Below are positions 1 to 64,000 of a stretch of DNA of 64,000 nucleotides, piece by piece. The position numbers and the translations under genes were made by a program. Position 1 is the first letter of the stretch. Every line of letters begins with the position of its first letter. Source of the stretch: Eutreptiella sp. 'Long Island Sound 2002' (lineage: Eukaryota > Protista > Euglenida); NCBI GenBank assembly GCA_964036045.1, contig OZ038378.1:21886001-21950000 (forward strand), written 5' to 3'. Below the pieces are notes generated by a model. That model searched no databases and had not been told where the DNA came from. It saw only the letters and a list, made by a program, of their open reading frames with translations.

Positions 1-3000
1 CAACATGGCCCTTGTTGTATCGGAGTCCAACGAGGTGAGGGGGCAACGTGGCTAACTAACCACTGCTATATCAAGGTCCACAAAGAAGGAACGAGCACAC
101 ACAGGTCGCAATCGACAAAAAAAAATCGAGTGCCTTTGGCACCCATGGTCATTGTGGCCCCTAATGGATAAGGTGCCTGGAATTGCCAAGGTGTGTTGAG
201 GTGTAGTCCTCAGACTGAGGAGCCACCGTGCAGATGAGTATAGCTGTGTTTGTGCGTAGATACTCCCCTCCCTAGTCCCTCCTCCAAGGCGAGCCTCAAA
301 ATCTGCTGCAGCTAAGAACTGCACAACGCTCATGCGTAAAATGGCCCTTGCACAAACAATGGCCAAGACATTCAAGGCTGTGGAATAAGGCATTGTCTAT
401 GTGGAACGTCCCCTTGGACAAGGCCAAGCCAATTGGGCTCGGCCAAGCGAGCACTTTAGCCAAAGGGATAAGCTGAACATCATCATAATGCCTATTTAAT
501 GCTTCATTGGGTGGTCGGATGTTGACATACCGCACTTGTGAGCGTTTGTGGGACACCGTTGGTTTTCTGCGTGGTGGTGTCGTGCCAGGTGTTGTATTGT
601 GGTGTGTGGGTGTGTTGCTACTTTTTCCTGTGATTGTGTCATCATTACATGAGTGAACGTCCCTTACGGAATGGCTGGCAAATTGGGCGGCAAATTGGGT
701 TGCAATTGCAGGTATTGCATGCGGGACGGGGTGTCAGTAACTGTATTGGTGTCTGATATTTATGCTCGCTGATGCTGTGAAAAACTCTTTTGTTCAAGAT
801 GTTTTGGGGCTAAGCTTGTGCCCATATGCGTGGTTATTACTGGAATGGCAGTTGGCCACACCTTGCTCTTTATTGTTGCTCTCTCCTTTGACTTTTGCTT
901 TTATTTTTCCTTTGGGTTGTTGGGTGGGCTGTCTGGTGTTACATGGCTAATACATTGTGGCTGCTCTGGGTATGGCTCTGTTCACTTTTGGATGCATCAT
1001 GCTGGGGGCCTTGGCAGGGATTGTTGTGGTTGCGTTTTGGGTGTTGGCCATTGTTGCATGTATGCGTCCCAGGATGGTGGGGCACTGTATGTCTGAGAGA
1101 GTTGTGAGTCCTGCCAACCGGCCCACAGGGATGTACAACATGTAGTTTTGCAGCAACGGTGCAAACATACAACACACAATCACAGATATGTGTCCAGTGC
1201 GACGGCGACCGACCCCAAGTTCAACTCACTGAGTACAATTTGCAGCAAGACGCCATTAGGGGTCCAAACAAATTGTTCGTGATGTACAGCAAGGCGCCCT
1301 CAGATGCCCACACAAATTGCTCCAGACGTCCAGTATGGCCCCGTTAGGCTCTTTCATGGCTTAGGCCAAGCCTCTTGATTAGCACCCATTTGCCTTTCCC
1401 TCCGCGTCTGTCCTGAATCCCTCACTCCCCCACTCCATCCTGCGGGCCACCCACCCCAATGATAGACCGTTGGATAAGGGTGTCTCTTGGCCGTAAAATC
1501 GACGGTGCCCGTCTCTCAGATCAAAACATTCCAGTGCAAACAAGGGCTCTCTTGGACAATGGGGGGCGATCCCATGCACCCAGGCATTCTCAAGGTTAGG
1601 GTAAGGGTGAGGGACACGCGGCGCATGCGTGTGTACAGCGCCAGAACACTTTTACCGATGCTTCATGCCCTTGCAGGCTGATTCTTCTCTGACCCCAGCA
1701 TCCATCCGCACGCCACACGGCAGAGTGGCTGCGACAACAGGGCCAATACAATACCGAACGGCTGCTCCAAAGACGACACTTCACAGCTCTGTGGGCCACA
1801 AATGAACTGCGTATGGAGTGAGCAAGCACCGCAGTCACGCAACCCGCCACTGAGAAACATCACCAAAGGTGAGAGGCCGGATCCAGGGATCCGGACCTTG
1901 TGGCGGCTCGTCGTGGTGCTACTCATTGCCTGCGTGGCGATCCCCCGCTTGCGCTTGAGCGGCCCCCCAGCCCCCCCCCCCAGGGCCTCCATTTGCCGCG
2001 GTACAGCAGAGAACACGGTGCGGTCCGGTGCGGGATGCTGATTCCACAGGGCCACGGGGCCATGAATGGTTGGCAGGGGAGAGCACATGGCCGATTTCAG
2101 CCGGACCTTAATGGTGCCCCCCACACCCAGGCCCGCGATGACCCCCCGACACAACACCCGAGATTCGAGGAATCAGCGCCATGGGATCTTGTCTACGATC
2201 GCCGCACATGTAAGGCCCATGGCTCCACAACGCCGTGTGCCGTTTCCGTGGACTGTGAATTCTGACGCACAGAGAACCCCCCGGGACCTACACCTCCCCA
2301 TTCGGTTGCCGACTTAACCTCAGAAAACCCGTGATGCCTTCGGACAAATAATGGAAGCTTTGGGTATGGAAACACCATTGACGGATGTCTTCGCATCACA
2401 AGAGGCGCCCAAGTTGCAGAAGTGCACAAGGTACTGGCATAAGGGTGACTCGGCATGGGACAAACATTGTAGCGTTTTGGCACACTGTTGCCCAAGCCTA
2501 GAGCCTGCAGCTGCAGCAGGATGTAGTGGCCAAATAGTGTGCCATTCCCCCCTCCGCAGATTGTTGCCATGGAGTCAAAGCCAGGGCTGCACGTTGTGAG
2601 AAATCCACAGTGCTGTCTGTCTAATCATCAAGGTTTATGCAGCACCAGGCCCTGAATCAAAGGGGAGCATGCATTGCAGTGAGGACTGTCATGCAATAGA
2701 GATGGAATGCACCGCAGGCGGCAAGGGGCCGGCTCGTGCTTGAACAGGAGGAGCCGCGGGGGGGGGGGGCGTCCGGGGGCACAAAGGTGAAGAAAATTGG
2801 ACACGAAAACATCTGGAATGGGTTATGGATCCTAGAAGAAGCCCTCTGCTTTGCCAAGGAGTGTGTTGGCTGCGGGGATTGGGAGGGGGGTGGGGGGGCG
2901 GAGGTAACCGTCCTCCTTGACTAGCCGTCAAACCCAAACAAAAAATGGGAACCACGTCCTCCCTCCCCCCCCCGTCACTCCCTCACACAAAGAAATTGCA

Positions 3001-4330
3001 TTCTCACGCAATGCAGTGCCCCTTGTTCAACGTGGATGCCAACAGCGCTGGGTGCAATGAGTCGAAAGCAGTAGGTTGAGCTGGAGCTGGGAGAGGGGCA
3101 TTGAGAGGCTTGCAGTTTTTGAAAACTCTTCCATGCGCATGCCATTCATGATGTACTTGGCTTCCCGATGTGGTTTCCCTTGGCCAATCGGTGAAAGTAG
3201 CCCTGCATAATCGCAGCACTTTCCCATGTGTCCCGCCTCTCGACCCACCACCTGCAGCACCTGAACAGTACTCACACGCCAGGCCCAATGCTCTGCATGC
3301 ACTGGTCCCCCTGGGCTTGGCGGGGCTGGTAATCGACATGGGGACGGGAATTGGACAACCCACCGCCACCACCAAAACAACTACAACGACAACACGGACA
3401 ACTTCCAACTAGTCCCTTCCACAAGGACCTGCAGGCCATGTTTTGTGGTTACGGTAGTCCCCCCCCCCCTCCGCAAAGAAAACAGTGATCTCGTCCCATC
3501 ACATAAAACAAAAGCTGTCACCCACATCCCACGACAGCAGCAGGAACCAACTCAGAAATGGGGTTTGTCCTTTGCTCAGAGTGAGCATGATGGAGCCAGG
3601 CTGCTGGCTCAGCGCCATGGCAGCTGGTGCCACTTTGTCGGCGCCGAATAGTACAGAACTGGGGCAAGAGTGCATGCGTGCGGGCTGAATGCGCTGCTGA
3701 CTGGCAGCAGGAAAACAGAACATCAACTAAGACAGAGAACGGGGTTGCCTGGGATCATCCCCTCGGTGGTGTTCTGACCCACCCCTCCACCACACAAGTG
3801 TCCTGATCCTGTCACACTGCCTCAAAACTTCAGTTATTTGCATAACTTCAGATGGTCTACTGAAGGTCCAACTTCCACCGCCACAGCACAAAGCACAGCA
3901 CTCTTAGGTCAAGAACAATCCCCATCGTCAACCCCCACTCAACTCCACACGGAAGCGTCAGGGCGTGCAGGGAGTCCCCGTGTCGACGTTCTGAGGAGGC
4001 AGCTCACAAAACACTGGGCCACCCAATGGGCATTCCCCCGCCAGGACGGCGCAGGCTACGTCGCAGCAGACATAAGGCCCCACAAAAGATCAGACGGACA
4101 ATGCGACCTCCACAAGAGGACAGTCCATTGCTTTGCACCGGGGCACGAGGCGGGAGTGGGGCACACCTGATGTCCAGGGAACAGGCCCATCCTCCCACAT
4201 CAACAAAAGCTTGGTGGGAAGGAAAACGCAGTCCCCCAAATGGGTCGGAAATGTGAAGCCGATGTGTGCCTCTGTGCACTTGACACCAAGAACGATTCCC
4301 GCCACTCCACCCCCTCCATACCGCCCTTGA

Positions 4331-4471
4331 AACCCTTACTTGCTCGCTTCGCTCGCTCGAGAGACATGCCCCGCAGCACTCCCCCGAGCACCCTGCCTAT
4401 AACCCCCCCCTATAACCATCCCAATCCCACAAACCCTCACTTGCTCACTTCGCTCGCTCAAGAGACATGCC
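4331..4471. repeat. Direct repeat pair, ~40 bp, 101-bp period
   Basis: acttgctcgcttcgctcgctcgagagacatgcc (4338-4370) and acttgctcacttcgctcgctcaagagacatgcc (4439-4471) differ at 2 positions; both are preceded by aaccct. Confidence 0.85.
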
Positions 4472-5952
4472 TCGCCCCCCAAGCATTTCTCCTGCTACTT
4501 CTTCAGGCGCCCGAAGCCACGCACAGCTCCTGCGGGGTCTGACCCCACCTTAAGTCATCGCCTGCTAATGCCAGACTAGTTCTGCATGGTGACGAAATGT
4601 GCCGACCAAAAACTGATCCCACGATGACCAAACAAGAGCTGAAGAACTGCATCGCAGGGTCATTGGGTGCACTGAGGGCCAACCCTTTTGCACGCTGGGC
4701 TGAGGATTCGTAGATTGGGTCATGGTTTGTGAAACTACGACGCCACTATTCCATGGCCTACAGTCAATCTGCGGGGTGGCTGTGCTTTTTTTTTTCGGAG
4801 GGGGGAGGGGTGCTCAGTTGTCCCCGCCTCCTCAACATCTGGTAACCCCTTGACCCATCCACTGGCTGCTGATGAATGGGGGCTCTGAGGCTGCAGTCAC
4901 AATACTCAAGGATTGCCGAGTCGACAAACAGCACAGGGCCAACTGAAGTACGCCAAGAGTTGTGTAGGACGACCACAACTCGGTCTATGCGCCTGAGAAA
5001 AAGCACTTTGGGCACCGGTGCACGTTGCTCCAAACATTCGCGGCGGGGTGTGGGATCGAAATGTTTGTGTTCTGTTGTTGTTGATCGGGGCTATGCAGCC
5101 GGAAGACAGAAAAGAGAAATGGCCACACAACCCCTGCCGTATCGGGGTGGTCAGAAGCACACAGCACCGGCGCTACCATGCCAACAACACGTGACGCACA
5201 TGCATGCATCATGGGTGTTCTTGCAGGTCACCATCAGCAACAAGTTCCTTCTGACACCCGTGGTGCCGATGCTCATGACCAGGACTGGCGCAACGAGGTT
5301 GCCCCAAATCGCTGGGATGAGGGCAGATCGCGCACCTGGACTGAGGAAGCCCCCCCATGCAAATATCTCTGGAATGGGATATCCTGATCTTTATGATATT
5401 GTGGCTTGCGACGGGGAAGCAAAGCACGCAACCACAGATGACCTCAAATCGACTGTTCCCACTCGACCAATGAGGAGTGCTCCACAAAACAACAGGATCC
5501 TCTGAGGGTCCCGCAAATTTTTCGGTGTCAAAAAAAATGTCTATGGGTAGTGGGTGCACTTTGGCATTGCAGGGGTTGGCCATAACATGACAATGCCCGT
5601 CACACGGGGCATCTCAGACTCAAACATCAAAGTGTGCAGAAGGCTATTTGCCCGTATTCACATCCTCTGCAGTAGTGTGGCGAGGACAGGGGAATGAGGG
5701 GCGGCATATAACGCACCGAATGTGCCTGGGCAGAGTTCGCAGAGGACTGCGAGCGTTGTTGCTCAGCATCCCCTGTGCCCAAGCGGCTCGGACACATCGG
5801 GTGACAACCCACCCCGAGCTGATGGCTCCTCAGAGGGGGACTGGCGTGGCCCCTATTCAAGCCACGCCCCCCTACCCCCACCACAAAAAAAACAAGTCTG
5901 GCAGGGAAGCCCTGACCATCGGCAAAACCGGTCAGAATCAGGGCATAGCTTA

Positions 5953-6519
5953 CCCCCTCCCCCCCTTGCGCAAGCACCCTGAAAGTCATCAAAACGACGG
6001 TAACACGGGCTCCCGTGCTTAGACAAGCCCGTGCTTGCGCGTGACGCGGTACCAAAAGAACGTATGTCACCGGAAACCTGCCCATACCTCACCCTAAGCA
6101 CAATCGTCGCAACAGGGCACTACAACACAATGTGCAGGCAAATTTCAGCGATGTATGTATTGTTCACGATGAAAGTCATCACTTCTTCATTGGTTTTCCC
6201 CTTTTTGGCCACCGTCGCAAGGACATGACGGTGGACCGGATGTACGTAACAGCCATGCCAGGTGTAGCAACATGAGCCATGGCTGAAAATCACATCAACA
6301 GGGACATCATTGGGTTGCAATTGCAAGCAGAATGTTGGTATGAGCTGGAGGAACTACCACAAGCATGATCAAGCCCCCATTTCCCTCTACAAGCGAAGCA
6401 CAATCGCATAATTATACATTTCTGACCATGATAACCGTGGTCAGAAAATTCCATCAAAACGACGGTAACACGGGCTCATGTGCTTAGACAAGGCAGTGCT
6501 TGCGCAAGGGGGGGGGGGG
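5953..6519. mobile_element. MITE with poly-C/poly-G-tipped TIRs and TA target-site duplication (Tc1/mariner-type signature)
   Basis: Left TIR ccccctcccccccttgcgcaagcac (5953-5977); right TIR gtgcttgcgcaa plus G12 (6496-6519). TA flanks at 5951-5952 and 6520-6521. An internal 54-bp direct repeat lies at 5987-6040 and 6452-6505. Confidence 0.8.
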
Positions 6520-7457
6520 TAGGAAAAATGTGACAAGTGAACAAAAGTGACTGGCTCTGAATGGAAACCCCCGTGACAACGACCGGGTGTTTGCTCAGTG
6601 ACCCTCGGGGGGGGGGGGGGTCATAGCGGCTGAGTAAATGTGCCGGTTGGTACTCCCGGATGTACGCACTGGTTCGGGTTTTGAGGGGAAATGGTCTTGG
6701 AACTGGCACTGGGGGAAAGTCGTTTCGGGAGGCAGGAGTGGGACACTCTGCTCACAAGTGCTGCTCCTGCCCCTTGGCGTCCCTACCACACCGGCGTCCC
6801 TCCCACGACTGTGAAGTTTGGGGGGTGCTCACCACCACCGATGAGGAAGATGTAACACAGGGCCTGGGCGGTCCCGGATCACCAAGTGGTACCCATCGGC
6901 GGTGCGCTGCATTTCCAGGCATTTGCCGTTGTTGGGGGTGGCCTTGGTGGGGGTCGGGGTAGGGGTCGGGGGAGGCAAGGAGGGGAAGGGCTGTCGTTCA
7001 AAGCTCGGTGGACATACCCAGTCCACCGACTGCGCAAGTCGACAGGTGGATCAGTGGGTGGGTGGGGTACGCGCCCTAAGTGTCAGCCGCCCAGCAGCTG
7101 CTGTCGGCGGATGTGCAACTAGCGTCGGCCGACCATCAACACCGTCGGTTGACGGCCAGTCGCCGTTGATTGACCGCGATCTTGGGCTCTCTGAGCAGCT
7201 GAGTGAAAAACCGGTGCCTCATCCCTCAAGAGCACGTCTGGGCTCACCAATGAGAATCAGACGCCGACGAGGTCATGAAGGAAGGTTAACAACGGGGTGC
7301 AGACTTGAATGCGGGTACACAAGACCAGGGAATCACTTGAAGGAAAGGGTTTCCGAAAGGGCTGTACAGGGGCAGTTAGACAAGCGGTTACTGCGTAGCG
7401 GTATTGGCCAATACCCGTGGCTTGAAACAGAGTCTGATGAACACATGGTGACACTTC

Positions 7458-8475
7458 GGGGGCGTTTTCGCACAGCGCGCGCACAGCGCCAGTTATTACG
7501 GTGTTTACCCCGGTAACAGCCCTGAAAACCTGCCACCTCTAGAAGCATGCATGAGCAATTCAAAAGTCCGAAATTCAAACGTGTCGTGTTCTGAGAATTA
7601 TCCAATGTCCAAAACAATGCAATGTAGACAATAAAATTGTCTTGCGGGTGTTCAAGAACACCAGAAAATATATTAGGGGCTACTCGGGAACATCAATATC
7701 GCAAGTATGCTCATCCATGCAACCTCTACACAAGTAAAGGTCACACGTGGAGCATTCCGATGTGTCCCTTTTGCCACAAACTTGGCAAAGGAAAGTATCC
7801 TCCTCTTCCTCATCAACCTCAGGGGCCTCTTCCTCTGTCCAAATGGAAGAAGGAATGTGCTCCCATGGGCCATAAGGTTGATACCTTTTCTGCCTTCGCA
7901 ACATGAACTGTGAAAAGTGCAAAAGTATGCGTGTGTTGGCATGCAAGTCTTGATGGGACCCCAGCCAAATGTCACGCACTACTCTCCAAGACCAAAGGTG
8001 GGCAAACAAGTGTTCCACCCGTGCCCTATAATACCCATGCACATCATTATATGTTTTCTGCCGCATGGTCAAAGTCTTTCGACCAATGAAAGGGACATGT
8101 GAATGCAATCGCCCCTGGAGTAAGCCGTCGGGCGCAAACCCCACCACTGTGGCAGGAACTCGCATCCCATTGGAGCGAGTGTAGAACACCCTATCTCCAA
8201 CATTAAAGTCCATGGTGAATGCAATAGAGGGTCTGAGAAATGAGAGCAAAAGATGATGCCCCGCAGCAAACACCCTGAGAATGTATCACCATATACCGGC
8301 CTCAGGGTGCCCGTTTGCAAGGGTACATACATGCAAGAAGGGGGAGGGTTGATGCTACAAGGACACACAACGGCAATAGTACCCTGCGGCAATCCTACAC
8401 CCAAAAAACTGCCTACCGGTGGTGGAGAATGGCCTACTTTTCGCACAGCGCGCGCACAGCGCACGGTACGCCCCC
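7458..8475 (-). mobile_element. Non-autonomous (internally deleted) PIF/Harbinger/ISL2EU-like DNA transposon
   Basis: Terminal inverted GGGGGCGT (7458-7465) / ACGCCCCC (8468-8475). 3-bp TSD TTC at 7455-7457 and 8476-8478. Subterminal ttttcgcacagcgcgcgcacagcgc at both ends. Carries a transposase C-terminal fragment. Confidence 0.8.
7680..8213 (-). pseudogene. Truncated DDE_Tnp_4 (Harbinger/ISL2EU-like) transposase C-terminus with Cys/His zinc-finger tail, fused to a short beta-rich N-terminal segment
   Basis: YNDVHGYYRARVEHLFAHLWSWRVVRDIW matches the N..H...R..VEH.F motif around the last catalytic Glu of this family. The tail CQVC..CSTC..C..C..HTC is a zinc-finger pattern. The first two catalytic Asp are absent. 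Confidence 0.65.
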
Positions 8476-8688
8476 TTCGATGACGGCAACCACTGACTCC
8501 ACACCAGGGGACGTGCCCGGCACCTCAAATGACACCTCAAATGCGAAGCTCCCAGAAATGAACCATCTGGAAGCCTCCAGGACGTGACAGCAGGCGTTGT
8601 GTGTCTGTAGCCAAATGCTGTTTTGACATCGGAGGGTGGCTCTGCTGGGAGGTGAGGGCTCCCCCTCCCGCTCTTAAAGCAACTCTCC

Positions 8689-9005
8689 GTACATGACGTC
8701 TGGCAACACGACACCCTACAACATGACGTCTGCAAACATAAAAGATTGAGACACGACATCTTCAGCAATGGCATCTTCAGAGATGCCCAAATGTGGCGAC
8801 TGCACGTGCCGCTTGCGGATCCACGTTGAGCACGTGCTGTTGGTGCCCTTTGACGACAATGCTTGTGGCGGTTGAAAAACGTGGATCCACAGGTATGGAC
8901 ATCACATCCTTTGCCATGACATGTTTAGACATGGCATCTCGGACCATGATATCATGAGACAGGACAGGCTCAGACACGACATCTTCAGACAAACCATCTT
9001 AAGAC
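8689..9005. repeat. Two blocks of degenerate 15-nt periodic repeat (consensus ~AGACACGACATCTTC)
   Basis: Blocks at ~8689-8785 and ~8897-9005 read on + as QHDVC/RHDIF/RHGIS/DHDIM/RQDRL/RQTIL pentads. The two blocks are in different frames. Confidence 0.75.
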
Positions 9006-9915
9006 GTGCACCTCAGAAGATAGCACATGGCAACATGTACATGACATCCATTTGTACTCCCGAGGTTTCGATTTGCGTAGGGGGGGTAAGAAAATCCGTC
9101 AGACAATCCTTGCCCCCCCCCCCCCGAAAAAAAGGTTTTGGCAACCCCCCCCCCCCCCCCCCGAAAGGGGCTCAACACACCAATACCCAACAACCTCCGA
9201 GCCCCCCGAGTACCTGTTGCTCAACGGTGACCGCATGTTGTGCTTGCACACGACCCCGGTAATTTACGGGGAGGGCGGGAGGGGCGGTGGAAGAGGGGGA
9301 GGGAGGGAGGGAGGGAGAGAAGGGGGGACACAGGAAGAGAGGAAGGATGGGCCCAGTCAATTACGCCCCTGGGGAAAAAACTCCTCGAGTGCTTTCGGCG
9401 CCCTCTTCTTCAGGGCCTGCAATGGGGTGGTCACTTCATCCATAAACCCAGACACATCCCCCAGGGCTCATGGGGACGCTACTGGGAGACTTGAAAGACA
9501 GCATCGGGGTGCCCCCTGGAACGCACGGCACCGTGCCCAGGGTGGACAAACTGACTGACCCGGCAGTCCACAACACGCACAAAAAATCCCCGAGCCCAAA
9601 CGCATGGGGAAACGACTGGGCGCCATCCTGGTGTCTGCACGCCGGCTGTGTTGACCCCCCCCCCCCCCCTCACTTGAAAGACCGAGTCCACCTTTGGGCG
9701 GCTGCCCACAGTCGACTTGGTGAACACAGCAACACGTGCCAAGCAAGGCGCTTAAGAGAGGTCGCATAGCTAAGCCGTCATGCACCTGACGCCTGAACTG
9801 GAGTCGCCCGATTCAAATCCCTTAAGCGGGACGGCTGTCCTGGGCGCGAGAGTGTCGGGGACCCCGTGAGGGATAAAGGCTAATTATACGCTGGCGTCCG
9901 CAGATCGCCCAGGCA

Positions 9916-10029
9916 ACCTCACCTCACCTCACCTCACCTCACCTCACCTCACCTCACCTCACCTCACCTCACCTCACCTCACCTCACCTCACCTCACCTC
10001 ACCTCACCTCACCTCACCTCACCTCACCT
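9916..10029. repeat. (ACCTC)n microsatellite, ~23 copies
   Basis: Near-perfect pentanucleotide run starting just 3' of the stop codon of the minus-strand membrane-protein gene. Confidence 0.97.
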
Positions 10030-10045
10030 TCACTAAGGAACGCGC

Positions 10046-13000
10046 TCATGCGTCGTGATCAGGATCATCATCCGCACGCGCTGTCCTCCAGTGGGGGTTG
10101 CAGTCCCCTTGGGCCTGCCCTTGCGCTATTTGCTGCTTGTGCAGAGCCTGCGGCGCCCCAACGGCCCCCGTGGCCGCGACCCACAAGACCAACAGCGTCA
10201 CGAAGTCCCACAGGGGCTGTCGGCCTGGCGAGGCCCCCCACGAGGGCGTCAGAAAGAGGGCCCCATAGGCACAGACAGCGATGGCCCCACACAACCATTT
10301 CACGATCTGGAGGGTGTGCGGCTGCAGTAAGGCCAGGCGCGTGGGCACAACGCCGTAGGTGGGCTTCGCGGGCTGCAGGGCAGGAGGGCACAGGGGGAGC
10401 AGGGGACGGGGATGGACACGCCGAAGGAAAAGCGGGGGCCAAGTGCACAGCACCGGGGGCATGGCCTGTCCAATGAGCTGGTGGAGCCGGGCGTTGGTGC
10501 GGTGGCTGTGGCATCCCGGATCTATGCCTCCGGCCCATCCCTCAGCCCTCCATCTGAGCCCTATGCCTTAGCCCTGTGCCTTGGCTCTATGCCTCAGCCC
10601 TGTGACTCAGTCCGATCCGTCATACACCTCAGCCCTAAGGAATAGTCGTACGCCTCAGCCCTGTGCCTCAGCGCTATGCACGAGCCCTATGCCTCAACCC
10701 TTTGCCGTAGCCCAGTGTCTCAGCCCTGTGCCCTCGGGCCGACGCATAGCGATGAAGCATCGGCGTGAGGCACAGGGCTGAGGCGCAGAGCGAAGGCATA
10801 GGGCTCCCGCATGTGGCCGACACCCAGCCACTTGGAGCAGGGCTGAGGCGGATGTTGCAGCCCCCCCGCCTTGTGTCAGGCTGTGCACTTCTGTCGTTCC
10901 ACCTTTTGTCAGCGCGGTGCCCCCGTTGATATTTCGGACCTGCGCGGACGTTCGAATCCCCTTGAAACTTAGAGGTATCGTGCACCGGCCCTTGTGTTGA
11001 TCAGTTTGAGGTGCGTATTGCGGGTCTTCATCACCTGCAACACCCCCCATTGAGAGTGCCAGACACACCGTAAACACCGTGAATCCTGTCTCGCAATCTG
11101 ACTTGCCCATGCGGTGCCCCCCCCCCCCCCCCTGTACACACACACGATTGCAAACAAACGAGCACAACGCGGCTCAGAATGTCAGATTCCTCGTCAGTTG
11201 GATCGTCAAACAAGAAACATGTTTGACGCCAATAGGCGCCTTTCTGCAGTACAGTGCTGTACACACACACACACACACACACACACACGATGAGAACCGG
11301 GAAACAAGAACAGAGCAAGAAAAGCGGTGAAAGAAAACTCCTTAGAGCCGCAGAGCAGCCCTAGACGTCTTTCGGTTTGTTGATAGAGGCGGCAATGTGC
11401 AGCGCTGGACAGTTGTTTCCCTTGCACCCTGACCTGTCCCGCTGCCCTGACAACCGACCAACAAGATTATCCATGGAGGAGTTCGTGTTCTGGCTGCTTA
11501 ACGCTATGCAATGGGAGAGTTTGGGACAGCGAACATGCAAACATACAGACATGCAGGGACTGAACTACGAAAAACCCTGTGTTAGGTGCCCCCACCCCCC
11601 CCCCCCCACACACACATGGTGCGAGCGGAATGCAGTCTATGGGCAACAAAACGGTGCTGCAGGACAGAGTTGTGGAGGACTGAGGCACTCGCCTGCCTGC
11701 CGCCTCTGACCTCCTGTGGGCTCGCTGTGGCGGGGGTGTGTGCATGCATGTGCGTGAGTGGCCCTGCATGGCGTGTTTGTGCTGGGCAATACCCTGTGGA
11801 GGTGGTAAGGCCCACGGGAATCTCGGCTCGGCAGGTTTTCCCCCGGCGGGTCTGCACTATCCTGGGGCCCTGAGGGCCTACCCGGGGGGGGCAGGGGCTG
11901 CTGGCCCTGGCAAGAGGGGGGGGGGGGGGTCCACTCCACGGCTCATCCACCAAGCCCATTGCAACGCAACAGTGCAGGGTTCCCTTTTGCGGCGGTGTTC
12001 TCGGGGTCTCCAAAGCGGAGAAGAATCAAAGTTGCGACATAACCCCTGCTGCCCACGTTGGGGACGAGGACCCGAAGGTCTCGGCCAAGAGGGCCCTCCG
12101 GTAGGGGGGGGGGGGGACCCTTGGGTTGCCTGAAGCGAGATTCCGATGGGTAAGGGCTTGTCCTACAGCTTCTGGATCTGGGGCTCTGCACGCTCAACTC
12201 CCCTTATGCCACATCTGTGACGCCAGCATAGACAGTTCACAGATATGCAACATGATCAAACGGGGGGCGGACACCTGCATGCGGAAGGTCTTGACGACAT
12301 TGCGGCAGTACAGGGTGGCGGCCACACAGCGTAGCGGCAGCAGCACCGTGGCTAGCACCACACAGGCCCAGTGCTTGCCCATGAGGAAGAAGAAGGAACA
12401 CAACCAGAAGAGGAGGACCCCGACTCCAAGGCGTATGAGCACGCAGTTCTCAATCCCATGAATGGTCAATTTGTAGTACACGGAGGAGTCCACTGGAACA
12501 ACATACCCAAAATTGGTCCCTGGGTTGATGTACAGTAGCAGTAGCAGAGCTCTGTTGTACCAGGCTTCTCGAACACCCGATATGCCCCTTTACAATTAAC
12601 AACAATGCCACAACCGTCAGGAACCCTCCACAACCACCTTCCATCCCTCAATGCCCTCCATAACCCTCGACAACCCCCCGACAACCCTCCACTGCTTTCC
12701 ACAACTCTCCACAACCCCTGAATATGCCCAATATGCACAACCCTCCACAGCCCTCTACCACTCTACCACGCACCAAACATTTCACGCTGTGCACATAGCA
12801 TATGACACAGGCACACTTTACCCATAACGTGCAATGTGAAATTTGCGCAATGTGCAGGTTAGGGTGGTACCCAAGCCCTGAGCTAGGTTCAGACTGAGTT
12901 ACGAATGTATCTGCATATCTCTCGGGGACATTCATAATATGCCAACTTTGTGGGTTTTGGCACTTTTCGGCATTTTCTACAACTTTTGCTTCCATGTGCA

Positions 13001-16000
13001 AACATGTCGTCACCTGGGGGGGGGGGGGGGTTATGTGTATACTTTTTGAAATCTGCAAGCAAAGGCCATTTCAGAAATGTATGGGTTGGGGGGGGTCACA
13101 TTTTTCAGCGTAGCACAACACATTGGACCGTGCACACAAACATGGCACTGCACCGTTCATCCATTTTTTTTCTGAATCACTGTCATCGTCAGCATTCCCT
13201 TTTTCAGGCAGGGCTGGGACCCCATTAGGGCAGACATCCCCCTGTTGTGAAGCCTTGGTGGGGTGTGTCTTTCAATCCCAAAACTGGGCAGCAAAAGCGG
13301 TGGCCTCAGTCGTCGTCAGAATGTCATGCTCCTTGTGGGAGCATGCAGGTGGCTGTGAGCGGGAAGTACGGGGCTTTTTTGCCCGGCTACCAGGCTCATG
13401 CCGAGTCACCTGCACCCACTCTGCACCCCCAGAGCGAGCCCTTTTGGGCGTCAATGGCTTTTGTGGTGCATCCGGGGAAGCAACAGCCCGTGGCGTGAAT
13501 TTATATGAAGACCTGGCAGCTGCCTGTTGAAAAAAAGAGGCAGCAAGCAACACATGCACCGTCTGAAACGGACGAAAATCTCAAACATGTCGTCAGTACA
13601 GCATGCAGACCTGGGGTGTTCCAAATAGCCCTTTTCAGGGGCTTTCCGAATATACCCCACATACCCCCACCTCCGGAACACTCAGTGGGCACAAATGAGG
13701 CAACAATGGCACCGACCCCCCAAAACCCACAAAGTTGGCATAAAACCACCGTCCCCGAGAGATATGCGTCGTGTGTGCAGGCGCGCGCGCGTGTGCCTGT
13801 GTGTGCATGCATGTGGGTGGGTGACTATGGGTGCACTTTGCACTGTACAGAATGTACTATGCACCCCGCACCTTGTGCAACTGGCAGTGTGTGCTCCGTA
13901 CACATCCATACATCTTGCATGCTTTGCTGCGCAGCACGCAAACTCCACATTGTGCATGGTGAACATTAAAGGGATTTTGGGACTTTCTTGGGGATTGGTT
14001 GGTCAAAAGCACCTTCTTATGGCCCAAACTTGCCTTTTCGTTTTTTGTGCCCTTTGATGAAAAGAGTCATTTTTCAACTGATTTGGACGCATCGTCGATG
14101 CCAAAATGCGCCATTTGCAACGCCTGTTGGTCCTTGGCAATGATGTGCACGGGCCAAAGGTGGGTGATCATGTTCCCATCCCAGGTGGTCCCTAATGACT
14201 CACTTTAGACTCATTTCTGATCCCATGATCGATTCAACGCCACCCCTGTATGCGTGAAATGCACCACTTTTGAGTGCCAGACACGTGCTGCATGGTGTAT
14301 GTGCTGTGCGCGTGGCCACAAATGATGTTCCTCTTTATCCTCATCCACCACCAAGAGGGTCATAGAGGCAGTGTATGGCGTTCAAAGCCGCCCAAAACAG
14401 CCAAACGGTGACAACCTGCGGTTTTGGGGAAGGGGCCTTCTCGCGGCAGCTTGTTTACAGATCGAAGCCTCTGAGACCGATCAAGGCTCATCTGCAGTGT
14501 TCGGGGTCCTGTCATTGGTATTCCACGTGTACCTCCTGTCTTCACACCAATTACCACAAAATACGACCCCCAGGTGGTGCAATCGCCTGCATGCCATAGA
14601 TGCATGTCCCACCCCATCACCAGCATAATCGATAACAGCTAGAACACCCGTTTGTCCTGCCTCGAAATGCAATCTACACACGAACATTGCCCCTGCTGAC
14701 CAGGGCCCACACGTGCAGCACACCTGATGTAATCTTTCCTGGATACCAAATCAAGCCCTCTGGTGTCGGAGAGCATCCTACAACAGAAATGTGAGGAAAC
14801 ATGGAACGGCGGCTGAAGAGGAACCGAGGGTGGTCGTGGTGACTGATATGCACCCAACGGCGATGGGAAGACAAGCAATAATGCTTTAAGGCTCATGGGC
14901 AGAGTCCGATGCTGACCGATGGCGGCTTTGTCGGCAGTGCAGAGATGGAGGCCGGAGTGTGTTCGGTTTTTACCGTGTGGGCAGCAGAGCATACACAGGG
15001 CCGCATTCACATACGCCCGCATGCCATACAGTGTGCTGCAGCATAAGCTGTGCGGCAGATGGCGGAGGTGCCCTTCTGAGACCGTGTGCAGCGGCCCATC
15101 ATTTCCTGACAGAGCAACGTTGCTTTCCCAGTGCCCTGATATCCCTTGGAGGGAAACAAACGCACCGCGCGCACCGCGCATAACACCGCGCGCGCACCGC
15201 GCGCTCGTTTTTGAGTTGCTGTTTTACGCACTTCTGGCTGATTTTCAGTGTGGCAAAGACGCGGTGGCTTCAGGGGTTCACATACGACAACGGAGGCCTC
15301 CACTCCATCCTCCTCACCATTGCAATGGTGGTTGTAGCTGCCCACACCCCCTGCCGGGGGGGGGGCCGTTGAGCTCAAAGAGACCTCCTTGGCACGGCCC
15401 ACCACCGAGGAGGGTGCCCCGCATGGGTGCCCAAACCTGCGGAGCATTCGTTTCGCCACATTTGGCGTTTCGAACCTCACAGGGTGCTCATTCCCGTGAG
15501 GTGCCCCATAGGGTGCCCAATCCTATGAAACATTCGTTTCACGATGTTGGGGCATTGCACAAGAATAGCAAAAAAAGAGATGTGAGCTGTAATGCAAAGG
15601 ACCAAAATGGTGGGTTAATAAAACAACGCGCACCAAACCGTGCGCACCGCGCGCACACCGCGCATAGCACCGCGCGTTCGTTTCCCTCTTGGTGGGCTGC
15701 TCATCAGGGGCTGGGCATTATTTGCTGGTCTTCAGGCTCAACCAAAACCCACCCACCCCCGAGACAACAACGCATCCAAAAAGGTTTTGTTTTCGTGGGG
15801 TGCAGAGCAGGACATCGATAAGATTCATTGGTGCCACGCGACGCGCTGTGAGTGACTCGCTTGGCTCCGGTGTCCCTGCTTCCATGTTTGCAGTCGCGGT
15901 AAACCCAACTGCACACACACTTGAACACCGACGATTGGCGCACCAAAAGAATGCGGACACGCCCACCCTGCCACTGAAGCCACACGTATGCCCAATGGTC

Positions 16001-18140
16001 TGGCTTCCCAATGCCCTGAGAGCCCCCTGCACCTGCCATCGCAGCCAGACCTACGTCCGAGGCCGTCGCTGCTCAATGCCCCTAGAACACGTCTCAGCAG
16101 CCACACCTAGGAGCAGGTGCTGGAGCAAATACACTTCCTCCTCAGGGTTGACCACAGTATCGTCCATGATGTCATCAAAATACGCCAGATTGTCCAGGTC
16201 CTCGACCCCAAAATACTTGAGGGTCGTTGCTGCATAGTCCCGGCAGAACCGGACCTTGGGGACCTGACAACACACGAGGCAACCTCACAAGCGACCTGAA
16301 AGGGCATTTCCCGTCACTCCCGCGACGTGTCGTCGGGAAGGTGCACCACAGAACGCGCCATGCGGCCAGGGGTTGGGAGAGGGAAAGCAGAGCGCGAGCG
16401 GGCGGGTATGGGAGATGAGATCGGGAGAACGACAGGCAGCAACAGCCAAGAGAGAGCGGCAAGGGGTGAGGGAGAGGCAGACAGAGCGGAGCGCGAGGCA
16501 ATCAGGCAGAGAGAGCGAAGCCTTTGCACCTGTGCCTGTTCCTATTCCTGCGCCTGTGCCTAAAGCGGGGGTTGCACCACTTGTAGCCATATCTGGGTCT
16601 CCAAAACAAAGAGGAGCAAAATGGCTACATGAGGCGCCTTGTGCGCAGCGCACGCGCAGCACAACTATTTGGCCATCTGGCCCACCCACCCGTTTCTAGT
16701 CTGCGCCACAAGTGGGACAAGGTGGTAATGTGGTCGCGCACTACCACTCACAGATGTTTGCTCTGATGATGTTGCGTGGTTTTGCTCCCTCAAGGGCGCT
16801 GTTGGAAGGATGCCCCGCCACAATCCAAGCTCAATTGTGGTGTGGCCCCGAGACGGCAAAGGCCTTGATGCTTATTGCCGAGCGTGTGCCTGTGCCTACA
16901 TGCCGGTGCTTACACCAGTGTCTGTGCCGGGGATGGAGGTTGTACCCATGACAGTGCCAATGGCGGTGTCGGTGCCTCCGTCTGGGCATACGCCTGCACA
17001 TGTGCCGTTGTAACACTGCATGCACAGAGGGGCACGGATGTGCGTGCTTGAGGTGAATCACTAGGAATGTCTATGCACTCCGTGCACGATACGTGCAGTG
17101 CCCACGCGACGAAACCCAGCTAGGGAGGAAGGGAGGAAACCACTCTGCATTTATGCAGGCATCACGAGGTTCTTCATATCCCTGGTGGTCGGTGGCCGTG
17201 GCCAAGCGCAATCTGCTGTTGCCTGAGTGTGTTGGAAGATGGTGGCAGCCTTCTAGGGACATAGACACTTTGCCGTGACCTGATTGGGGCTCAAGTTGTA
17301 GCAGCCCTGTGTGGGCCGTTACTGATAAGCCGTGCTAGTGATTCGAGATGATTTGAGAACGCGGTTGCAGTGCTGGCTCATAAAGAGAATCCACAAAGGA
17401 TGTTGTTTACTAAAGATAGCAAGGCGGTGGCCATGAAGGTTGGAATCCGCTAAGGAGTGTGTAACAACCCAACTGCCAATTTGTTGTATGGTGAATGTAC
17501 AAGACGTCCGGTGATTCCCCATCATCATAATCCAGCATCCACGTATAACAAAGAACGTGCAGCAAAACGGGGTGAAAATGGGTTAAAATGGTCGAAGGTG
17601 GGTGAAAATGGGTGGAAATGCAAATGTGCCACATCCTCAATGCACGAGAAGCGAAAAAAGCCTGCTATGGAACAACAAACATATGAAAAAGGGCCAAAAC
17701 TAGGGTTCAAGTAGTTGCCAACAAACAAAATTTTGCACTGAATGCACACCACGTGTGCGCTGCGTGTGCACCGTGTGAACAGCATTCCCCCTCAGCCACA
17801 TGGGGCCCGCTGCACCGGCACGGTGGTGGGTGTAGGGGGTGCCGTACCTCTTTGGGAGCAAATTGTTTGAGAAAGCTCTTGTACCAACAAAGCGCTGCGA
17901 TCCACGCAAGCACGCCCCACAGAACGACAGGCACAAGGATGGTCTTCAGCGGCACCCCATCCGACCACCGCTTTATGACCGCCGTTGTGACGATCAGCCC
18001 CGCCCCAATGACAAAATACCAGAAGCTGTACAAGTATTGAACCACGGCCGCTTCGGCCACGGACCGACGGGGCACCAACCAACCCCCGAAGGAGAAGCTG
18101 ATCAGCAAACTGGGGATCCACAGCCGGCCGTTCTCCATGC
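10046..18140 (-). CDS. Multi-pass membrane protein of unknown function, partial gene; exons 18140-17848, 16263-16107, 12492-12275, 10321-10046
   Basis: All junctions are AG|exon|GT and phases join (1>0, 0>1, 1>0, 0>stop), giving ...MENGRLWIPSLLISFSFGGWLV...FAPKE|VPKVRFCRDY...QHLLL|VDSSVYYKL...KTFRMQ|PHTLQIVKWLCG...DHDA*. About 7 hydrophobic segments. A 37-nt exon at 20044-20008 (donor GTAAGA) may precede these. N-terminus not resolved. Confidence 0.75.
10556..10848. repeat. 13-bp minisatellite (GAGCCCTATGCCT-like) with forward then inverted copies
   Basis: gagccctatgcct/tagccctgtgcct/tggctctatgcct/cagccctgtgact from 10556 to ~10735; reverse-complement copies (gaggcacagggctgaggcgcagagcgaaggcatagggctc) at ~10767-10806 and ~10838-10848. 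Confidence 0.8.
11261..11288. repeat. (AC)n microsatellite
   Basis: Pure dinucleotide run. Confidence 0.95.
12780..13965. mobile_element. Long inverted-repeat (foldback / long-TIR Mutator-like) element inside an intron
   Basis: Perfect 23-bp IR at 12938-12960 / 13720-13742 and perfect 17-bp IR at 12913-12929 / 13751-13767, nested symmetrically. Weaker inverted similarity extends outward and inward. Outer ends and TSD not defined. Confidence 0.6.
15149..15688. mobile_element. 540-bp MITE with 15-bp TIRs and 3-bp TSD (PIF/Harbinger/Tourist-like)
   Basis: gagggaaacaaacgc (from 15149) versus gcgttcgtttccctc (to 15688), 14/15 inverted match. TTG at 15146-15148 and 15689-15691. Subterminal (gcgcacc)-rich motifs at both ends. 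Confidence 0.85.
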
Positions 18141-21100
18141 CTGCACAGAAGTGTGTGAAAGGGGAGGCAGGACTATGTGGCTGCCTCCCTTGCACACACC
18201 ACACATGCATCCGCCCCCTGCAGTGCGTCACCCCACTGCCATGTGGCGGAGTTATTCTGACGCTTTGGCCCCTGCACCGCTCACAACACAGTGCGGCAGT
18301 GCTGCATTGCTCCTTCTCATGGGTCTCCCCGTGACAAATGATCTCAATGCAACTGCGCTTTGCGGGGTCCAGGACAGTCAGGCCTTGTTCATGAGAAGGC
18401 CCGCCAATGCCGCTGTGGTACCCCCGACGTTCTGTGTGCGGTAGGCGGTGCGCGGATCAATGATCCGTGGGGCTCCAGCCCCCCCAACTTTGAGCCATGG
18501 ATCATGGATCACCCCCCCACACACACACACTGGGTGCCTCCTGATCCGCAAATCGACCGACCACCAATGGGAGCAACCTCGTGGGTTGTACCAGGCACCG
18601 ATCTGCACCTGCAAAAAGCAACCATTGCCAACGCCATTGTCACTGAGCAGGCTCTGCCATTGAACAAACCAAACTGGGCAACAAAAATGTTCAAACTGCA
18701 CCTGGTGATGTTGTGTGACGTGTAAATGGAAGCAAACAAATGAGTAGGGGAGGCAACAAGTGATCCACAAATTATTTTTGAAAATCCAAAATACACAGTT
18801 TGACTTGGTGTAAAAACAAACAAGTATCCATGAACAATTCTTAGAAAATAATACCACGCTTAGTGACATGGTCAACCGTCCATTGATCAACAACCTGTTG
18901 TTGCCGAAAAGAAAGATCCAACCAACCAACAAAGTTCCAAAATTCTTCTTCCAATGTCCAAATGAATAAAACCAGTTGCGGTGTTGCGGAAAAAAAACTG
19001 ATCCGAAGCCCAGTATAGCCTTTCTGCTGGACCTCTGCCACACGCCAGGCAATGTAATCAAGCTCCAGAGGATTCATCAAAAGAGCCACGCACCATCAAC
19101 TACCGTCGGTTCACCACCACCGTCGGTTAGGCGCCAACCGCAATTGGCTGACCAGCATTCTGCAACCCAAACCTTCGAATGTTCTTCGCAAAACAAAAAA
19201 AAGCAAAAAGAAGAAGAAACACGTCACTGCACCAACTAGCAACCGCGGCCAAAGCTGCAACACGACGAGGCGCTGCCTCTGCGGTACAGTATCACTTGGC
19301 CCTTGCCGCAGGGCTGCACTGGAAGGATAGGAGAGAGGGGGGGGGGGGGATTGGAATCCTGGGGGGGGGTTGACTGGGGGGGGGGGGGTCCTCCTCCTTG
19401 CTGAGCAGCCCACTAAAGTTGCTGAAGAATTCTTTTGTGTTTCGGCAAGCTACAAAGCACCCACACGTTTGGCACAACAGCGCGGAGTGAGCCTCGGGCA
19501 GAATTGGAAATGGGGGAAGGGGAAGGGGGGTTGGGCCCTTGGGGGGGGGGGGGGCGATCCTGCTTCTTCCAAACCAAAAAATACCGTTCTTATGCAGCCC
19601 CGCGTGGGACTCGACGTATGCAGCACATCCAATGGCCTTCCCCCGACCCATCACCACACGCCCAAGATGATCCCATAGCCTCGAAGACGGATGAGACGTG
19701 GGCGGGGCTTTCGCATGTGCGCACGAGGGTGTCGCAGAAGGCGGCTTGGGCACGAGGCACATACCAATGTCATGGAAAGCGCTCTTGACAAGGGGGGGCG
19801 CCACCAAATTGACGGACATTGCAAACTTGTACCCCATCACACCACAAACACAATAACATAGCAACACGCAAAAGAAGAAGACGGTTCCCAGCATTGGACT
19901 TCCACCTGCAGATAAGACAGCAAGAAGGGACACGCGCCCAACAGGAGATGATGGCCACAATCCAGGGGCGGACCTCCAAACGTGTGAATCTTCAACCGGG
20001 GTCTTACCCTTCTTTTTAGCAATTGCATGTGTCCCTGGCTGCAACTGCAAGAGGAGCACAGCGCAGTCCCGCAATCGTTCCAAATGGCGGTCATGACGAT
20101 GTGTCAGGGAGCACGTGACTATCGCTACTAGCAGACTGGATCAACAACATACCAACCCCCACTCTGTCCAAGCAACACTGGGGGTTGAACCGTCCGCATT
20201 ATGAAGTGTAAATTTGGTGGTGCTGTTTCCCAGAATTTGCTTTTGTGTGACATGCAGAACCGCTAACTGCCCAACAAAAGGTATCAGTCACGGGTGACCT
20301 TTGGGAACGGTTTTCCATTGCCTGTTTGTTTGTGCTTGTTTTGTATTTTGCACCTTGCAGGCCATGAAGGCCTGCGCACTTCCAACAGCTTCTTGATGGC
20401 CACTGGTGGTAGTGCCTGCGTTCTGGTCAGGGTGACAAGCTCCTGGACCACTGTCAAGACGTATGTTGTGACCGCCTGCACTTTGTTGTGGTTCTGGTTG
20501 TGGTCAAGCCAGGTCACACTGGTTGGGTATGACGGAGTGGATTCTTCATGTGCTGACTGTGCCGAGCCCGAGTTTAAGTGCGACTACCAAACCAAAAAAA
20601 ACAGACATGAAGACATTATTTCTCCCGTACATCACCCACTTGCTAATTCGGTGCATTTACGCTCCGTGTGTGTTCAACAGTCATAGCTTTCCAAGGCCAC
20701 TGGAGGAAATAGCCTGCACGTGGGGCATTGCTTACTACTTGCCTTGTTGCCTTGGACTGTGCCACTGCGTGCTTCTCGAGTGCAGAAATGCACTGCAGTG
20801 TGCCCAGCACCGAAGGAAGCTGTGGATAAATAGCTGTATGGCACCTCATATCAGCATGAAATCACCCAGCCCCCGCGTTTTCAAGGATGAATGGCTGCAG
20901 CAAACACACAGAAGATGTGTGAGAAACTCTTTGTGTCAGCGATGGCGAAATAGTCGAGGAAAACGAGCCCGTTGAGCCCAGTTCACATTGGCTGTTGTTC
21001 ATTACCTTGCCCTGAAAATGAAGCAAACTCTGGTTTGTCAATTTTTTTGGATCACTGCAGAGGACACATGGGACTAAATGGGATTAGACACATGGGACTG

Positions 21101-22963
21101 AGGCATTAGACTAATGCAAAGAGAGGGTGGAGGTTCTGCCCTTCATGTGCTTGCGGCATTCACTGCACACAACTTTTTGGGAAGACTACAAACATAGATC
21201 CACACTTCTACCACTGCTCACCTCTTCAGGCTAAAATTTGGCATAGCTTACGGGCCCACTCCATCCCTGAAAAGCGTGCCTATTGGCCCCGGATGCTTGA
21301 TGACGCCATGGTGTCATCATGTGCAAAATCTCTTGCAAATCAGTGGCCTCAAGCCCGCACACTGCCCTGCCGCTTCAACCCAACCGGACCCTTTCATAAA
21401 AGGTCGTTTGCGTGGCATGTGCGGATGAGGCCACCAAGACAATGGTAAGCTGCCAACAATTGTTATTTAGTGAAGGCTAAAGGCTTGCTGTGCTTCAGGC
21501 AGGCAGGGACAAAGATTCTGATGTAGACTCTTCCACAAAACTAGAAAGCAATTGCCAAGTGCTGTGGAAAATGACGTCAATAGTCACTCGGATTGTGGGA
21601 TTGTGTGGCTGGGGGCTTGGGCACTACCTTGGCTGCAGGCTTGACAGGGTGTTGTGAAGTGTGTATGGTTTGGGGCTTGCCAGCCTATTTTGTATCCTAA
21701 ATCCCCCTTGCGATACAGCGGTAGCCCCCCCCTCCCTGTGTCCAGCGAACAATAAAATCCTCAAAAAATACGGTGCAAACAGCAGTGTTCGTTGGATGCG
21801 CTATTCAGTGTGCACAAGAATGTTGTAAAACTCCGGTAACACATCGCTGGGCACAAGATACCCAGCCCATTCAAAGCACAATGCGATGGAGGCTTCCAAT
21901 TAGTACTTTTCAGAGCAGAAGCCCTTGTTGCGGTCCCGCTTCATCTTGAAAAATTGAACATGCTCCCCCGGCTTGGGGCTGCTCTTGGCACAGGCAGAAA
22001 TGGCAGCCACATCCGGCTCAGGCACCTTGGGGATGGACAGATTTGATGCTGTAGTTGAGGGATACCATTCCCTCACATCCTCCTTTACACAATTGGCCAC
22101 CATTATTGCAAGATGCATCACAACAGCCCCGCATTTCCCCAATCCTTTAGCCTGAAACCTCACTTCTGAAGCCCGGTACCTCATTGATTAGGTCCCAAAA
22201 AGATACGGTCCAAACAAAAGTGTTCGTTTGGACAACGCATTCGTTGGACATGGGGGGAGGGGGGGATGACGGAAAATAACGCAAACAAAACCTCGTGTTC
22301 TTGTAACAAGGGCGCTTTCTGCGCGCACCCTGAAAAAACACAAGCAGCAAAGCAATGCATTATCAGGGCCCAGACAGCCATGTCTATGGAGGTGCATTAA
22401 AGTCACGTACTGAACGTAGGGGCAAAAAGTGGCAGGACAGCAATCAGCAGCGCTGAAATGCCAGCCCCAGCCCTGAATCACAGGAAAAACTTGATCTCAC
22501 AGAGCACTAGAAGAAAGAACCAAAAGGAACCGGCAAATTCTACGGTTCCAAATGCGGTTCCGGTCTACGGGTCAGCCTGTTTAGGTCCTGCACGCTGTGC
22601 GTACAGGGATCAGCTCAGGGCTGGGCCACCGAGCCATCTCCCTCAGCCTTTCCCTCATTGTACACAGCGCGAGAGAAGGACCCGGGCCAAGGCCTTAGTT
22701 GTCTTCATTGTTGGCCCTTCCATGCCCCTCTCCCACAGCCCCAACCCTCTAAGGGGCATCGACGCTCTCCCCTGCCCCTCGTTGACGCTCTCCCCTGCCC
22801 CTCGTCCTGTGAGGACGCCACTGGCGGCATCAGTCTGGCGATGCCCATGGTGAAAAGTCCACGAGCCGTGGGAGCGCGGCGATGGTCTGGCCCCCCCGAT
22901 CCGTCGGGCCGCAGCTGTGCAGCCGCCTATGATGGACGGGAGCGGTGAGCCCTCCCGGATGAT

Positions 22964-24791
22964 CTAGCCCTCCCCAGCCCTTGCCTCTTTTGGGGCATGC
23001 TTGAGTTGATGCACCAGCCGCTTGCCGGCAGCCGCTAATCCGCTTGCGCTCCAAGGGGGGGGGGGGTCAACGGGTCGGTCCCCTTGGTGCCCCGCCGCTT
23101 GCGCCTTATCGTCCACCAGCGCTCCTCTTGGTGTGGAGGGCTCCTCTCTGGCCTTTGGCTGGGCCTCCAAGCCATGCCGTGGCACGTGTCTTTTCATGCT
23201 GCTCACCTGGCTGATCAGTCCGGGTTTGCACCCAGTCCCTATCTCCCTCCAAAAATTGCAATGGTATTCCCTGGTGTGAAGGTAAGTCGGCTTAGTTTGG
23301 ACTAGCCGACGTTCCTCCTGCGCCCTGTGGAAATACTTAGCAGCGTCCTCCACCCCAGGGTCAACCGTAGGGGGGGGGGATATCGCCAAACCCAATGGGT
23401 TCCGTGCGAAATACCAGCGGTGTGGCGAGTAGGGCGCAACTGCTCCCGGGAGATCATTAAGACCCCACAAGGCAAGCGGCAAGGCATAAACCCAGTCCAG
23501 CGTGCCATACACTAGGTATAGTCGCAAAGCGCTTATGACGGAGTGGACAGCTCGCTCCGCATGCCAATTACTTTGTGGCCTATGTACAACGGATTAGGAC
23601 GGAGGATGCGGTTCTAGGGGGCGCCCTTGCACTGCGCGCTTCTTTTAGACCGGGTTCCCCTTGAAGAGTCCCCAAGCACACACCCCCCAAACGCCCTTAT
23701 ATCACCTCTGCCTCAGGAGCATGTCCCACTGGGAGACCTCGTTCAGCGAGGGCACGAGGTGGTCCATATTCTACGAATGGGGGCACCACGATGGACCAGG
23801 GGGTGCTTGGTATGGCCGTCTAGCGTAGCCCTGCTGCCGACCGTCTCGGGATGACAGCATGGTACATCTTGGCTAGCACAAAGGATCTTTGGCGTTGATC
23901 AAGCCCATGAGGTCACCTTCGATTATAATACTTGGACGTAATACAGCACTTGGAGAGGATGCTAGATTGCCCCTCGGCCTCGATCATGATCCTGAGGCCC
24001 GACATTAGCTGTACCTGCTCAGGTTCCCCATGATGGGGAAAACAACATGGACACATCACCTCTGCCTTCTCGAGGTCCCATGGTGGGGAGAAATCAACGT
24101 AGGAAAGAGTGGATGTGGTGGAAATGAGCAAAAAAGTGTGAAAAAAGGTATGAATGGGTGAAACTAGGTGAAAATCCAAAAATGCCATATCCCCAACGTG
24201 GAAGAAGTATCAAAACCTGCTCTCAAACAACAATGATGCCCCCCTAGCATCACAAAGTATGGGTCTCTAGTACGGCCACACGCCCAAATAGTTGCGCTGC
24301 GCTTGCACTGTGCGCGCACTACGTTCAGTGCGCCCTCCTAGTCGCCTTACCTCTTCGGCCAAAGAAAGAGGCTCCCCATCACAGCTACTGTCACTAGAGG
24401 AGTCGTCCTCAACGACTTCAACTCACGCACATGCGGCGGCTCCACCCACCGTACCGCAAAGGCACCGTAAAACCGGGCTCCTTGACAAGGCACACGTGCA
24501 AAACGCTACAGCCATCGCCGCATGCCGCGCGCTGCGGCAACCCTCTCGCAACCCTCTCCATTTGCGATAGTCGTCGCATGCGCGGGGGCAAAATGTATTG
24601 CCCGGGCCCATAAGGAGCTGGATCCAAGCGCGGGTGGCCATCATGGGCGTACCTGCGGCAGATAGCCATGCCCTACGGACTTGCGGCAACATCGGCACTA
24701 CAGCGCCCCATGCAGCGGGCAGAAGCCCCCCGTAGTGCCTCTGCCTTTCCCGAGACCTCGGCGTGCTAGGGGCACCCCTTCCGCCTGACAT
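22964..24791 (-). mobile_element. Decayed LTR-retrotransposon (Ty3/gypsy-like) remnant with integrase C-terminal half
   Basis: Reading from 23584: HRPQSNWHAERAVHSVISALRLYL...WVYALPLALWGLNDLPGAVAPYSPHRWYFARNP. This matches the retroviral-type integrase HPQSNG.xER and W...LP.A....N...SP...FG motifs. Upstream sequence has stops and frameshifts. Segment 24423-24791 may be a gag-like fragment (weak). No LTR pair identified. Confidence 0.65.
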
Positions 24792-27700
24792 TGCGCCCCA
24801 TCCTCGGCGAGTACCGCGGCACGGCCACTAGGCGCGTTCCAAAATGTGCGGAAACAACACTTTGTGTTGTCCTGACAAGGGTGTTGTTCTAGCAAGGGGG
24901 AGCAAAGCAACAATGGAGAGAGATCACGGGTATGGCCAAGGCGGATGCAGCAACACAACAGAACAATTTGATTTTGACAAGCCCAAACTCCTCTAGCACT
25001 TGGGAGCCTGGTGTCCTCTAGTGGTGACACAGCACTGGGTAGTCGTGCCATTATGAGGAGGTGAATGAGATACATGGGACTGACTGGTCATGTGCGATCA
25101 AAAGCGAGCCACATTTTCCATTTCATCACACACTTTGCTGATGGTTTTCTCAATGCCACAGCATCCCCAAGGGTCGCTAAGCGTCCCCAACTATCCCCAA
25201 ATGTCCCCACTTGGGCCTAAATATTTGCCCTGCACGCACTAAGTGCGGCAATGTAACCTCCATCACAGCATGTGCCAGAGGCAACAGCACATGTCCAGGC
25301 AATATTCCCAACATTGTCAATGCACCCCAAAACCTTGAAAATATTCTTCAGACACCAGGGGTTTATGAGGGGACTCAAAATTCCCTAGACCCATGGGTTC
25401 TAGCCATTTGCACTGTGCACGTGTGCACACGTGCACACAAGAATCTATTCTTGGACCTCCTCCATGGCACTCTTGAACAATGCACACAGAATATCACTCC
25501 ACAGCCCTTTTGTACATCATCCATGCCAGCACATCCACAGTACCAACCATGATATAGTTAGTCGAAGTGACGCTCCATGTGGTGTCCCCATTAACGAACA
25601 GTGGGTGTGCAAGCGCATGCACAAGTCACTCAAGCAGTCACACATCAAGGCAGGGCTTTAGTTTGTGACATACAGTTCAATGTACAATGTAGACAGGCGG
25701 AGATATGCACAACACAATGAAATCCTGCCACCTCTATGATTCTATGAAGCGGTGTGCACGATCGAGGGGGTAAGGGTTACCCTGTTCCAGGTAAAGGGTC
25801 AATGTTTTGATGAATAGATGTCCACATTTCACAGGACATCCATGATTATTCAGGGAATGGGATGCCTCCACTGGTGGGGGAGGGCGCCACCCCCAAGCCC
25901 ACCCTGCAGCCTTTTTGCCAAGGGCAGCCCCCACATTTTGAAGCCCAGAAAAAGTGCATGAACGTGTGTGGGTAGCGGTCCCAAAATGCAAAACAAGTGG
26001 TGCTCTCTGATCCGCTGTGCACTACATGAAGTGGTTGCGCTCTTTGTAAGTACGAGGCTTACAACAGACAGAAAGCCACACAGTCAGTTTAAATGGGGCT
26101 AATCTGCAGGCAGCACATTGTAGACCACTTTGAAAGCCCAAAGCGAGGATGACCCCCCTTCGGCTGGTCTCCCTCTGCATGACAGCAAACATCTGTCATG
26201 CACTGCTGTCTAGTTGCTGCACGAAGAGCAATGGATGGAGTGTTGTTTGTATCGAGCATCGAACGAATTCTCTTTCTGGTATAGCAACTCCTCATCCTGC
26301 GGCGGGGATGCCTCTTACAAGTGTGGGGGGGTGGGGGTCTGCCAAGATTCCGCAGAGCATGTTGACAAATTGGCTAGGGACAGCTCCATGTCTCCCTTGG
26401 CGTTGTCGTGGTATTGCCTTGCAGAACTATAAATATAATCTCTGGCCAGGAAAAAGGCACTGTGCTCCGAAAAAGTCCCTGAACAGCACTGCGGATGCAA
26501 ATCAACACTTCGGCCCACACATCTGCATGACAATGCCAGCCCTGTGTACACCAAAGGCTACACAGGCATTGCAAAGAGGGTGGCTGCCTGACTGCATCTG
26601 GAGGAAAACTGGTATCACGACATTCATCTGCTGGGGCCATTGACTTTGTTGCACCACATCTTTGGTTAGAGTAGAAATGGATACATTTGCAGCAGATTTC
26701 CATGATTTGCTACGGCTTGGAATGGGACTTGTGTGCCTTGATGCACATTTGGGCACACGGAAGCAATGGTCCATTTCAGGGTACCATATCCTGAGCATGT
26801 ACGCCATACCGTCGTGCGTAGGCAAGGGGTTCAAACAACAGATGGTGTTTGTTTCCGGGACTTCTAGGGCATTTTCCATTGCCCATGGGATGGGGCCGGG
26901 GGGTCACTGCCCCCGCGTGGGTCAGCGTGGTGAACCTGCTTGGCGTCTACCCATCAACAAAAGCAGGTGTCATTGCACGGAGCACATTCTTGGGCACCCC
27001 AGCACCTCAAGACGAAAGCCGAAGAGCGGAGTGCAGAAGGAGGGAACATGTGGACCAGTGAGGCCTGCTAATCACCCACTTTCCCGGATGCGCTGAGAAG
27101 TGTGGCGTGCCCAAATCAATCACAGCATTGGATCAGCAAATTGCCCCATGCCCCATCAGTGGCCTCATCAGGCATGTGCCACTCTCCAATGGCAAAAGAC
27201 CCCCGCACGTGAACATCCGTGTAACCCCCCCCCCCCCCGTGCACATGTTGCACTTCACCTGCCGTCAACTAGGCCAAAGGGGGACGAATGGTCAGATATA
27301 GCCACCGTTTCCGCCCCTGCGGCGCAGCAAAGGCCCCAGAAAGGGTTTGGCTGACAAATGAGGAAATGCTGATGGGGCAGCTGCCGAAAAAAGACGATGA
27401 ATCAAAAAACAGGTGGAAAGCAGGATGAGGGATGAACATTGGCCAGACCGAGGGTACAAGAGCACCGGACGAGGAGTAAACAATGACCAAGCAAGCAAAA
27501 GAGGACACAGTGAAAGGAGGATGGTCAGCAAGAAAGTGCCTGACGATGTGAGGTCCTGGCGCTGGCCAACGGTGGCATTTGCTAGCCCCTCTACAGTCCT
27601 CGGGAACGCCAACAAATGTCTCGGAGGATCACCAAACGGTAGAAGAACGAGAACCCGCAATCTTTGACGGCCAAAAAATGGCACCGCCTATGGCTCAGTT

Positions 27701-28243
27701 TTGGTTCCTGAGCAGCCGTTTTTGCCAAACAAGAGCGACCCAAAGCCGCCCAATCCTCAGATTTGCATCTCCGGCAGCCCACGTGATATGCCTAGGCACG
27801 TGGTGTCCCCAGTCCCATAGAGATGATGACTGATGATGTCTTTGGTGCAGGGCCTCAGTGTGAGCCCCCCGCCTCACCCCGTCCCCCAAAATTTGTACAC
27901 ATTGTCGGTGGATCAGCTCCTACAAACAAGTTCCTGTGAGCCACACCGTATATGATACTATAAACCATTCTCACACACACCCGTTGCCCCCGACGGAGAA
28001 CGGTAGTCCAGAGGTTGAGCATTCACCGGGTGCCCGACAGGGACCGCGCTCGAATCCAGTCCTGCCAAACCATCGCATTGCATGCGCAGGCGCAGGCGGA
28101 TGTGCGCTGCACATAGACTGTGACATGGGGTATCGGAGCTTCTTGGCGCAATGCTCTGCCATCGTTGCTGAGGTGCGGCCGAAGTGGAACACACCAAAAC
28201 AGGCGTTTGGGGGCGGGGGCCCTGACTTTGCTGGGGCCCGGCC

Positions 28244-31200
28244 TCAGGACTGCTGCCGGTGCCAGGGCTTCGCCGCGCGGCGCTGTGTCCCGTCGGGCTG
28301 CGGCGCCCGCTTGGGAGGGCTGTGGCGCTGGCAGCAGAAGGACAGCCAGTCCACCAGAGGGAACCCCTTGGCTTTGAGGTGCAGGACCCAGAACAGCCGG
28401 ATGCCGAGGAAGCCCCAGAAATCGACGCAACCCGTGTTATTGGTGTCCGCCTGCGGGTGTGTGGATGTGGAGGCACCAGAGGCGTAGATGGGCATCGGAC
28501 TTGTGGGCCTACTCCTACACCCCCTTTATGACATGACGCCGGGCCTCTCAGAGTGCAGTAAGCGGCACGACCCCCCACCCCCCATACCCCGTACACAACG
28601 TACCAAGGGAAACAGGGGGGGTGAGGACAGGCCAGTCCGGTAGGTCAAGGGCACTGGGCGGTGAGAGCCAATGGGCACACCGCTACCAACGGAGGGAGAG
28701 GGTTCAAGGAAAGGACAAGGCTCCCCAAAGGCCCCCAAAACCTCCAAAAGTCAGTGCTCGTGACTGCCCTCCCCCCCCCCCACACGCCACGCTGCGCCAT
28801 GGCGCTGCTATGCAGACCCCAGCCAGCCCAAACGGTCTCAAGAGATACCCACCGCTCAGCGGGTGAAGGAAGTCCGGATCCGAACGTAAGGGGCTGCCTG
28901 GGCAGGTACCCATGAGTGCGGGGGTTGGGGGGGGGGGGGGCACGTGACAGTGATGGATCTAATTGGGGGGGTGGGTGTCCCTCCCTCCCCCCCCCCCCGT
29001 TTTGTGACGAGGCGTCACAATACGCGTCACAAAAAAACCCGGTCACAGCCTTTTGGGTGTCACAATATTTTCAGAAAAGCTGTTTTCCCACTATGGCCTA
29101 TTGTATTTTTTGTGACATGTCACAATTCACTACCCCCCCCCCCCCCACCCCCACCCCCTGAGTGGCGCACAAATTAGATCCATCACTGCCACGTGATGCG
29201 GCGACGCGACAGGGTGTCGCACTTGCTGTCGTGTTGTGCCACCTTTCCCCACTCGGCCGGGGGCAGCCATATCCAGTGCGCCGGTGGAGTTGGTTCAGAG
29301 ACTTGCCACCATGACACCGTACCTCCGCAGTATGGCGTGTATTGGGGGGTGGTGGGGTTGTGGCGTATATGGGGGTGCTCAGAGGTGAGTCCGAACCGTG
29401 TGTCAAACCGAGGACGCCTCTATGATATGACGTAGAGGCATTAGGGGTGCCTACAGTTTGGATTTAGATGTGAAGGGACCGCAGCCTCTGCGGGGGGGGG
29501 GGGGGGGCTGATGGCGTCGTGACGACTCTGCACAACCGGCCAGTGCCAGTGGAAGACGTATCCCAGGCAGGGCGGTCCTTAACGGGAAAAAAAAAGTGTT
29601 CCGTTACACAGTTTTCCCAAAAAAGCCCACGGGCACTCCATGTGTTCAACCATGGTTGGTGGAGGTTGGCGGTTGGTGGTTGGCGGCGATTGGCGGTTGG
29701 CAGTTGGCAACTGGCGGTTGGTGGCGGTTGGTGGTCGTTGGCGGCGGTTGGTGGTTGGTGATTGGTTGTTGGTGGCGGTTGGTAGTGGTTGGCGGTTGGT
29801 GGTTGGTCGCCGCTGGCGGTTGGCGGCGGTTGGCGATGGTTGGTGGTTGGCGGTTGGTGGCGGTTGGCGGTTGGTGGGAGTTGGCGGTTGGCAGTTGGAG
29901 GTCCCTTGGGGCGGTCCTTAAGGGCGGTGCTTAACAAAAAAAAAATCTGGTTCCTTCAGGACCACCCAGGGACCGCCCAGTGAGGGGGGGGGAGGGTGAC
30001 CAACACACTACACCGCAGGCCGTCCAGTGGTCACAGCACACACGCATGGCTGCAGCTACACCCAACTCCCGGCCTTCTGCTCGGTGTCTGTCATGTGTGG
30101 CGCTTCAGGAGCAAAGCAACAAATTGCTGGCTTGAACTCCTTGCGGCTGGCGGCTGCCGGCCAACCCCAAAAGACTTCGGTCAGTAGAGAGGGACCACCA
30201 CGTGGCCCATGCGCCATGGACCTTGGTCCGAATCCAGAGGCTTGCAGTAGCTACATGACCGGCACTGCGGCCTGCAAACACCCCTGACCACCCTAAGGTC
30301 GAGTGTTTGGGCCCACCGGTTGACACCGATGGTTGGAACACGCCGGGTCGTGCCCTGGCTTGTCTGCTGTGGTGCTCAGACATACAAGAGGAGGGGGGGG
30401 GATGATTTTGTGGGAAACTTTCGTCCTTAACGTGGCGAATTTTCCCACCCGAACACAGAAGAAAGCAGTGCAGCATGTGCGACCCGTGTCTTGCCACCCT
30501 GCACAGGATGTGGCACTGCAAACTGCTGGGGGCCCTGTTGTTGCAGGACTTGAAGTATCGGAGGAACTATTCTTCAACCCCATTTCTTGGCCTGCTTCTC
30601 GAGCACAGCATGACGACTCGTTGTCCGCGTCTGCAGAGTTTACAAGCTGCGCTAGTTTGTGCTTTGGGGTTTGCAGCGTGGCGAGCTTTTCCCCGGCGGA
30701 AGTGATCCCGCACCCCCCGTAACCCCCCCTCTGTAATCTGGGCGTACCCACTGTCACTTTAATCCATCGGCGCGGTACCTCGGGTTTACACGTCTACGAA
30801 TGGGGCAATTGTGAATAGCAGCCTCACCCTCCCCCCCCTTAACGACATTGTCAGTGTTGGCACATCTATTTTCCGTTTGAGACAAATCAACGCTCGCCAA
30901 TCGCACGACCGCAGTGCCTACAACCTGGAGTGGTACACCGCACGCCCCGACACACAACGAAAGGCAGCGACGGCCACGCCTGCGTGTCTGAAAGCACGCA
31001 GACCACTCGGCAGTCCGTACTGCATCGGAGGGGGTGCGCCCTGCGGTAGAGCAGGGGCTGGGCTGGGGCCTGCTCCCGGACCGGGACACACCTGCCGCAG
31101 CATTTTCTGCAGTTCCACATATGTCACGTCCCAGAGGCCATGTTTGAGCACCCAGTTCCCCAGTTTTGGGAGGGTCAGTATCCCGGAGGCATCCACGTCC

Positions 31201-32001
31201 ACCTCGGCGAAGATGGCACGAGTCTGTGGGAGACAAGTGGCAAAGGGCTGCGGGCCCCACAGGGGGCGGGAAGGGGATGTGGGGAAGGAGGAGGGAGGGA
31301 GGGAGGGAGGAGACGTCAAAAACAGAGTCCTTGAGGCGACTGCACTGCAGAGCGGCTGGTGACTGCACCCATTTCTGGGGCTGGGGTGTTGAGGAAAGAC
31401 ATGTGTTGTCACAGCCGGGGCCGCTCAACCGCAATCCCCCCGTAACGTCGGGAAGGAATAGGTCACACAAAATGTTGACCACTCCCGTTCCCAGGCTTCC
31501 TTGGGGAATTAACCACATGTCCACCGTCCGAGGGGCGGTCTGCCGGCGCCCACCACCTTGGTTGTAGCTCCGGGGGAGAATGTCCTCCCACAGCTCCTCC
31601 TCCTCCTCCAGATCCAGGGCACACAACTTTTCCACAAGCTCCAGCCACGGCACTCTATGACAGAAACAATGAAGAAGAGCGGGAGACACCAACAGCAAAG
31701 TGCCACACCTGAAACCCACGCAACACTTATGACTCGAGTCAGAAATGACAGTCTAATAGCGCAAATAGTGCCCAAACCCAACCCCATCCATGCCCAAGCT
31801 CGAGCTCACCTGCTGCAGAAGGTCCAGTGTAATCTCCACCTCGGCGTACCTGGCCCAGTCAGGCCGAGCCCAATGCACAGTCCGAGCATAAGGGTTGCCG
31901 GCAGCTGGGCCCGGGCTTGTGCCCGTCCGCATGTACTCATGGGCCCTGGCGCGGTACGTGTCCTGCATGAGATTCGCTCGGAAGCGTCCTGAGCTGGTGG
32001 T
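28244..32001 (-). CDS. EF-hand pair protein, partial gene; exons 32001-31810, 31223-31092, 28450-28244
   Basis: Phase-0 GT-AG junctions give ...EITLDLLQQ|TRAIFAEVDVDASGILTLPKL...ELQKMLRQ|ADTNNTGCVDFWGFL...QQS*. Two EF-hand-like loops: DVDASGILT and DTNNTGCVD. A possible upstream exon at ~33120-32940 (donor GTGAGG) is unresolved. Confidence 0.8.
28948..29188. mobile_element. 241-bp hAT-like MITE
   Basis: TIR cagtgatggatctaatt (28948-28964) / aattagatccatcactg (29172-29188), perfect 17 bp. 8-bp TSD gcacgtga / ccacgtga (7/8). Repeated internal GTCACA(A)/TTGTGAC motifs. Confidence 0.85.
29571..29940. repeat. Interspersed element with G/T-rich (GGCGGTT/GGTGGTT) minisatellite core, bracketed by GGCGGTCCTTAA
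   Basis: Core at ~29655-29900. ggcggtccttaa at 29571-29582 and 29910-29921, plus a one-mismatch copy at 29923-29934. The PPTANR-type and W/G/V-rich ORFs here are translation artefacts of the repeat. Confidence 0.8.
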
Positions 32002-33841
32002 CTGCAACCCAACGTCTGGAGGCTGGAGAACAAAAAGGCATAGGCCGGTGTGTAGAGCTGTGGTCTATCATCCATGTGACTGTATGCTCACGCGTACATG
32101 CATACAAATGACATGCATGAATGATCCGACACGTAACCATACACATATAGCCACACCACAAATAGAACACACACACACACACACACACACACAAATCACA
32201 GGTATTATCGAGGATACCGCCAGCAACCACTGCGATCCCTTTCAAGGACCCCCATCCAGGGCCTTGGGGAACTGGCAGAGGGGTGCACCAGACCCATACC
32301 CTCGGAAGGTGAGGGCGACGCTGTGGGGTCACACAAATTGCGTCCTCTGAGTGGGTGACCTGAGTCGTGCCTTTAGGAGTTCTAACACACAACCGTCCAC
32401 GGGCATGGGGGGCATAGTACCTCAACCCCCCCCCTGGAAATCTCCTCCCACTTGTCGTGACACCCCCTCCCCCCCTACGGGGGGGATTGCACCACACCAC
32501 ACAATAGTAGCATGAAAACTGCAGCAGTTCCAGTAAACCCCAAAGAAAATTTGTCTTCGGCGCCTTTGGCGCCTAGTATTTCCTATGCTCTTTGGGCCAA
32601 GTGACGCCTCCCCCCTCCCCCAGGGGGGAAAAAGGGGGGGGGGGCATCTATTATTGTCCATGACCCTGTTGCATATGGGGGCTAGTTGCAGGGTTAGGGA
32701 TCAGCAATGCCTTTCCCAGCCCCTCTCGGCCCTCCCCGTTCTGTGAGGTGCGCTAGAGGGGCCAACAAGAAGAATCGAGTCTTCTCACTAGTTCCTCTGC
32801 CGTGCTTGGAGGCCGATGTTGCCGCCATGCTGGCGTGTGCCGGACTAACCTCCTGGGCTGGTTGACCTACCGCCATGTCCCCTGCCCCCCCACGCAGCGA
32901 GGGGGGGAAAGGGGTCAGCCGCGGGTGTCCGCTGCCTCACCGTCACCGTTAGCGTAGACGGTGATGTCATCTTCCACGCCCCACCGTTGAGGTGGGACAG
33001 AGCGCGGCTGAGATGCCAATGCCGCATCGTACACGGCGGCTGCTGCCTTGTAGCCCTCACTGGCCATTATCTCATTGTCGGCTGTTGGGTCCACTACGTC
33101 GCGTCCACTCAGCGGCAGCAAGCGCCGCGTCTTGCCAATGTTGATCTAAATGCCTGATCTAGATGCCTGGCGAGAGCAAAAGCGCGGCCCCCATGCTCAA
33201 GGGGTATGGTAGGGATGCCGCTCGCATCGAAGGCGGCACCCCCTGAGTCAACACCCAATTTGGGGAATCAGTCAAAAGCATTGATACCGCAGGCAAGGCC
33301 CCTAAAAATCACCTGCAAAGGGGGGGGGGGACTTCAAGGACGGGGTAAGGTATGACCCCAGCCTCCTATCGGCGTGGGGTGAGCCCCTGGTCTCGTGTCC
33401 ACCAGCGATGAGGGGTGAGGGGCTGGAGGTTCGGTGAAAGACCCGAAACACCACAATAGCAGGGGTTGCTATTCCTCTATTGGTCAAGCGCACTGCCTCA
33501 TTGCAGTTGAAGATCATTGCAATTGAAGAGTGCGGGTACGCATTTGGACACTGCTATGGCTAACCATTGCTATACCATGGAAACACCTTTGCATAGACGG
33601 TGCGCAACACAATGAAGCTCCATTACCGGTTGCACACCAGTGTCTTCTTGCGGCTTGGGTGATGGTTCAAGGACTGTGAGCACTGCACTACTAGCTAAGC
33701 CTTCGAAGCACTCACTTGTTCCTGCTTTGCGGGTGGTGCATGTGCAACTAGTACACAATTTCCACTTTAGCAAAGTTATCCTACGCCAAGCGCCACCACC
33801 ACATATGTCTCAGGGTGCACCAATGCAGGGCCGGGACACAT

Positions 33842-33848
33842 ACACACA

Positions 33849-33904
<56 letters not shown>

Positions 33905-33908
33905 CACA
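33842..33908. repeat. (AC)n microsatellite with two interruptions
   Basis: Direct inspection. Similar tracts at 32168-32192, 42779-42810, 60741-60763 and 60847-60935, and (AG)n at ~37448-37473. Confidence 0.95.
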
Positions 33909-36900
33909 ACGAATGCAACAAACACGGCACTAGTCAAAGTGTCCTAAGTGTACTAGGTCTCGTTAGGTGCAGTGTCAAAACAAAAGCAGAAGCATGTTCC
34001 AATACGGCACTATGCGCCTTTCTGCGGTGAAGAGGGAACAGTGGGCAACAACTCTAGTCTGCGGCCGCGAGATCATTCCTTGGTGCAGCTTCCATGGTGT
34101 ACAGACAACAATGTGTCCCTACGTCACAAATAGGGTCAGATTCAACCTGCCCACTACCTCTTCACTAGAAAGACCCCGGACAAGGAATAAACCATCCATG
34201 ATCCCTAGGTTTCTCGTTCACTCCCTGTAATAGTAGTCTCACCACAGCCACAAGTGTGAGCCGGAACTCCCAAATTCACGGATTGTAGAGACGATCACTC
34301 TACCTTCACCACTCTACTTCCTGCTGCCTCGGTGTAGTCTCACAAACATTCAAAAACAACCCGTCACCGGGCCGCTACACACACAAGAGTATCGATCAGG
34401 CTTTTCCAGGAATGCACGGGAGACATCCAAGACCACTATCCGTCCCAAACACCTGTGATACCCTATACCACAATGTTAGGAGCCAGACACCAGCTACTGT
34501 ATGTGCCCTCCCACCAATCGGCATGCCCCTTGAGCCACCGGAGCAGGACAGCCGCCGCATGTGCTCTAGTCATGGGGAGGTGAAAGCTCATGTGATAGAC
34601 AGCCTTTTACGTAGCCTGGACATCATGTGGCGCCGTAGCGTACGCACAAAAAAAGGCCTTCATGCATGCCTTTATGCACAAACGCACACACACACACGTG
34701 CTATGTGATCCTCCTCTATGCACAGCAAAGCAAAGCACAGAGCAGAACATATCCCTCTGTAGCAAGCATGGTGTATGGCGCACCGTAAAATGAGAGAGTA
34801 ACAGAAATGCACAGCCCCAAGTGCAAGAAAACGGTCTCACGAAGGAGTTTAACACCGCCAGAGCGGCCGCCTCCCCATCAGTGCCTTTAGCACTGCACCC
34901 TACCCCGACTCTTCAAGTGCCTTCCACACGCCCCAATCACAGGTCTCAGCGTGCTCCACTCTCTTTTGGTCATCTGTCCCCTGTCAGTGCCCCATGCAAG
35001 AAGACAGCTGTGGCTTAGCCCAGTCATCAATCATTCACTGAAGACACCCTAGCATTGTCTCAAACACACACTGAAAAACTACTCCAAAGGGTGATGTTGC
35101 GGGTGACCCGGCTACGTACGATGACATTCATCGATGACCTTCTGGACATTTTGAGCAGAGCGAAATAGTGTGTGTGTGGAAACTTTTCCTACAGGTTGCA
35201 TATGTGGGACAATGGCTCACGACGCCTGTGGCACGGAGATTGGTCTGGACCTCCTCAACATTTTGACCATCCTTGCGGCAGGGGGGGGGGGGGGCAGTGT
35301 ATGGACCGCAGCTGAGCACAACCCCTGCCTTGTAAGTCCCATGGCAAGGTGGATGCGGAATGGGCAGAAATGGAGACAACGAAGTTGAGAGAAGTAAGAG
35401 GGAGCAGCGACGAAGAAGGGCAACGAGATGAAGCAACAGAGCGGAGTAGAACAGATGGTGGTGAGGCAAGATGAAATATGGGAGGACAGTAGCGAACACA
35501 GATTTATAATTTTCATCATCAGCCAATCGCCTGTTGCTGTTGCTCTTTCATCCTTGCACCGCTATTCTGTTGTTTCTACCGCTCGTTGGCCAGCATTGCT
35601 ACTGCCATACTGTGGTTGCAAACTCTACAGATATGCCTAACGTTTCTGTTTTGCTATCTACTCCCCACTATACCAATGACAATACCGATGAAAATCGACA
35701 TAGCTGTCTTGTATGCCTCAGCAGCATACAGCCCTACCGCAATCATTGCAATACCCTGGAAATCACGGTGTCAACAAGCAACAAGGGTAAAGCCTCATGG
35801 GACAAAGATTTCTGTGCATTGGGTTGCGCACTTCTGCAGAGGAGTTTCCCATCCACATTCAGCTGGAAGCACAGCACCCCAGATGGCCGCCCACAAAAGG
35901 CCCTACAAGGGCTGGCTTGATTCCAATGTTCTGTCCATTTCACTAGAAATCCTGATGCATTGCGGAAATGATGAATTCCCAGGGTTAGGGAGTGCTGTTC
36001 CAGACAAAAATGCAAATGCATTTGCCCATTCCAATAAAACTTCCTCACAATTACTCCAATTTACGCATTCGCGATTGAATTACTCACTTGGAGAAAAGGA
36101 GCAACCAGATCAGCCTCAAATAGCTTGTGCATCACTGATCCTTTCCAACAACGTCTTCAAATGTTTTTGCGTTTGTCCTGGTTTGCTCGCGATTATGCAG
36201 ACTGTGATGATGCTATGGGTGTTCTTACCCAATGATGTTTCGAGGCTGCCCTTGGAGCTGGTACCCCTGAATCACAATTTTCTTCGCGGCCTCTGACGCT
36301 CAACTGCCAATGTCTTTGCTGTTGTTTGCAGTTGAGATCTGTTTGGCAAACAGGTTGACCACAATGCTCGCTCCCCATGGTGCACGCGGTATCCCCAACT
36401 ACCTCCGTTATCCCAATCCCCGCCCTGTATCGGAGAAGAAATCCCAATGTATCGGTGCAATGTATCAGCAAGCTCATTTTTGGCCAAAAGGCTTGCCCTT
36501 TGTCCATACTCGCCTCGTGCTCATTCATAGGCCTGGTTGTTGTGCAATTAGGACCATTTGCAAACCCTGAGAACTTTGAGCTCTTTTTTGGTCAATGATA
36601 CTGGAACCGCTCCTCCAAGGTGGCTGAAAAGGGAAGCCAGGCACCCGGAATGTGAAACTGCTGTCTTGAGATGCCATGTCCCAAGATGTCATGTTCCCAC
36701 TGTGCTCCCACCTGCCTGCCTGAGCCTGCCGTCCATGAGCTGAGCCTGCATTTTGCGCATCTTCACGGCCAACTCCTTCTTGCGGCACAGAACAAGAACA
36801 AACAGGGAGGGCTCCAGCCCAAAACCCTCTCCAACCCCCTGCACTCTTGGCTCCATGGCCCAGTGCCATGTGCACTGGTTGAAACCACCACAGTGCAATC

Positions 36901-37995
36901 AGTGCAACACACGGAGCATTTGGTTATCCTCCAACTCAAATGCACTGCATAGGCCTCCCTCCCACACCATGCCCCACAACTACGAGCACCTGATAGACAG
37001 CACTCTTGTTGGAAGAGACGGCCGACCCTTGGAGGTGCGCTGCCTCCCTTTGGAGGGCGGCATGCAGCGCACTCTTGCGATCAAACCACGTCGGGTCCAG
37101 CACGTCGCTGTCGAGGCCGATGTCTGCGGGTGGACCAACAGTGCAACAACAGGGAACGGCCATGCAGGATCCGCATGGTGAGAGGCATACTCCCATTGCA
37201 CGGCATGGGCACTGCGCAGCTGCACATTACATTCGATAACAGTGATTTTCAATTTGATGGACTATTGGATATCTGCCCCTACCAAGTTCTCACACCCTTC
37301 TCACACCCAAAACCATCCAAAACACTTATAATACATCTTTTTTTGAGTTTTCCACCTTTAAAATCGGAGGTTGGGTCTCTACACCCCTTCTCAAGACCAC
37401 CCAGTGACCCAGCTCCCTGGTAGATACTCTGCCGGAGATATGCCATAGAGAGAGAGAGAGAGAGAAAGAGAGAGATGGTTTGCTTCATCTGCTTTGGTGG
37501 CTTTCGGTAAAAGAATGACCAATTACCATGTATGGATACCAGTGGCTTATGCCCACTGTGCCCGCCTTCCCATCAGAGCCCCCCCTACCATCTAGTGCCT
37601 GTCATGGCTGTCGGCCTATGGGCCAGGTGCACCCCATGGGTGGGGCACGCAAACACGCAAACATGTGCCTTAAGCCCCTGGGGTGCCAGATGCCAGGTTC
37701 AAAGATGAGTTGCCGGGGCGACCCTCGCTGGCAGCCCAGGGGCTTCAGAGGCCATATTGTCAGTGATTGGTTGGCAATCCGAACCCTATCCCCTTCAATG
37801 ATGTGTGCAAAATCATCGTCAGGTACCCTCGGGTCGCTAGGACGGCCGTTTCTGGGTCGTCCCTCCTCCCACAGGGGGGCTGTGATGGGGGGGGGGGGGG
37901 GGGCACAAGCCACAAGCAGGGGAAAAGCAGGGCTCTGAACATAGGCGAGGGCACAGGCAGCACAAGACGAAGCACAGCAGAGGCAGATGCAGGGC

Positions 37996-40900
37996 TCAGG
38001 CACGGCCACAGGAATGGGACACAAGCCGGGGCACAGCAGGGGGCACACCAGGAAGACACGCCAACTTGTTTTCAAACAGCTCCTTGAGGGCCTGCACCTC
38101 CTGCAGCTCACGCCGCAGGCGCTGCAGAAAGTCCTGTGTGGCCACTGCATCCCATTCGGCACGCGCCTGTTCCCACTTCCGCTGTTCTGACTCAAGCGTG
38201 TGCTTTTCCACCGCGAACTGCTCCATCGCTTGCTTCAGCACCTCCAGCTGCCGCTCAGCCGCTTCTTTGGCCTTGTGGGGAACGTGAGTGGTCCGGGAGC
38301 GGAGTAAGAAACGGGCAGGAAACATGTTGCGGATTGTGGGGGATGCGCTGCGGTGGTGCACCAGAGTGTCTCATTGTGAGTGTGCTCCAGCAGCTTTGCT
38401 GCCATGCTGTAGCAGGTGACCCCAAAGGGTAGGCACACGCAAAATTTGTCTTGCGTGCACGCACACATACACACAATGCAAAGCCACTCAACACCAATAC
38501 CTTGCAGGCAACAGGGCACGGCATGAGGAGGAACAGCTCGTCAGGCCAAAATATGGCACACACACCCACGCACATGGGAATGTTTGTATGTTTCCCTTCT
38601 CTGTACAATGCTATTGGCTCATGGGGGCTGACCTTACCCAAGGTGTGGGATGACTGCTTGTTCCAAAGAGGCATAAAGGTATGACACAGTGGCATCAGCT
38701 ATGGCCTTGAGCATGTGTTGCTCAGATCATGGGCCAATATGCTGAAAATTTTTCGTCCGTGGAGCGATGACTGGTTGCTCGTTTTACTGTGGGCCTTCAA
38801 ATTTGCAAAGCTAGCCTCGTTGCATCATTACCATTTCTTATCAAATGGCCAAATTGATCTGCACCAAAGCGCAAAAAGGTTTTTTGTTGGTAGGCGGGGG
38901 CAAGGCATCCACTGCACAATCAGAATCTCCTCAAGGTCTCCAAATCCTTCAGTGTTTCACAATGCTGGCCACCCTCTACCCCTGTGCAGGGTAGCAACAT
39001 TGCAAACAGCAGTGTGCCAGCTTTTCGTTCATCTTTAATGGTATTCTCCGAAATGTGCATGCAAGTTGCCTGCTCCATGATGGACAACAACACCAGCCTG
39101 CACTCAAACTCATGGGTATGGTGAGTAGACATCTGTGTGTTCAGATTGAGAAGAAAAGAGCCCCAATCATACACGTACACCGTTGCCAGAAGCAAAACAT
39201 GAATGCCCCGATGCATCCTGGAACGTGCAACGGTCTGGACTCTGAGGAGTGAGTAGGCTGCAAAAAATCATATCAGAATGCATCACTTAGCACTTCATTT
39301 GGGTCCACAGAGGGGGATTTCCCCCTCCCCCCCGTTGGTGTTAGGGACTGAAGCCTGCTAGCCTACAGTGCCCCATGTGCGTGGGCTAAACACAACATTG
39401 CGTATAGCAGTATGGAAGCTATTGAGTGGGGTCACCTGTGATGACCCTGAGAGGCATCCGGTGATCGTTTTGGTGATAGACAGCTTTGACTGCACACCCA
39501 GGGATGCTGTCAGTCACCGCTAAAAGGCGAATCTCCGCGTTGTTGTAGACATACCTCCCTTCGAGGTGTATCTTCTAAACACATTATAATTGCATTTTGG
39601 GGGGTGCAAGGGTGTGGTCTCAAACACACTTTGTGCTATTGGCCACCATGTGTGCCCCTTGCCTGCCACACCCATCTCCAAAAGGACCGTGGTATCTGAA
39701 TGACTGCCAGAGTGTGGTCAGCCATAAAGGCAAGTTGCGGGGGCATATGGTTCAATGCCCGCACTCCCTTAAGGCCATGCTGGAAGCGGCCCCAATGGCC
39801 AATGGGCAAGCCTGCCCTGAGATGATGCACTTGGCACAAGAAGAAGGAGTGCACCACGTTGCCACAACAGAGTTATGCATCTGTTTTCTATGAGCTGAGT
39901 GCATCTACCGTTCATATCACCAGTACGGCTCAGCAAACTTTCATGGCTGAAAAGGTGCAAGCACGCCGTCCAACTCTGAAAAGGAGGGTCATCGTTTTCA
40001 AATTCTGGGACACTTGTATGGGTCAACAAATGAAGGCTTGGAACTGGTTGGTGCAGTTGATGATCAAACGCGTTGCTTGCGTCTCAGATGATGCCCAAAA
40101 CCATTGTCCCAGGAGTTGGCAACGAGCTTTTCAGCAGCACTTAAATCTGTGCACGCTCTTGGAGCTGGAAATACCGCAGCTTCTGGCACCAGACTTACTG
40201 GCCCATGTTTATCAATTGTATCATTTTTGGGTCCACAATAGAGGGCTAAAATTGTCCACAAACTTCTTGGTTGCGTACGTGAAGTGGAACTCTGGCACGT
40301 GGGCGGCACATGACGCATGTGAAGCAGTTCCAAACCAACCAGAGGACTCTCCTGCGTGCGAGCAAGCACAGCTGGGCCCGGCCCAGACAACTTTGCCGCC
40401 TGTCTTAAAAGTGAAAAGTTCCCCATGAACTTCTCCAGCAATGATGAAGCCCTCCCTTGCCGTAGCTTCACACAGGCTGCAGATTCCACGTGCACAGGGC
40501 GTTTAGAACACACAACGAGAGGCCATCCCTCAACGTGTCCACGGAAGCTGAAGGGGCTGTAGTAGCGTTGGGGATAAGCATTGTGTGGATTAGGGAGCAC
40601 CTGCAGCCACTCAATGCGCTCCTTGTGCAGCTGCTGCTCAGCCATCTCCAAGTCTTGAAGCATCTGGGCTTTTTGGTGGTCCTCACGATGTTTGACAAAC
40701 TGCTGATTCCAGTACTCCCCCTCTTTTTGCAGGGCTTCCTCGGCGCATCGCGGGTGGGGGCGACTACGGATCTCATGGACAGCTTGCTGTGCATCTTGCC
40801 CCAGGCTGTTGTGGAGTGGCAGCAAGGGGCATGAGATGTGGGCGATCATGTGCGCATATGGGTCTATGGCTCAGCTTGCAAGTCAAATCAAGGGTTTTGG

Positions 40901-42180
40901 AGACTACTGCATCCGCCCCTGTAGCATTTCGCATGACTGTGGCACATTGGCAACGACAACGAATGGATGTCCCCAAAAGATGCGCAGCAAAATGCTTCCT
41001 GCAGGTGTGGTCTCGTACCTCCCTTTTGTCTGCCTGCTTGCCTGTCTGCTTGTGGCCTGCCTGCCCACATACGTGCCTCTCTGCTGTTTTGCCCATCTGC
41101 TCCTGACCTTACTTGCATGCATACCTGTCTGCCGTTTCCATGAGCCATATGATACCCTCGATTCAAATGACATTCCATGCCTCACCCACCGCTTCCCTGT
41201 CTCCTTATCCCCTTGTCTGCTTGCGCGCCACCTGCCCCGACCTTTGCCGTGCATCACTTCAATGGCAGAATGGCAGCATCAGGCCAATGGAGTGCAGGTT
41301 GCAGGTGGCCAGCACACGCCCAGGGTTAGAGGAAGGAATCATGCTCAACCAGCTGACGTGAGAAAGTTTGACCCTGGGGCACATGGTAGACAGACAAATA
41401 TGTATTCATGTAGATTGGCAGATGGGCCAGCAGACAGTAAACATAGATGAGTTGACAGATACACGGATACCTTCCTTAACTTTGAGACCCCGATAAGACT
41501 ACACACCAAATTGATCGAAATCCACCCACATCGCTCAATGTGCGACGGAAGCGCGACGGAGAGTCGGGGGCCAGAGGGCAAGCAGAGGGGGGCTGCCAAG
41601 CCAGCAGTGTCTGACCCAACTGCCACGACCTGAAATGTAAGCTCCGATCGCGCACCTACCCCTAGTGCCAGCACAACAGAGCGCGTGAGCTTCCTACTGG
41701 CTACCCCACGCTGTCCCTGACGGACGACACGTCGTATTACCGGGCACAGCACGGTGCCGAAACCTTTCTTGGTCTCGAGTCATTCTTTGCCTTAGGTCAT
41801 TCCTCTCTTCTCCTCCGTCACGGAGGGCCGTCACGGAGGGGAATTCAGGCTCTGCCTCTTCAGTGGCCTGTACGACCTCCATTCGTCACCCTAAACCAAT
41901 GCACACATGCCACAGGGTGAGGCTGACCTGCTCCACTCTGCCGCTTGGTGGCCCTCAATGGTGTGCCTGCAATGGAGCTCCTGGTCCTGCATCTCCGCCA
42001 TGGCAGCAAAGCCTTGTACCCCCATGGGAATGCCAATGGAGAGGTCAGGGTATTCGCTGGCCTGGCCAGTTGCTGCAGCTGCCGCCCAATCCTGAACTTT
42101 CTCCAGAGAGTCGCTGACGTGAGGCCTTGAGAAGCCATCCACATCGTGGGCATCTTCCATCGTGTACGCCTCAACAGAAT
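37996..42180 (-). CDS. Coiled-coil protein C-terminal part; exons 42180-41928, 40805-40601, 38271-37996
   Basis: GT-AG junctions with matching phases (1>2, 2>0, 0>stop): DSVEAYTMED...QAAEWS|SLGQDAQQAVHE...KERIEWLQ|AKEAAERQLEVLKQAMEQ...CGRA*. Composition is E/Q/K/R/L-rich and helical. Confidence 0.7.
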
Positions 42181-42774
42181 CTGGCAAGACAGGGGGGTGA
42201 CAAACAGGGATTTAAGGTGCGTGAACCGATGGAGGGATGGTGTAACAGATGGATGGACAGGCCATCACAATGGAAAGCAACCCCCGTGAGTTTTGCTTTC
42301 GAGGGGGACATCTTTCAATTCACCGGTATACACATTAAAGATACATACGCACAATCTTACGAGGTTTGTACCCCCAAACCCATGTTAACTGTCCTCAAAT
42401 AGCACCTTAGAGTTCTTTGTTGTTGGTCTGTGCAGAGCTGTCTCTCACTTCTGGTGTATTCTCTTTTGCAATTATCCTCTTTGTGAGTATCCGCTTCCTT
42501 CCAGCAGCACAATCTTCCCCAGTGGGTGCCACTTGTAGCAAAATGTATTTGTGGCAACATCTCTGCAATAAATGGTTCTATTAAAAATCCCCTCCTCTAT
42601 GAACAGTGTGTTTCGGGTTGGGTTGGGTTGGACGCAATCTGAAGTGATTCCTGTCACCTCAACGGAAAAGATGTCCTATCACACATTGCAGGCCACCCTC
42701 CATTGAGCTCAGCGCTGCAGACCACTGTCAACCCTGTCTGAACCATGCACACATGCACACATACACAGACCCAG

Positions 42775-42811
<37 letters not shown>

Positions 42812-43240
42812 GAAGGAAGCCAGCATGCAGAGACGCACTAAATCCCCAGGCACCACCCACCAGCATTTGGCCAGACGCCACTTGTGGACAGCAGGGGGTG
42901 ATTGGTGCAGCCGTGGCCCACACGCCTGGATGACCCCAAGGCTACCTCACCTTCCAGTCATTAGGTGAGGCGGTGAGAGTCCATAGTGTCATCGCCATGG
43001 ATTTACTTAGCCCTAATGGACCATTTAGCACCGCTGCACACAAGACAGGGAGGAGGAGATGGGATGGAGAACCACTCTTCGCGCATATCTTTGTAGCAGC
43101 ATTGGCTCTAAACATGCTTTGAAAGTGTCTGTTTATCATTGTGCACGTCACAATATCAGAACAAATGGGTTTTGGAACTCGATTGTTGAGCAGAGGAGGC
43201 TAACAAGTACTGAAGCATTTCTCGTTCTTTTTTTCCACTA

Positions 43241-43790
43241 CCCCCCCCCCCCCTTGTCATTCCCCACCCCAGGGAAGACGGTCCCCCACCACCCCCTGGG
43301 GGACGGTTGCCAAGTGACGGTCCCCCATCCCCCCCTGGGGGACCGCACCACCACCGTACACGCACCTTTGTAGGCACAGAAATTGCAGCATAAAACAAAG
43401 GAATTCATCATAAGATACGTTCAAAGGGCTGGCAATGTACGGAGACCTACTCCTTGACCGGCTTGGTAGAAAACTTCTTGGTCCTGCTCCACTTGACCTT
43501 GAACTCTTGCACACGCTCTCCACTTTCCACTGGAATGCTTAGGGCCGCACTCTTGGGTGGTGGTTTTGCCTTCTCAGGGTGGGGCTGTCAAGTTCCATTT
43601 CAGCAAAAGTGAGCAAAATGTCCTGCCAAGAGTACAAGGGATACAAGTGGCAGTGCCCCACAACATAGTCACCCACACAACAACACAGTGAAGATTTTGG
43701 GTTGACCAAGTGACGGTCCCCCAGCCCCCCCCCAGGGAACGACAAGGGGTGGGGAACGACAAGGGGGGGACGACAAGGGGGGGGGGGGGG
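43241..43790. mobile_element. TA-flanked MITE with poly-C/poly-G-tipped TIRs and internal repeated modules
   Basis: TA (43239-43240), C13, ttgtcattcccc... on the left; ...ggggaacgacaa...gacgacaa, G14, TA (43791-43792) on the right. ccaagtgacggtcccc occurs near both ends. Confidence 0.75.
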
Positions 43791-46700
43791 TACAAACATT
43801 GATGCCTTGTTCATACCAAAACAAAGAGTAACTGTGTTGCCCATGGGAACGCTTCCGCCACACTGCAACATCAGGGTAAATTAGCTTTTAAAGCAGTGTG
43901 AAAGAAATGCGTATCAGAGCAATAGAGTTCCATGCACATCTGTTGATCTGTTGACACCATCACCCTCTACCAAGGAAGAGACTGCGGCCCAGGCTCAACG
44001 CATGTGTGGTAGGGAGGAGGGAGGAGGGAGTTAAAGAGGAGGGACGTCATCCACTTGGTCAGAAGTAGCAGAGCCCCATTGTTACTATTTTCCCCATACC
44101 CCTTGGATCAAGCAACAATTAAGACTGTACGTGAGTCCTTGGCCGTGCTAGGATTCCATATGGGGCTACGTGGTTGTTTGGTGCATATTGAACAAAAAAA
44201 GGATAGCTTTTAGACTATGGTCTGATTTACCATATGATGAAGTAGCAAAACACAACATATCACAAAAATTCAAAAAAAAAAAAAAACATAGTGTGCACCC
44301 TTTCAGCAGACCAGGGCCGGTCTGCGCGTCATAGCTTGTAGGCGCTACAACCACATCAATTCATGGTTGTGACTAGGGGCACTGGTGTCGCAGTACAGCT
44401 AGTGGAGGGTCTGCGCAAACCAGCAATTGTCAGCAGAGCTATCAGGGACACAGTGTACTAAGCTGATTTACGCTCTGTCATGCAGCCAGGGAGAGGGTTG
44501 GAGAAATGGGCGTGCATGAATTGGGCCTACAAAAGCAAATTGCACACCGACTATGTGACACAGTCCGTTGGGAACACATGGGCGGTGCTGCACAGTCTGA
44601 GACATAATGCAAGAGGTCAGAGCTGATCCAACAGGTCGCAGAACAACACAGTACTGATCTGTTGCGTGTAATTTGACGCCTTTTGTTTGCCAGAGGACAT
44701 CACACTCCCCGCAGCTCCTGGGGTGTGTCCGGAGGGGGGGTTACCCGCACCTCATGACAAACACACCTAACTGTAGTGCCTGCTCTGGCTACCTCCACGG
44801 AATACGCACGACTCAGCTCATACCTCCATTCAACGAAAGTAGCAGCTCGTTGGCCAGCTGCATCCAGCCTTTTGTATCCGTCAGAATTGGACACTGTTTG
44901 TCCGGGTCCCAGGGAAAGCGTAGAATGAACTGGAAAACCTGCACACCCGGCGGGATGCAACATGGAGCCAAAAGTGAGGAATCGGGTCAGGGGAAGGATG
45001 ACGATGAAAAGAAGTGTGCGAATGATGGAGCGAGAGTGTATGTGCGGGGCAGTGCTCCATAAAGAGTAACTTGTCACTGGGTGCACAACCGCTGTCCAGT
45101 GCAATGTCCTTTGTAGCGAAACGTTCGTCCCACTACTCATAATTGCAGCACATAATGCCTCTGTGTCGACAACCCCCCTGCCACCACTGACAGGCTTGAC
45201 ATCCAGTCATTCCCAAACCGTGGACTTTGGAGGGTGCTCACCACGTCCACTGATGTGGGTATTGTAACACAGGGCTCCGAACAACCAGGTAGCACACCCC
45301 TGTGTGGCCACTTGCAGGGGGTGGGGAGAAAAGCGATCGCTAGGGGGTTTGATAGGGTGTGGGGGATACAAAGAGCAATTGCAGGGCAAATGTGCGGGAC
45401 AATGAGGGCAGAGATGGGAAAAGAGTGTGGGGGTGGAACTGAGTGTGGGGCGAATGTGGGGTGACTGTCATTGCCAGGGCAAAGGACAAAATTAGAGTGT
45501 GCAGCTGCACAGCAACAGCGGAGAAAACGGGATGGCGGGGATGAAATGGCGCACTGCTGGACTTACAGTGACCCGATACGAGCTTTGGACCTGCCAGAGA
45601 AAATGTCTGGACGTGGCAAAACAAAGAACAAAGATGTTGCACCTCTGCACCAGGGTGCACTGTGTGATGACGGCACAGGGCATACCTTGTGGAGCAATCC
45701 CACTTCGAACGAAACACTACACTGGACGCTACACTGGATGCAACAAAGCAACAAGACTTTTGACAGGCTGTCAGAGTTCAGAACATGCCCCCGAAGGACC
45801 TCCTGTCATCCGTGTGTCATGCACGTGCTGCAAGAAAAGGGACTGTGCAATAATGCAAAGAAGATACACACATTACTGCGGAGCCATGGCGCCGTTCATG
45901 TACAATTTATTTTCAAGAGGGTTTCCTCGTGGAAGATTACAATTCTCTGCCTCTGGGGTACCAACTTGCATTGGGGCAAACACAATTAGGAAATGTGCAA
46001 GTGGACATGGGCCTAGGGGGGAGTTCCTCACTAGGCTTCGGGCGAGGGCGCACCACCACCCGCACAAGTCGGCATGGTTCGAAAACAAGAAGGGGGGTGC
46101 AGTCTAGGCTACTCAACATCCTCCACAACAAAGGGGCCCGCTGTAAGGACTTCGGATGGCATAGCTTCAGGAGGTTTGGAGCGGCCTAGCTCCGGAAACT
46201 CGGGCCTGTCTTCCGCAGCCCGTGGCTGGAGGCGGGTGGTGGCCCGACCTGTCCCCTGTGTGTGTTCTGTTTGCTGCGTTGGGCATTGTAGGTGTTCCGG
46301 ATGGGGGCCCTTAGACACTGTCTACCCCTCCTGAGGTGCATCCGGCCTTTGCCTGGGGTTCTTTGGACGGGGACGGGGACCCGGGACGAAAAAGGGAGAG
46401 CGGAAACAACCCCCCTCCCCGCACGGAAACTTGTTGAGAAAACAGGCCTCAAGCAAAGGCACTCAGGCACAGCACGCCAAAAGTGTCCTCATTGGTGGTC
46501 CCATAGGTCTGCGGCATCAGTGTGAGACACAGCTGTGTCCTCAGAACACCACTTCTATTCCCCATAGTTCTGTTCCCTCACAGGGACAGCCTGCCTCCCT
46601 GAAAGCTCGTACAAACCGCAATTGTAGTACTTCCTCTGTCATGCTTGGCACAACCATGTTCTCTCCCCCTCTCCCCCTCCTCCCCCTCCCCTTTCCCCAA

Positions 46701-47164
46701 ATGAAGGCTGCTTGTAACAAAACATACACACGCATTAGCACACAAAGCTGCAAAGGAAGCTGGTCAGTGGACAAACAAAGCGCATTGGCGCCTTTCTGGT
46801 AGGAGAAGGGATGCAGATAGTGCCCGGTGTTCCTTTATGGGGTCATTCACAGACTGTTGTGGGTCAGCGGCGATATGTGCCGCATGCAGTACTCACGTAC
46901 GCACAACATCCGCTCTGACACATATTTCAGAAAATCCCCCGCATTAACCGAAAACTGTCCCACTCTCACCGACGATCGATCCAAAATACATCCGTGGCTT
47001 GGGACAAGCATCAATTCATTTCGGCAAACCCAAACCAGTCTGTACACCCGGAAGTACCATCCAGATCACTTGCTCAGCCTTACAGCAGACGCCGCCACAA
47101 TCAAATCCAAAGGGGACAGGGCAGGCATCGCGCTTCTCCCATAGCGCTGAACCCGCCCTCGTAC

Positions 47165-47476
47165 CTTGCGGCCCCGGAATCTTTCGTCTTCCTCCCACTC
47201 CGCCGTTGACTTGCGGTTCATGTCGGGGATGCACAGAGTGCTGCTGGGCAGCAGCCGCTCAGTTTCACATGGATACTGCGAGACCCACTGCACGTTCGCT
47301 CCATTCCCCAGGAAGTGGGGGGGCACTTTCTTGCCGTTCTCCCCACGGAATGCGAACACGCAGGGGCCCCCGTAGCGCACGGTGGCAATGTCGACATCCA
47401 GCGTCGTGCTCACGAAGCCCGGGTCGGCAATGATCAGTTCGCTCAGGAAATCCACGTAATCGGGCCGGAAGTAACC
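47165..47476 (-). CDS. Exon encoding a NAD:arginine ADP-ribosyltransferase (ART)-like catalytic region
   Basis: Polypyrimidine-CAG acceptor, 312 nt (phase 0-0), GTAC donor. GFVSTTLD resembles the S-T-S/T motif and WVSQYPCETERLLP resembles the E-x-E catalytic loop of R-S-E ARTs. The R (YRG) motif would lie in an upstream exon I could not place. May be 5' part of the 37996-42180 gene. Confidence 0.6.
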
Positions 47477-49177
47477 CTGCGGAAGTAGGGGAGAGTGCGC
47501 CGTGTGCGGGGGAAAAGGTGGGTGCATACGAACGCCTGATAGCCGGGACGGGGGCCACATTGTCCTCGAGAAGCGTCTGTCAGGGTGTGCGCGTGTGGAT
47601 TGACTTGAGAAATGTGTCTGACAGAGCACTGCTGGGCCACAAACGGTGGCAGCAGACTGCTTCCCTGATCCCCATTGTCAAGGCAAGTTCGGCATGTCCG
47701 TCCGGCACACAAACAGGGTGGGCCGAATGTGCCCAAGACGGATTGTATTTCACAGAGCTATCCACCAGGAGCTTCAGCAACCGGTTCACCGAGCGGCACG
47801 TCACTTTGGCACAGACCGTTTTGCATCTGGCACCCTGCAGAGCGCCCTCGGTCAGGGGTGTGGCAAGCCAGGATAAGGGCGCCTGTACAAATTCACTGAT
47901 GAGACTTGGTGTCACGCAGGGGGCATGCCCAAGCCTGAGGCTGGGCTGAAAGGTCCCTCTCCAGGGGCTGCAATGGCTAATGGCGTCGCAAGCCCATCTA
48001 TCTGCTCTGCACCCACAACGCGTGTGGCCATTGTCCTGCTCATTGGAATTGAAGGGACCGATGGGCTGCTCCGTCTGTGCACATCTTTGTCGTTACATCT
48101 CCACACTCGAAATAGACGATGATGCTTTGTTCTTGTGATACTTTCCCTGTGTTGGACCAATCTCCCCTTTGAGCTTGGGCCCAAGCCCACTCCTCAGGGA
48201 GCTGGTGCTCCAGGAACCCTCCGTTGCTTCCTCCAGTGCAACCTGGCGGCTTTGCCCCTGTTCCCAATCTGGTTTGTGCTCGCTTGTTTTTCCACTTCTT
48301 GTTTCTGTGCAGCATCCCCCCCCCCTCCTGGCATCCACTCCCACTGCCAACATCACACACGCCCCAACCCTGGGCAGTGAGGCTTGGAGGACACTCTCCA
48401 CAAACCGATGATGTGGGTTTCGGCACAGGGCCTTTGTGACCTCGGATCCTCAAGTGCTACCCATCAGTGGTGCGCTAGAGTTATCAGAACCTGCCCCTCC
48501 GATGATGTCTTTAAGGATGTTCTCCCACTGGTAATTGGGTGGCGATTTCATGCATCCTGCTTTTCCCTCCCTGAGCACGCGCTTGTAGTTGGGCCTAGTG
48601 AAACACTGGCTTCCCTGTTGCAACTCCTGTTGGATGTGGCTTTCAGTTGCCCCTGATCAAATCAGGCTTTGCATTGTGGATGAGGACTCTAGTGAGGTGG
48701 CAGCATCCAACCAACCACTCGAACCACCATTCGAAGAATTCCTTGAGGTTCTTGTGACATAAGCTGCAGTGTGCCAAGGAACAATGAGACCCTGGGTGAA
48801 ATCCTTGGCACCTTGTTCCGCTCTCCAAGATTGTCCAGTACAGTGTGTGTTGCTGTATGATCTGCTTTTGTCAACCAAGGTCATTTGGGGGTGCGGTGGG
48901 GTGCGGGGGAGCACAGTTATGTGGGTCAGAGTGGAACACTTATCACACTACGATCACCACCATCACCACCACCAAGCACCAATGACATGATGTGTAACAC
49001 TTCGACCCTTATCCCCTTGGCCCTGCGTTACAAGGCCCGCATCAGTAGTGGAGAGCACCCTCCAAACTTGACGGTCTGGGAATGACTGCTGTGCCGGCAG
49101 GGGATGGATGTGCGGGGCACAACACTGCAGTCGCGAGCAGTGATGGGTTGATCTCTCTTGAAACCAATTGGGCTGCA

Positions 49178-49549
49178 TCAGGTGCTGGGGAGACGGTGAC
49201 TGGAAGCACATAACACTGGACATCTTGCGGGCAAGTGAGTGAACCCAGAGCAATTGGCATATAAAATCTTAGCACCAATTAGCAACACCCAGTATGCAAT
49301 GTATTCTTGGTGCACTGCCTCATCTCTTGTGTACACTAGATTGCTCCCCTGTCTACTCACTTTTGTGTTCCATACAATGTCATCATTGTCATGTGCTGCC
49401 GCATAACCATGCACATAAACCGTTGGGTGTGGATTTGCAGGTGTCTTAAGTAAAGTTGTGAATGTCCATTTCACAACGCCGTGCTTAGCTGTTTCCAACT
49501 CAAAATGATCATCCAACAAGACAACCCTCCTTGATGTTGTCTTTGGCAT
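49178..49549 (-). CDS. Orphan ORF (123 aa), hypothetical
   Basis: ATG follows an A-rich upstream stretch and the N-terminal part has protein-like composition; no recognisable motif. Confidence 0.25.
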   Translation of the reverse strand: MPKTTSRRVVLLDDHFELETAKHGVVKWTFTTLLKTPANPHPTVYVHGYAAAHDNDDIVWNTKVSRQGSNLVYTRDEAVHQEYIAYWVLLIGAKILYANCSGFTHLPARCPVLCASSHRLPST

Positions 49550-52500
49550 TTCTACAACTTTTTTTCACAAATTTTCGTATTTTTGAAGGGGCCCCACCAC
49601 AACAAAACCCGCAATTGTACGAAATAGGCCCCCACCCCAACCCCACCCCTACCCCTATGCCTAATACAGATTTGTTTCTTTTTCACAAAGATATAACAAG
49701 CCGTTGATCATGCTATGTGCTACTGATTTTGTTCATTTGACCAGTGTCATGGTGGACGGCAACAACATCTACTGAGAACTGCGGGGGGTTACCAAAGAGG
49801 ATGAACAGTTGATCTGCCATCTCTTCTTGGGTGGCCGGTATGGTTTTGGTGTGCAGTGCTGCAAACAGCACATTCTCATAGACACAGACACAACGCAACG
49901 CATCACCAACCATGTTCCCAAGCAAGGTGTGACGCCAATAGGTAGTATTAATATGTGTTCGCAAACAAACTACGGTGCAACGTTGCCGGTTATTGATATG
50001 CTTCGCTTTGTTTTCACACATTTCCTTCTATCTGTAACATACTGCAAGTCCCACCCTTTGAACATGCCAACACCGTATATCGGCAACAACAAGAAGATAA
50101 CCGTGCACTTGATGGGCGATAATAATAATGCTGATGGTGTGTACAGCAGCCCATGTAAGGAAGAATGCATGCATGTATACCACACATATGGTGGCGCTAA
50201 CTGTTTGTTTCTACACACACACTAAACCCGCCCCAAACAAATATGAATCCATTGCCATGGCAAGCCAATTTATACTTCAAGGAGACCAACCTCCTGCCAT
50301 AATACTTATGAATATATGGTTCAAAAAACGCATGTCGAATCACACCGTTTGTATTATCCAATATGACTCCAAAAACCAGATCGTCATTCCCATCTTACCA
50401 TGCCAATATCACGGCGCTCAATCGGATTTGTGGTTGCGTCACATGTTCAGATGGAAAGATTTGAAGAATACATATCCATCGTTGAAAGCAGTTTGCCTGC
50501 TACTACTCAGTAATCCGCGAGGCGTGTGACCCCCATGTTCTAATCCTCTCATCTCAGGATTGGATTTCATTGAGATCCATGGAGCCAAGAATTATCCATT
50601 CCTAAACAGCTCCTGCGGCTGCCTTTGCTTTTGCTCGAAATTAGTCTTGATATGGATGCATTTGTATGCACCTCTAAGGCAACAGCCCACAGTAAGCTCA
50701 CAAATGTATACGAGGCACCAAGACACCGCTTCGTTCCCGTCAAACGGGGACTGAACCTAATGCAGTGGATACCAAACATCGTGCAATCATTATGGACTGA
50801 CAAATGGTATGTGTGCCTGTAGGAGATGGAGTGCTTCTGCACATAGGCAAAGGCCACCTTACAGATGTGCACCTTGCCTTGTGCCACTACATGACCGCCG
50901 TTGCCTTTCCCGCTTGCCTTTCCGGTGCACTTGCATTTTGCAGATGGTTTTTGATCATGGTATAGGTGTCGGCTACGCAGAACGCACCACCACTGTGACA
51001 TTGACAAGAGTGCCTCCATACAGTCTTGGACTTTGTAGTTTGACTCGTTGTACAAGAAAAAGTGGCTCTAATATGCAGAGTCTGGGAAAATCGTGTACCA
51101 CCGTGCAAGCATCTGGATTGCAGTCTGCTCCTGAAATGTTTCCAAGAGTTCGGATCCCGTCTTAATGCCTAAGCCGTTCCACCTGAAAACATACACTGCA
51201 AAGCACGTGATACACTGGGTACATACGACACAGCTCTGTTATGTGACATTGCAGTTGAGCTACTGATTAAAGACCAAGGCTACAACTACATTACTCCATG
51301 GCGGACAAAGGCAGTAGGGCGTGGGGTGGAGGGGAGTAGGGCTCAGCACCCTGCCTGTCCTCTGGCAACCTTCGGTAAATTCCTCTGCCTACCATGTTCG
51401 TGCGTGCAGGTGCAGGTTCTGATGTGCTCTCCAACCACCGTGGGCAGTCAGATCTTACCCTGGACCCCAGACAATCGATACCCAGAGGCGCTGCTCAAGA
51501 GAGGAGCGACCATCTGAGGGCACCCATGCCACACCAGAATACACAGGCCTCCTTCAGAATAAGACCCAGCTGAAATGAAATGCGCAGCGCCGCTAAGCAT
51601 TGAACGTCAAAAGTTTGGAAGGTTCACTCCACAAGCTGCAATAAGCCATCCCATGCTGTGACTGGTCTATCTTTCTTGATGTGTTTGCTCTCTGGGCCTG
51701 GACCTATAACCACGGGAAACCAAGAAAAAGGGCCCACCAATTCTGAGGTGCCAGACCCCGACCCACCCAACCCACTTTCTTAGCCCACGCAAACTGCACC
51801 CTGTTTTGCGCATCAAACGCGCAGAGAAGGACTGGTTCACAACAGTGCAAAAAAACTATTTTTTTGGATATTTGATAAACGTGTTTTTGGGCATTGTGAA
51901 ATAAATTGTTTTTTAGGCATTACGCAACTCCGTGTTCCGAAATGGGACGTTTTTTATATTTTATGGTGCTCTGAGTGCGCGAGGCCTCGCGCACCCGAGA
52001 TATTCGAGGTAGAGTTTACTAGGAAACCATAAAAACCGCAAGGACTGGAGGTTGTGTAAGTACACAGCTTTCACACGTTATTAAAACTCACGTTGTATTG
52101 ACGAAGGAGCATTGAAAGTGTATGACGGCCAGACTTCCCATGTTCGGTGAAACACATACACTCTACAATAAAAATAAAATACAAATTTAGGCATCCGGAG
52201 TGCGCGAGACCTCGCGCACTCTGATCACGTTATGTAATGGTTTACGGGGTGGATATGACGCGTAAGACTGCAGGTGCAGTACCATACTGACAAGCACATT
52301 TGATTTTTGCGGTGTAGGTGTGTGTAGACACAGTGTTGGTCACGTATGACATGGTACACAACATTGTCCAACGGAAACAATCAGTGCGCGAGGCCTCGCG
52401 CACTCAAACCACACAAGGAAATGAAAAAGCGGGCAGGTCAGGCTACGCCGGCATTTACATTCCCTTTCAAGGCTACCACTTGTGACTGTCGATTATACAT

Positions 52501-52870
52501 CGGTAACCTTCGTCGTATCCGTCATGGGGGTCAGGGGAATGATTTTCTTTTTTCCAACAGCCACTCAATGGGAGACGTGTCCAATTTTAATGGCGGCCGT
52601 AGCCTTCGCTGCCCGAAGGATAGGGTTTTTTTTTTCAACTGGGATTAAGGAAGAAAACGGAACAGGAGATTGTGGTTGGAAAAACGGTTTTCGGTTACTG
52701 GCAACGGAGCGCACGCAGACACCAAATACAAATTGCGACGGCAGCGTGCGCACTAATAATGACGACAGGAAAAGGCCAGCTGTTTTCAAACACGCTGTTT
52801 TTAAAGAACGCTGTGCAAAACGATAATTAAAATATGTGAGCAAATTCAATTTCACACAGAAATACGCAGA

Positions 52871-54697
52871 ATGCCGCTTCGCGCCAGAAAATCAGTAACG
52901 CATCGAATGATTGCAGAAGTAAGCAAAGGAGCAGCAACACTAAGAGAGGCATGCGTTGTAGAACAAGCATACCAAACAGATGACGACTTGTGGAACGGAC
53001 TGAAACGAAACGACCTGGCGGCGCAACTGGTGTTAACATTTGCACAGCGACTCAGGTTCAACAAAAGAACGCGACACAGTTTACCAGCAGCTAAAAGGCA
53101 GGAGGACAAGCGTTGGGTGCGCATTTTGCGACAAGAGGGCTGGAACCTGTACCTGTTGATGCGTCAACGGGCAGTACCAAACAGAAAAAAACCGGGAAAC
53201 ACGACAAGGTACCTAACACAAACAGAAAGACGAACGAAAGTACGACTTGGGCAAGCAGACGCCTGCGCAGATACAGTGGACGAATAGGCGGCAGCAGCAC
53301 TTAAAGCAACGTGGACACTGGTGCTTGCATCGTGTTGCGTGCTGTGGATCGACAACTGGTACCGGGCACAATACACGACACACCCAGACGAAAGTGACCG
53401 GTCGCAAAACTGTACTGCAATGGCAGTACTTCAACTAAAGCAGAGACCAACGTACTGGGCAGGACACCCAGCCATTGAGGACCTGGCAGCACGCATAACG
53501 ACAGTCGCACGGGCTATGCAACAGCGCGAAAGGAGAATCCACCAGACTCTGCGTGACATGGGATATGTGGATGGTTGTGTACCAGATACCGGAAATGTGA
53601 GAGCACCGTTGGATGTGTGGAGGGATACAACGACCGTGCAGGCACCGGTGTGGCGCCTGTTTGCCCTGTCGAAAGAAAAGGTCACCTGCGGTGTCGGTCT
53701 GTTAAACTTGTTGCAGTTTGCGAAGGACACAGCACAACAAACAAACAGGGTTTTGCCGCTGTTGGTTGACGAAAACATACACTACAGGATACTAAAACTG
53801 TTGTATGGGGCAAAGAACCAACGATGGAACATGCGTGCCTAACTCCGGTACGTACCTGTAGTTTACGGTGTTTGGCACGCCTACAAGTTTGTTGTTACAC
53901 CGACTTTTCGGGTGTTCTGGCCCATTCTAACTTACCTACGGAAAGGCCTGCTACGCCCGGGTTCAACCATACTATCATACCCAAAACTGATAGTTATGGA
54001 AAAAACTATTGCTGCGCTTATGCTTGCCACAACCAGGATACTACGCCCGTTTCGTCGCAAGGCACAGGCTGCAACTGCAATCAGTGGTCGTGACACGGCG
54101 CATGCCAACAGGGCAGCAGTGGCAAACGGAGTGTTGTGTTTGTTGTCGGAATGGTGCCCGTTGTTGTTGTACCTGGGTCACCTGGTACGGGAGTGCACCT
54201 GGGCGGGGGAAAATAACAGTACGGGGTCGCGGGCCGAGGAGGTGTTGCAGTTGAGTTTGTGTCTATTGCAGAGGTTGCGACGCGGACCGTGTGACACCGT
54301 TCTGAAGTACGAACGCACCATCATGTGCACATTGCTGTACAACAGCAAGTGGCACTAGGACCTGCCCGGTCAGGCACACTCAGAGGAGTTTGGTGAGGGG
54401 ATGTTGAGCAAGCTGGTGCGCGAGGAGGCAAAAAACACCGGTTCTGTTACTGTTGAGGAGGTGGAAAACCATTACCTGTTACTACAAGTTGGTCCAGGTG
54501 GCAAACGCGTGGGTGTGCAAAACGTTCCCAAGAACCTGGTACTTGGTCACTGCGTGCTGGATGCCCTCATTGACCAAAAGACAAACCCCACAAACCAACT
54601 GAAACGGAAACTGGATGCTGCTGTGGGGAGGAGGACAGACATGGATGCCGACAGACAGGAAGCAGCAACGCGCAACGTGCGCCAACGCGTGCGGTAA
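52871..54697 (+). pseudogene. DDE transposase-like protein with RAG1/Transib-like motif order, disrupted by three in-frame stops
   Basis: ORFs 52871, 53321, 53912 and 54401 are all in one frame, separated by single stops: TAG 53285, TAA 53840, TAG 54356. About 608 codons in total. Motifs in order: LWIDNW (D at 53351), LLVDENIH (D at 53768), GVWHAYK (53867-53887), HSEEFGEG (54377-54400). Superfamily assignment is by motif memory only. Confidence 0.6.
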
Positions 54698-54946
54698 CTG
54701 ACACCCGCAGTGCGCGAGGCCTCGCGCACTAAAGGACACGAGAAACGGGTCTGTAATGCGATGTGAGTGCGCGAGACCTCGCGCACTGAGTAGATCGCTA
54801 AGTCCCGTGGAATTGGTCGCAGCAAAGGCGGTTGTGTAACAGATTTGCGAAAACAAGTGGCAAAATGGCGTTTCGACTGAATTCAGAGCCCAAATGACCG
54901 TGTTTCGTGTCATGCCATCTGCCCTTTTTAGGTATTTTTTGGCACC

Positions 54947-57902
54947 ATGAGTCAACCAGGGTCGCCAAAACGTAGACCACCAGACGCAGCGGCCGTGGAG
55001 TCATCACCAGGAACCGACCAAGGGGACACGCCGAAGAAAGGGCGCAAGAAGAAGGGGGATAAGAAGCCGATACCGGAGATGAAGCTCACAGTTGACATTC
55101 AACAGTGGCTGCGGAAGGAGAATGGAAAAGCAGTGAAGACAAAGATTCTTGATTTGAAGATTGACAAGACCAAGGAGCGGGGACAGATCCGAGCCATCAA
55201 CCACGACGACGTTGGCAAAAAAGTGGCGGGATACCAAGCGTTGCCGCCACCCGGACCGTTGCGCGTAACCGCATGGGAGGACAGTGGTATGACTCGCTTC
55301 GCATTTTTGCATAAGGTCGACAACATTTCTTCTCCCTGTTGTGCTGTGGTACATGATTTGCGTTGCAGATGGCTCGCTTTACGTTCTGAATGGGCAACAC
55401 GGGACAGAAACATGCAGGGCGATTCAGGACATGCGGCTCGCAGAAGGCAAAGAACTGGAGGACTGGCAAGAATATTGCTATGTTGACATTCTCAAGTACG
55501 AAACGCCTTGGAGGATCCGGGCCAAGGTTGCAAGATTACAGCAAGCTGGCAGCCAGTCTATGACGTGGATTCCGCTGTCCGATGCGCTAGACAACATGTT
55601 GTTGTACATTGAGGACCATAAGCGGGAAAAGGAACCACAGGATTTCGAACGGTTCAAAACTGCTGTTGTCCAGGTTGCCGTCAACTCTGCGTTTCTTGCC
55701 CCCGAGCAGTTGGAAGAACCAGGGCACACAGTATGTGTTGGTGCCTCACACGGTCGCAGTGCGCAAGGTCTCGCGCATTCTATGGCACGGTTTTCCTTCG
55801 TAGGACGCGACATTCAAGCACTGGAGGGACATCACCTCCTTGGCATACTACTGCGGCCACGACGCGGTTACTGGTATGAGGAACCTCGAGGGTAAGAGCA
55901 GGAAAGAGGACGTCACAAAGAATGCCTTCAAGAAGCTGGAGGGGCTGCATCTGCCAAGTTTATTGCAGAAGGTCTGCGCGCATATGAACCTGAAGGATGC
56001 GACCATACGCAGTACCCAGGCCCACATTGACGCGTTGATTACGGAACAATGGGTTACTTTCCACCTTGACCATCCGGACAATAAGTATTTCGTCAACCAA
56101 ACCGCAGGTAGGCGTCGGTTTCGCAGCGTCAGTGCGCGAGGGCTCGTGCACTCTCCCGCCTTTTCCACATCTACACAGCTGCCGATGCGAAGATCCGAGC
56201 AGAAGTCGCAGCACTGGGCACGTCGCAACTGAAGATTGGCCTCGGAAACTGGGGTTATTGGGAAGACGCAAAAAGTTTGAAGTACCGGTCGCCGTGGCCA
56301 AAGTGGAAAACGTTGACCGGTGCACCTCTGTGGCGGACTGGGGACAAGGGAGCACCTCCGTCACCGCAGACCCTGTCCGTGCGGAAACAACTGCAAAGGA
56401 AGGCTGAGGCACCAGCATCGGCGCCGGCGACACAGACACAGTTGAGTACTGGCGAAGTGATCAATGTCTCCAAGCAGGACGACCAAGGGACCAAGTGCAC
56501 TTTGACAGCATGCCGTATTGAGGATATCGAAGATACACCACCGGCCCGTTTCCGGGACTTGCAGTACCCGTTGTGGGTTGTCAACGCTGACCTTTTCGTG
56601 GAATATGACTCTGCAGGATTCGTTCCTACGTGGTTGTTCGATGTGATGATGTTGGGTAAGGATCTCATTTTCTATGGCGACACTGATGTGGTGTACCGTA
56701 TTGGCCGAGACATTCAGAGGCTCTGGCGTATCGAGAAGGAGAATGATCCAACTACAGTGCCTTTCTATCATGCCCAGTTGCCGGTATACTCTTGGATGTC
56801 GGGTTCCGTCACAACCAACATGTATCAGTTTGACGAGCACACCATGTGGATTGGAACAACGAGTCGCTGGGATAAGCAGGTATATCTGCCGCTTTCGCCG
56901 TTTTTGACGCCGTTGAGTGCACGAGGCCTCGCGCACTGCTGTCTCAGTTATTCGTCTGTATTCATCGCATTTGCAGTTGCCCAACTATGTGACGTATTCC
57001 GCTGGAGATTTCGAAGAGATGCAGAACAAGAACCTCGGTGGCTTCATGCCTCTGATTCACGTGCTGTGGTACCTTGACAAGTATCTGGTAGATTGTGGGA
57101 ATGCTGATGCAGTGGTTGTTGTGGATGAGACGCCGGCCATGGCCGCAAAGATTACGATGTCGGACGGGAGGACTAAAGTGGCGTTTCTGGCTGTGTCAGC
57201 GATCAAGCAAAAGGACCTTAGCAATGCCGTTGGAGGTGCTCTGCAGCATGCCATCATCATGCGGTACATGTTGGAAGACGATCAGACGGAGCAGGGAGCG
57301 ACAACTGCAACTTGGGATACTCAAGAAGAGTGGCTTCTGCGTGGCATTCCACTCTGGGTTTTGGACAGCAACCGAGGTCACGAAGGGCACCAAAAGGTGC
57401 ATGCTGCTGAAGCCGCCCAAGAACAGATCGTGACTGAGGCACCCGTTGACGAGAGTGAGTCCACTGCGCCTAAGCCTGCACCTATCCTGCCCAAGCTGAA
57501 GAAGACTGCCCAAGTTGTACCAACTCGGGGTACTGCAGCCGGAAAAGGAACCCCCTCGGGTAGCAAGAAGCAGGCAAAAGAAAAAGGAAAAGAATCGGAC
57601 AAGCCGGAAGAATCAAACAATGACGATGGCGACGAGATGATCCCGAGCAAGTACTGGAGCCACAGCGCAAGCGGAAGCGGGCGCCCGCCTCTCACTTTGA
57701 TGCAAGTCCCGATGATTCGGGTAAGGACCAGCCAAAGTTGAAAGCGAAGACTGCTGCAAGTGCTAGTGCAGAGTTCAAGCCGCCATCGCGTTCTGGTGCT
57801 CAGCCATCCCGTGGTACCGTTACCTCCCCAAGTGGGGGAAGTTCGGTGGCAAGGAGCCTGAATTCCAGGTTGGCTAAGGTTGCAGGACCGAAGAAGAAGT
57901 AG
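54947..57902 (+). pseudogene. Five-exon gene (~875 aa) with N-terminal ParB/Srx-like domain and basic NLS-like ends; one frameshift near 57635
   Basis: Exons 54947-55286, 55369-55730, 55804-56107, 56179-56879, 56977-57902. Four short GT-AG introns (82, 73, 71, 97 nt) with matching phases. The spliced GQIRAIN...PLRVTAWEDSDGSLYVLNGQHG resembles the ParB-type R...P.....y.v.dGxHR pattern. A frame change near 57635 recovers DDPEQVLEPQRKRKR...PKKK*. Confidence 0.7.
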
Positions 57903-60900
57903 GTCACGATTAACCCAGGTGTTTTTCTCTTTTTTTGCAGTCATGTGTGCGCGAGGTCTCGCGCACTCGCCTTCGACGCGAATGCATTTATATGTCCTTA
58001 AGGGCTTGTACATTTTTGCCGAGCTTTTATTTCAGAGTTTGCATGTAGTGCATTTCGTGTCGTGTTTTCGTTGCCTTCTGTACACAATTGTTTCCACGAC
58101 CTTGAGTGCGCGAGGCCTCGCGCACTGAGGGACAGAAAAAAGTAATTTATTTCGCAGGACAAACTTTGGTACAACTGGAGTTCCACAGAATTTCATTTTT
58201 GAAAATGAGCTTCTGAAAAGGCACGTGCTTGTGGGATTTTGAAATACAAAAACAACAACATTGGTAATACGCACCCTTCAAATCAATCAAAATAATAATT
58301 TATTTTGGTAAAGAAAATCTTAAAAAAAGCAGCAACTTGCGGAAAAAACAATTTTTTTGGTGATGTCTGATTCATGCGTGCTGCAAATGTCCAAAAAGAA
58401 TAGTTTTTTTGGTTGCCATTTTTTGTGTCCGCCCCTTCCAAAAGGGGGTGCAGTTTGCGTGGGCTAAGACTTTATGGAGCCAATTGTCAGTGAATGTGGT
58501 GTTGCTCATGTCTAATGGTGTTTGCTTTGTACTTGGAGGTTGGTTTTCATAGGGCATTTCTTTTGTTGCATCCGTCACAGTTGCATGCACAGAAATGCAG
58601 CAGCAAATTGCGACCGCTCGCCCAACAATGACTACAACAGCATCGGGGTTCTAAGTCTTTCTTGAAAATCCATGAAGACAAAAGGACAGCAGCTTAAGTC
58701 ATGCATGCCAGGGGTGGATATAGTGGGGGGGGCGTCCCCCCCAAGCCCCCCCCCCCCCCGATGACGATTACCATTACGATTTACCCGTGACTGAACTAGC
58801 AATTTTGCCAGCAGTTTCACAAGAGGACTGATGGCCAGAAAAAGCGCCAGAGCAGGATTTGAACGCAAGGCAGTCAATTCGTGAGCCTAGGCATATACCG
58901 CTGTACTACTGAGCCATCCTTCCAGCCCTCAACACCAGACAATACATTGCACAGGGGTTGGTGTATCCCATGACGACAGTCCACACAGTGCAATCATTTC
59001 TTGACACATTTTGCCAAAATGGCTTGCAATTCCGAATCATCTGTGCCTGAACTGCCTGAGCTAATCGTAATTGCAATCATTCCGTCATCACTGCCTCCTG
59101 GCTCAACAGCCCCCCCCCCCACCCCACCCCAACCTTGGTAATGTCGTCACAATCATATCCACCCCTGATGCATGCAATTGCAGCTCCCAGAGGACCCCAT
59201 GAGGACCCCATGAATGCGCTGCATTCCCATGTATGCTGCCAAGCCCAGAGGTGCAGCTTACGTAGAGGGATTAGACCATCCTACACCAGTTGTACTACGC
59301 CGTACCACCAGCCTTCATGGAACCCCGCGCCCCACCACAATGCAGTGTCCACGAGAACCCGCAGGAGCCTCCTCACCACCTTACTAACACCCTGACTAAA
59401 AGAGGGGCGTGCCCAGCCACAAGCCGCCATGCTCCAGGGCACGAACTTGCAATCAGTACACAGCCATGCAGAGTGTGGGCAGGCACACCAGTGTCCACTT
59501 CTCCGCTGGTAAAATGCGCATCCCCCGAAGGAGGTCCTGCTCATTCTCCAGGGCACACAGTTTGCCAACGGCTACATCGATAGCCCATTGGGTGGCAGGG
59601 AACCGCTCTGACCCACAGCGTAGTGACTTGTTGAGCGGCACATACGCTGGTCCAGTGTAGAGACGCAGCCCTGAAAATGTACGCATGGATGTTTGTGTAT
59701 ACAAGCTGCGAGTACACAAGGGTTGCATGAAGGGTCAGGGAGCGAGAGGCACTCCCACACACGGCCCCACAGAGTTTGGTGCAACGGAAGGACGAGGGGG
59801 CAAGCACAGGGCCGTGAAGCTGCCGGACAAAAGCTAGGACAGACCCAGATTACAATGTGAAGATTGCAGCTAGTACGACAGTTTTTTCCATTGTGGTACA
59901 ATTGTATACACTTGTTTGTGTCCTTTTGGCTGCCGTTTTCTGCCAAAACAGGGCAAATGTGCAAATTGATCTTTGACACCATCACACCATCAATGTGAAC
60001 ACTACGGCCCTGGCTTGACGTGCAAAGTGTGGAAAGGATCCCAGCCCAGCCTGCGATCTGCCCTGCAATGTGATTGGCATGAGGAAATGACATGCACAAC
60101 TGTTCATTCACTATCAGACCATGAACTCACCCCAGACGTGGCATGCACAGGCACATGCACATGCACCAACCAAACCAAAGGCAAAATCTCAGGACAAGCA
60201 TATGTGCTGGCACATGTGGAGACATGGCAAGCATCTCATACCAACTACTTCAGCTGCAGTGAGTCCCACAGCCTTGGCCAATTCAGTATTCATGAATGTC
60301 TCTGTTGTCCAGCCTTCGTGCCCTATAACATATGCAAAAAGAAAAAAAGCAATGAGTATGTAAGAGCCCCCATCACAACTGAGGGGTGAAGAGTCACAAT
60401 GGAGCGCTGAATGAACATTGGACATAAAAAAATGGGGAGGGAATGCGGAATGGTGTACACTTCAGTAGCGTGTCTCATTGTTGAGAAGACCCAATTGTTT
60501 CAGCATGGCTGCAATCCTCGCCCGGCTTGTGAGTCCAGAAGGGGCATGGGCACCTGTGGAAAGCAAAAGCAATCCAAATAAGTCTGAGAACCGTCCTCTG
60601 TTTGCAAATTTGGCCTCCATCGGGCTTCACATGGACCACTACTTCGTTGTGCCCCAGCCAATTACCCTCAAATAAACCAAAGACCCCCAGCACACCCAAC
60701 TGCCACCCAAGCTCCTGAAACACCTGCGGTGTGTTCTGGGTGTGTGTGTGTGTGTGTGTGTGTATGTGACGCCCAAATATTTCAACCAAATCAATAGCGT
60801 TTGCTATAAACATCACCACTCTACAGCTCTGTCCGCACTGCAGCAATGTGTGAGTGTGTGTGTGTGTGCGTGTGTGTGCGTGTGCGGGGGTGCGTGTGCG

Positions 60901-61306
60901 TGTGCGTGTGCGTGTGCGCGTGTGCGTGTGTGTGTGCTCTGCTGTACTATGTATGAAGGCAGCTGCCTATTAAGGTCCTGGACGCTCGTGTGCAGGGTGG
61001 GGAGGGGGGTTAGCGGATTAGGACTCGTTGACTGCCTGCACTACCCTCCCCCGCCTGCCCCGTGGTTCGTGGCGTGGCGGAAGGACCAGGGCCTCCCGGT
61101 CAAGTCGCCTCACCAGACGCCCTCCCCTGCACCCTAGCTGCTGCCATCCCCCCTGGGTACCTGCACTTTCCCCAAATTCAGTGGGAAAATCAGACAGCCC
61201 CCCCCCCCCCCCGGTCTCGTATTGACGCAATCCCCTGGGTGCCACTGGTGAAGACTGGGGCCAGACTGGGGCTGGGGCTGGGGCAGGGGCTGGGGCAAGT
61301 GCAGAC

Positions 61307-63549
61307 CTTGGTCGCGCACATCGAAGCCCCCCTTGGGGTTGGGATACTTGCGGCCCTCTTCATCCAGTGGCACCGGTTGCGTGGCGTAGCTCCAGAAGTC
61401 TGCGCCTTGAAACTCCGTGGAGCACCACTCCGCCTCCATTCTGCTCATCAGCCATGTGCTGGAGGGGGGCATGGGCTCTTGCGAGTCCTCCAGCATGCGT
61501 TTGAAGGCGGGGCGCCAGGAGGTCAGCTTGATGGCCTACCAGACACAAGGAGCAAAGAAATGTGGGAAAGGGCTGGGCCTGGGCTGTTCCGGGATCATCC
61601 CCTGTCGTTTGGGGCCTCAGTGAGCTGGAGCTGACCCTCATCCGTCCAGTAACCACCCATCAAATGCAAACCCCGCAGGAGGGGGCGTCGGGGTAAAGCC
61701 TGATTCAGGTGAGATACTGAAGGTGTAGGTGGGACCTTTGGTGGGCTTCCCATCACACAGCCACCTCCCAAGAGCTACATTGCACCCACTCAAAGGCAAA
61801 TAAGTTCAAAAGGAGTGGGAAGGAGGAATGTGGAGACACTGTACACACGTTGTGGACACTGTACACATGTAGACACCGTACACATGTTGTGGACACTCGG
61901 GACCAAGGTGCATGTTGTGGACATGCACATGGAGGACACTCTACGCATGTTGCCCACACTGCGCACATGCTGCCGACATCGTGTAGATGCAGACACTGCA
62001 CACACATTGTGGACACTATGCTCATGGTGTGGACACTGTAGACAACTGCACTGCCAAAACGCACTGTCAGAGCGAGAACCTACTGCATATCTGCTTTTCG
62101 ACCTGTTGTCTGCACACAGCACGGCATCAAGAAAGTGGTGCGGGTGACCAAGCCGCCCACAGCCCTTGACGGGACAAAAGACACCATGCATTACGGCGTG
62201 GCCGTCAAGGCCCAGGAGAGGGGGTGGAGGGGATCAGACACCAAAACCCCAGACACCGTTCTGGGCCATAACAGAAAGCAACTTGTGCGTTTCACGTGTA
62301 TGCACTCCGTCACAAGCTTTATCACAACAGTGCCGCATGAGGCATAGCACTGTGGGGCATGGCCCAAGGTACTCGATCGACCCTACCACACGCCTCACCA
62401 GCAGAATTAAGAGAAGCGTGCTGCCTACCCCCCACCCCCTCCCCAGCAGCCAGCCCCAGCGAAGATTGTGGCTTGTGGACGGGTGGTGAGGCACAACATG
62501 AATCGTGTTAGAACAGAAAACTTTTTGGCACCGGGTCGTCCCATTCCACCTCTAACAAGAGTGGGGGGGGGGGGGGGCAGACCTGGAGATAGTGCGTATC
62601 GCCGCTAACGCGAGATACACAGATACCCACTTTTTTTGTGCGATACACAAACGACACACACTTCAGAAGCCTGGGACACATGCGTGTAACATGAAATCCA
62701 CGAAGAGAGAAAAGAGATCTTGGCCACCCCCCCACAGGTAACATGTCACCATCACTGTACCAAATTTTGCAAATCGCATTCATGATGAGACGACTGACAT
62801 GTGGAAAAACACACACACAGGGAATTGAACACATACTCCCTGGTTCACCAAACGCCTGCCTCAATAACTGAACAACAACTACCAGCTTGCAGATCAGTGC
62901 AACAGAGCGTTCTTAGCTTGAAGTGATGTCCAGACAAAGCGCAAATCCAGCGCAATCCAGCATCGACTGCCCAAAAATCCACCGCAAAGTAGACAGCTGG
63001 GTGGGACACACATGTGATACACACTCTTGACAGTTGGGATACACAAATGATACACACCCCCGAAGCTTGGGATACAGTGTGACACAGAAATGTCAGTTTG
63101 TGGCATACACTCTATCTCCAGGACTGGTGGGGGTGGGGGGGGGGGGGCTGCCCCGTGCCCCACAGCCCCGCAACAGACGACACAACAACAGTGGCCGCCC
63201 CAATGTCTGCCCCCAAGCCCTGACCGCAACAGAGCAAGTCAACCGAGGCCCAAAATGCACCGAGCAGCCTGTGCGCTGTATTGCTTCAGCTACTTGTTCA
63301 AGCTCTGATCACTGCATGATGATGATACTGCCGCAGCATCACCCACGTCCAGCGCATGTACATACCATCGGGTCATCCCCAACCCCATGGGCACCCACTT
63401 CGCAAACCTGCAGTAGATTGAGGTAATCCAAATGGGTGGGTCGTGCATTGTCATTTCCGTCCTCGGCAGCTGCGAAGGTGCGCATCTGCACATGATGCGG
63501 CGACGGGTACAGCATCCCTTCATGCCGAAGTGGCACAGGCGGGATGTGG
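61307..63549 (-). CDS. Hypothetical protein, partial; candidate exons 63549-63408 and 61535-~61307
   Basis: Phase-0 join ...RPTHLDYLNLLQ|AIKLTSWRPAFKRMLEDSQEP...DFWSYATQPVPLDE with CAG|GT and TAG|GCC junctions. The downstream donor is ambiguous (61307 or 61161). Confidence 0.45.
61835..62045. repeat. ~20-bp degenerate minisatellite (GGACACTGTACACATGTTGT)
   Basis: GACACT/GACACC recurs at 61835, 61855, 61872, 61892 and onward, with divergent copies to ~62045. Confidence 0.8.
62578..63126. mobile_element. 549-bp hAT-like MITE
   Basis: cagacctggagatag (from 62578) versus ctatctccaggactg (to 63126), 14/15 inverted match. Repeated subterminal GATACAC/GACACA motifs. TSD probably gtgggggg/gtgggggt but is obscured by G runs. 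Confidence 0.7.
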
Positions 63550-64000
63550 CTTGAACACAGACATCAAGATCAGGCCCTTGGTGAGCCCACAAGAGCAGAA
63601 GGGCGGGAGGGGGGTCATCTGGCGCCTTGGTTGGGTGTCCTGTCCCCGCACTCACCCGCAACCCCTCCTCCTGTGACCCAATCATCAACCGCCCCATCCC
63701 CCTTTCCTGGGGGGCAGTGTACCTGTGCACCTCTGACCCAACTTGGCTGTAGTTCAGAGGAACGATGCGAAAAGCTACAGCAGACACTTCACATGCCGCA
63801 TTTCACTGCCCGCCAAGCCCCAGCCAACCCCACCCCAGGGAAGGGGGAAGGCAGGGAGTTCCTTCAACTCACTAAAGGGCTCCTCACACCCAGAAGAAAG
63901 CTTGGCTGTTAGCCATCATTCAGAGGAGAAGAATGACAGAAAAAATGGAAGGGCTACAGTAAATTGTCTGGCACCACCCCATATAATGGAGGAAACTGTT

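Follow-up and report, generated by a model that had tools for sequence, protein, structure and literature searches.

A decayed two-gene TIR transposon with an array of family-specific palindromes, and a candidate element-encoded protein for binding them

Positions 51779-58468 of the window (the whole stretch of DNA analysed, 64 kb) were interpreted as a decayed member of a class II TIR cut-and-paste transposon family that is autonomous and was active recently, in which gene 1 would act as the transposase and gene 2 most probably as the binder of dyad sites; this explanation, taken as a whole, is considered rather probable. The element is mobile as a single unit between invariant TIRs and duplicates 5 bp of its target.

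Ends and copies of the element

The termini were defined by the limits of homology with every other copy, and the real ends are a 30-nt inverted repeat (51779-51808 and 58439-58468). The original prediction had taken the inverted repeats at 51849-51875 and 58385-58411 for the ends; these repeats exist but are subterminal, so that the predicted left end fell 70 bp short and the right end 57 bp. The TIRs are 23-30 bp long (CTTAGCCCACGCAAACTGCACCC), with 0 mismatches over the 23-mer in every copy having that end. One pair of termini bounds all 12 complete copies, in agreement with the predicted co-mobilisation of both genes, and each of the 12 is flanked by a perfect 5-bp TSD, AT-rich and differing in sequence among copies (ACTTT on both sides of the window copy). 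In two filled/empty paralogous pairs the empty site carries a single 5-mer, which confirms the ends. The identification as a transposon stands.

The full-length element measures about 6.86 kb (6.9 kb), and the family numbers hundreds of copies in a single ENA assembly; two of these at separate loci, L009 and L015, share 100% identity along 6859 bp. The CpG observed/expected ratio is 0.92-0.95 in the element versus 0.57 in the genome, i.e. the genome is CpG-depleted and the element is not, a contrast that would be compatible with protection from methylation. In the window copy, both genes are degenerate.

Table 1. Coordinates of the features of the window copy
Feature	Position	Strand	Remark
Left TSD ACTTT	51774..51778	.	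5-bp rule in 12/12 complete copies and two empty paralogous sites
Left TIR	51779..51808	+	first 23 nt = CTTAGCCCACGCAAACTGCACCC
Left subterminal inverted repeat	51849..51875	+	left terminus in the original prediction; master copy has one too
Palindrome 1	51974..51995	.	5' non-coding; orthologous in all full copies
Palindrome 2	52199..52220	.	5' non-coding
Palindrome 3	52383..52404	.	5' non-coding
Gene 1, putative transposase, pseudogene in window copy	52871..54697	+	single frame
Palindrome 4	54709..54730	.	first of intergenic pair; 12 nt past gene 1 stop
Palindrome 5	54766..54787	.	second of intergenic pair; 57 bp from palindrome 4
Gene 2 exon 1	54947..55286	+	basic N-terminus and first half of candidate ParB/Srx-like domain
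Gene 2 exon 2	55369..55730	+	YVLNGQHG motif; second half of candidate ParB/Srx-like domain
Palindrome 6	55758..55779	.	intron 2 of gene 2; 3 mismatches in window copy
Gene 2 exon 3	55804..56107	+	
Palindrome 7	56131..56152	.	intron 3 of gene 2
Gene 2 exon 4	56179..56879	+	conserved domain
Palindrome 8	56916..56937	.	intron 4 of gene 2
Gene 2 exon 5	56977..57902	+	ancestral stop TAG at 57900-57902
Palindrome 9	57946..57967	.	3' non-coding; 43 nt past gene 2 stop
Palindrome 10	58105..58126	.	3' non-coding
Right subterminal inverted repeat	58385..58411	-	right terminus in the original prediction
Right TIR	58439..58468	-	inverted-repeat pair; compared across copies
Right TSD ACTTT	58469..58473	.	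matches left TSD

The two genes

Both of the co-oriented genes that had been predicted were recovered, gene 1 as one frame with three stops and gene 2 as five GT-AG exons. Gene 1 is intronless, and its window copy carries in-frame stops at 53285-53287 (TAG), 53840-53842 (TAA) and 54356-54358 (TAG) as well as a 171-bp in-frame deletion near 54542. Intact versions encode 653-665 aa, with Q, Y and Q at the positions of the three stops; one intact protein occurs on 35 contigs and a second on 12. Gene 2 (881 aa in its intact form) is intact in all young copies; in exon 5 of the window copy, a 16-bp deletion near 57640 leads to a frameshift and an early TGA at 57739-57741. Substitution patterns indicate purifying selection on both genes in the element lineage (window copy versus master copy: dN/dS 0.11 in gene 1, 0.26 in gene 2).

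Neither protein had matches in Pfam, NCBIfam, PADLOC, PHROGs or PDB sequences, and the AlphaFold models (pLDDT 46.5 for gene 1 and 37 for gene 2) are unusable for fold assignment. Within the gene 1 model, the N-terminal residues about 20-100 are helical with moderate confidence and could form a DNA-binding domain. Conserved in gene 1 are the motifs LWIDNWY, LPLLVDENIHY, GVWHAYK and SEEFGEG, together with acidic positions of a D...D...E-like pattern.

The RAG/Transib affinity that had been proposed for gene 1 was not confirmed: gene 1 matched neither Pfam RAG1 nor the RAG1, ProtoRAG or Transib chains of the PDB, and the evidence for such an affinity consists solely of the 5-bp TSD and motif resemblances (LLVDENIHY and SEEFGEGxLSK look similar to the surroundings of D708 and E962 in RAG1). 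The family has in common with Transib/RAG-like transposons the 5-bp TSD, the TIRs, cut-and-paste copies and a similar-sized protein with D...D...E-like acidic positions, but its TIR starts with CTTAG instead of the CAC heptamer, 12/23-type asymmetry is absent and the TSDs are AT-rich. Two-gene versions of Transib exist (ProtoRAG, TransibSU); the partner in the window family, gene 2, is not RAG2-like.

The N-terminal module of gene 2 (GQIR ... PPxGP ... Y-x-L-[NDS]-GQH) shows a motif resemblance to the ParB/Srx/DndB pattern and is kept in the window family, L016 and L018, three lineages that also share the position of an intron there. As a ParB-like protein, however, gene 2 was not recognised: comparison with ParB gave no HMM or PDB match, hhalign against P1 ParB returned a probability of 0.3%, and the arginine of the ParB GxxR / DndB DGQHR motif is replaced by G, K or S. 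The C-terminal two thirds have no detectable conservation in L016.

A captured host passenger gene without a role in the element, as in Pack-type elements, might possess introns while gene 1 has none and might lack a detectable transposon-related domain, as gene 2 does; this origin is nevertheless considered very improbable, given the dN/dS value of gene 2 within the element lineage, its integrity in all young copies and the recurrence of the gene order and of the N-terminal module in L016 and L018. In addition, all homologues found are element copies, and no single-copy host paralogue was present among 1.84 billion representative proteins.

The palindrome array and its counterparts in related lineages

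Ten matches to AGTGCGCGAGGCCTCGCGCACT (22 bp, 0-3 mismatches; 0 expected from shuffles) span positions 51974-58126. All ten occupy orthologous positions in each full copy: five are subterminal, and the other half lie deep inside the element, as a pair about 56 bp apart between the genes and singly in introns 2, 3 and 4 of gene 2. Their predicted confinement to the element was upheld, as none occurs elsewhere in the 64-kb window or outside elements of this group in about 230 kb (~57 kb of the window and ~170 kb of flanks at 15 loci), and searches of JGI metagenomes, IMG/VR and GTDB genomes did not return the 22-mer.

The palindrome belongs to the element family and is not a genome-wide mini-MITE. 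A mini-MITE or introner-like insertion of independent origin that landed ten times and gave rise to the gene 2 introns, three of the four of which hold one copy each, is contradicted by the present data and is given next to no weight: besides the 0 copies outside the element group in the ~57 kb of window and ~170 kb of flanks, the 22-mers lack TSD-like flanks, their positions are orthologous throughout the copies and even in a family whose proteins are only about 30% identical, and the position of intron 1 is common to L016, which has a different motif inside it.

Equivalent site arrays were found in three related lineages (L016, L017 and L018) and in a nested gene-less relative of 1693 bp (1.7 kb), which has related TIRs, a 5-bp TSD (ACAAG) and four perfect cores. 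L018, a second family in the same genome (gene 2 25-31% identical), shares the core TGCGCGAGGCCTCGCGCA with the window family and carries it in introns 1, 2 and 4, downstream, and as a pair between the genes with a spacing of 55 bp. L017, whose gene 1 shows 38% identity in tblastn, carries GCGCGA-N4-TCGCGC sites upstream of and directly after gene 1, with pairs 58 bp apart; a pair spacing of 55-58 bp recurs in L009, L018 and L017. In L016 (gene 1 30% identical) the motif is instead CACGTGAYTGCGTG, in 13 copies versus 0.24 expected, located in the subterminal regions, in intron 1 and in the stretch right after exon 2 of the gene-2 homologue. The gene order in L016 and L018 is that of the window family.

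The 22-mer folds into a stable hairpin (dG -11.1 kcal/mol, z = -5.2), and the intergenic pair could form a longer structure. Since the L016 motif does not fold (z = -0.27) and the 22-mer does, the conserved feature is the recognition sequence, not structure. A function as nucleic-acid hairpins (3'-end or terminator stem-loops, splicing aids or small-RNA precursors), with which the sites 12 nt and 43 nt past the two stop codons and those midway along introns 2-4 agree, is considered improbable: the L016 motif is distributed alike without hairpin potential, three sites are upstream of gene 1, intron 1 of the window family splices without a palindrome, and the gene-less, intron-less non-autonomous relative keeps its four sites.

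Families A and B have the internal motif in common and different TIRs; L016 has a similar TIR and a different internal motif. Such independent variation between lineages fits two recognition modules.

Candidate binder of the palindromes and known systems

In the proposed mechanism, gene 1 (about 660 aa) would be a DDE-type transposase recognising the TIRs, and the dyad sites would be duplex-DNA binding sites for a dimeric element-encoded protein, most probably that of gene 2. With sites spread over the whole element, this binder would recognise its own family alone. The bound protein could help to join the ends for transposition, like TnpA of En/Spm; alternatively or additionally, it may keep the copies free of host silencing, like VANC in VANDAL.

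Subterminal repeats are frequently bound by the transposase itself, and the palindromes might be sites for gene 1 (subterminal repeats and internal enhancer-like sites), with gene 2 employed elsewhere, e.g. in chromatin or nuclear import. This is considered possible but unlikely. The five subterminal sites and the four kept by the gene-less relative form the pattern expected of transposase cis-requirements, and residues about 20-100 of gene 1 offer a candidate DNA-binding domain; on the other hand, TIR and internal motif change independently, half of the sites are in introns or between genes, which is unusual for transposase sites, and gene 2 is kept in the window family, L016 and L018 with its N-terminal module as the conserved part.

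The role preferred here for gene 2, as binder of the palindromes, has parallels in several systems. TnpA of En/Spm, which binds subterminal 12-bp motifs, and the Myb-like protein of PIF/Harbinger are site-binding helpers needed alongside the transposase. Similarities are the putative second site-binding protein and the retention of motifs by non-autonomous derivatives; the protein families are different, the TSD is 3 bp in both versus 5 bp, and their motifs are confined to the ends whereas those of the window family are also intronic and intergenic. Bacterial ParB-parS systems have several palindromic sites of 16-22 bp per replicon, each with private specificity, and the window family likewise combines multiple palindromic sites on one unit with private specificity. 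Unlike them, it lacks a ParA partner; gene 2 does not conserve the CTP-binding arginine of GxxR and has no HMM or hhalign similarity to bacterial ParB; and the sites belong to an integrated eukaryotic transposon, where a segregation role is not obvious.

In red and brown algae, transposons have been described whose ParB-like accessory proteins are encoded next to inverted-repeat arrays and are proposed to bind the element that carries them (10.1101/2025.02.11.637652; PMC12477816). PAG3 is a red-algal accessory protein of Plavaka, Zisupton, Mutator and Fanzor-encoding elements, whose ParB-like domain is missed by ordinary domain searches (weak HHpred match only, E = 0.29), and the Ectocarpus element Sola1-1_Ec32 (21.5 kb) encodes a ParB+DNA-methyltransferase protein; such accessory proteins were proposed to bind, and perhaps modify, their own transposon (10.1101/2025.02.11.637652; PMC12477816; PMC4738411). 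These elements, with PAG3 compared by description, share with the window family a second protein with a ParB-resembling N-terminus and an inverted-repeat array on the element; the candidate ParB-like domain of gene 2 is, like that of PAG3, invisible to ordinary domain searches. The algal elements fall into known superfamilies (EnSpm/Plavaka, Sola1, MULE, Zisupton), several of them being giant, whereas the window family is 6.9 kb long with an unclassifiable putative transposase and 5-bp TSDs. The algal accessory C-termini are recognisable (2OG oxygenase, N6/N4 methylase), and gene 2 has no recognisable C-terminal domain; the algal repeats are tandem and adjoin the gene, whereas the window-family sites are single and dispersed, some of them in introns.

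The earlier statement that no eukaryotic transposon with such a combination had been described is outdated by these algal proteins (10.1101/2025.02.11.637652; PMC12477816) and by VANC of Arabidopsis VANDAL21 (PMC5735166). Because element-encoded proteins marking their own transposon have been published for algae and plants, the idea of self-marking is not new; the present version of it is. Binding of VANC to motifs in the non-coding regions of its own transposon has been demonstrated, and motif and VANC protein change together between related VANDAL families (PMC5735166). The window family has the same motif distribution and a lineage-specific motif turnover, but VANC is unrelated to gene 2 and VANDAL belongs to the MULE superfamily with a 9-bp TSD; VANC motifs spread by tandem-repeat formation, whereas the window family has ten fixed single sites.

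Delimitation, mobility and recent activity of the element

Portions of both genes, used as queries in protein searches, recovered more than 149 and more than 182 related ORF fragments. These derive without exception from the ENA assembly ERZ25074135, where they lie on megabase contigs; 15 loci bearing copies of the family were retrieved from this assembly. The ends of the element were defined by comparing these copies. Homology stops between 51778 and 51779 on the left and between 58468 and 58469 on the right, in every copy having that end, and the outermost pair of inverted repeats, 30 nt in length, lies exactly at these limits. The first 23 nt of this terminal inverted repeat (TIR), CTTAGCCCACGCAAACTGCACCC, show no mismatch in any copy, against a divergence of about 15% for element interiors. 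The inverted repeats proposed as termini in the original prediction do exist; they are subterminal, the 30-nt repeat being situated further out (see table).

All complete copies (12/12) are flanked by a perfect 5-bp target site duplication (TSD) whose sequence is different each time, and which is ACTTT for the window copy. Two insertions (L003 and L008) lie in a repeat having an uninterrupted paralogue at another locus; since both copies landed in the same repeat, they were used as empty-site controls, and both empty sites contain a single 5-mer exactly at the TIR boundaries. With TIRs at the exact limits of homology and a TSD of fixed length, established from filled versus empty sites, the window element is a class II (TIR, cut-and-paste) DNA transposon, and the mobility that had been predicted for it is confirmed. 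As a side observation, the repeat hosting these two insertions encodes an ORF of ~590 aa with a weak DUF1759 match.

One structure is common to eight copies, which measure 6850-6860 bp. The family has evidently been active very recently, since the copies of two different loci (L009 and L015) are 100% identical over 6859 bp, and because intact gene 1 proteins are found in one version on 35 contigs and in another on 12. The window copy shares 85.8% identity with the intact full-length copies, hereafter master copies. Its gene 1 contains three nonsense mutations and a 171-bp in-frame deletion, and its gene 2, which is composed of five exons with GT-AG introns, has a 16-bp deletion producing a frameshift in the C-terminal tail. 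A reassigned code in which TAA and TAG would be sense codons was considered for the gene 1 stops and rejected, as intact copies have Q, Y and Q there and gene 2 is devoid of in-frame TAA/TAG. Comparison of the window copy with a master copy gave dN/dS values of 0.11 for gene 1 and 0.26 for gene 2, which indicates that both genes were maintained by selection within the element lineage. An internal inversion was also observed in gene 1 of an old copy, at L002.

Coordinates of the features of the window and of the related loci
Feature	Sequence	Position	Remarks
Element, window copy	window	51779-58468	
30-nt terminal inverted repeats	window	51779-51808 / 58439-58468	
Subterminal inverted repeats	window	51849-51875 / 58385-58411	
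Gene 1	window	52871-54697	one reading frame
22-bp palindromes	window	51974-58126	10 occurrences (0-3 mismatches): 3 upstream of gene 1, 2 intergenic, 1 each in introns 2, 3 and 4 of gene 2, 2 downstream of gene 2
Inversion in gene 1 of an old copy	L002	9015-9439	425 bp, corresponds to window 53925-54349
Insertions of two transposon copies into one repeat, at distinct points	L003; L008	3553-5328; 6409-6808	
Nested gene-less relative	L006	10904-12596	1693 bp, in the 3' part of one family copy
Second family of the same element type	L018	7200-11094	
Perfect 13-nt inverted repeat	window	58709-59167	arms 433 nt apart
tRNA-like stretch	window	~58850-58925	
LSU rRNA fragment	window	17230-17550	59 bits, model positions 958-1388
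Tandem tracts	window	9896-10060, 29645-29923, 33811-33948, 42724-42857	(ACCTC)n, GGTTGGC-type array, two (CA)n runs

The palindrome array and its counterparts in related lineages

The 22-bp palindrome AGTGCGCGAGGCCTCGCGCACT, present ten times in the element, has no further match within the 64-kb window, where chance alone would yield no occurrence. Each of the ten sites is orthologous in every full copy, and seven are perfect in the master copies. Outside elements of the group, no palindrome was detected in ~230 kb (~170 kb of sequence flanking the family copies at the 15 loci, plus the remaining 57 kb of the window), and searches for the 22-mer in JGI metagenomes, IMG/VR and GTDB genomes returned none. 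The lone apparent exception, at L006, sits inside a nested, non-autonomous relative that carries no genes, and displays a perfect 23-nt TIR (CTTAGGCGGCTCAAGTTGCATGG), a 5-bp TSD (ACAAG) and four perfect palindrome cores (GCGCGAGGCCTCGCGC). An independent mini-MITE or introner would be expected to occur on its own; the lack of solitary copies in the ~230 kb and of TSD-like flanks around the palindromes led us to reject this explanation, and the palindromes are, as originally predicted, private to the element.

Three related lineages were compared with the window family. L018 represents a second family of such elements in the same genome, and a deeply diverged one; in the copy at this locus, gene 1 is almost entirely missing (reduced to an upstream fragment) and gene 2 retains 25-31% protein identity. 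Its core, TGCGCGAGGCCTCGCGCA, is the same as that of the window family, and is found in an intergenic pair spaced by 55 bp, in introns 1, 2 and 4, and at two downstream positions; the spacing of the pair is 57 bp in the window copy and 56 bp in the copy of L009. L017 is a sediment-metagenome contig with a gene 1 that is 38% identical to an intact copy by tblastn (43% for the protein cluster in the database search). It bears sites of the form TTARCGCGAC-N-CCTCGCGSTAA, four of them upstream of gene 1 and three just past its stop codon, with pairs 58 bp apart. L016, whose gene 1 shows 30% identity, is a 7.3-kb metagenome scaffold which begins with a related TIR (TTAGGCGGGCCAAACTGCACC). The downstream gene of this scaffold is co-oriented; its N-terminus, YVLDGQHKFAAA included, aligns with that of gene 2, and the two genes share an intron position. 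L016 has a motif of its own, CACGTGAYTGCGTG, in 13 copies versus 0.24 expected, which are distributed over the subterminal regions, intron 1 of the gene 2 homologue and the stretch just past exon 2.

The 22-mer has the potential to form a hairpin and the L016 motif does not, so that conservation of the palindromes as a secondary structure was rejected. Given that the layout is the same across lineages, and that the L016 motif is hairpin-free, the conserved property is the presence of a repeated recognition sequence in all non-coding parts of the element. The motif is private to the element, its positions do not vary among copies and its sequence differs by lineage, as would be expected of a protein-binding cis-site array. 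TIRs start with CTTAGCC or CTTAGGC in all four lineages, and the independent variation of TIR and internal motif between lineages suggests two separate DNA-recognition modules.

Nucleotide composition was compared between the element and its surroundings. The CpG observed/expected ratio is 0.57 in the window outside the element (1-51778 and 58469-64000; 1.01 for the GpC control), versus 0.95 in the window element and 0.92 in a master copy. CpG sites of the element show transitions 2.2 times as often as its other sites. These values suggest CpG methylation by the host, with the element largely spared the decay that follows from it.

Similarity searches for the two encoded proteins

Homologues of gene 1 share the motifs LW(I/L)DN(W/L)Y, R-x-PLD, LPLLVDENIHY and GVWHAYK and a helix motif EE-x-GE-x-LS, and have four invariant acidic residues (D161, D248, D300 and E377), a set that is compatible with a DDE transposase. 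Two of these motifs presumably resemble the parts of RAG1 that surround D708 and E962, which we take as a lead only. Five diverse family members gave no match to the Pfam RAG1 profile at E <= 1, a threshold at which remote homology could still lie below the reach of HMMER. No match was obtained against PDB chains, by sequence or by profile (E <= 10), and the gene 1 profile detected no relatives in JGI metagenomes and IMG/VR. The AlphaFold model of gene 1, computed from a shallow alignment (A1), was unusable (pLDDT 46.5), and Foldseek hits obtained with it were noise (best E = 1.7, none <= 0.001). TIRs of Transib and RAG elements start with a CAC(A/T)RTG heptamer, which does not begin the TIRs of any of the four lineages. 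The 5-bp TSD agrees with Transib, whereas the CTTAG terminus and the AT-rich TSDs disagree with it.

The N-terminus of gene 2 contains, in three lineages, the succession G(Q/E)IR, PPxGP(L/I) and (N/D/S)GQH, which is the order of motifs in ParB/Srx/DndB proteins. The signature of the latter, G-x-x-R / DGQHR following a beta-strand, is represented without its defining arginine: the last motif reads YVLNGQHG in the window family, YVLDGQHK in L016 and CVSGQHS in L018, where G-Q-H is constant and the arginine is not. ParB-type profiles (ParBc, DndB, DUF262 and others) from Pfam, NCBIfam and PADLOC gave no match in any lineage. A profile of this N-terminus had no match in PDB, and its alignment (A2, in which 23 aa come from reading through intron 1) scored a probability of 0.3% against phage P1 ParB with hhalign, a weak test as the template is a single sequence. 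The AlphaFold model derived from A2, also a shallow alignment, was unusable (mean pLDDT 37), and tblastn searches of phage genomes with the N-terminal module returned nothing relevant.

Exons 3-5 and their relatives matched no Pfam family, hence no 2OG-oxygenase or N6/N4 DNA-methylase domain was detected, and a profile of exon 4 (A3) found nothing in PDB. In an exhaustive HMMER search of 1.84 billion representative proteins with exon 4, every hit was a fragment belonging to this element group, and none was an annotated full-length relative. A degenerate beta-class DNA methylase, with NADLF as motif IV and VVVVDETP as motif I, was rejected, as NADLF is not invariant and profiles gave no support. 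Both proteins were also searched, as pieces, as intact versions and as distant lineages, against Pfam, NCBIfam, PADLOC and PHROGs with relaxed thresholds, and no relevant match was obtained. The labels «RAG/Transib-like» and «ParB-like» that had been given to the two genes are therefore unverified, yet not refuted.

Precedents, interpretation and neighbouring features

Several published systems combine comparable components. The accessory protein PAG3 was described from Plavaka elements of red algae, and in other red algae it accompanies Zisupton, Mutator and Fanzor-encoding elements as well. Its N-terminal domain is ParB-like, a match that HHpred alone detected (E = 0.29), and a 2OG-oxygenase domain is also present; its gene adjoins tandem inverted-repeat arrays, and the authors proposed that the protein binds the transposon encoding it and modifies this DNA (10.1101/2025.02.11.637652). 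A ParB-like protein with a DNA methylase is encoded by Sola1-1_Ec32 of Ectocarpus (PMC12477816), fusions of ParB-type HTH and methylase occur in chlorophytes and chytrids (PMC4738411), and in the VANC system the motif and the protein co-evolve (PMC5735166). The distribution of VANC sites is the same as that of the sites described here. PAG3 and the ParB-methylase proteins differ from gene 2 by their C-terminal 2OG-oxygenase or methylase domain. With PAG3, Sola1-1_Ec32 and VANC published, the statement of the original prediction that this combination is without precedent is outdated; what it observed in the sequence was otherwise largely right, including mobility, with the ends corrected and the two family labels unsupported.

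The best reading of these comparisons is that the element belongs to a new, compact and recently active group of two-gene DNA transposons, equipped with a private array of putative dyad binding sites. Its predicted transposase matches no family in the libraries searched, and is possibly related to Transib. In the absence of a match in the profiles or solved structures searched, the family may add a branch to the classification of DNA transposons, possibly near Transib/RAG. By analogy with TnpA, VANC and PAG3, the second protein is the most probable reader of the dyad sites, and the lack of CpG depletion is a weak hint in a VANC-like direction. A more specific scenario, which we judge rather unlikely, is that of a new cut-and-paste group (CTTAG termini, 5-bp TSDs, unmatched transposase) whose second protein would derive from ParB/Srx and load on dyad sites element-wide, its own introns included. 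Such a transposon-borne, ParB-parS-like self-recognition would serve for the synapsis of the ends or for shielding against CpG methylation.

If the second protein binds the dyad sites, the family would be a tractable model of a transposon marking its own DNA. Its size (6.9 kb), its identical copies and its site-bearing gene-less relative make it far easier to handle than the giant algal elements known to encode ParB-like accessory proteins, which reach 15-30 kb in Ectocarpus. The conservation of sites in introns, and of pairs spaced by 55-58 bp, across lineages with proteins 30-40% identical is unusually clear comparative evidence of selection on internal cis-sites.

The rest of the window was also inspected. 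Eight long ORFs located outside the element have no Pfam domain. About 240 bp past the right end of the element, a perfect inverted repeat (CAGGGGTGGATAT / ATATCCACCCCTG) surrounds long runs of poly-C/poly-G together with a tRNA-like stretch that ARAGORN did not call; this region may be a SINE- or MITE-like insertion. Tandem tracts of micro- and minisatellite type and an isolated eukaryotic LSU rRNA fragment, far from any rDNA context, were also recorded.
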